A stretch of DNA of 63,934 nt, filler included, from Reclinomonas americana ATCC 50394 (lineage: Eukaryota): assembly GCA_048213135.1 (NCBI GenBank). It is 15 parts of 15 records of this genome, joined end to end, with 100 filler letters (N's around TTAATTAATTAA, not from the genome) between each part and the next. Parts side by side here need not be neighbours in the genome. Positions count along the whole stretch, not along the records: positions 1 to 10,166 come from AFZH01017952.1; 14 more parts are not named here. One strand, given 5' to 3'. Below the pieces are notes generated by a model. It ran no database searches. It was not told the origin of the DNA and worked only from the letters and a program-made list of their open reading frames with translations. This document shows positions 1-63,934 of the stretch, piece by piece. A program made the position numbers and the translations under genes. Numbering within the stretch: the first letter of the stretch is position 1; each line of letters starts with the position of its first letter.

Positions 1-141
1 GGTAGGACGACCGTTACGGTCGTCGCGTACGAAGTACGGCGGTCGGTCGGTCGGTCGGCGGAGTAGTCTGTGTCGTACGTGTGTCGATGTGAGTGTGTGA
101 GAGAGAGAGAGAGAGAGAGAGAATAGCAGCATTGTGTAGTC

Positions 142-179
<38 letters not shown>

Positions 180-207
180 CGTGCATTGATGATTGTTTTG
201 TTGTCAG

Positions 208-2231
208 GATTTGTGTTCTCCGGATTTCGTGCTGTGTGCCAGCGAGCTGCATCACTTGTGTCGGTGAGTGAGGGAGCGAGAGAAGGCAGCGCGCTGGCTT
301 GCTTGACTCTCTCATTGTGGCAATGATTGCCAGTGAGCATGTGACGCAGAGTGGATCGGATCTGTGTGGCGACGGAATCACATCGCACGCCACGTTGAAG
401 GAGGCACCACGACGACTCCAACTCATGTACACCAACATAAAGGTTGCGTTGTTGTTGTCTATTGATGCAGAGTGCATCGCCAGTGATGTTGACATGAAAG
501 AGAGCACCACAGATTGCATGCCCGCTGTGCCACGCACCCATGGTTTGTTTGTCATGGAGAGTTGAGTGTCTTGCTTTCTCTCTCCTCACTTGTGGATGAG
601 CAGACGGTGGGCGACTATTACCGCACACATGGCCTCACGCAGTGCCCGCATGCATGCGAGAGGTGTGGACAGCAAATGACATTGGATCGCACGGCAGAGC
701 ATGAGTGGAGTGGATGCTTGCGCGAGTGTCCACTTGGGTGTGGAGCGAGGATGGCGCTGAATGAGATGGTGGAGCACAGCTGGAGTGGGTGCATGCGTGC
801 ATGTCCGCGTGGTTGTGAGCAGCGATGTTCATTGGCGGAGATGCAGAGGCATCTTGGTAAGTGTGCTTGGAGGAGAGAGGTGTTTGTCATGACACTGATG
901 TTTCTCTTGTGACAGAAACGGAGTGCCGACTGCAGCGCACTGTGTGTCGTGGTGGCGAACTTGGGTGTGGATGGCGTGGGATCATTGGTGAGAAGGAGGA
1001 GCATGAGAGATTGTGCGATGTGCTGCGAGTGGAACGACCACTGCGAGAGGTTTGTTGGGTGAGAGGAGATGTGATGAGAATGGATTCACTTGGTTCTGAT
1101 TTCTGGCTCGCATTTGCACAGCTGCATGATCGAGTGCGAGAGCTCTCTCAGCTGGTGGCCGAGAGCAGGGAGCAACTGGTACAGGAAAGAGAGGCGAGGC
1201 AAGCTGAGGTGCAGGCTGCCCGTGAGCAAATAATCGACTGCGTGGGGATGCTCGTCGAGTGCCGCCAGCAACTGGCTGATGAACGACAAGCGAGACAAGC
1301 CACAGACGAGCAACTTGCTTCTGAGCGTCGCATGCGTGAAGCTCTGGAGAGAGGCGTTGCTGAGGTCTGATTGTGGCTGTCAGCGGATTTTTAGGTGCAA
1401 TGCTCCTCTCCTTACTTTACCTTTTATCTATCTGCAGCTGCTCGCCCGTCTCGAACCGCTGGAGACGCGTGAACGAGCGTTCCTGGAGCGAGAGGCGGCG
1501 GAACGCGAGCGGCAGGCTAGAGAGCGAGAGGAGCGGGAGCAGCAGGCCAGGGAAGTAGAGGAGCGGGAGCGGGAGGCCAGAGAGCGAGAGGAGCGCGAGC
1601 GAGCGGAGAGGAAGATTGATAGCGATCTTCTGGATGCAGCGGATGGCGAGTGGTGTTGGAGTGGGTGCAGCAAGCGAGAGGTGGCGGTGGGAGTGTGCCA
1701 AAGCTGACGTTGCTGTTCAAGGGCAGTCGAGATGGATTCAAGGCAGCCACATTCCATCAGCGGTGTGACAATCGTGGGTGAGTGGGAGACTGCTTGTTGT
1801 GCTCGATGACGTACGAGTTAGTTATCGTGCGCAGAGCGACGCTGACGGTGATAAAGTCATCGACTGGACGAGTGTGTGGCGGATACACGCCGGTCTCGTG
1901 GCAGACTGGCACCGCTGGTGGCGTTTATGCCGCCGATCCATCTGGCACAAGCTTCCTGTTCTCGGCATCGTGGAGTGGTACAAGTGCGCGACGCTTTGCG
2001 CTGAGGGATGATCAGAAACAAAGTGCCCTTTGGCATAACTCTGGAATCGGACCTACCTATGGACGAGGCCATGATCTTATTTTATATGACAGCTGCAACA
2101 GGAACAGTGACAGCGGCAGCAATCTTCCATTTACGTATCAGAGCACTGATGGTGGAGCTTGTAACGATGCGACACTGATGGGTACGCGCAAATTCCAAGT
2201 GGCCGACTACGAAGTCTTCCTCGTTGAATGA
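208..2231 (+). pseudogene. RING-like/TRAF-type zinc finger, coiled-coil, TLDc protein, copy A (5' exon missing; apparent 1-nt frameshift before TLDc)
   Basis: Spliced exons read DLCSPDFVLCASELHHLCR / EHVTQSGSDLCGD / IACPLCHAPM / CPHACERC..HEWSGCLRECPLGC..., then a coiled coil and TLDc motifs (LLFKGSRDGF..FHQRCDNRG, GGYTPVSW, SFLFS, GPTYGRGHDL, ADYEVF). At ~1645 it reads gatggcgagtgg versus gatgggcgagtgg in copy C, which shifts the frame to a stop at 1707. This could be a sequencing error. Confidence 0.7.
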
Positions 2232-2388
2232 ACAAGAGAAGCAATCACTGCCGGCACCGCCTGCAATCCACAGCGCTAGAATGATGTGCTTCATTCCTCA
2301 GTGCAGATTTGCAATTCTTTACTGACGAGACATTGTCCCACACTTGCGTCCCCCACCGTCTTTGCAATTGTTCCGTGTTTCGTTGAGA

Positions 2389-4860
2389 ATGGGTTTCGAA
2401 GACGGTGGAGCTCGAGATGAAGGCAGTGGATCTTGCTTCACTGTTCCACCATCTCCTCCAGTTGCCTCCGCTGATGAGAGTGATATTGCTTTCGAGCAGC
2501 AAGTGATGCGACTCTCTGGCCATGGTGGCGATAGTGCAGCGGAGCAATACGTGTTCTGTGTGGTGCACACCGCACATCATCGACGGCCGTCGGAAGTGGA
2601 CGGAGACAAGGGGAATGTGCAGCCTCCGCGTTTGTGGATGGAGCAAGTCGCTGCGGAGTCGCGGGCGCTTGCAGAGGAATACGTGTGTTCCGTGTGCACG
2701 GTGAGTGTTTCTTCGTGTGTGCGTGGATTGCAAACGACGTCGACATTGACAATATCACCATGCGCTGCGCTGATAGGACCTGTGTGCTCCGGATTTCGTG
2801 CTGTGTGCCAGCGAGCTGCATCACTTGTGTCGGTGAGTACTGGTGAGAAAGGCAATGCGCTGGCTTGCTTGACTCACTCATGTGGCAATAATTGCCAGTG
2901 AGCATGTGACGGAGAGTGGATCGGATCTATGTGGCGATGGAGTCACGTCTCTCGCCACGTTGAAGGAGGCACCACGACGACTCCAGCTCATGTATAGTAA
3001 CATGAAGGTTGTGTGTGGTTTTCTATTGCTGCCGAGTACATCGCCAGTGATGCTGACATGGGTGAGCACCACAGATTGAATGCCCGCTATGCCACGCACC
3101 CATGGTTCGTGTTGTAATGGAGAGTTGATTGTCTTGCTTTCTCTCTCCTCACTTGAATGAGAACAGACGGTGGGCGACTATTACCGCACACATGCCTTGA
3201 CGCAGTGCCCGCATGCATGCGAGAGGTGTGGACGGCAGATGACACTGGATCGCACGGCGGAGCATGAATGGAGTGGATGCTTGCGCGAGTGTCCACTCGG
3301 ATGTGGAGCAAAGATGGCACTGTGTGAGATGGTGGAGCACAGCTGGAGTGGGTGCATGCGAGCGTGTCCGCGTGGATGTCAGCAGCTGTGTGCGCTGGCG
3401 GAGATGCAGAGGCATCTTGGTGAGTGTGGTTGTCGGAGAGAGGTGTGTATCATAACACTGACGTTGTGTCTCTTGATGCAGAAACGGAGTGCCGACTGCA
3501 GCGCACTGTGTGTCGTGGTGGCGAACTTGGGTGTGGATGGCGTGGGATCATTGGTGAGAAGGAGGAGCATGAGAGATTGTGCGATGTGCTGCGAGTGGAA
3601 CGACCGCTGCGAGAGGTTTGTTGGTGAAAGGTGTTGTGATGAGAATTTCCCTTGGTTTTCATTTCTGGCTTGTGTGCACAGCTGCATGATCGTGTGCGAG
3701 AACTGTCTGTGATGGTGATCGAGAGCAGAGAGCGCCTCGTCCAGTGCAGCGAGCAGCTGGCATCGGAGAGAGAGGCTAGGCATGTCGCCGACGTCCAGTT
3801 GGCTGAATGTGTAGGCATGCTTGTCGAATGCCGCCAGCAGCTGGTGAGCGAGAAAGAGGCGAGACAAGCCACTGATGAGCAACTTGTCCAGTGCCGTCGA
3901 CAGTTGGCAGATGATCGACAAGCGATACAAGCTACAGATTTACGACTAGCCGCGTGCACTGAGCAACTCGGGTCAGAGCATCGTATCCGCCAATCTCTCT
4001 CTCAAGGAGTTGTTGAGGTCTGCTGTGTGACTCGGCTGCATCTTCTTGTGTCCCCCTCCGACTCTTTGTCGATTTTCAGCTTCTCGGTCGTCTCAAGCCT
4101 CTGGAGGCGCATGTACGAGCGATCCAGGAACGAGAGGCGGTTGAACGTGAGCGGCTCGCAAGAGAGCGAGAGGAGTGCGAGCGTGAGGCCAGGGAGCGTG
4201 AGGAACGCGATTTCGCCGCGAGAAAGATCAACAGCGAACTGCTGACCGAGGCAGATGGAAGAGTGGTGATGCAGTGGATGCAGCAAGCACGAGGTGGCGA
4301 CGGGAATGTGCCCAACTTGACATTGCTGTTCAAGGGCAGTCGAGATGGGTTTGCGGCCGCGACATTCCATCAGCGGTGCGACAATCGTGGGTGTGTGGCT
4401 GTCGGTGGGGGGAGAAAGATTGATATGCCTGTGTGCGTGACGTAAGAAAATTGTGTGCACATGCAGAGCGACGCTGACGATTGCAAAGTCGTCGACGGGG
4501 CGAGCATGTGGGGGGTACACGCCTGTCTCGTGGCAGTCTCCTCCGTCAGCCGCTTACGTCACCGATCCATCCGGCACCAGCTTCCTGTTCTCGGCATCGA
4601 CGAACGGTGCTGGTGTGCGACGCTTTGCGCTGAAGGACGGCAGCAAGCAGAACGCCGTGTATCACCGCTCCGCGTACGGACCGTGCTTTGGCGGTGGACA
4701 TTGCCTCATCTTGTCTGACAGCTGCAACATCAGCAGCACCAGCTACAGTAACCCTTCTTTCTCGCACCAGAGTATCGACGGTGGACCGTGCGACAACACG
4801 ACGTTGATGGGTTCGCAGAACTTCAAAGTGGCCGACTATGAAGTCTTCCTCGTTGAATGA
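2389..4860 (+). CDS. RING-like/TRAF-type zinc finger, coiled-coil, TLDc protein, copy B (multi-exon)
   Basis: ATG at 2389 (MGFEDGG...EEYVCSVCT), with GT-AG introns at positions equivalent to copies A and C. Cys/His zinc fingers, heptad/ER-rich coil, and a complete TLDc domain ending ADYEVFLVE*. Confidence 0.85.
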
Positions 4861-5129
4861 ACAAGAAAAAGCCAATCACTGCCAACAGTCCAACAGTCCT
4901 TTGGGCTGCTGGGATGGAAGCGCTTCATTCACGGTCCCATTCCATGAAATACGGTTTCGCACCTGTTTGCGCGTCTTGCACATCAAGCATACGTGCCAAC
5001 AAACCGTCTGTGGCACTCTCCATACGCAGCACCCATCGATGCGTCACTCTTTGCTTCGCCCTCTCACGAGGAGACGCGTCCTGCACACACATGAATGTCC
5101 TCCACCCATTGTTCCGTGTCTCGTTGAGA

Positions 5130-7624
5130 ATGGGTTTCGAAGACGGCGGAGGCGAAGGCAGTGGATCTGCTCCTCCTCTTCTTCCTCCTCCTCCTGCTGT
5201 TGCTTCAGAGGATAACAGTCAGGTTTTTCTCGAGCAGCAAGTGATGCGACTCAGTGATGGTGAGGAACAATACGTGTTCTGTGTGGTGCGCGCGGTGCAT
5301 CGTCGTCCTCCATCAAAGGAGGTAGAAGAAGAAGAGAAGGGGAAGGATGATGTGAAGGAGCCGCCGCGTTTGTGGATGGAACATGTTGTTGCGGAGTCGC
5401 GAGTGATGGCGGATGAGTATCTGTGTCCAGTGTGCATGGTGAGTGCGTGTTTGAGAGAGATAGAGAGAGAAGAATGCAGCATTGTGAGTCGTTTCTCTCT
5501 CTCTCTCTCTTGTGTGCTTGCATTGATGATTGTTTGTTGTCAGGATCTGTGTGCTCCGGATTTCGTGCTGTGTGCCAGCGAGCTGCATCACTTGTGTCGG
5601 TGAGTACTGGTGAGAAAGGCAATGCGCTGGCTTGCTTTACTCACTCATGTGGCAATAATTGCCAGTGAGCATGTGACGGAGAGTGGATCGGATCTATGTG
5701 GCGATGGAGTCACATCTCACGCCACGTTGAAGGAGGCACCACGACGACTCCAGCTCATGTATGGCAACATGAAGGTTGCGTGTGGGTGTCTATTGATGCA
5801 GAGTGAGTCGCCAGTGATGTTGACATGAGAGAGCGTCACAGATCACATGCCCGCTGTGCCACGCACCAATGGTTTGTGTTTGTCATGGAGAGTTGAGTGT
5901 CTTGCTTTCTCTCTCCTCACTGGTGGATGAGTAGACGGTGGGCGACTATTACCGCACACATAGCCTCACGCAGTGCCCGTATGCATGCGAGAGGTGTGGA
6001 CAGCAGATGACACTGGATCGCACGGCGGAGCATGAGTGGAGTGGATGCTTGCGCGAGTGTCCACTCGGATGTGGAGCAAGAATGGCGCTGAGTGAGATGG
6101 TGGAGCACAGCTGGAGTGGGTGCATGCGAGCGTGTCCGCGTGGATGTCAGCAGCGGTGTGCACTGGCGGAGATGCAGCGGCATCTTGGTGAGTGTGCTTG
6201 GAGGAGAGAGATGTGGAATGATACTGATGTTGTATATCTTTGTTCTGTTGTTGCAGAAACGGAGTGCCGACTGCAGCACACAATGTGTCGTGGTGGGGAA
6301 CTGGGGTGTGGATGGCGTGGTATTGTTGGTGAGAGGGAGGAGCATGAACGAGTGTGTGATGTGCTGCGAGTGGAGCGACCACTGCGGGAGGTGAGTTCGG
6401 TGAGAGTAGATGTGATGAGAATGCACTCTCTTTGTTCTGATTCGAGGCGTGTGTGGGTGCGCAGTTGCACATGCAAGTGCGCGGGCTGTCGCAGCTGGTG
6501 GCCGAAAGCAGAGAGCAGCTGGCTCAAGAGAGGGAGGCAAGACAAGCTGCGGATGAACGCCTTGGTCAATGCAGTCTGCAACTTTTGGATGAGCGGCAGG
6601 CACGACAAGATATGGAGGGGCGACTTATTAGTTGTATGGGGATGCTTGTCGAGTTCTGTCAGCAACTAAAGTCCACAGACGAGCGCCTTAGTGTGTGTAC
6701 CGAACAACTTGCGTCAGAGCGGCGCATGCGCGAAGCTCTCGAGGGAGGTGTTGCTGAGGTCTGCGTTGTCATTGTTAGTGGAATCGACTCCATCTCTCTT
6801 CTCATTCCGTCTCCTATCCATCTGCAGCTTCTTGCTCGTCTCGAGCCGCTGGAGATGCGTGAACGAGCGATCCAGGAACGCGAGGCGGCGGAACGTGAAC
6901 GGCAGGCGAGAGAGCAGGAGGAGCGAGAGCGGCAAGCCAGAGAGCTAGAGGAGCGAGAGCGGCAGGCCAGGGAGCGAGAAGAGCGGGAGCGAGCGGTGTG
7001 GGCGAAGACAAGTGATCTGCTGAGTGCGGTGGATGGGCGAGTGGTGCTGCAATGGGTGCAGCAGGCGCGTGGCGGTGGGAGTGTGCCCAAGCTGACGTTG
7101 CTGTTCAAGGGCAGTCGAGATGGATTCAGGGTAACCACATTCCATCAGCGGTGTGACAATCGTGGGTGAGTGATTGCGGAAATGAGAAGGAGAGCACGGT
7201 GTGCTTGATAATTGATGGATGAGTGACTGTTTGCAGAGCGACACTGACTGTGGCCAAATCGTCGACGGGACGAGTGTGTGGTGGATACACGCCTGTGTCG
7301 TGGCAGTCTGCGGGCAGCTATATTGCGGATCCATCTGGCACAAGCTTCTTGTTCTCCGCGTCGTGGAGTGGGGCAACTGCGCGACGCTTTTCACTGACGG
7401 ACGATGGGAAACAATATGCCGTGAATCACTACTCTGGGCATGGGCCTACATTCGGAGATGGACACGACTTTCGCTTGCTTGACAACTGCGACAGCAACAC
7501 CGATAGCAACAGCAACCTTGGGAACTCTTACCAGAGCACCGACGGCGCTGCATGCGACAACACGACCCTGATGGGATCGTATAACTTCCAAGTGGCCGAC
7601 TACGAAGTCTTCCTCGTCGAATGA
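5130..7624 (+). CDS. RING-like/TRAF-type zinc finger, coiled-coil, TLDc protein, copy C (multi-exon)
   Basis: ATG at 5130 (MGFEDGG...DEYLCPVCM), same exon structure as copy B. TLDc motifs LLFKGSRDGF, GGYTPVSW, GPTFGDGHDF, ADYEVFLVE*. Starts 2741 nt after the ATG of copy B. Confidence 0.85.
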
Positions 7625-7657
7625 ATTCAGTTCTGCAAGCTCAACAACAACAACAAA

Positions 7658-7893
7658 TTCATTCACAACAAACAAGCAACAGCTGTCTTGATGACCAAGT
7701 TCAATCGTATCCAAAACATCAACACAGACACCAATCTTGAGGCAGCAGCAGGTTTCTTGTGTGTGTGTGTTCGCTCTCGGAGCTCCGAACAAGTCGAGAA
7801 CGGCGATCTTCACCGCATAAGGGTGGTTGACCAGTGGATTTGATGCACTTGCATATAGTGTTTTCTGCGATCGTACACGGCACATCGAATTCG
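7658..7893. repeat. Dispersed ~230-bp repeat, copy 1
   Basis: Aligns by eye with 43035-43258 (aacaaacaagcaacagctgtcttgatgaccaagttcaa...gacaccaatcttgaggcagcagcagg...gagctccgaacaagtcga...ttttctgcgatcgtacacggca). Confidence 0.85.
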
Positions 7894-8427
7894 GGAAAAG
7901 GCCATAAGCCAGGCAAACAAAGCAAAGCCGGGTCCTACTTGTTGAGTTCCGAGAGCGAATGCACAAGAAAACTGCCACGGTCTTCGAGACTGGTGTTGGA
8001 TATGACATCAAGACAAATGTTGCTTGTTTGTTGACGATAATTGGAAGTTTGCATGATTTCAGACAAAATTGTTGGACAAAATATCAGTTTTAATCACTCC
8101 AAGCCCTTCTGCCACACCCCACCATGAATCCAGTGCAGCTGGCATACGAGATACACAACACGTACACACCTGCGTAGTGCGTCTGCATCCACATTACTGT
8201 CGATTTTACTGAACGAATGTGAAAGCGATAACCGTCGATTTTTCCATTTTCAGTTCACATTTGTGTGAGAGTGGAACAAGTACGTCTGCTCGACCAGAGA
8301 GAGGGTTGCAAAGAGATAACAAACATGTGGGACGACTATGGGCCATCGCGATATCATCCCGAGGCGGTGGAGGGAGCGAGGTGAGAAGAAAAAGAGACAG
8401 AGAGAGAGAGAGAGCGAGAGAGAAAGA

Positions 8428-8458
<31 letters not shown>

Positions 8459-8901
8459 GGAGAGGTGTGTGTGTGTGTATGTGTGTATGTGTGTGTGAGA
8501 GAGGGACGGAAATGAGGGAAAGAGTGAGGAGAGAGGTAATGGGAGGAGAATGATCACTTGTCACTGATGCAACTCACACTCACTCACACTCAATCACTCT
8601 CTCTCTCTCTCTCTCTCTCGCACACACGCTCGCACGCACTCACACACTCCTCAACATTGCACACTCTCTTTCTCACTCACTCACTCTCACTTGCGCACAC
8701 TCTCTTACAATTTGCACACCAGGTGTCACCTTAGTCGTCTTAAACTTAGACGACGATTTGCACTCACTCCACTCACTCCACTCACTGCACTCACTCTTCT
8801 CTCCTTCTCCTCTCTCCCCACAATCCTGTCACGATCCTGTCACTCCTTGTCGTATTCCCACCCTTCCCCCCTGTTCCCTCCCTCCTTGCAGAGTCGCCCG
8901 C

Positions 8902-9970
8902 ATGTTCGACCTCGGCACCGCCGCACCCATCATTGGCCGCTTCCGCAAATCCTTCTGCAACCCATCTCTGACACAGCAGGGATGGGCGCTCGAGCGCACC
9001 CTCGAAGACGTGCGCGAAGTCGGCGTGCAAGTCGTCTGCCTGGACGAGGCTGTTATTCCCTTTTCCCTGTTGCCTGACGATGAGCTGGTGCCGGTGTGCT
9101 CGGTGGGCGAGAATCGGTGAGTTTTAATGGCAAAAGGGAGTTTGCATGCTCATCCTCCCAACTCTTCTTCCCGTTGCTGCACTCGTTGAACCTGTTGGTG
9201 CTGCAGTCGTTGTTTCTCTTCTCCTGCAGCTCCTCTTCTTCATAATCTTCGTTCGTTACTGTCGCTCTTGCCTCACACTCCTCGTCCTCTTTTGTTGCTT
9301 GATGGATGTTGGAGAGTTGACTGCGAGTGTTGTGCATTCCCGTGTTGCTCGAGTGTCGAGCGCCATTTGTCGCGATGTCACCTTGTCTACTCACTCTCGT
9401 CAAACATTCTCTGCTTACTTGCATCCGTTGTTCGTGTTGCGATATTCTTGTCGTCACTGTTGCCGCAACTGCTGTTGTTCTTTTTCCCCATGTTGCTATC
9501 ACTATCCTTCCTTTCATCGTGCTTGCAGTATGCTCCTGTCTCTGCATCCTCGTGCCCCTTTATTCTTCTTCTCCTCCTCCTTCCTTCTTCTTCGTCTCCT
9601 CCTCCTCCTCCTCCTCCTCCTTCTTCTTCTCCTCCCCTTTCTTCCACCCTTCTCACCCCCTCCTCCCTCCCTCCCTCCTCACAGCTCACAAGTCCTCTTT
9701 CGCGTCCTCCACGACATGATACAAGACCTCCCCGTGTTCTCCGGCCGAGTTGCGCCCTCCCTGCCCCATCTCTCACCCCACCTCGTTCATCGCTCACACC
9801 CACTCGCAGTTGCTACCACCGCACGCCGCCGACACCAAACTCGACGCCTTTTGTTCGCGCTTCGAGACGTTTTTGATGCCCACGAAGACCGACCCCGAAT
9901 TCGACGGCTTTGTCGAGGCATTTGGAGTGCCACGACAGCCGATTTTCGGCGAGGAGGCGTTCCCAGAGGT
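8902..9970 (+). CDS. Hypothetical protein with CX5R(S) phosphatase-like loop (partial, 3' end lost at contig end)
   Basis: Joining exons 8902-9116, 9685-9748 and ~9810-9970 gives MFDLGT...VPVCSVGENR|SQVLFRVLHDMIQDLPVFSGR|LLPPHAADTKLDAF...; splice phases are compatible. Confidence 0.55.
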
Positions 9971-10114
9971 GGGTCACTTTGACGGTAGCAGAGAACATGC
10001 ACCCGTTGCTGTATGTCGCTGCTGTGTCTTGTCTGTCTGTCTTCTTATTCTACGAGTTCCGTTCTCCTTGTGTTGACCTTGTCTTTACTCCACTGTCTCT
10101 CCCTGCCATTTCCC

Positions 10115-10528
<414 letters not shown>

Positions 10529-10698
10529 TGTGTGTGTGTGTCTCCCCCTTCTGCCTCTCTCTCCTCCCTCTTGCCCTCCTCCCCTCTCCTTCCCCTCTCA
10601 TCACATTTTCTGATCACCTCTTCACTTTTCCAGCCACCACACTCAACAAACCCTCTCCCGCCGCCCGCATACCCCCCAAAAGAAACGCGCTCAAGATG

Positions 10699-13600
10699 TC
10701 ACCGGTAGCGCACGGTCGACATCGGCTGCGGACTGGTAATCGTCCGCGACGATGCGGACGACGACTGCGACTGCTGCGACGGCGGTGGGTCCGTGTACAA
10801 ATCGATCGTCGACCGCACCAACACCGGTCCACCACCGTAGCGCTCGCAGAAAAAGTCCCACACCTGCGGAGAGCAGCGAGTGAGTAACCCATGGTGCGCT
10901 CTTCTGCCTTCTCAGGCTTCCCCTTATCCCTCCCTTCCCCACCCTTCCCCCCCTACGCACCCTCCGATTCACACCGCGATAATCCACGGCCTTTTGCAAA
11001 CCCCTCTTCGGCGCCCCATTCGGCGCCAACAACTGGTCGTTCAGGATCGCTCCCGGCAGCTCATTCGTCTCCTCATTCACAAACATCTTCCACCGATTCA
11101 GCCAGTACGATGAGATAATGAACCACTCGTTCGGCTGGTTGTGCTTGTCGAGCTCCACAATGGCCTCGCGCTCCTCCTGCAAGGCGAAGGGGATGAGGCA
11201 TAGCACGAGGAGGAAGAGGGAAACGGCGGTGGCACCTTTCTCCGTTGCGCCAGTGCCTCGCGGACCCGCTCACACTCGACACACTTGGAGAGCGTGCGCA
11301 GCTGATCGGGGAAGCCACCGAACGTGTCCACCACGCGATCGAACACGGAGCGCGGGATGCGCGAAAACAGCTGGTCGGGGTTGATGGAGCGCTGGTCGAA
11401 GCGGCCGTGCGGGCACATCGGGTAGTCCACCAGGTCCAGCTGCGCGGGGGGAAATGAGGACAAGGGAGGCAGGTGGAGTAGAGGGAAAGGGGGGGAACTG
11501 ACACGGATGAACGGATCCAGGCGACGAGAGAAGAAAGGAACAATGAGTGCTCATTTTTGCGGGAATATGTGCGAGAGTACAGCGAGAGAGAAAGCAACAG
11601 TAAGATAGAGAGAAAATCAGACAGATGAACGGAGCGAGTGTGCATTGAGTTTCTGAACAGGCAAACGAAATCCAAGAGAGAAGGAAAGAACAGTGAGTGC
11701 AAGAGCGAGTGGAGGCCTGAGAGAGAGAGAGAGAGAAAAGAAAGAAAAGAGAGAGAATGAGAAGGAAAAACGGAACGAGTGTGTATCACTGTGTTTCAAC
11801 ATGGGCGAGAGAAAATGTCAAAATCGAACGAGAAAGATGGAACAATCAGCGCTCTTCTCTGTATGCACATGTGCGAGAGCGAGAGAGAGAGAAGGGGGGA
11901 GACAGCGAGAGCAAGAAGCACTAAAAGTGAGTGAGAGCGAATGAGCCCGTGAGTTTCGGCATGTGTGCTTTCCTGCTCACGAGTGCGCAAGAGAAGGAAC
12001 GAAACTGCACGAATGACTCAGAGACAGAGTGGGTGCGCGCGTGAGGAGGGACGAGTACGACGACGCAGAGAGAAGAAAAGACAATTTATAAGTGACAGCA
12101 TGCATCCCCGTAACACTCACCACCGGACCCGGGTTGGCCAACTCGTCAAACTTGATCTTCCACATCTTGGAGATATACACCGATGACTCGGCGGCACTCT
12201 GCTGCTCCCACGCACGCTGCAACATGCGCCGTCTCTCAACGGCCAGGTCGTCGTTGCGGCGGTAGAACAGAATGTATGCCTGCGAGGAGGGTGGAATGAG
12301 ACTCGAAACACCGACACGAAGATGAAAGCACAGACAACATTTCCAGCTCGTGCTTGTGAGAGGAGCAGAAAGGAACACGGGCATGTGAAAGACAACTCGC
12401 CACTTTCTCCTTCCATCGTGCCCCTGATCCTCTTGCAGAGCTCTTTTTTCTCTTTTCCTGTACGCTTTGCGTTTGAACATCTCTTCTAGCACTCTTGTTT
12501 CTCTTGGTCAATTTGCTGCTTCTCCCTCCACTGTCCGTCCCTAAAAGTCTCTCTCGTGCTGTCCCCTCCCCGCCTCTAACGCAGACTCTTTATTCTCTGT
12601 CTATCATATCCTCCCGCTTTCTTTTGCATATACCACTCTCCTGGTTGTCTCATTTCTAACTCTCTTTCAAACCGTTGCGTCTCTCTTCCTCTCTCCGTCC
12701 CTCAGCGTCTCTCGTACTGTCTGTTCGTCGCCTCTTTCTATAACCCTTCTTTCTCCCTCATCTCTTCGTTCTCTGACTTTCTCCTCCTCGCTTCATTTTC
12801 TCACTTGCTCTCTTCTCTCGTGCTTCTCTGCCCCCACCGCTTCTCTCGTGCTTCTCTGCCCCCACCGCTTCTCTCAGATGCTTTCTTTCTCCCTCATCTC
12901 TTCGTTCTCTCACTTTCTCCCCCGCGCTTCATTCTCTCACTTACTCTCTTCTTTCGTGCTTCTCTGTTGTCTCCCATCATGTCTCCCGCCCCCATCGCTT
13001 CTTTCTAGTCCCTTCTTTGTCCCTCATTTCTTCGTTCTCTTGACTTTCTCGTGCTTCTGTGTCTCTTTCTCCTACTCTCCAGATTCCTTTCTTTCGCTTG
13101 CTCTTCAGCCTCTTTCTTTCTTTTCTCACTCACTCTCTCTTTTCCTCTTTCCCTTTCCCTCCCTCTCCTTCCCCCCCTCTCACCTGACTCGACAACGCAT
13201 CCTCCGGCGACGCCGAGTACACGCGAGAATCGTCACACATGAGCCACTGATCCTGCGTGCAATGCCGCACGTACGACGTGTAGTGACCACCTGCCAACAC
13301 CACCACAGTCAGCCAACAGCGGACGCCCGCAAAGCGCAACACATGCACACACCGCCAAAGCTTCCATGATGATTGATCACGCCATACAGCTCGTACAGTG
13401 CTTGACCCTCCTGTTGACAAAGAGATGATGAGCAAACGCCATTATTTCACTCTCACGCCGATATTTCCTATCGCGCACACACGCACACACAGTGCTAAAA
13501 GCCACCAACGCCCGGCTTTCTCTCCTCTCTCTTACGGACTGGAGATACAACATAATGCCTTATCACTCTTCTCTCTCAGAGCTGCGCGTTCTCAAAACCA

Positions 13601-16600
13601 ACGAACGCTGCCAGTTACCAAACTCCGTCAACTCTTTCATGCGCAGGTAAATATCTCTTCATCTGCAAGTGCTGCAACTCAACTACCGGACTCTTTTCAC
13701 AACATCAAGCCACTCGCCCACTCAAGGGTCGCCCAAAAGCACGAAACTCTGCATATTGTCCTCCCCCTTCTCCCTTCCCCCAATTCCCCTCCTTCTCCCC
13801 TTCCCCCACATACCTCATGATCCACATACGGCGCCATATCCAGCAGATTCGGGAACGCCACCTCATCGTCCTTCTTCGAGCCCCAGCTATGTACAAAGTC
13901 GAACCGCTTGATGTGGAAACACAAAACCTGCGCGCCACGTTGAGTATCATCACACGCCTCCTCCATCACCAAATTCACGCCCCAAACGCACCTCCGGCAA
14001 CGAGATGAACGAGAACTTCTTCGTTGCGTTCTGCAGTTTCTTGCAGCGCTCGCAACGGTACCGATTCTCCTTCACCAGTGCGTCGGGGAGACAGAACGCG
14101 TCGAGGCACTCTTCGAGGGTGACCGAGCCGCGTGTGCGGTCGTCGCCAAAGCCGAACAGGCCTTTTACGCGCGAGAGTATGCCGCCTGAGGGGGCGGGTT
14201 CGGCTGCGCGGAGGGGGAGAAAGGGAGGTGTGAGTAGAAGGGAGGGAGGGAGGAAGGGAGAGAAGAAAGGAGAATAAGATGAGTGCAAACTCGGCTACGG
14301 CGATGAGGTGGAGTTCTACATACATGAGGGAGAGAGAGAGAGAGTGAAAGAACGAGAGAAGAAGAGAAGAATGGGAGAACGGGAACTGGATAAGTGCAAG
14401 CGTCAGCGGGCAAGGAACCAAGGCGGTGCGAATGGAACGAGAAGAAAGACGGGTTTGATGAAGGGGAGACAGAGGCGAAAACTGACAAAAGTGTCCAGTA
14501 CAAGCGGGAGCGAGAAAGAAAAAATCGACGACACCGCAAACGCAACCACACATTCACACACAGTACACACAACGAGGGAGACAGAATGGAGGAGGGAAAG
14601 AGGACGGAATGATGGCGGGCAAGGATCCGACTCAATGAGGCGAGAAGAGATGCAAAGGAAAATGGCAACAACGACTGATGGAGACGAATCGGTGAGTCAT
14701 CCAACTGAGCTGTGGATGCAAGGAGAGCATGAAGTGACAGACCGACGGAGAAAGGACAGGGAGACTCACAGCAACAACCAACAAGGAGAGGGACACTGAG
14801 AAACTATGTTTTAGTTAAAAACAATTGTCTCTATGATTGCAGTGAACGGAAGCGACGTCAACGAACAGTCGCTTTTTCTTTTTTCGTTCACCAACGTGAA
14901 CCGCATTTCAGAGAGACGCAGAAGAAATGCAGAAGACGAGAAAGAGACAAGGAATTGCCGCCATCACAAGGCAACAAACCTCCAACCTAGTTTCGGGGAG
15001 GAGGAAGCAGGAAGAAAACGAAGACACACTCTTACTCTCAAACGCATTCAGTGAGAGATACAGAGACCCTCCTTCCCCTGATCTCCCCTTCCCCCCAGTA
15101 CCCCCTTTACCTTGTCCTTTCCGCTCACCATCCACCTCCATCCGCTCCTCCCCCTCGCGATACCGCCTCGAGCGAGCAATCTCCGCGCGCTTCTCCTTGG
15201 ACGGGATCGACACGCTGACATCCATAAATCTGTCTACCGTCTTGAATTTCTGTGCCACGTTGGAGGAGTGAGCCACTTCCATCGCCACACACGTACACAT
15301 TCCATCGCAACTCCTCCACATCCACTGCAGTCGACGGTGCTCACGAGAAGGCCCTCAAAGATGTCCGAAATGGGACTGGTGAATTCTCGCACCGGTCCCG
15401 AACTGGAGCGCAAAGAGAGTGAGCATCACTGCCTTTGGAAATGCTTCGCTTGCATCCACTCACCCCGCCGATTCGTGATCCACAATGCCGTCACCGATGC
15501 GGCGCGCGCGTGTCCATCGGTACTTGGAGAGTGAGCGTGCAGGTGCCAGGACCTGGGATGGGAAGGGTTGAGGGACGGAAACAAGGGGATCAAGCCGTGA
15601 AAATGGGAGAAAGAGCGAACGACAGAGAGAGAGAGAGAGGAGGGAAAGAAAGACGATAGAGTGCACGAGAGAGAGAGAAAGAGTGTGCGTGCGAGAAAGC
15701 GAGAGAGAGAGAGAAATCGAGCGGCACAGAAAGCGAAAGACATAGTGAGCGAGTGACAGAGAGGGCGAGTGACATAGAGCACGAGTGACAGAGAGCGCGA
15801 GTGACAGAGAGGCCGACATGCAAATAGAATGAGCGGCAGAGAGAGAGAGGCAGAGAAACATACAGAGAAAGAGAGAGAGACAGAGACAGAGAGAAAGTGA
15901 CACAGAGAGAGAAACGGCGAGTGACAGATAACAAACCACAGAGAGAGAGAGAGAGAGAGCAGCATAGAGAGGAAGCAGCAACACGAAAGATCACAACTAA
16001 ATAGACATCCCCCGAACAAACACAAACCTCATCGCTCACGTGCGTGATTTCGTGCTTCAGCGCCTCGTGCAGTCGATCCAGCATCGTGCGAATAAACTCC
16101 TGCGAGTCCTGCTGCCCGTAGCCTCGAAAAGGCGGATGCAACCGCTTGATCTGCTGCACGACAGCGTCGGGCGACACGGACTTCCGATTGCCATCCCAGA
16201 TGCATTGCAGCAGTTCGCGGTGTGCCTCGGCCAGGGGAACCTCTGCTTTTCTTTGCAGGGTGCTGAGGTGGGCCTCGAAGACGTCTGCGACACGGGGGAA
16301 GGGAGTAACGAGAGGGTGAGGAAGAGAGGGCAGGGAGGGGAGAGTGGGAGAGAGAAAGAAAAAGAGAGAGACAGAGCGAGGGGAAGAAGAGCAAACAATA
16401 AAGAGGGAAAGACGGAGAGAGGAAGAGAGAGAGCGAACAATTAAGAGGGAAAGATGGAGAGAGGGAACACTAAAGAGGGAAAGATAGCGGGAAGGAGAGA
16501 AAGAAACAAAGTAAGTCAATGAATAACAGAGTATTTGCACTTGGAACTGGGGAGAATGTGCCAGAGAAGCGACGAGAAGAAAGCAGTTACGAGAGCATCA

Positions 16601-18529
16601 GTAGAAAAGAGCGCCAGAGATGGAGAAAAAAGTGGTTGAGAATGGAGAGGACGCACCATAAACAACAGCGCGCGAAACCGGCGATCACGAGGGTGAAGTA
16701 CCGCGAAAGAAGCAATCGGAGATCATTAATGGAGGAGAGTGACAGAGAAAGAGGGAGAATACAGGGCATCAGCGTGTACGAGCAAGAGAGACAGGAGAGT
16801 GTGAGACAACGGGGAGAGAGCATGAGCGAGAAATGGTAGAAAGGAACCAATCGCGAGATTATGAGTGAACAACCAACGGCGATTGAGGTCGCAACACACG
16901 TTAACAGGGAAGGAGGCGAGAGAGAGCAACAGACGCAGCCAGTCATCTCATTGCGACTCACCAGACAAGAAAATGCGCGTCATCGGCAGCGTGTGAAACA
17001 AGCACTGCAGCGCTGAGTTGAGGTAACACGTGTTACCGAGATTGGAGAGACCGCAAGTGCCACCGCGTGGTGACTGCATCAAGGCACCGCGCTCGTCGAC
17101 AGACTGCGCGATGCGATCCTGCACCTCGCTCAGCATCTGCGGGAGGGTGAGAAGAAAGAGGGGACGTGAGCGAAGTGCAAGTGCGGCAACAGACCTGGCG
17201 GAAGCGCATGGCTTGCGGTCCATTTTCGATTTCCGAGTCACACTTGTAGCACCAGATCATCTGCGAGGTGGCAGGACCATAAACTCCTTCGGTCTCTGCT
17301 GCACCCTTCTCCTTCCCCACAAACAAACCTTTGACGACAGATTCATGTTCACGCAATGCGTGTCGTCCTGAATGGTCTGCACACAGGACGCGTGGTGTTG
17401 CAAGCAGTGGCCATTGTCGTAGCGACCGCAGCCAATGAATCCGCACTGCAACACAGAGTGAGTACTCTTGCAGAATAGTCATCTCCCTTTCCATCCAAAT
17501 CACCTTCAAACACGCCCACAAATTCGGCATCACAAACTCGCACAGCGTGCATCGCAGATTCTGCGCACGCAGCGCCTGCTGCAAATCCTCACGCCCGCAC
17601 AAATCGGCGAATTCCACACCTGTCAGCGCCTCAATGTGTTCGCACGTCTCCAGCCCCGCGGCCTCGGTGGCCATCGTAGCGGCTCCGTTGCCGGCCATTT
17701 CCGTGTCAAGGGTGGTCACTGTGGCGGTGGAGGGGGAGGGAAAGTGAGTGCGTGGGGTCAAAGGGATGCTCTCGCACAGCCCAAACTCGGAGGCGAGCAA
17801 CGGGAGAGGAGAGAAAGAGAGAATCACGAGGAAGCTAGAGAGAGAGAGGAGGGGAGGGGGGGGGCGAAATGCACAATACGACTGAGAGAAGAGACGAATG
17901 AGATACAGAGGATGCCCCGGAAGCGCAAAAATCTGGCATAGAGTGAGACGGACAGGTTGTGTTTGAGAGAGAGATGAGTTTGAGGAACAGGCGTGCTTGC
18001 GAGGAACATGGATTGTGCACACAAAGGAGGAGGAAACGTGCGTGCGTGACAATACTGCGGAAGCGAGCGAGTGAGAGACGGCTTCAAGGGAGATGACAGC
18101 GACGTGAGAGAGTTATGTGCATGCCAAGAGAGTGATACGGTTGCCAAGGCGTGAGGAACCATATTCTCTCTCAGTCTCGTTGTGCATTTCTCTCCACACA
18201 AACACACACTCAAACGTATCCGTAGCTTCCTCCTGACCCTGCAGAAACCACACGTTCTATTCTTACATTATCTCATTCCTACTTCCCAGGTCCTTCATTA
18301 TTCTTCACTCGCATTCGTTCTGCAGTCTCGTACTCCCCCTCTCTCACTTCCTTCCTCTCTTCGCTTACATGCCTTCTGCAGTCTCGTGCTCTCTCTCTCT
18401 CTCTCACAAACACGCACATCCCTCACTTCCTTCAGCCCAGCGTTCGTTCTCTCTTTCTCTCTCTCCCCTGTCACACTTCCTTCCTCTCTCCTCGCTTGCG
18501 TGCCTTCAGCAATCGTGTGCTCTCTCCTA

Positions 18530-18561
<32 letters not shown>

Positions 18562-19340
18562 CACGTAGGCCCCCCTCACTTCAGCCAATCGTTCGTTCTC
18601 TCTTTCTCGCATTCTCTCTTACCCCTCTCTCACCTCCTCCCTCATTCTTCGCTTGCATGACTTCTACAGTCACGTGCTCTCTCCTACTCTCACAAACACA
18701 CACACACACACGTCCCTCATTCCCTTCAGCCCAGCGTTCGTTCTTTCTTTCCCCTGTCACACCTCTTCGTCATTCATCGCTTGCATGCCTTCAGCAATCG
18801 TGTGCTCTCATACTCTCTCTCTCTCTCACGCAAACAGTCGCATCCTCCCTTTCCCCTCTCCAACCCTTCACCCTTTCCACCCCACTCACCTCCCGACGTC
18901 CCGTGCGACTGCCCAGTCAGCGACGACGGAGTCGACGATCCCACGGACGACGACGCCGCCGATCGCGACGCCGCCACAGCCCTCTGCTGCTGTGACTGAG
19001 ACTGAGACTGCTGCTGCTGCGACTGATCACTATTCACACGCTGCGGCTTGACAGATCCCCTCGCACCCGGCGCACTGTCGATCGTCGGCTGCACACGCCG
19101 CGACGACGTGTCTCCCAGAGGCGGAAGCGCCGGCGCCCTTCCCGTTGTCCCACTCAACACTCCCTGCTGCGTAGGACGTGCTGCTGCTGTCCCGCCCACA
19201 GAAGGCTTACTCGCGCTACTGCTACTACTGCTCGCCCCCAGTGGCGTCGATTGCTGCGCGGTCCCCGGTCGATTCAATGAAGCAGTGGCCGACGCTGACG
19301 ACGGAGTCGATGTCGACCTCGCGTGGCGGCGTTCCTCAGC
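10699..19340 (-). CDS. Ubiquitin-specific protease, USP20/USP33-like (ZnF-UBP + USP catalytic + DUSP domains); 5' start uncertain
   Basis: ZnF-UBP ([35 protein letters not shown]), Cys box [18 protein letters not shown] (~17000-17050), [34 protein letters not shown], His box [25 protein letters not shown]-terminal DUSPs ([36 protein letters not shown]). A Ser/Ala-rich exon at ~18890-19340 splices in frame to ~17719. Confidence 0.9.
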
Positions 19341-20641
19341 AGACGTACACGGGCACAGACACGACAAACCGGCGCGCGCGTTTTCAACACACAGACAACA
19401 CTCTGAGAGAGAGAGAGTCAAATGTCACTTTCGTCACTAAAGTGATATCTTTTGCGCACACTTACACGCACACATGCTCTCACACACACACTGTCTCTTT
19501 CTCTCTCTTTTCTCTTTCTTGTGTGTGAGTGTCTGTGAGTGTGACATGGCATCTCTCACACAGCAAACCGTTACAAACGTCGAAGTCACTCTCTCTCACT
19601 CTCTCACACTCTCTCACTCAGTAAACGCAACGTTTGTTGTTGCTGTTTTGCTTGTTGTTTGTGGTGTGTGCGCGCACTTGGACACACTCTCACTTTCTCT
19701 CTCTCTCTCACTCACACACGCGCGCTCTCACTCTTACTCACTCACTCACACACAAAGACAGACAGATAGAGAGACGACTAATGAGAGTTCGCTTTCGTCG
19801 CGCTGCCTCTGCTCTCTCTCACACACGCACACACACTTTGCAAAACAGCGCAGTTGTCGACGTTCAGGACAACTCTCATTTTTTGCAATTCACCTCCTCG
19901 TCCACTCATGCACGTGTATAAACCAAGCGTACGCGCTCAAGAGAGAGAGAATGCGAGGGCATTGCACTGGCGCGATTTGTGTTTTTTTAGTTGTCGACGT
20001 TGTGAGCGGACACGCCGCCAACTCCCTCCGCCCTCGCTCTGCACGCGCGCGTGTCTTGCGTGTCTGTGCGTTGATGGCCGCGTGTACACCGCGCGTAGTC
20101 TCCAGTCGTGCAGGTCATCAAGGAGCCCTGCACGTCGACGTTTCGTTCGAATCCGGACAAGTGCGTTTTATCACGCACACGTGGGTGCCAGCTCGCGTTT
20201 TTCCGCATGTGAGACAGCGCATAGTCGCGCAACATAATACGCGCTGTTTCTTTGCGTGCGTGTGTGTGTGGCATGAAAGAAAAAACGCGCAGGACACGCG
20301 CAATTTTTCTGTTTTTTATTGCGAGTGAGACAGTGTGTCTCACTGCTCACAGTGTGTTGTGTGAGTGAGTGTGCGCACACACCCGCGCGCGTGCACACAC
20401 AGTGAGAGAGAGAAAGACAGAGGGAGAGATTCGAGGTGAGTGAACGTCGAGCAACGTCTCTCTCTCTCACACACAGAGAGAGACAAGTCAGAGTGTGTGT
20501 GTGTGTGTGTGTGCGTGTGTGAGAGAGAGAAAGGCAGTGCTCTTTCTTGTGTGTAAGTGTGTGGCTCTTCCTCTCACAGAGAGTGATAAATAAGAGAAAT
20601 CATAAAAAGGCGCGCTCAGAGAGAGAGAGAAAGAGAGAGAC

Positions 20642-20673
<32 letters not shown>

Positions 20674-21251
20674 CAGTTGCTCTCACTCCTCTCTCTTTGT
20701 CTCTCATACTCTCTCCCTCGTTCTCTGTCTGCCCGTCTCTCATCTCTCTTTTGTCAGTCTCCTCTCGCCCTCTTCTTATTCTTCACTGTCTGCCTCTCTC
20801 TCTCTCCCCCCCTTCTTTCCTCTCTCTCACTCCTCTTGTCCTTCCCTCTTCCTCCTCCTTCTCCCCCCTTCTCTCTCTCCTTCTCTCTCCCTCCCTATCT
20901 CTGTGTCATGTCTGTCTGTCATCTTCCTCTCGTCCTCTCTGTCTACTCCTCTCTCCACACTCTCCTTCTCTCTCCTTTCTCTCTCCTTCTCTCTCCCTCC
21001 CTATCTCTGTGTCATCTCTCTCTGTCATCTTCCTCTCGTCCTCTCTGTCTACTCCTCTCTCTCTCTCTCTACACTCTCCTTCTCTCTCTTTTCTCTCTCC
21101 ACACTCTCCTTCTCGCTTCTCATCTTCCTGTCTCCCTCCCTATTCCTCCTTCTCCTTCTCTCTCTCCTTCTCGCTCTTCTTCCCTTTTCCCCTTTCCTTA
21201 TCTCTCCTTGCTCTCACTCCTCTCTCGTTTTCTCATCATCAGGGCTCTCTC

Positions 21252-21587
21252 ATGGCCTCCTCCTCTGCGTCGTCGGCGTCGACTCTGAGCGGATTTGTGT
21301 TTCTGGGCGAGCTGGGACGCGGATCGTATGGAGTCGTGTATAAAGTGCGACGGAAAGGTGGGTGGGAAAGAGTGGCCCTGTGTCTGTCGCCTGGCATTTG
21401 GAAATGAGCGCCACTTGATCTGCAACATAGCGTCCGCAAGACAGCCAGTGTCCAACCATTCCCCTCCTTGTGTGCAGCCGATCAACGCCTGTATGTCATC
21501 AAGCAGATCAACATTGCTGGCCTCTCCGCACGAGAAAAACGCGATGCGATCAATGAGGTCAAAATTTTGGCGGCGCTCGACAGCGAG
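21252..21587 (+). CDS. NIMA-related (NEK) Ser/Thr kinase, first two exons only
   Basis: LGELGRGSYGVVYKVRRK | ADQRLYVIKQINIAGLSAREKRDAINEVKILAALDS is a typical NEK N-lobe. The remainder is lost in the gap at 22263. Confidence 0.85.
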
Positions 21588-22557
21588 GTGAGTTGTTGCC
21601 CATTTCTCTTTCCCCCTCCTTCTTGCTCTGCGTGCGTCTCTGTCTCCCTCCCTCTCTCGCTCTCTCTCTTCTCTCTCTCTCTCTCTCTCTTGCCGTGTTG
21701 CTCTATCACCAGCTGTGTGCGTCGGAGGATTTTAAGATGTGAGTCAGCCATCAAAGCGACAGTGAGGAGCAGTAGCGATTATACGCACCTGATGCAAATA
21801 TTTGGTGTAGTGGTGGCAGTGAGTTGCTGTCCTACTCTCTCGCTACGTTTCATTGTGTTTGTGTGTTCCCCTGCCTCGCTCTCTGTCTCTGTGTCGGTGC
21901 TTCTGGTTTTATTGTGCTGTATGTGCTGGTAGTGAGTTGTCGCCCTGTCTCTCTAATGCTCTCGCTACGTTTCATTGTGTTTGTGTGTTCCCCTCCCTCG
22001 CTTTCTGTCTCTGTCTCAGTGCTTGTGGTTTCTTGTGCTCCATGTGATGGCAGTCAGTTGTTGCCCCCTTTCCACTCACTCTCTCTCTCTCTCCCTCTCT
22101 AACTCTCGCTGCTTCTGCGTCAAATTTTGCTGTCCCCCCTCTCTCTCGCTCATTGCGCTTCTGTGTGCATATATGTGTCTCAGCGTCGCTCTCACTTTCC
22201 GTCGCCCTCTCCCCTTCTCTTTCATTGTCTTATGTGTTCGTCTGATTATCTCTCTGTTGGACNNNNNNNNNNNNNNNNNNNNNNNNNNNNNNNNNNNNNN
22301 NNNNNNTTAATTAATTAANNNNNNNNNNNNNNNNNNNNNNNNNNNNNNNNNNNNNNNNNNNNTTGCAACAATGCTGCTGCTTTCTTCATTCGCAAAAAAA
22401 CTGTCCTACTTGGCAGACCCGGCTAGCTCAGTTGGTCACTGAGCCGCGGTGGCTTGGCGCTCTCTCTCGCCCACCTGTGTGTGCACCACACTCGTGAGCA
22501 CTACATTGGTCACTCTTGTTTTCAAGTCACAAACCTGGAGGTGGTCGGCAACCGCAA

Positions 22558-25500
22558 CTATGTCGACAGGTGCATCAACAGCAGACTGCTCATGATCATG
22601 CACACAGGACGGGCTTCCAGTACCACTGGACCCAGACGATCCCGACGCAACCGAGGATGGCGGCGAAAGATCGGCAGGCGCCGCCGCACTAACGACTGGC
22701 TGCTGTCACACAACACCGGCTCAGCAAACCAGCCTCCGGTACAATGGATCACACACGTACGAACCACGTTCACCGCCGCATGCGCATGCTGCACTCCTGC
22801 CGATGGCGGCAGCATGAATTTGTGGTACATGGCATTCACTGCCAACAACCGCTCAGACGGGTCCTCCACCACCAGCTGGCGAAACAGATCCGCTGCCAGT
22901 CGCACATACATCGGACATTTGGCAAAGCCGTCGTCCTCGTCGTAGCCATCGTCGTCGCCGCTTCGGCTGTCCATCACCGCCTCCGCTCGCCTCCTGTCGC
23001 GATGCATGGCAGGGATCTCACGCATCATCACGCCCTGCGCCGCGGCGAGCGTATCACGTGGTTCGCCTACCCACTTTCCTCGCCCGAGTGTGCAACCCGA
23101 CAACACCTCCACCAGCAACAGACCGAGGCACCACGAGTCCGCCGCCGCCGTGTACTTCGGATTAAAGTCGGCCACATGAGTTGGAATGCACAGTTCGGGC
23201 GGCTGCGCGTGCGTGCGTGCAAAAAGCGAAGTGAGAAAGAATGCAACCGACACCCTCTCCCCTTGCATCGTGCACACGAAGAACACAAGCAGCAACATCT
23301 CACCTGATAGCCATGCGTTCCTGCTGCTCCTGACGCGATGCCCCTCTTGCCCGCAACACGAGCATGGCCAAAGTCTCCCAGCACCGCCAGCCGTTTCTCC
23401 CGACTGTAGAAGACGTTGGCAAGCCGCACATCGCCGTGCACCACCCCGCTGCGGTGCACGATCGCAAGTGCTTGAGTAACGTCAGTCATATACTGGCGCA
23501 CTTCAACCTCGTCGAATGGATCCGGCTTGTCGCTGCCGTAATAAGGCGTGGTGAATCCAAACCACTGTTGGTGCCGGCGATGCCAACCGTGCGCAAGGAC
23601 GGTGGGCAGAAGCGAAATATTGTCGCTCAACAAGTGTCGCAGCACCATGACCTCGTCTCGCGCTCTGTTCGCCGTCTCCCACTCGCTCGTCTTCACCCAC
23701 TTGGTGACCACTTGCCGCTCTGCATGATGTGGACACGCAACACAGTGCCGTGAGCATCATGAGCGAGGCAACAGGAAAATAACAGACTGACATGCTTACG
23801 ATGATTACCTCGGTCGATGACCACGTGCACCGTAGATCGTGAGTACAGAACTTCAACACCACCGCGCTCGCCATTGTCGACGAGCTCATCGCCCGGCAAT
23901 GGCAATAGAGCGTCCTCGTTCATGAAGTCGCTGACTTTCGGCTCCGGGCTCCCTTCCACAGCTCCGGCGGCGGCGCCGCTGGCTCCTGCGGCACCACTTG
24001 CTCCGAAGAAGCTTGTCTCTGACACCCCAGCAGATGTTGAACTAATCAGATCCAACGTATCCCCCTCCACCACCACCACCATGCTGCCTTCAGCGTCGGC
24101 AGTCGAGTGAACCAATTTCGCTGTGGCGAGAACGGAGCGGAAGACTCGCAGCTGCGCACCCAGCAGCGACGCCACCGAGCCAACCCCTGTGCATTATCGC
24201 CACGCATCAGCATGAATGACAGGGTTATATCGACATTATCTTGAAAATAGGCAACCAACGAAACTGCATCCACCAACACGGTTGTCTTCGAAGTCCCAAA
24301 TGCCGACGACGGTGATATTGATGCCGTCAACAACAACAGTGCCTGCGGAGGCCGGGTCATTCTTCCAACGCGGTGAGAACCGCCAGAGCGACAGCCCGAG
24401 GGGCGCCAGCAGCCAACTGAAAACCGTTGCATCCCGCATGCACGCACACTCATCAAGGCGAAGCAACTTGACCAAGCAGCAACAGCTGTTGACGGTGTTC
24501 TTCACGAAATATTCATGGAACGCAGTGGTGTTGAAAAGCCGCTGAAACGCCAAGAAATCGTAGTTGTATCTGTATATGTAGCAGCGCCGCGGTAAATCAC
24601 ACAAGGCGCCACGAATAGTGATGTGAATTTCCGCAGCGACGACAAGCGCACACGTACTTGTCTGTAAACTTGGCATAGTCAGTCTGCAACTTGGCTTCGG
24701 CACTCACATAAACTGCATCACGAATGTTGAAATCGTGAACCACCAAGTCGGCGCGAGGCGAGTTTGCACGTGCACAAACTGCAAACAAACAAGGCAGACG
24801 ATGAACTAGTGAGTGGATCGTGCAAAGCGCTGCGACAGCTCAAGATCAGATATGCGTACGTGCGTAATCCTGTTGTGCTCGGAAGTACTCCGGTGCCGAG
24901 TACATGAACGGCGTGGAAAGGAAGCTGCCAATGGACGAGACCAACGTCGCCTCGCAAAATTTTTCTACGGAATTTCAAGCGACGTGAGTCAGTGTGCATG
25001 ACGCGTCTGTCATACTAACGCACCACAATAGCCGGCTCGTGTCATGCCATTCGCATGAAAAGTTCGCAGAAGATCACTCAATCCGATTGTTGCACGCCGC
25101 AGAAAGGAGCGCGTCTCTGGATCGAGACCGGCGTCCGAGAGGACCCGAAAAATCTCAGAATCCACATCAGCCCTACAGGTGCACGGGAAATGGTGGTACA
25201 CATTGAGAAGAAAGAAGATTGGCGACTTGATACACGAAACAGCGCCCAGCGGGACAACGAAACCGCAGCAACTCGGTGTGAACAGTCGGGTCGGCCAGTC
25301 GACCGAGTTGTTTGACCAGCTCGGTCTCCGCATCAGTGAGCTCCTCCGCCCACGGAAACTCTTCGGTGTGTGCGAGCAATGTCGCTGCAACATCCAATCT
25401 CTGTTCCCGAATGCGGTCAATGGCGCAGAAGGTCGGCGCCTGGAATACATCTGCGAATTTCCATCGTGAGTTCGGAATACTGCGTACGGTGCTGCAAAAC

Positions 25501-26303
25501 AAGAGTGGCGCACCTCGCTGCAATTGTTCGCTGTACTCGACTGCAGTCGGGTCGCCGGCCTCTCCCACAAGGATACGCCATTTCAAGTGCCGATCAAATA
25601 AGCGCCTCGCATCGCTTTTTTTCCTCGTCGTCGGCATCGCCGCTCTCAGTGTTTCGCGCGCGGGGGGCGCGAGTGATGTTTCCTCAGTGACCGCAGTCAA
25701 CATGGACCGCAAGGCTTCCTCACTCAGCTCATAATCGGTCGGCAGCCTGTTCGTGAGCCAGGAGACGCATCTTGAAAATGCTGGAAATTGCAAACCAATG
25801 AGTGCAGATCAAGGGCATGAAAACATTCATCAACGGAACGCACTTTCGGTGTCCATCCACATAGGTTTTCTGGCGGTTACATGCATGAGGAGTCCACCTC
25901 CAACAACGATTCGAACGGCATTCGAGGCTGCGCGGAAGGGAGTCAGAAATGCGTGCGCCCAACTGCTGGAGTGAGCTGGTGTCCACAACTGATACATACC
26001 TCTTTCTGCGATATCTTCTGACACGCCCGCTTCGGCGAGCTTCTTGCGAATGGTCGCGGCGAAGAGAGTCGCTGCAGATGCGACCGCCAAGTGAGAAGAC
26101 ACCATTCACACAATGCATCGTGATTGGCAAACAGAATAGATGCGTACAAGACCTCTTTCAATGGCAAGAGCTTGGAGGTCTGTGACATCGACCACAGGTG
26201 CTGCAGCTGTCGCTGTTACTGATGCCGCTGCTGCTGTTGGCACTGAAACAGCGCTGGCAGAGGGAGCAGCGGCCGACCGCGCTGTGTCTGTGATGGCGGT
26301 CAT
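22558..26303 (-). CDS. Large multi-exon protein: putative PD-(D/E)xK nuclease domain + C-terminal atypical protein kinase (Crinkler/CR-effector-like)
   Basis: Kinase at ~22800-23830: VVTK, RDE, HGDVRLAN, LGDFG, GTHGYQ|PPE, ADSWCLG. RADLVVHDFNIRDAVYVSAEAK lies at 24690-24755. Upstream open exons run to ~26303, with a possible further exon from an ATG at 26774. The kinase is solid; joining all exons into one gene is inferred. Confidence 0.65.
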
Positions 26304-27184
26304 GAGTAGTAATCGCGACAAAGAAAGAGAGGGATAGTGTGAGAACGCAAAGGGAGGAGAGGGCAGAAGAGAGGAGTGAACAGGGTGAAAGGAGAGACAG
26401 AGAGAGAGAGAGAGAAAGAAGGAAAGGGAAGACGAGAGATAGGCAAAGAGGCGAGCATACGCAATGGCAAAGTGAACAGAACAGAAGAGAGAAGAGCAAA
26501 AGTAGGCACAGTGTGCGAGAAAGAGAGAGAAGAGACAACAGACGAAAGAGACAGGGAGAGAGAGATGAAGAGGCGAGCACAAGCAATGGCAAAGTGCTGC
26601 GAAGAGAGAAGAGCAAAAGTAGACACAGTGTGCGAGAGAGTGACAACAAACGAAAGAGGGATGCAGAAGGAGTGAGAGACAGAGAATGAGGCACAGCACT
26701 TTCTGTCGTCTGTTTTTACCACTCTTCTGCTGCTCACCTTGTGCAAGTTGCGCAGACTGATTTTCTCCACTCATTTTGCTGGAAGTGTAAGGTGCTTTCT
26801 CCTCGCGTGGCGGGAGAAAACGCAAAACAGGACAGCTCGATTTCCGCAACGTCGCCAGCTATCGCGTTGCGACTCGACATGCGACCACACTTCCGATTGT
26901 GATTGCCGGTGGCGGTGTGGGCGGACAATCGTAGGCCGCTGCACTGCAGCTGTCACGAATGAACCGACAGCATGTGATCGCACAAGTGCGAAGTCACATG
27001 CCCGACGTGCTGGTCATTGAAAAGGCGGTGAGAGAGAGGGAAGAGAGAGGGAAGGGAGAGGGAAGGGGGGAGGGCAGGGGGAGGGAATGGGAGAAGGAGA
27101 AGAATGAGGTGAGGAAGAATGAGCAGAAACAACTCGATGAAAACAGAGAAATGGGAGGAATGGGGAAAGGAGAGGAGTGGAGAG

Positions 27185-27280
<96 letters not shown>

Positions 27281-27380
27281 NNNNNNNNNNNNNNNNNNNN
27301 NNNNNNNNNNNNNNNNNNNNNNNNTTAATTAATTAANNNNNNNNNNNNNNNNNNNNNNNNNNNNNNNNNNNNNNNNNNNN

Positions 27381-27632
27381 TCTGTCTGCATCACACCCGA
27401 CCTTCAGCATATTGTGAGCGGCAGTCGGGACCAAACCGTACGTGTGTGGTCCACCCCGTTTGGTCTCGCTCGCCAGGAGCTCGAGTGTGCGCGCTCGGCC
27501 ATGCGCGCTGTGCAAGAGATGCAGCAAGAAGAAGACGATGAGCGTTGCTTGGTGGAGATGGCGCTGCGGTGCTTCTTGGTCGAAGAAGCGGTGGTCATTG
27601 CTCATCGCTGTTTCTCCCGTGGTGGCTTCTGA
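27381..27632 (+). CDS. WD40 family gene, cluster 1 copy 1 (3' end only)
   Basis: IVSGSRDQTVRVWSTPFGLARQELECARSAM...RCLVEMALRCFLVEEA..FSRGGF*. Confidence 0.85.
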   Translation, partial: SVCITPDLQHIVSGSRDQTVRVWSTPFGLARQELECARSAMRAVQEMQQEEDDERCLVEMALRCFLVEEAVVIAHRCFSRGGF

Positions 27633-27819
27633 CTGTGATGGTTGTTGCTCCTTGGCTCTTGTATGCTACAGCAGGGTTCCTTGATGCTTGCTAGGAACTC
27701 CCTGCAACTTCGAAGTGAAGTGTCGGAAATTCAGTGTCCGTCGACGTCTCCCTGCACTGACGCGAGCTCGATCACACACACACACACACACACACACACC
27801 TTCGTCCGCATACAACCGC

Positions 27820-40630: not shown

Positions 40631-41523
40631 ATGTCCAGCGCCGCTCATCCTCTCCTCCTCCGCAAACACGTGCTTGAGGGTCACACTGCACCGGTGAGAT
40701 CTTTGGCCATCACTCCCGACGGACAGCACGTCATCAGTGGCAGCGATGACATGACTGTGCGAGTGTGGTCTCTCACGAGTGGAGCACAAGTGCGACGGCT
40801 GGAGGGACACACTGGAAGAGTGTGGTCTGTTGCCGTCACTCCCGATGGTCAGTACATTGTGAGCGGAAGTGATGACAACACGATGCGTGTGTGGTCACTG
40901 GCGAATGAAGAGGAAGTGCGACAGTTGAAGGGACACACAAGCGAGGTGCACTCTGTCACCATNNNNNNNNNNNNNNNNNNNNNNNNNNNNNNNNNNNNNN
41001 NNNNNNTTAATTAATTAANNNNNNNNNNNNNNNNNNNNNNNNNNNNNNNNNNNNNNNNNNNNTGCCAGTGTGGTCGCTGGCGAGTGGAGAGATGGTGCGC
41101 GTATTCGAGGAAGAGGCACAGGCTGTGCAGCCTATCACCATCACTCCCGATGGCCAGTACCTTGTCAGTGGTGGCTACGACAGGACAGTACGCGTGTGGT
41201 CGCTGGCGAGTGGCGAAGTGTTGCAACGGTTGGAGAGGCACACTGACTGGGTGTGGTCAGTCGCCGTCGCTCCCGACAGTCAGCAGGTGGTGAGTGGGAG
41301 TGAGGATATGACGGTGCGGGTGTGGTCCACTCCTTGCGGGTCCGCTCGATGTGAGCTTGATGCGGCTCGCACTGCTCTGCTGGCCGTCCAGGAGATGCAG
41401 TACAGGGAGGGTGAGGAGGTGGATTCACGGTGGTTGCCAGAGATGGTGCTGCGGTGTTTCATCGTGGAGGAGGCTGAGGTTGTGGTCTTCCGGTGCCTCA
41501 CGGATCCCCAGCTGCACATGTGA
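40631..41523 (+). CDS. WD40 family gene, cluster 2 copy 4 (interrupted by a spacer; halves may belong to different copies)
   Basis: The 5' part (40631-40962) and 3' part (41063-41523) both match the family. Confidence 0.8.
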
Positions 41524-41790
41524 GCATGGATGCGCCTTGCCTTCATGCGTCGTTCACGATTGTCTGGATCTTTTGTCTTTCTCTCTCTCCCTCTCTCTCT
41601 CTTTGCGTCAATGAATGAACAGTTGTAAGACGTTGACAGCAGGCTCGATCTTGGTTCTCCCCGCCAGCTGCGACTCACTTGAACCAAGGTATTGAACCAA
41701 GGCTTGTGCGCTTCAACGTCGAGAAAAATCCCGCAATCAGAGGACACTACCTCCCGCTCCGTCTCACGCACACGCAATCACCAATCATCC

Positions 41791-42891
41791 ATGTCCAGCG
41801 CCACTCGTCCTCTCCTCCTCTGCAAGCACGTGCTGGAAGGACACTCCGGCTTCGTGTGGTCTGTCGCCATCACTCCCGATGGCCAACACATCGTCAGTGG
41901 CAGTGATGACAAGACAGTGCGAGTGTGGTCACTGGCAAGTGGAGCAGAGGAGCGACGGTTGGAGGGACACACTGAAAGAGTGTGGTCTGTCGCCGTCACT
42001 CCCGATGGCCAGCACATCGTGAGTGGGGGCGGTGATCGAACCGTGCGAGTGTGGTCACTGGCAAGCGGAGAGGAAGTGCGACAGTTGAAGGGACACGCGG
42101 GTGGGGTTGTTACGGTTGCCGTCACTCCCGATGGTCGGTACATCATAAGCGGGAGCAGAGACAAGACAGCGCGAGTGTGGTCGCTGGCGAGCGGAGAAGT
42201 GGTGCGATTGCTAGAGGGTCACACTAATGATGTACGCTCAGTCTCTATTACTCCTGATGGCGTGCACGTTTTGAGCAGCAGTTTGGACATGACTGTGCGC
42301 TTATGGTCGCTGGCAAGTGGCGAAGAGGTGCGACGGTTCGAAGTCGAAGGACACGGGCGGCGTGTGTGTTCCGTCGCTGTCTCGCAAGACAGTCAATTTG
42401 TTGTTTGCGGGAGCGGAGTGTGGTCATTGGCGAGCGGTGAAGAAGTGCGACAGCTGGAGGGACACACTCAGGCGGTAACAACAGTTGCCGTTACATCCGA
42501 TGATCGGCACGTAGTCAGTGGGAGTTCGGACGAGACGGTGCGGGTGTGGTCCTTGGCGAGCGGAGAAGAAGTGGGGCGACTGGAGGGACACACTGGGTGG
42601 GTGTTGTCTGTCGCTGTTTCCCGCGATGGCCAGCACATCGCCAGTGGGAGCGGAGACAAGACTGTGCGGGTGTGGTCGACGCCGTGTGGTCTTGCTCGAT
42701 GTGAGCTCGACGAAGCGCGCTCGGCACTGCACGTTGTCCAGGAGATGCAGCGGCGCAGGGAGGGCGAGGAGGAGGAGGAAGAGGAGGTAGATTCAAGGTG
42801 CCTGCCGGAGATGGTGCTGCGCTGCTTCGTCGTGGAGGAGGCTGAGGTTATGGTGTTCCGGTGCCTCGCTGACACTCAGGTGCACCTGTGA
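41791..42891 (+). CDS. Intronless 7-repeat WD40 protein, cluster 2 copy 5
   Basis: MSSATRPLLLCKHVLEGH...; one repeat has a short in-frame deletion (VVCGSGVWSL); ends TQVHL*. Confidence 0.92.
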   Translation: MSSATRPLLLCKHVLEGHSGFVWSVAITPDGQHIVSGSDDKTVRVWSLASGAEERRLEGHTERVWSVAVTPDGQHIVSGGGDRTVRVWSLASGEEVRQLKGHAGGVVTVAVTPDGRYIISGSRDKTARVWSLASGEVVRLLEGHTNDVRSVSITPDGVHVLSSSLDMTVRLWSLASGEEVRRFEVEGHGRRVCSVAVSQDSQFVVCGSGVWSLASGEEVRQLEGHTQAVTTVAVTSDDRHVVSGSSDETVRVWSLASGEEVGRLEGHTGWVLSVAVSRDGQHIASGSGDKTVRVWSTPCGLARCELDEARSALHVVQEMQRRREGEEEEEEEVDSRCLPEMVLRCFVVEEAEVMVFRCLADTQVHL

Positions 42892-43034
42892 GCTTGTCTG
42901 CGACAAGAGCGGTGCAGGAGGTGTCGCCTGCGTGGTGTACTTGGTCTTGTTGTTGTTATTCTTCCCTAGCCTCTCCGTTTCGCTCTCTCTCTCTCTCTCT
43001 CACTCTCAACAAAGAATGAACTTATAACATCAAC

Positions 43035-43258
43035 TTCATTCACCAACAAACAAGCAACAGCTGTCTTGATGACCAAGTTCAACCATATCCAACATAGACA
43101 CCAATCTTGAGGCAGCAGCAGGTTCCTTGTGTGCGTGTGTTCGCTCTCAGAGCTCCGAACAAGTCGACAACTGCGAAACGTGGTTGGACAGTGGATTTGA
43201 CGCACTTGCATAGACGCACAGCGTTTTCTGCGATCGTACACGGCATATTGAATTCGAG
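43035..43258. repeat. Dispersed ~230-bp repeat, copy 2
   Basis: Homologous to 7658-7893, same orientation. Confidence 0.85.
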
Positions 43259-43683
43259 AAGCTTCTCGTGGCAGTGGAAGCTTCGACGCGAGTGGATCCG
43301 GATCCGGAAGCTTCAACAACGAATCCGTTTTTGCAACTGCAACTAGTGCATAATCGCCGGCATTCCGTGGCATGTCAACTTTTTTCTCGAGCACATGCTC
43401 ACTCGAGGCGGCGTCTACGATGCAGCTCCGAAAGCGCGGGCCCGCAGTCGGACCCAATATCAATGCACTCCGTTCCGATCGCAATCGCCGCTTTGCATTC
43501 GTTTCCCAATCCCATCTTCACATCGCACAGAACACTACTCAAATAGCCTGCACGATCACTTCATCGCGATCACCCGAAGAATCCTCTAAGACAACGCGGT
43601 CACGACAATCCGTCGATCGGGCGTGGTGCATTGTTTGTCACATTGTTGCATCAGTGAGCGAGCGCGCATTCACACTGCCTATC

Positions 43684-44106
43684 ATGGCGTCTGCGTTGCG
43701 TCCTCTTTGCCTCTCTGTCTGTGTGTGTGTGTGCGCGCGCGCGAGTGTGTGTGTCTGTTGCACACGACATGCCTCACTCACTGTCTTTCTTTTCTCTCTC
43801 TCTCTTTCTCTCAGCAATGTCAATGGCGTTGTGACGGTGTTTGTTGTTAATTGCTTCATGTTTGTACTGCTTATGCTGCTCTTCCCGTGCATTCGGCGGT
43901 GTCGGAAACGCGCAATCGCAAAGTGCAATCGAAAGAAGCGTGAGTTGGAGAGGTTGCTCACTCCAGAGGAAGGTAAGAGTCACACACACAGACACAAGAC
44001 TCACACATAAACACGCACGCACACGCATACACGCACGCACTCTAATGTGCTCAATCGCCTTCAATCATTCTGTGACGCATTCGCTCACTGACACACCTGC
44101 TTGTGA

Positions 44107-44142
<36 letters not shown>

Positions 44143-46490
44143 CTCTGCTTGTGTGTACGCGCAGGCTTTCACTGTGACACTCTCGTTCTGTCTCATACGC
44201 CCAATCTCGTCTTCGCTGTCTTCTTCCCGCGTGACTCTCTCCCTCCCTCTCTCTCTCTGCCTCTCTCTNNNNNNNNNNNNNNNNNNNNNNNNNNNNNNNN
44301 NNNNNNNNNNNNTTAATTAATTAANNNNNNNNNNNNNNNNNNNNNNNNNNNNNNNNNNNNNNNNNNNNATCATGACACTAGTGATCCTCTACTCGGTGGT
44401 CTCCTTCCACTGGCTGCCAATGGTGCGCCAGCAAGTGCTGCGCCGCTTCGACTCACCCACCGAATTGGCCGACATTAGTCGCCAAACCGTTCTACTGGAG
44501 GGCCTCCCACGCACGCGCCTCCTCGACGTCAAGGAGATGATTGACGAGGCGCTGGAGTCGGTCTCCAGCCGCATTCTGCACGTGGAGGTGGTGCCGGACC
44601 TCGACAAGTTTATCGACCTGACGACGGCCCGCGAGACCTACTTGAACAATTACGAGTTCTTCACTATTCTCCAGCGGAGACACCCAGATCGCACGTTTGA
44701 CGAGATTGTCGGGTGGTGCCAGTTGCGTGTTGGGATTGATATCCTTTGGGCTGTTGTTGGTGATGCTCACGTGTGTGGCGTGCAGTTGGTTGCCGGCCAT
44801 TGAGTACTACCGCAACAAGCTGCACGACACCGACTCGAAGCTGCACAATGAGCGACACTCGGTGCTGCCAATGTCGCCATTTGGTGTCTGCTGCGGCCGC
44901 GCCTTTGTCATTTTCAACTCGCAAACAACGTCGGAGAAGTGTGTCAAGGTGCGCCATTCCCTCCCACTCTTTCCTACCATTCCCCTCGCTCCTTTGCTCA
45001 CCGTGGGCGTGTTTGCAGGAAAAATCCTCCATCTCGCGCTTCTTGGCCAAGTACCGCGTACGGTACTCGCCGGCACCCGGCGACATTGCCTGGCGCAACA
45101 TGTCCAAGTCGCGCCTGGTGCACATTCTGCTGATGATCATGTGGCGCGTGCTCTTCCTGCTCTTTATCGTGTTCTACTCATCACCGCTGGCCTTTGTGTC
45201 GGCTCTGTCGCCGGTGAGTGTGTGAGGGAATGTGCTTGATTCCTCGTGGCGTTGAGCTGAGTTATTCACGGTGGCTGCGCAGCTTGCCAACACGGACTCG
45301 TTCAGCAAGTGGTTTGCGGGCGTGCAGGAATGGTCACCCCTCGTCGCTAGTCTCATCACACAATACTGTTGCGTCGGTGTTGAGTCATGCGTCTGTCCTC
45401 CCAGAAATCTCACTCGGCCACTGCGCGACAGTCCCGACACTGGTCGCCGTGATCATGAACATCTCCATGCCCATGGTCATTCAGTTCCTCACCAGATACG
45501 AGGGCTACGTGTCGAACATGGACGCCAAGAGGTCGGGCTTGGTGCGCACCTTTGTGTACCTGGTGTTCGCCACGGTCATCATGCCGAGCTTGGCGCTGTC
45601 GACCATCGAGGCGCTCATTGTGACGGCGCAAGAGGGATCGTTCAAGGATGCGTTGAAGGCGGTGAGTGGCGCAGGCTTGCTTTCTTGAAGGTAATGTGCT
45701 TTACCTCACGCCGTCCGCTTGTTTTCTCTCTGTCGTGCAGATGTTTCTTCCTCAATCCGGCGCCTTCTTCGTCAACTACCTGGTCCAAGTGACGTTTGTG
45801 GCCAACGCCATCGATCTGTTGAGACCCGCCGAGACAGGAATTCTCTTCCTGCTCACCTCGCTCTCGGTGACCTTCCGTGACATCAAGAACGCCATTCGAC
45901 CCTTCGAGTTTATCTACATCCACGAGGTGAGGCGCAAGATGGTATTCCATCGCCCACTTCGCGTACTGAATCGAGTTGCATCGGTGCAGTATCCCTACAT
46001 TGTCAACATCTTCTGTCTCGGACTTGTGTACAGGTGCGCCACTCCCTCGTTTCTCCTTTCCTTTCACTATCCTCCTCACTCGTTACCTTTCGACGCACAG
46101 CCTGTTTGTGCCGATCTCAGCCGGTGCGGCATTTGCGTACCTCGTGGTGAAGCACTACGTCGACAAGTTCAACTTTGTCGGGCACTTTGAGCGAGCGGCC
46201 ACCGGCACGGCCACGGCCGTCGCCTCACGGCGCACACTGAAGCGAATCACGCAGTTGGTGATGGCATCGGTGCTGCTCTTCCAGCTCACTGTCGTCGGTG
46301 CGTCAGCAGACGTCTCCTCCTCTTGTCTGCACACGCACACGCAACTCATCTCCCCACGCAGGCTTCCTCTTCTTGAAGGACTACACCGCGCAAGTCTTTG
46401 TGTGCTGCGGCTACCTGTTGGCCACGACCGCCTTTGTCGTGTACTGGAGCGTCGTCATTCGTTGCGTTGTCGCGCACAGCGGAAGAGCAC
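43684..46490 (+). CDS. OSCA/TMEM63/CSC1-family mechanosensitive channel (multi-exon, spans a spacer; 3' end uncertain)
   Basis: N-terminal TM (VFVVNCFMFVLLMLLFPCIRR), RQTVLLEGLP, GRAFVIF, PAPGDIAWRNM, RYEGYVS..RSGLVRTFVYLVF, LPQSGAFFVNYL, IDLLRP, AFAYLVVKHYVDKFNF. Confidence 0.9.
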
Positions 46491-46902
46491 GCAGGCACAG
46501 AGAACGCTTTCTCTCTTACACTCACATTAATACTTAATCCGTCACCCACACTCACTCACACACACACGCACACACACGTTGATAGAGAAAGGGAGACAGC
46601 GCTCGCACACATTGCTTGTTCATCAGCAGCTCACTCAGTCGCTTAATCTTTACGCACTCTCAGTCCGTCACATATGCACACTCTCTAGCTCACGTATACC
46701 ACAGACGCGGTCAAACAGCGCACCTGCCCACTCGCGCACACACACACATGTACACGCACAGAATGGGGCTCTCAGCGCTTACACCCTGAGTTGCTCACTC
46801 GCTCGTTTGACATCGGTCTCTCTCTCATTCTCTCTCTTTCTCCGCGAGCCCTCTCCACTCGCTCTCTCTCTGTCTGTCTGTCTGTCTGTCTCTGTCTCTC
46901 TC

Positions 46903-46944
<42 letters not shown>

Positions 46945-46982
46945 TCTTTTGTCACTTGCTCGCTTACTCACGTGCATTTACA

Positions 46983-47040
<58 letters not shown>

Positions 47041-47231
47041 GAGGAGAGTAGTAGTAGTGTGACGACACCTACTCGTCGTCACTACTCTCTCGTCGTACGT
47101 ACGTACTACGTCCGTCCGTCGTACGACGACGNNNNNNNNNNNNNNNNNNNNNNNNNNNNNNNNNNNNNNNNNNNNTTAATTAATTAANNNNNNNNNNNNN
47201 NNNNNNNNNNNNNNNNNNNNNNNNNNNNNNN

Positions 47232-47775
47232 CCCTGTGGCCCACTCACTCAGCACATGTGGATACACAGACACATTAGGTGCACTGCATAGGCGCGCACC
47301 TCCCATGGACACGACATTGGCATCGTTGTGCTGTCGCGCGAGTGCCGCCGTCAAGTGATCGTGGACAAGCGCACAGCGAATCCCATTGTGCTTATTCGCG
47401 GCAATGCTAATGCCAATGCCGGTGCCGCACACCACAACTCCGATGTCGGCCTCGCCCGAAAGAACCGCCTGACACACCTTCGACGCATAATCCGGGTAAT
47501 CCGCCTGAAAGAAACAATCCCGTCAGTGACGTGTCCAATGTGAGAAGAGCAGATGGGTGCGCGCACGCAACTCGATCAGCAGAGTGAGTGCCCATGTCAA
47601 TGACTTGCACGGGCTTGAGCTCGCCCTCTCCTGCGCCCTCCAGGTACGTCAGAGTGCGCGCATGTTCGGCCAGCTGCTGCTTCAACTCAAATCCGCCGTG
47701 GTCGGCGCCAATCGCCACTCGACCAAACAGCGATGTGGCAATGCGGTGCACGCGAGACGACGAGCTGGAGGCCAT
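47232..47775 (-). CDS. rpiB: Ribose-5-phosphate isomerase B (RpiB/LacAB family), 3' end lost in gap
   Basis: VAIGADHGGFELK, DMGTHS, DYPDYA, VCGTGIGISIAANKHNGIRCAL, ARQHNDANVVSMG; spliceosomal introns are present. Confidence 0.95.
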
Positions 47776-48013
47776 GTCACACTTGAGCAGAAAAAGACGA
47801 AGATCAATGCGTGGAACGTCGCGTCCGACGGCCCTGCTCGCGAACGTTACTGCTAATTGTCACACGCGCGCAAAACAACACAACGAAAATGACCACGCTT
47901 GCGCATCAAGGCCTGGTGGTCGACGTCTCGGTGAGTGCGTGCATGAGGTGCACTGAAAGCTGAGAAGCAATGCTCACTGTTTGTTTGGGGAAAAAAAGGT
48001 GCCCGAGTCGAGA

Positions 48014-48514
48014 ATGAATCGATACTGGGAGGTGTATGCCTCGCACGACGCACAACGCGCCGGCTTCATGCCTGTCAACGCTCTGGCCGACGCACTGATC
48101 GGTGCGTTGGTTGAAACGCCACGTAGCTTCAATCGCGCTGACTGAGACTTGTGTGACGCCAACACAGAGTTGGAGTACAAGGTGGCGCCGACCAAGACAC
48201 CCACCGATCTGCTGCAAGACTTCAACATCTCCACGAGCAAAGGCATCGAATTCACAGAGTTTGTGCGCGTGTGTGAGGAGCTGTTTGCGGCGACGCAGCC
48301 GAGCGAGGACAGTGACTCGTTGGAGGCGTTTGTGGCCATGGGAGGGCGCGCAGACAAGAGCGGCAAGGTTGATGTGGAAACCGTGGCCAAGACGCTGGCG
48401 GTGTTTGGGTTGCGCGTGGATGTGTTCCAGGAGTGGGTCAAGGCCGTCGATAAGCAGCGCACGGGTGAAATTGATTTTCCCACGTTTTGCCGCCTCTTTT
48501 GTGAGACGGCTTGA
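48014..48514 (+). CDS. EF-hand protein resembling outer-arm dynein Ca2+-binding light chain LC4
   Basis: Two exons with a calmodulin-like layout: IEFTEF, EAFVAMGGRADKSGKV (LC4-type signature) and DKQRTGEIDFPTF. Confidence 0.75.
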
Positions 48515-48627
48515 GGTGAGGAGGAGGAGGAGGCAAATGAATGTAGGTGGGTGAATAGGTGTGGTTTCTTTCATTTTATACGCGGGTAGGAGAGAATAGG
48601 AAGGAGGAGGAGGAGAGAGTTTTTTCT

Positions 48628-51600
48628 TTAGTGCAGTTTGGTGATGATGCCCAGGGCGATGGTCTTGCCCTCGTCGCGGATGACGAACCTGTGGGTGGGG
48701 GGAAGTGGTGAGATGATGGTGGGGAAGGGGGAGGGGAAGGGAGAGGGAGGGGAGAAGGGAGACGGAGGGGAGAAGGGAAAGGGGAGGTGAGGAGAAAAGG
48801 CGCTTGGGATGCGAAAAGGATGGGTTGAAGAGCAAGAGTGCTGGTTCTACAGAGAGCGGTAGATTCAAGAGAGGACAGGAAGAAAAGGGCGCTTGAAACT
48901 GAATCACGGCGATGAGAAGAGGAGCAAGAGTGCTGTTTCTACAGTATCAGTAGATATGTGAGAGGAGAGGAGGAAAAGAGAAAGAGCGCATGAAACTGAT
49001 TCGTGGTGACGAGCGGAGGGGAGGAAAGGGCAATGCTTCTACAGTGACGCGAAGACAGAGGTGACGGAAGCTCTCATCAACATGGCGGTTCTCATGCCGA
49101 AGGAATACTCGCGAGACGAGAAAGGTACACGGACAGCAGCTCGGGAAGTGAAAGGAGAGTGCTACGGTGATGGGAAGTTTTGTGAGCAAGGAGGAGATGA
49201 TGGGAACGAGAAGAAAAAGGAGATGTCGAGAGGGGCAGACACGAGAAGGGGAAGAGGGCGAAGGAAACGAGCAGAAACAGCAAAGCAGCAAGTCATGTGT
49301 CTCTTCCCGCCACTACAAAGAGAAAGAGAGAAAGCGAGCACACTCAACTTTGAACATAATCGTTTGCAAGAACAAGACAAAGAGGAAGGAGGAGGAGAAA
49401 CGACGCACTCTCCATCAGCACAGTCACACAAACATACACAGTGTGAGAGTGAGTACACCCAACTCGTCCCCTCCCCTCCCCTCCCCTCCCCTCCCCTCTC
49501 CTCTTCTCCCCTCTCTTCTTCTCTTGTCTCCCTTCCCCACCTCCGCACAAACCTTCCAAGTCGGTCAAACACGCTAAAGGGCTCGATGCACAGCGGGGCC
49601 GTGGTCTGCAGCCTGGCAATGACATTGTCGCCCGTCTTGCAGAACTTTGGCAGCTTCTTGGTGATCTGATTCTTCTTGTCGACCATCGCGTGCAGCTTGA
49701 TGAGCGTGAACTCCTCGACGGCGGCGTGCACGTGCAACACGGCCTGGAAGCCGGCCGAGATGATGCTCTTGTAGTCCAGAATCATGAGGCGTGCGTCGAA
49801 CAGTGTCACGGCCGGTACTGGGTCGTCCACTGCGCACAACACGTTACCGGCGTGCATGTCGTCCGCCTGGCCGGGGAAGAGGGAAAGTGAGCGGGACGGG
49901 GCGGAGAAAAGGAGGGGCGAGGAAAATGAAGACGACGACGAAACATCAATGTTGCGCAACCGCAGCCGCACATTGTCGCCCGGCTCGGCAGCCTCAAACT
50001 TGGTGGTGTCGACGAAAATGTCCTGCACCTCGACCAGTGTGCGCTGAGGCATCACCAGCAGGCGCATGTCGGGCCGGATGGAACCGCACTCCAACTTGCC
50101 AGCCACCACTGTGCCCATGTCCTTGTACTTGTCGAAGATGGTGAACCTGGGGGAAGGGAAAGGGGAATGGGAAAGGAAGGAGGTGGAGAGTGAGAAACTT
50201 TCGCAGGAGCAGGATAGGAGAAGAAAACTTGCGACCTCCAGATCATTTGTGTCTCGAAAATGCGTTTCTATCTCGCTCATGGAAGAACAATTCCTGGCTC
50301 ACGATACCACTCTCATGTCACAGTGCCACGCAGACGAAAGGAGGCAAAATGCATGCAAGCTGATCGGTCACGACATCCTCTCGCTCATGATATTCCATTG
50401 CTGCTTCTATCTCCCCAAACCTCCATTCCTCCCCTCTCACCTCACAGGTCGGTCGTACAGGCGCTCTGGTGGCTTGAGGTCGTCGAGGTACTGGATCAGC
50501 GACGGGCCACTGTGTCACGCACGAGCAGTCAGTCATCAACAACAAACTGAATCACGAATGAGAAGTCTACGAAACTCGTAGTATGCGCGAGCAGGGTGGC
50601 CTTCCGGGTACGGATGCAGCAGGTTGTCGCCTGCACGATGAAAGGGATGAGAGGTTTGATCAACTGCTTGTCACACTTCCACACATGCACGCACCTCGCA
50701 GTCCGCTGATGGGAATAAAGTACACATCCGACGGCGCAAAACCGACTGCAGATACACGAATGTAAGCTTACAGACGAAACCTGCCACACACACACACCTG
50801 TCGCCACTCAACTCTTCTTCAGGAAAGCACCAATGCCCTCCACCACCGAGTTGTAGCGCTCGGCGCTCCACTCCACTGTTGGGTCGTCGAGCTTGTTCAC
50901 CGCCACAATCAGCTTGCGCACACCAGTGGTGCGTGCCAGCACAGCGTGCTCTCTGGTTTGCCCTGAGCGGTCAAAGCCGGCCTCGAACTCACCACGGCGA
51001 GCTGAAATCACCTGCAGGAACAGCAAGAATCAGCAAGCGGAAGGAGGAAGAAGAGAGGAGGAGGAACAAAGTCCGCGCACATTCATCCTCTCATCTACCT
51101 CTCCACGGCAAGTGTCACTTCTCAGAGCTCTGTGATGCATCTAGCAACAACTATCTACTCCTGCACTTCCCCTTCCATTCTCCTCTCGCTCACAGAAGGA
51201 GGCGCTCGCGACCTTCGCACTTGCTTCACAAATCTATGAGTTCTGCCTCCATCACTGGCCTCTGCTGGTTCTCTCTCACACTTATCACAACACTCGGTGA
51301 CGCATCTTGCACGAACAGGCTTCTACCACATCCTTCCCGTGCCACTTCTCTCTCCGCAGAGAACAATATCCCTCAAGGACGTACAGCACGAGTATCTCGC
51401 TTGTATCTTACTCCATCGCCACTCCATCTACCAGTCTCTCGCAGTACAAAGAAGCGTATCTCTCTATTTAACAATCACTCTGCCCTCTCGCAAGAACACA
51501 CGCTTACACCGTGTCTGCCTCCATTGCTNNNNNNNNNNNNNNNNNNNNNNNNNNNNNNNNNNNNNNNNNNNNTTAATTAATTAANNNNNNNNNNNNNNNN

Positions 51601-53214
51601 NNNNNNNNNNNNNNNNNNNNNNNNNNNNACTCCATCTGTCATTCAACTGGCAGTAACTATGAAGCGTATCTCTCTCTCCCCCTCGCTCCCAACAATTTGC
51701 CAAAGATTGCAAAGCGCGAGCACGCTTCTCTGCTCTCTCACAACCAGAAACGCTCAAACTGTGTCTGGCTTCATCGCCACTCCATCTGCAATTCCACCAG
51801 CAAGAGTAGGACGCGTATCTCTCTCTCGCTCTCTCTCTCTCTCTCTCAGACTCGCCAAAGATTGCAACGCTGGAGTACACTTCTCCGCTCTCTCACAACC
51901 AGCAACACTCACACAGTGTCTACCTCCATCGCATTCTCCGAAGAAGCAAAACAGCAGCACTATCAAGCCTCTCTCTCCTCCCCTCCCCTTTCCCCCCTTC
52001 CCCCCCTTTCCCTTCCATCCCTTCTCCTTTCCTCACCAGCACTCCCACATCAGCCTGCGACGCTCCACCAATCATGTGCGACACAAACTGCACGTGACCC
52101 GGCGCATCCAAGATGGTGACACGCTTGTGCTCCGTGTAAAAGTACGCGTAGCCACACTCGTGCGTCTTGCCACGCTCACGCTCCTCCGGATTGGTATCAA
52201 TAGCCCACGCATACATCCATGACTCACGACCCTTGGCCTTGGCATCACGCTCGTACTTTTCCATCGTGCGCTGATCCACCATTCCCGTGAGATACAAAAT
52301 GTGACCCGACGTCGTCGACTTGCCCGCATCCACATGCCCGATGAACACAATGTTCAGCGGCTTCTTGCCCGCATGCAGAGCCTCCTCGGCGGCAGCAGCA
52401 GCCTCGGCCGCGGCAATCTCTGTGTGTGCGCGCGTGCATGTGTGAGCAACCGTGTATGAGCATACATGCACATCCACTCCTCGCACCAGCCGCATCCAAC
52501 TCCGCATCCTCGTCAATCACCGCCGCACCGCTGCCCGACCCGGAACCGCCGTACAACAGCTCCTCCTCCAGCACGGCCTGTGCTCGCCAAGAACAGAGTG
52601 AGCACTCGACGGCGGGAGTGAATCAATCTGCGAATGAGTGGCTGACCTCGGGAACCACTGCCTGCGGCGTGACCTGCAAGTTGCTGCGCATCTTGTCGGC
52701 CAACTCCGCCAGCAGCTCATCCTCGGTGGTGTCGTCGGGCTCCGCCGCCAGCGCAGCCTCCACAACAGAAGGAACAACAGGTGCTGCTGCTGCGGGTGCC
52801 ACTGGCGCTGGAGCTGGTGCTGGCACTGGCGCAGGTGCTGGTGCTGGTGCAGGTGCAGGCGGTGCAGCACTGGCAGCAGCAGGAGCAGGAGCCGCAGCAG
52901 CCGCAGCCGGACCTGAGACAGCGTCACTAGTGTAAGGACATGTCGCACTGCCGCACTCGCGCACACGCCGAGAATCATCGCGCATCGAGCACAGCGACAC
53001 ACACAAGCACACGCGCAAGATCACACAGAGATAGAAAGACAGACAGACAGAGAGAAGCAGCAGAGGCAGAGGCACAAGACGGTCATCAGCGGCCATGTGC
53101 ACATGCACAACCAACTAAACACGCATCTCTCAACAGTGCGCGCGTGTGTGAGCCAAAGTGAGAAGAGACGCAACGACGCGGCGGCATGAAGAAGGGAACC
53201 GCGTTGGGATCCAT
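48628..53214 (-). CDS. eRF3: Eukaryotic peptide chain release factor 3 (eRF3/Sup35/GSPT), multi-exon, spans a spacer
   Basis: LNIVFIGHVDAGKST, GMVDQRTMEKYERDAK..RESW, ILDAPGH, VISARRGEFEAGF, NKLDDPTVEWS, DKYKDMGTVV, LGRFVIRDEGKTIALG. N-terminal PAM2-like MDPNAVPF followed by an Ala/Pro-rich linker. Confidence 0.95.
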
Positions 53215-53611
53215 GGCTCACAGATACAAAGAGAAAATGAAACGAGATGAAAGTGCCAAATCAGTGTTTTCCATCCTCGCTCGCGCTCTTGTGACAACTC
53301 ACGACTGTGACTACTCTGATGAACGAGGCACAAGGGCCAAACAACTGGTCAGCACCTTCTCCTCTGTCTCTCTTTTCTACTCCGTCTCTCTCACTATACA
53401 GTCTCTTTTATGCACAGGCGATGTTGGTTTGCGCCTCGGAGTATTCTTCTCTCGGCGTGGTTCACCATTGTGAAGCCGAGTTACGCTCATTCTTGTGTAA
53501 GCCTTGAAGTGTATCTGTGTGTGTGTCTCATAGGTGTGAGGCAGAGTAGGCTTGTCAACGTGGTGGATGCGATCGCCCTTTTGCGGACCGATGAATGCAC
53601 TTGTCATGGTG

Positions 53612-53702
<91 letters not shown>

Positions 53703-53738
53703 ACCTACCTCCTCCTCCTCCTCTCTCTCTCGTCTCTC

Positions 53739-53769
<31 letters not shown>

Positions 53770-53776
53770 CGTCCGT

Positions 53777-53812
<36 letters not shown>

Positions 53813-53967
53813 GTTCGGTTCGTCGTCGTCGGTCGGTCGTCGTCGNNNNNNNNNNNNNNNNNNNNNNNNNNNNNNNNNNNNNNNNNNNNTTAATTAATTA
53901 ANNNNNNNNNNNNNNNNNNNNNNNNNNNNNNNNNNNNNNNNNNNNACGTCTCTAGTGTACGACGCGA

Positions 53968-54059
<92 letters not shown>

Positions 54060-54105
54060 CTTCCTCTCCCCCCTCTCTCTTCTTGTGCCTCATCTCCTGT
54101 TGCAG

Positions 54106-54357
54106 TGCTGCTGCCCACTGTGCCTTGTGCTGATGCTGGTGGTTCTGATGCCGGTGGCCGTGCTCATTGATGGACTGCTGTTGGGGGTGTGGCTGCTCAC
54201 GTGCGGCTACTGCTGTGCGCGACCTGTGCGCAGTGTGCAGGCGCAGTGGCGGGGAGAGTGGGAGGACGTGGAGTGTTGTGCATGCACGACCGTGTGGGAG
54301 GCGAGGAGAGCCGAGGAGGAGGAGCGGAGAGCGTCAAAGATGAGACCGCAGCAGTGA
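54106..54357 (+). CDS. Last exon of a small Cys-rich membrane protein
   Basis: After a polypyrimidine-AG acceptor: CCCPLCLVLMLVVLMPVAVLIDGLLLGVWLLTCGYCC...*. Upstream exons are not resolved. Confidence 0.45.
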   Translation, partial: CCCPLCLVLMLVVLMPVAVLIDGLLLGVWLLTCGYCCARPVRSVQAQWRGEWEDVECCACTTVWEARRAEEEERRASKMRPQQ

Positions 54358-54658
54358 TGATAATGCCATTCCCAGTCGACACAAGTGGGAACTGTGCTGT
54401 GCTGGCCCCAGCCCCTCCCACCGCAGAGATACGTGGGACCGACAAACACGTTTACACAAATCGCGGGAGGGTTGTAAGTGGAGGAGACAAGGGGGAGAGA
54501 AAAGAACACACACAAAATGAGAGCATATATACGGAAGGAGGAGAGGGGAGGGGGACGTGGCAGTCTCGCAGCAACACACAATGCGCCATCGTAATAAAAA
54601 AGGAAAAGGGGAGGAGAATTTCAACAGCGACGAGGGCGACCGGGCATCGACGGGCGCG

Positions 54659-56324
54659 TTACTTGACCATGTTGTAGATGAAACTGCGAGGCACACATAC
54701 ACACAGGGAAAAGTGAGGATAACGCACACACCGACATACTCACGCGTTTTGTTCCGACAGGCCAACTCACCCCGCCAAACTGCAAGCACGAGCGCGCAAG
54801 TGAGACAATCGAAAGAAGCAGCAGATAGGTGTGGCAGAAGCGAACGCAACGCCAAAATGATGCAGATGCAGCACACGTCGAGGCAGAAGCGACCGGGCCC
54901 ACGGATCTTGCCCAGCGTCTCCTTCAGCCTCTTGTTGATGCCGTACAGCTCCTGGTTGAGGTGATCGGTCTTGTCCTCTAGCTTCTGCAACATGGCATTC
55001 TGTCTGTCCACCGTCTGGCCGAGGCTCCTGGCCTGCTGTCCCAGTTCGGCCACACGGCCGCCGAGCTCCCTCACACCAGCGTCGATCCTGGCGTCACGCA
55101 TCTGCACCTCCTTGTTGAAGTCACTGAGATCGATCTCCGGCAAGTTGGTTCGTGTGGGATCCTCTGCATGCACACACACAAACGCATCGTCATGTGAGGA
55201 TGCCATGCACGAGGGGAATCGCGCAATGCGAGCATCTTGCGCGCAATGGCCACGCAACGAAGCGAGTCCACCGACGCAAATCCACCCGAGGTCGGCGCAG
55301 CCGAAGCGCGCGGTGCCGTGGCCGGCTTCTTGAGCTCGTTCACCTCCTCCACGTGACGACGCATGATTTCAAACGCCTGCTTCTTCAAGCTGAACTCACG
55401 CTCCAACTCATCGCTCGGCTGCAGCGACGCACGCAAGATGAACACACACAAATGCGCAATGATGCGTGTGTGCGGCGGCGCGTTCAGACCTTCTTGCGAA
55501 GCTTCTGCTGATCACGCTTCAAAATCTCGTCGCACTCCTGCATCCAATCCTGCACCTGCTTGAAGTCCCTGTGGATCTTTTGCGTAATCTGCACCTTTTC
55601 TCGCGACCGCGGGTCATCCCGCTGCAACTCCTGCTTCTTCTTCAAATCCTGCGATTCCAAGGTAAATAAAAGCGACTGTGTAAGAAGAGGAAGCAAGTGA
55701 CCGTCGCACCTCGCGGATCTCCTGCAGCTTGTTGGCAATCAGCCGCTTGCGCTGATTGAACGGGTCCAACCTGTGCAAACAGGCGCGCGCCATGTCACAC
55801 TCTTAACCTCGAAAAAAAACAAAGCACAAACGTACACAGCAAACGATCGCACACACACACACGCGGTGCAGACACGTACACAACATGCACGCGCTCACTG
55901 TCGACTCCTCACAGGGAAAGAGAGAAACAGCGAGTGAAAGTGAAGTCAATCACACACAAAGAAATGGAATGATCGCTCTCCCTTGCTCTCTCTTTCACTA
56001 CCCGTTGTACTGTGCGCTCACTGTACGTGTAATAGACAGTGCGTGTGTGTGAGAGAGAGAGAGACACGCAACTTGTTGAACTCCTCCTCCTCACGCGCCC
56101 TTTGCGGATCCGTGCGCGCGTCCAGCGGATCGTGGATATCCAGCAGATGCTACACAACATACATAGAAAGAGCACACAAACAAACACAAGACAGAGTCAG
56201 CAAGAGAGTTTGGAAATGACCGACTGACCAGCGCGCCATCTCACGCACTCTCACGCACTCACACACACAAGAGAGAGACTCACTCACTCACCCGCGTCAG
56301 GTTGCGCAGTCGGTTGTCCTTCAT
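54659..56324 (-). CDS. Qc-SNARE, SYP7-like
   Basis: Spliced MKDNRLRNLTR|HLLDIHD...KLDPF..., SNARE motif (DARIDAGV..LGQQARSLGQTVDRQNAML..KTD..LYGINKRLKETL) and tail anchor RFCLDVCCICIILA..FIYNMVK*, typical of SYP7. Confidence 0.85.
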
Positions 56325-57096
56325 GCCCGCCAAGTACGCCGTTTGCAGAGGTGGTCTGCACAAGAAAAAAAGAGAGTGAGAGAAAGAGAGAGAACAAGAG
56401 AGCGCTCTCTCCTTTGCACAACACGCACACACACACACACATCATGCACGTGTATGCGTGGTCTCTCTCTCTATACACAAGCACGCACAAAAGCGACTCA
56501 CAACACTGTCTCTCTCTCCAAAGTATGTCTCTCTGTGCCCCTCTCTCTCACTCTCTCTGTGTTGCTCTTACCTTTGCTTGAGAACGACCTTGCCAACCTT
56601 GGCCGGCTTACCCGGGCCCGAGCCACTTGCAGGCGCAGCAGCACTCATCGCAGTTGTTGAAGTTGTGGTTGAAGTTGTAGTAACAGAAAGTTGTTGCACA
56701 AGTTAAGGTTGCTCACACACACAAACGCGTTGGACTCCCTCGAGCTGAACGACACACACACGCGCGCGCTCTCTCTCTGGATAGGTGAGCGATGCAAGGT
56801 GAGCGGTGATCAAAGGAATTTTCATTTCATGCTCGCAATCAATAAGTCGTGCGCTTTTTTTATCTGANNNNNNNNNNNNNNNNNNNNNNNNNNNNNNNNN
56901 NNNNNNNNNNNTTAATTAATTAANNNNNNNNNNNNNNNNNNNNNNNNNNNNNNNNNNNNNNNNNNNNTAGATGAAGGAGAAAGATAAATGAGGGAGAAAA
57001 TACAAAAAAAAGAGGGTCGGCGAGAGGCCTGGCCATGGCACTGCGAGCGCGATACGGAGGCATCTTCAGATCGCACGGCACGGTACGCCGTCCCAC

Positions 57097-59005
57097 CTAC
57101 GTCGCGTAGCGCGTGATCTGCATAAAGGTTAGGAACGCAAAACAAAGGGTGACGACGATATGACACAGCCACCCACCCAGCTGCAGCGGCAGAGTGTGGT
57201 TCGTGTAATGCCGATGTCGGTGGGCGCCACTTGCACGAACGCGATATCGATGGAACAGCAGCTGTTGCCAGTGACACGTCCACCAACCTTGACAGTGCTG
57301 GCCGGCGTGGACAGCACCTGTCGGCGACACGTCGAAGAGATTCGACTGACCACCCGGCACAATCGACCACGTAAATGTGTCAGCCGTGTTGTCATAGGCC
57401 GCGCTGAGGATGCCGACCACTGTGTTGGCGACGGCTGTCGGTGGTGTGTACGTCAATGAAGACAGCGCAATGGCGGTGGGTGGCACGGGCACTGCGCAAT
57501 AAGTAGCTAGAGTGAGGGGGTGGGAGTGCAAGGTGGCGACTGCTAGCGAGCAACAACGCAACAGTCGCTGATGACAAAATTGCGGTCGGAGAAGCCGCCC
57601 ACCGAGTAGTCCGTCGCTCGAATCTGCGGCGCCACAAAAATGTCAGTCACAGCGAAGGAAAGGGATCCGGGATATCTCTGCACATACACTCTGATCAAAT
57701 TACCGTGACAGTCAAGGCAGTGCCACGCTGACCTGCCACCACAAAGGCCAACTGGGGCGGCATCGTGGCCAGCACGGTGAAGAGGGCGCCGGAGCCGCCA
57801 GGTCGCACGGCAAACGACACAGTTTGGCCAGTGTTCACATCCACAGCACTGAGAATGCCAATGGGCTGCAGGGCGCTGGTGGTCGGTGGAGTGTAGGTGT
57901 TGCTGCTGAGCGAGATGGACGTCGGTGGCACGTTGGCTGGCGGAGGAGGAAGCGTGAGTGTGCCAATCATCGATTCAGGAGACAGGCTGGGTGGTACAGA
58001 CCTTCGTTGATTGTGAACGTGGATGTAATGGAAAGGCCGCCCGAGTCGGTGGAACGCACTTGCACCAAAAGACCGTTACCAGTGAGTCCCGCGGTGGCCA
58101 CCAACAGGCGATCGTTGCTGATGCTGAAGGCCAGCTGATTGACACCGCCGACAATCGAGTGCGTAAATGTCTCTCCGGTATTGCTGTCGGTGGTCGTCAG
58201 CTGGCCAACAGTGGCACCCACCACGCCCGGCGGCGTGTACAGTTGCGGCGACAGAGTCAGTGCCGTTGGTGGCACATTGACTGACCATGCCGCGAGAAAC
58301 TTGATGAGAAACAACCATCAACAAACAGCAAGCCGTGACCACCGACCTTCGTTGAACGTCAGCGTCTGCACCGCGCTCCGGCCAGTGTTGTCCGTCACCT
58401 GCACACAACAGTCAGCAAGCACAAAGGCACCGCACTTGGACACCGACAATCCTGCAAACTCACCTGCACAACCACCTGCAGTCCGTTGCCCGTCTGACCC
58501 GCAGAGCGGAGAACCAACTGGTTCCCTTGCACATCGAACAATGCAGCCGAAGTGCCACCCACAATGGAGAACGTGAACGTGTCGCTGATGTTGCCGTCCA
58601 CAGCTGTCAACGTGGCGACCGGCGTATTTGCAGACGGCGTGGGTGCGGAATACGTCGTCGCCGACACGGTGATACCCGACGGTGCAACCGGATCTGTGAG
58701 GGAAAGGCAAACTTGGAAAACAGCACACGTCAATAGCCAACAGACAAAGAATGGCACGCAACTGTCGACGACGGTGAATCTGGGAAAGTGGAGGCAGCGT
58801 GAGCACACAGACAGATTTGGATGCGACGCAGTTGATCAACGCAACTGTTTGTCGAAACTGGCTCCGGCGGCATCCGTGGCTCGAACGACCACGGCGAGAG
58901 TGCCCCGCTGACCAATGTTGCGCAACACCAGACGGTTGCCACTCACAATGTCGAATGCAGCTGCATTTGAGCCACCGACGATACTGAAGGCGTGCACATC
59001 GGCAA
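57097..59005 (-). CDS. Cadherin-like repeat protein (at least 5 repeats; 5' part lost in gap)
   Basis: ~95-aa repeats of the form N.PPT.I.LS..Y....VG.L...D.N..DTFT.SIVGG....F.I....L....V.VR.TD.GG...FTI, with introns mostly near repeat borders. Confidence 0.75.
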
Positions 59006-59210
59006 CTGCAACAGAAGAGAGACGGAAAAGATGAACGATGAGCAACAGAAACAATTGTGTGCACCTAAAGAAGCAATACAAAACCATTGGCATCAGTGGC
59101 TGAGAGTGTGNNNNNNNNNNNNNNNNNNNNNNNNNNNNNNNNNNNNNNNNNNNNTTAATTAATTAANNNNNNNNNNNNNNNNNNNNNNNNNNNNNNNNNN
59201 NNNNNNNNNN

Positions 59211-60960
59211 CACCGCTGGCGGCGGCGGTGGCGGTGGCGGCGGCTGAACCGCTGCAGCACCTTCAGCGTTCGCGTTCCACAGAGAGTGTAGGCAAGCCAT
59301 AGCAAGCCATATGGCGAGGATGCAAGCCGAGCTCTTCTCGTCTCGGTCTACGAGCATCTCGCCGAGGATACACTCGACGGGGGTCCTTGTGCACTGCAGC
59401 GTCTTCTTGCCTCCCGGCGGTGTGGCATACACGCTCCCGCAAATACAGGTAGCAGTCGATCCCGATTCTGAAAGCCGTTGGACGACGCCTTGCGGTGCAT
59501 CCGCCGGATACAACTTATGGCGCACACCAAGATGATCGAGCAGGATGTCGAAATTGGCGCTCTAGCACCAAAAACATTAGTCCATAGGCAACTGCAGGGC
59601 GAGCCAGCTAGCAGGCGTCAAACGTACCATGAGTTCCATGCGAGCACAGAGGTCGCCGAATCCGCACAGCTGAAGGAGTACTGCCGTTTTCTTCGGAATC
59701 TTGCGACGGCGAATGACAACTTCTCCGCTTGCCAACACGGCCGATGTTTCCCTCTCGACCATTGACTGTACGCCCCTGTTGAAGTATGGCAACAGGAAAT
59801 ATGTACAACGGCCGGAATAGCAGAAACTGCGCACAGGAGACAAACGCAAGATGAGCTTGTCTTTCTCACGAGAGAGAGAGAGGAGAAGTGATGAGACTAA
59901 ATGAGAAGGGAAGAGAGGAGAAGAAAGGAGAAAAGAATAATGAGGAGGAGAGATGAGAATAGGGAGAAGAGATCAGATGAGATTGAGAGGCAGAGAGGAG
60001 ATGAGAAGAGAAGACAATGGATGTGACGAGATTAGAAGGGGAGCAAAGGGGAGAGAAGAGAAGAGGAGATGAGAATATGGAGAAGAGATGGGATGAGAAG
60101 AGAAGACAATGGATTGGATGAGATGAAGGGAAGAAAGTGAGATTGAGAGGCGATCGAGTAGAGAAGTGATAATGATGAGAGGAGGAAGAAGAAGAGCAAA
60201 AGGAAGAGAGGAGAAGAAAGGTGGCGAGGAGATGACAGGAGAAGAGAATTCCGCAAAGACGCAACAAGATGGCAATGCCATTGAAGTGCCCTGTCCGAAT
60301 CGAGCGCATCCACCACCACGCTGTGACCACTCGCTTGTTGAAGAGCGCTCGTACACATCGCCCCACCATTTTTCCGGATCCGAGTCGAGCGTGGTGGACT
60401 TGCAGGGATCTTACTCGCATCGCAAACGCCCACATGTAGCGCTGCGCATACCGCCGACCAACCTTGATGAACGTCACACCTTGAGGATGAACCAGACGAC
60501 GTCAGCGCACGTACAAACCACCACAAACACGTTGCAGGTCAAGAGGACGCACGCACCGTTCTGGTTGTCGACTCTGCAGATGGTGGCCAACGTGGACACT
60601 CCAGGATCAGCAGAGTGAATCACGACGGAGCCGCTCAAGTTCTCCACCCGTTGCACCAGGACAGCATCTCGATCTCGAACGACATCGTCGGCCGATTCAC
60701 CGTCGCCGTCCTTGCCGCCCACCTTGTCCATCGCAACGGCAGCCTTGTGCGTCTCGGCCATTGCCAGCAGTTCTTCGATGATGGCACCACCGCTCCATGC
60801 AGCGCGGCCTGCGGCAGGGCCATCCACAACACGCGAGAGGCACTTCTTCAACGCCGGCAGAGACAACGGGTGCCGGCAAACGATCGCGATCATCTCGTCG
60901 TCGGTGTGGTTGTGATGCTTTTGGAACAAGGCGCATGAGAACTCCACCAGTGCGCTCGAA
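59211..60960 (-). CDS. Hypothetical multi-exon gene fragment(s)
   Basis: Coding-like minus-strand segments (60474-60947, ~60250-60480, ~59580-59850, 59211-59525) are separated by a purine-rich intron-like block; no recognisable family. Confidence 0.3.
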
Positions 60961-61036
60961 GCGACGCCTGCAGTTATGTCAACAACAATGCAGCTGCAGT
61001 GAGAATTTGTGGCACAGAGAGGGATTGATTGGTGAA

Positions 61037-61072
<36 letters not shown>

Positions 61073-61200
61073 GGGAAGGGGGGGGAGGGTAGGAGGAGAG
61101 NNNNNNNNNNNNNNNNNNNNNNNNNNNNNNNNNNNNNNNNNNNNTTAATTAATTAANNNNNNNNNNNNNNNNNNNNNNNNNNNNNNNNNNNNNNNNNNNN

Positions 61201-61627
61201 CCGACTGCTGGAGGGGCACACTTCCAGTGTGCGCGCTGTTGCTGTCGCTCCCGACGGGCGGCACGTGGTCAGCGGGGGTGCGGATAACACCGCGCGTGTG
61301 TGGTCGCTGGCGAGTGGAGAAGAAGTGCGACGATTGGTGGGGCACACTGACTGGGTCTCATCTGTGGCCGTCTCTCCCGACGGGCAGCACATCGTGAGTG
61401 GGAGTCGTGACTCCACCATCTGTGTCTGGTCCACTCCGTGTGGCCTTGCTCAGCAGGAGCTCCACGCGGCGCGCTCGGCCTTGCTTGCGGTGCAGGGGAT
61501 GCAGCAGCAACAGGAAGGCGTGGTGGACTCACGGTGCCTGCCTGAGATGGTGCTGCGCTGCTTCATTATGGAGGAGGCAGAGGTCGTGGTGCACCGATCG
61601 TTTGCCGACCCGGAGATGCATCTGTGA
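61201..61627 (+). CDS. WD40 family gene, cluster 3 copy 1 (3' part)
   Basis: Two WD40 repeats plus STPCGLAQQELHAAR...RCLPEMVLRCFIMEEA..PEMHL*. Confidence 0.88.
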
Positions 61628-61909
61628 CGCGCAGCCAAGGGAGGCTGGAGCCGTCGGCTTTTGTTAGTCGTGCATTGTCTGCCTCCTATTCTTCTCCTCG
61701 TGCTGCTGCTGTGAACGAATGAAATGAGTGTGACGACCGCTCGACTTCTTGTCAGGATTTGGTGCATGCGCTCTTCGTTGCATACATCCTGGGCTACATT
61801 ACGTCCATTCATCAATCAACCAGCAAGTGTGCGCGTGGAGACGACGACGTCGAGTGAAGGACACTAAATATCAATTTCTTTCTCGCGCACGTTAGCGCAC
61901 TGCATCTCA

Positions 61910-61946
<37 letters not shown>

Positions 61947-61953
61947 GTCAATC

Positions 61954-62799
61954 ATGTCAGTGACTCCTCGTCCTGTCTTCCTCTGCCAGCATGTTTTGGA
62001 GGGACACTCTTTCTCAGTGTCTTGTGTCATCGTCACTCCCAACGGCCGACATGTTGTCAGTGGAAGTCACGACAACACCGTGCGAGTGTGGTCACTGGCG
62101 AGAGGAGAGGAAGTGCGACGGCTGGAGGGCCATTCTCAAGCGGCGTTGTCTGTTGCCGTCGCTCCCGACGGCAAGCATGTTGTGAGTGGGAGTCTGGACA
62201 AGACCGTGCGAGTGTGGTCTCTCTCGCGTGGGAAGGAGGTGCGACGACTGGAGGGACACACCGATTCGGTGACGTCTGTCGCCGTCTCTTTCGATGGTCA
62301 GCATGCGGTGAGCGGGAGTGAGGACATGACAGTTCGAGTGTGGTCTCTCTCGAGTGGAGAAGAAGTGCGACGGCTGGAGGGACACACTGGGTGGGTGGAG
62401 TCTGTCGCCGTCACTCGCGATGGCCAGCACGTTGTGAGTGGTAGTCTGGATATGACAGTGCGTGTGTGGTCTCTGGCGAGCGGAGAAGAAGTGCGACGGC
62501 TGGAGGGACACACTGCATGGGTGTCGTCCGTGGCCGTCACTCCCAACGGGCAGCATATTGTGAGTGCGGGTGGTGGAGACAGCTCCATTCGGGTGTGGTC
62601 TCTGGTCAGTGGGGTGGAATCGAGGCAGTTGGAGGGACACACTGGCAGTGTACGATACGTCGCCGTCACTCCCGACGGGAGGCACATCGTGAGCGGGGGT
62701 GATGACACAGCAGTGCGAGTATGGTCACTGACGAGTGGAGAACAATTGTGGCAGTTGGAGGGGCACACGAACTGGGTGAAGTCTGTGGCCGTCACTCCC
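61954..62799 (+). CDS. WD40 family gene, cluster 3 copy 2 (5' part)
   Basis: MSVTPRPVFLCQHVLEGH followed by more than six highly similar repeats, cut by a spacer. Confidence 0.9.
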
Positions 62800-63499
62800 N
62801 NNNNNNNNNNNNNNNNNNNNNNNNNNNNNNNNNNNNNNNNNNNTTAATTAATTAANNNNNNNNNNNNNNNNNNNNNNNNNNNNNNNNNNNNNNNNNNNNC
62901 CCTCTCTCTCTCCCTCCCTCCCTCTCTCTCTCCAGACCTGTCTTCAATCAGCTTGCCTCGTTCGCCTCCTCTCTCCTCTCCTTTGAATAACTCCCTGTCG
63001 TGCTTTCTTGACGGTTCCGTTCCCCTGATACGGCGTACCTCACTGTCATGGCTGTGATCATCCTTCCTCTTCCTCATTCCTCTCTCACTCTCTCCAGGCC
63101 ATTCTCCGATCATCTTTCCCCTTTCGTTGCCTCTGCTTTTTTCTCTCCTGCGAACTCTCTTCTGCTTACTTGTCCCTTCCGTTGCTTGTTGTCTTCCTCT
63201 TGTCTCTTCCGAAACACTTCGCAATCAGGACTGTGCTCATCCTTCCTCTTCCTCGCCATCTTGCATGCGCCTGGTGGCCTTGTCGACCTGCTCGCCTCTT
63301 TTCTGCTTGCGATAGCTCTCGTAGCTCGCCAGCTATCCTTTCCCCTGTGCTCTGCTCGATTCCTACCTTTTTCTCTCTCTGCTCTGCTCTTTATCCGATC
63401 TCTCCCGTTCTCTCCCGTTCGTCGTGACTTTCCCTTTTCGTCCCTCCTCTCTCCCTTTGCTTTCATACCCTTCCTCACTCTTCTTCTTTCTCACTCAGG

Positions 63500-63934
63500 C
63501 ACTTGGAGGCGGCAGCAACTCCGGCCCCGCCCTCATGGAGAGAGCCTCGTCGGATCCCGACGCCGAGTGCCGGCGCCTCGCTCTGCAAGCACTCCGAATG
63601 GCTGCCAGTTGCGCCTCCCCTCGTGACAGCCTCCCCTCACCTCATCCACACCCTCATGTGTCGTTGCGCAGAACCACTGTTCCCGTTCTGCTGGCTGCTG
63701 GAGTGGGGCGTAGTTGGAGTGGCCACCAAATGCACGTCGGATCCAGACGCAGGCGTGCGACTGCGCGCGCATGCACTGTGCTTGGCGATTGCGGTGCATC
63801 ACAGCGACGGTGTGCCGCAGTTGACCTTGGCCAAGTACTTGTCCATTGCGGTGTTGGCGCTGAATGATGAGGGCGAGGGAGAGGATGTGCGAGCCATGGC
63901 CTTGCGTGCACTCAACGAGTGTCTGAGTGTGCGC
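63500..63934 (+). CDS. HEAT/ARM-repeat protein, internal exons
   Basis: SDPDAECRRLALQAL, SDPDAGVRLRAHAL and NDEGEGEDVRAMALRAL show the HEAT-type D.d..VR..A..AL pattern. Confidence 0.6.

What the first reader, a model, noticed from the sequence alone, without database searches (positions are those of the whole stretch)
208..7624. Tandem TRAF/TRIM-like E3 ligase genes whose terminal TLDc domain is the variable part
Seen: three tandem paralogues with the order RING-like, Cys/His zinc fingers, coiled coil, TLDc. The zinc-finger exons are almost identical between copies, while TLDc loops differ strongly (WQTGTAGGVYAAD / WQSPPSAAYVTD / WQSAGSYIAD; ALWHNSGIGPTY / AVYHRSAYGPCF / AVNHYSGHGPTF). Known: RING-ZnF-coiled coil-recognition domain is the layout of TRAF (MATH), SIAH and TRIM (PRY-SPRY) ligases, and canonical TLDc proteins (OXR1, NCOA7) bind V-ATPase. 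Inference: TLDc serves here as a diversifying recognition module on a constant ubiquitin-ligase scaffold, i.e. a candidate immune-type sensor family.
Basis: partly seen in the sequence, partly recalled or inferred. Interest (0 to 1): 0.75.

Follow-up and report, generated by a model that had tools for sequence, protein, structure and literature searches.

The report
Diversifying TLDc-headed TRAF-like gene family
An unidentified single-celled-type eukaryote carries about 80 related genes that join a constant ubiquitin-ligase-like front end to a TLDc domain in which a small set of surface positions is being driven to change, suggesting that TLDc, known as a proton-pump regulator, is used here as a variable recognition head; what it recognises and whether it ligates ubiquitin are untested.

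Summary
Real, and larger than reported. The three window copies (two intact 9-exon genes, one cut by the contig start and frameshifted) belong to a family with 81 TLDc-exon matches at ≥60% identity. Layout: variant RING, five TRAF-type zinc fingers (fold nearest TRAF6), coiled coil, TLDc (Z 21). In 69 copies, 15 of 182 TLDc codons show positive selection (ω≈2.4–2.9, 2ΔlnL 365). This exceeds all 14 recombination-null simulations (≤44) and replicates in split halves. The sites are Tyr-rich and alternate along the second β-sheet, away from the V-ATPase loop. A tree-free test is weaker. The zinc fingers owe their similarity to purifying selection and to gene conversion; front ends and heads are shuffled. 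One close copy carries a VWA head instead. E3 activity is doubtful: the RING lacks canonical E2-contact residues. Not a TRAF (no MATH); works like finTRIMs. The scan noted this family before on other contigs; one note found no selection in six copies.

The parts
1..88 (+). Garbled contig start where the end of exon 1 of copy 1 should lie
   Evidence: Resembles the end of exon 1 of copy 3 but is unreadable; the window's first stretch is the start of contig C2485
208..2231 (+). Copy 1, exons 2-9 (208-263, 334-442, 513-542, 604-856, 916-1049, 1122-1364, 1438-1777, 1835-2231); 5' end missing, frameshifted in exon 8
   Evidence: GT-AG introns; stops appear after codon 364; last exon open with Pfam TLD E 2.5e-9
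1645..1646 (+). One-base frameshift in a G run of copy 1 (sequencing error or real lesion, undecided)
   Evidence: comparison with copies 2 and 3
2389..4860 (+). Copy 2, intact, 644 aa (exons 2389-2700, 2777-2832, 2899-3007, 3075-3104, 3167-3419, 3482-3615, 3682-4017, 4080-4390, 4467-4860)
   Evidence: start codon inferred from conservation in the family
5130..7624 (+). Copy 3, intact, 636 aa (exons 5130-5438, 5544-5599, 5666-5774, 5842-5871, 5935-6187, 6257-6390, 6465-6758, 6828-7165, 7237-7624)
5424..5708 (+). Variant RING of copy 3 over exons 1-3: C-x2-C-x10-C-x4-H-x2-C-x2-H-x8-C-x-D
   Evidence: Six ligands in exons 2-3 invariant in 52 of 52 copies, CxxC in 30 of 30 exon-1 models; Asp is Cys in distant paralogues; family profile aligns in register with a natural Sina-type RING, above 200 of 200 shuffles
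5842..6390 (+). Five TRAF-type C2HC zinc fingers (exons 4-6)
   Evidence: Pattern; Atlas zf-TRAF clusters 0.93; profile best hit TRAF4 2EOD E 0.0044; AF2 pLDDT 91, Foldseek TRAF6 3HCS E 4.7e-4
6465..7000 (+). Coiled coil (exon 7) and Glu/Arg-rich helical spacer (first half of exon 8), variable in length across the family
   Evidence: By inspection; only sub-threshold helical Pfam matches; lengths; no coiled-coil predictor was run
7008..7621 (+). TLDc domain of copy 3 (end of exon 8 plus exon 9)
   Evidence: Pfam PF07534 E 6e-15; model of paralogue L052 pLDDT 91.5, Z 21.4 and rmsd 2.0 over 162 residues to NCOA7-AS 7OBP
7310..7585 (+). Span of the 15 positively selected codons (copy-3 residues 533, 535, 565, 568, 571, 573, 575, 576, 579, 587, 589, 599, 604, 623, 624)

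Best explanation
A birth-and-death family of cytosolic recognition adaptors of the ubiquitin system. Each protein has a conserved TRAF-like front end (variant RING, five zinc fingers), an oligomerising coiled coil and spacer, and a TLDc head. The head keeps an invariant core and varies about 15 exposed positions on and beside its second beta-sheet, giving many binding specificities. Shown: architecture, family size, selection on those sites, shuffling of heads against front ends, and head replacement by VWA in one close copy. Inferred: the 15 sites form one binding face (secondary structure plus published topology, no coordinates); the ligands are diverse and probably foreign (microbial or viral proteins met in the cytosol or on damaged vacuoles); binding clusters the front ends and leads to ubiquitin tagging, by this RING or a partner ligase. 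Step odds: variable face binds diverse ligands about 0.8; ligands foreign about 0.65; this RING itself catalytic about 0.5.
For: 81 full-length TLDc-exon matches at ≥60% identity among 93; 75 of 78 modelled TLDc copies have a zinc-finger exon upstream. ω 0.36-0.40 in TLDc against 0.14-0.15 in fingers. M2a vs M1a 2ΔlnL 365, M8 vs M8a 269; 15 of 182 sites at P>0.95, Tyr 16.6% there against 2.6% elsewhere. With four segment-specific trees: 225, 13 sites. 14 of 14 recombination-null simulations gave 6-44 and ω2≤1.8. Split halves re-found 12-13 of 14-16 sites, held-out dN/dS 1.7-2.9 with a free synonymous rate. None of 81 positions of the first sheet and V-ATPase-side helices is selected; mean entropy 0.44 against 3.08 bits. 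Finger and TLDc trees disagree: RF 114 of 120 against 28-50 in five no-recombination controls. VWA-headed copy with a scaffold 87-91% identical to the clade. IBR/RING2-like tails on distant scaffold paralogues (weak Pfam). Canonical OXR1/mEAK7-type TLDc genes exist separately.
Against: The tree-free test is weaker: pN/pS is about 1.4 at the selected sites in 16-34 disjoint pairs, and in the 8 closest pairs pN 0.097 is below pS 0.134; synonymous differences are also raised at these sites. With site-wise synonymous rates only 8 of the 15 sites keep P>0.9. The site models are my own code with scaled nucleotide branch lengths. The RING has no Pfam or structure confirmation, hhalign gave no match, and it lacks the Pro-hydrophobic-Arg that follows the last ligand pair in the natural RING it aligns to. 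Other regions (exon 1, exon 7) also vary. No ligand or infection data were obtained.
Confidence: 0.6

Rival explanations
1. Relaxed constraint plus gene conversion: the exposed TLDc face is simply free to drift, and conversion homogenises the zinc-finger half, so the contrast is a by-product.
For: Conversion is real: introns 2-4 are 81-98% identical among the window copies; family-wide, introns 4-5 flanking the finger exon are the most alike (0.79, 0.74 against 0.61-0.68). Mosaic trees alone give false LRTs up to 44. The closest 8 pairs show pN<pS.
Against: The real LRT is 8 times the largest null; ω2 2.4-2.9 against ≤1.8; held-out dN/dS 1.7-2.9; six sites have P=1.00 with free synonymous rates. 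Tyr enrichment is not expected from drift.
Confidence: 0.1
2. A repertoire of adaptors for the cell's own proteins (turnover, development or self/non-self typing), diversified by paralogue specialisation rather than conflict with microbes.
For: Large E3-adaptor families can serve host substrates (established knowledge); TBC1D24 uses the edge of the same sheet to bind the host protein KIBRA (PMC11465063, passages).
Against: Continuing turnover with about 80 young copies, frequent head shuffling and recurrent replacement at the same 15 sites in both halves of the family fit moving targets better than fixed host substrates.
Confidence: 0.15
3. V-ATPase-anchored guards or decoys: the head still docks on the V-ATPase or damaged vacuole through the conserved helical loop, and the variable face evades or traps microbial effectors aimed at TLDc/V-ATPase regulation.
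For: The Gly equivalent to NCOA7 G815/G91, needed for V-ATPase binding (PMC8608904, 10.1101/2025.04.01.646557; passages), is invariant in 69 of 69 copies (register).
Against: That Gly is also structural; identity to V-ATPase-binding TLDc proteins is only 15-24%; canonical TLDc genes exist elsewhere in the genome; the position equivalent to S817 is variable; a VWA head works on the same scaffold.
Confidence: 0.1
4. Antioxidant or stress gene-dosage expansion, the reading given in print for other TLDc expansions.
For: Offered for Glomeromycotina (up to 400 copies; PMC10079182) and Entamoeba (54-343; PMC12930195) (passages).
Against: Dosage predicts uniform or conserved copies, not positive selection on one face of the domain.
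Confidence: 0.05

Closest known systems
TRAF proteins (human TRAF6; Dictyostelium TrafA-E)
   Same: RING, run of TRAF-type zinc fingers, coiled coil, C-terminal binding domain; finger fold nearest TRAF6. TrafE acts in amoebal cell-autonomous defence (PMC10181826, passages).
   Different: No TRAF-C/MATH domain; TLDc instead. RING ligands 6 and 8 are His and Asp. About 80 copies under diversifying selection rather than a few conserved ones.
Teleost finTRIMs and primate TRIM5alpha (RING-Bbox-CC-B30.2)
   Same: Clustered family of similar size (84 in zebrafish), near-identical RING-side regions, 16-17 selected sites in the C-terminal domain, recombination and exon shuffling (PMC2657112, passages). 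Best functional analogue.
   Different: TRAF-type fingers instead of B-boxes; TLDc instead of B30.2; selected sites on sheet strands as well as loops; no virus induction known.
SIAH/Sina ligases
   Same: RING spacing aligns with a Sina-type RING; the last finger resembles Sina_ZnF (weak hit in paralogue L092).
   Different: Five fingers, long coiled coil, no Sina substrate-binding domain.
Canonical TLDc proteins (OXR1, NCOA7, TBC1D24/Skywalker, mEAK7, Oxr1p, Rtc5p, IFI44)
   Same: Same fold (Z 14-21); the V-ATPase-loop glycine is kept.
   Different: 15-24% identity, extra helix and loop after strand 5, ligase-like front end, hypervariable second sheet. The genome has separate canonical copies.
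Unexplained TLDc expansions and TLDc fusions in other microbial eukaryotes
   Same: Entamoeba 54-343 and Glomeromycotina up to 400 TLDc genes. Among 65 of the best 150 database relatives scanned, 9 carry BTB_2, and single cases carry Sina-ZnF-CC-TLDc (P0085/P0152), B-box-TLDc (P0037), RING-kinase-TLDc (P0013) and BACK.
   Different: No selection analysis or recognition role found for these in the passages read; none of the 150 matched this family's front-end profile, so the fusion here may be independent.

Membership tests
TRAF | N-terminal RING domain | tested here: inconclusive
   Eight conserved ligand positions in RING spacing; in-register HMM match to a natural Sina-type RING above 200 of 200 shuffles; hhalign negative; no Pfam scan or fold possible because it spans three exons
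TRAF | TRAF-type zinc fingers | tested here: met
   Pfam zf-TRAF itself not hit on single exons
TRAF | Coiled coil (TRAF-N) that trimerises | not tested
   Helical heptad-like and E/R-rich sequence by inspection; oligomer state not predicted
TRAF | C-terminal TRAF-C/MATH domain | tested here: not met
   All exons accounted for; the C-terminal domain is TLDc by Pfam and fold
TRAF | E3 ligase activity with an E2 | not testable with these tools
   Needs an in vitro assay
TRIM/finTRIM | B-box between RING and coiled coil | tested here: not met
   All conserved Cys/His are assigned to the RING and five TRAF-type fingers; no zf-B_box hit in 14 exon pieces or 27 finger exons
TRIM/finTRIM | B30.2/PRY-SPRY head | tested here: not met
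   Head is TLDc
TRIM/finTRIM (works like) | Positive selection concentrated in the C-terminal head of a clustered family | tested here: met
   15 of 182 TLDc sites; 1-3 of 128 finger sites and 1 of 65 RING sites with LRTs (20; 4-8) inside the recombination-null range
SIAH/Sina | Sina substrate-binding (TRAF-like) domain | tested here: not met
   Position occupied by coiled coil and TLDc
TLDc domain family | PF07534 above cut-off and TLDc fold | tested here: met
   37.7-56 bits against cut-off 24.5; Z 21.4 to 7OBP
TLDc domain family | Surface glycine of the V-ATPase-binding loop (NCOA7 G815/G91) | tested here: met
   Gly in 69 of 69; register from profile alignments to Skywalker and mEAK7, to NCOA7 by inference
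TLDc domain family | Binding to V-ATPase | not testable with these tools
   No spliced host V-ATPase subunit or eukaryotic reference could be supplied
OXR1/NCOA7/mEAK7 orthologous groups | Closest TLDc gene of the genome to the canonical proteins | tested here: not met
   A separate gene (L112) matches mEAK7/OXR/NCOA7 at E 4e-11 to 8e-7, whereas a family member alone finds none of them

The most novel reading that the evidence does not exclude
TLDc is a general variable recognition module of microbial eukaryotes: its second beta-sheet is an antibody-like, tyrosine-rich binding face, mounted on ubiquitin-ligase scaffolds and re-assorted by recombination through a homogenised zinc-finger exon. 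This family is then an intracellular immune-receptor repertoire of a protist, and the large TLDc expansions in Entamoeba and arbuscular mycorrhizal fungi are such repertoires rather than antioxidant stockpiles.
Probability: 0.35. Interest if true: 0.85.

Novelty: new variant of a known kind. Interest (0 to 1): 0.64.

Why it matters
In the papers read, TLDc is a conserved V-ATPase regulator or antioxidant factor, and its expansions to hundreds of copies in amoebae and fungi are noted without a tested explanation. Here a named set of 15 positions behaves like the binding face of an immune receptor on a ligase-type scaffold. That gives a direct test for those expansions (do the same positions vary?) and a candidate sensor family for cell-autonomous defence in microbial eukaryotes, convergent with fish finTRIMs. 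The logic (constant ligase, variable head) is known; the head domain, and the evidence for selection on it, were not found in print in my searches.

Tried and rejected
Sequencing runs: none was listed for 2300-7700, so splicing, expression and the copy-1 frameshift stay unchecked. Word-indexed protein searches with the TLDc exon and the finger exon against longer proteins gave no hit (weak evidence). phmmer of single sequences against PDB found no TLDc or TRAF chain; profiles did. A mixed exon-5/exon-6 alignment was out of register and dropped; only exon 5 was folded. The RING could not be folded or Pfam-scanned: no paralogue reads through both of its first introns in frame. hhalign of the RING profile against four single sequences was negative. 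In one search two distant paralogues got a wrong exon 1; these and two near-duplicates were dropped. IQ-TREE codon runs did not re-estimate branch lengths, so scaled nucleotide lengths were used. The apparent selection in fingers and RING was rejected as within recombination noise. The Fisher test on site clustering uses a region drawn after seeing the sites and is descriptive only. An apparent 811-aa intron-free frame was an N gap. An Atlas search with P0085 gave only sub-0.9 TLD clusters. No complex prediction was sent: no candidate partner was available. The organism was not identified. Paper searches with no hit: TLDc+BTB+lineage-specific expansion, TLDc+expanded+ubiquitin ligase+amoeba, TLDc+TRAF-type zinc finger; some searches listed 20-25 papers each, none on this architecture by title or abstract start. 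The library lacks most subscription papers.
Full report
OBSERVATION. Three same-strand paralogues fill 208-7624. Splicing by coordinate gives intact 9-exon genes for copy 2 (644 aa) and copy 3 (636 aa), with 8 of 8 GT-AG introns of 62-105 nt each. Copy 1 starts at a contig end, lacks a readable exon 1 and has a one-base frameshift at 1645-1646. Between the three copies the RING and finger exons are 89-100% identical in protein and the last TLDc exon 64-73%.

FAMILY. The last exon finds 93 matches in the genome, 81 of them full-length at ≥60% identity. The finger exon finds 105 matches, 75 full-length at ≥77%. Both counts are lower bounds for matches; about five pairs are within 1.5-4.4% in TLDc DNA and may be alleles or recent duplicates. 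Copies sit in tandem clusters on many contigs, and the contig listed before this one (C2484) ends with another same-strand copy. I fetched 60 stretches and examined 82 TLDc regions. Exon 9 was modelled in 78, and 75 of these have a finger exon upstream; two of the other three run into N gaps. Exons 2-6 have nearly fixed lengths. All nine exons were clean in 20 of 82 regions, the rest mostly cut by gaps or contig ends. Nine of 66 first-pass models with five or more exons carried a stop or frameshift, one of them a boundary error cleared.

DOMAINS. TLDc: a paralogue whose last intron happens to be in frame allowed a fold of the whole domain (pLDDT 91.5), which matches NCOA7-AS at Z 21.4, rmsd 2.0 over 162 residues. 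Fingers: five C2HC units; language-model neighbours are zf-TRAF/Sina clusters (0.93); the profile's best solved match is the TRAF4 finger; the exon-5 model (pLDDT 91) is nearest TRAF6 (E 4.7e-4, TM 0.39). RING: C-x2-C-x10-C-x4-H-x2-C-x2-H-x8-C-x-D, invariant in the clade. Distant paralogues have Cys at the last position, once with canonical CxxC spacing, so the Asp is a substituted eighth ligand. A 19-sequence profile aligns in register with a natural Sina-type RING (10.8 bits; best of 200 shuffles 6.1), but hhalign found nothing. The Pro-hydrophobic-Arg that follows the last pair in that RING is replaced; from established knowledge (recalled) these residues contact and activate the E2, so ligase activity is open. 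The coiled coil and Glu/Arg-rich spacer are read by inspection only.

WHAT VARIES. Family-wide protein identity: finger exons 88% and 90%, RING 77%, exon 1 74%, TLDc 71%; pairwise ω 0.14, 0.15, 0.27, 0.33 and 0.36 (30-75 sequences per region). Within TLDc, hypervariable positions alternate with invariant ones. My own codon site models (GY94, F3x4, scaled nucleotide tree; 69 sequences, 182 codons) give M2a vs M1a 2ΔlnL 365 and M8 vs M8a 269, with 9-11% of sites at ω 2.4-2.9. Both models pick the same 15 sites; Tyr makes up 16.6% of residues there against 2.6% elsewhere. Fingers (1-3 of 128 sites, 2ΔlnL 20) and RING (1 of 65; 4-8) show little.

CONTROLS. With four segment-specific trees the LRT is 225 and 13 sites remain. 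Neutral simulations on 4- and 9-segment mosaic trees gave 6-44 in 14 of 14 runs, ω2 ≤1.8, 0-7 false sites; this covers the finger and RING signals but not TLDc. Random half-splits re-found 12-13 of 14-16 sites, and in the held-out half those sites had dN/dS 1.7-2.9 with a free synonymous rate (6 of 6 tests; the halves share deep branches). With site-wise synonymous rates, 10 of 182 sites reach P>0.9, 8 of them among the 15. Against: tree-free counts in disjoint pairs give only pN/pS about 1.4, and the 8 closest pairs give 0.097 against 0.134, with synonymous differences also raised at these codons. Selection is therefore well supported, but its strength may be overstated.

WHERE THE SITES LIE. 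No coordinates were returned, so this step is inference. On the model's secondary structure, seven of the 15 sites fall on six short strands and the rest on adjoining loops and two short helices; none falls among 81 positions of the first sheet and the N-terminal helices. In the NCOA7-AS structure paper (PMC8329711, passages) strands 6-9 and the start of strand 10 form the second sheet; counting back from the aligned C-terminus puts these sites there. The i, i+2 alternation with conserved neighbours (entropy 3.1 against 1.1 bits) indicates the outward face. The loop that binds V-ATPase in NCOA7 (PMC8608904 and 10.1101/2025.04.01.646557, passages) lies elsewhere and keeps its glycine in 69 of 69 copies. 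TBC1D24 binds KIBRA through residues at the edge of the second sheet (PMC11465063, passages).

WHY THE FINGERS ARE ALIKE. Two causes. Purifying selection (ω 0.14). And conversion: among the window copies introns 2-4 are 81-98% identical but introns 7-8 only 54-65%, and exon 6 of copies 1 and 2 differs by one base. Family-wide, the introns flanking the main finger exon are the most alike (0.79 and 0.74 against 0.61-0.68). Finger and TLDc trees share almost no splits (RF 114 of 120; same nearest neighbour in 6 of 63), against RF 28-50 and 30-34 of 63 in five no-recombination controls. Heads are thus re-assorted among front ends.

OTHER HEADS. Locus L088 has a scaffold 87-91% identical in DNA to the clade in its finger exon and keeps the first half of exon 8, then switches to a VWA domain with a DxSxS motif (Pfam E 4e-5 and 0.006, below cut-off). 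None of 17 more distant scaffold loci examined showed TLDc nearby (several end at gaps); four end in a Cys/His tail resembling IBR/RING2, with weak Pfam support in one. Canonical mEAK7/OXR1-type TLDc genes exist separately.

MECHANISM. Most likely a repertoire of cytosolic adaptors: variable TLDc face binds a target, coiled coils cluster the front ends, ubiquitin is attached by this RING or a partner. Confidence 0.6; rivals are host-substrate adaptors (0.15), drift plus conversion (0.1), V-ATPase-anchored guards (0.1) and stress-gene dosage (0.05). Ligand, activity and immune role are untested.

COMPARISON. Not a TRAF, TRIM or SIAH by membership (no MATH, B-box, B30.2 or Sina-binding domain). 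It works like teleost finTRIMs: 84 clustered genes, near-identical RING side, 16-17 selected sites in the head (PMC2657112, passages). TRAF-like ligases act in amoebal defence (PMC10181826, passages). The architecture class occurs elsewhere: among 65 of the best 150 database relatives scanned, 9 have BTB_2, and one each Sina-finger-coil-TLDc, B-box-TLDc and RING-kinase-TLDc. TLDc expansions are in print for Entamoeba (PMC12930195, passages) and Glomeromycotina (PMC10079182, passages), read as antioxidant or V-ATPase related. A 2026 review does not use the words protist or ubiquitin (PMC13570293, term counts and passages). PMC12139955 and PMC8804929 (passages) gave background on V-ATPase binding. 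No supplement was opened. Searches found no paper on this architecture or on selection in TLDc; the library is open-access only.

VERDICT. A real, well-supported new variant of a known kind of system. The scan had noted the architecture on other contigs of this genome; new here are the family-wide selection evidence with controls, the head shuffling and the VWA swap. Interest 0.64.

Noticed in passing
L088:1096-2850 (G000:C244, minus strand): A close copy of the RING-finger-coil scaffold switches in the middle of exon 8 to a VWA domain with an intact-looking DxSxS motif: a recent head swap.
   Followed up: partly
L092, L094, L099, L100 (G000:C8750, C4074, C597, C616): Distant scaffold paralogues end in a Cys/His tail like an IBR/RING2 domain (Pfam IBR E 0.003-0.01 in L094 only). 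In L092 and L094 a WD40-like gene appears to lie on the opposite strand just downstream (by eye).
   Followed up: partly
window 27685-31403, 36171-42891, 61157-62847 (+): About ten intron-free WD40 genes in tandem (Pfam WD40, 7 repeats in the one scanned) share a conserved 60-aa C-terminal tail with no Pfam match; by eye it recalls a SOCS/BC-box (recalled, untested). Possibly a second expanded adaptor family.
   Followed up: partly
window about 7720-7930 and about 43000-43400: The same non-coding stretch follows copy 3 and the last WD40 gene of a cluster (matching minus-strand translations); a dispersed repeat that may aid tandem duplication.
   Followed up: no
window 1-88: Garbled contig start resembling the end of exon 1, with carry-over-like base errors; suggests homopolymer-prone reads, relevant to the copy-1 frameshift.
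   Followed up: partly
L042 (copy at oriented 2884) and L078: Two copies have a 328-nt exon 5 instead of 253 nt, an in-frame gain of 25 codons, about one extra zinc finger.
   Followed up: no
L111, L112, L113 (G000:C569, C211, C70): Canonical TLDc genes: two near-identical OXR1/mEAK7-like loci and a TBC1D24-like one (by eye).
   Followed up: partly
P0001, P0038, P0008 (database proteins): Proteins with 5-7 tandem TLDc domains, some with EGF, laminin-G or PKD domains or a likely transmembrane segment, hint that this TLDc subtype is also used outside the cell.
   Followed up: no
window 10691-19424 (-), 32375-34146 (-), 44321-46530 (+), 49162-52516 (-): Ordinary housekeeping-type genes by eye: ubiquitin-specific protease, UbiE-type methyltransferase, OSCA/TMEM63-like channel, eRF3-like GTPase (names recalled, not scanned).
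   Followed up: no
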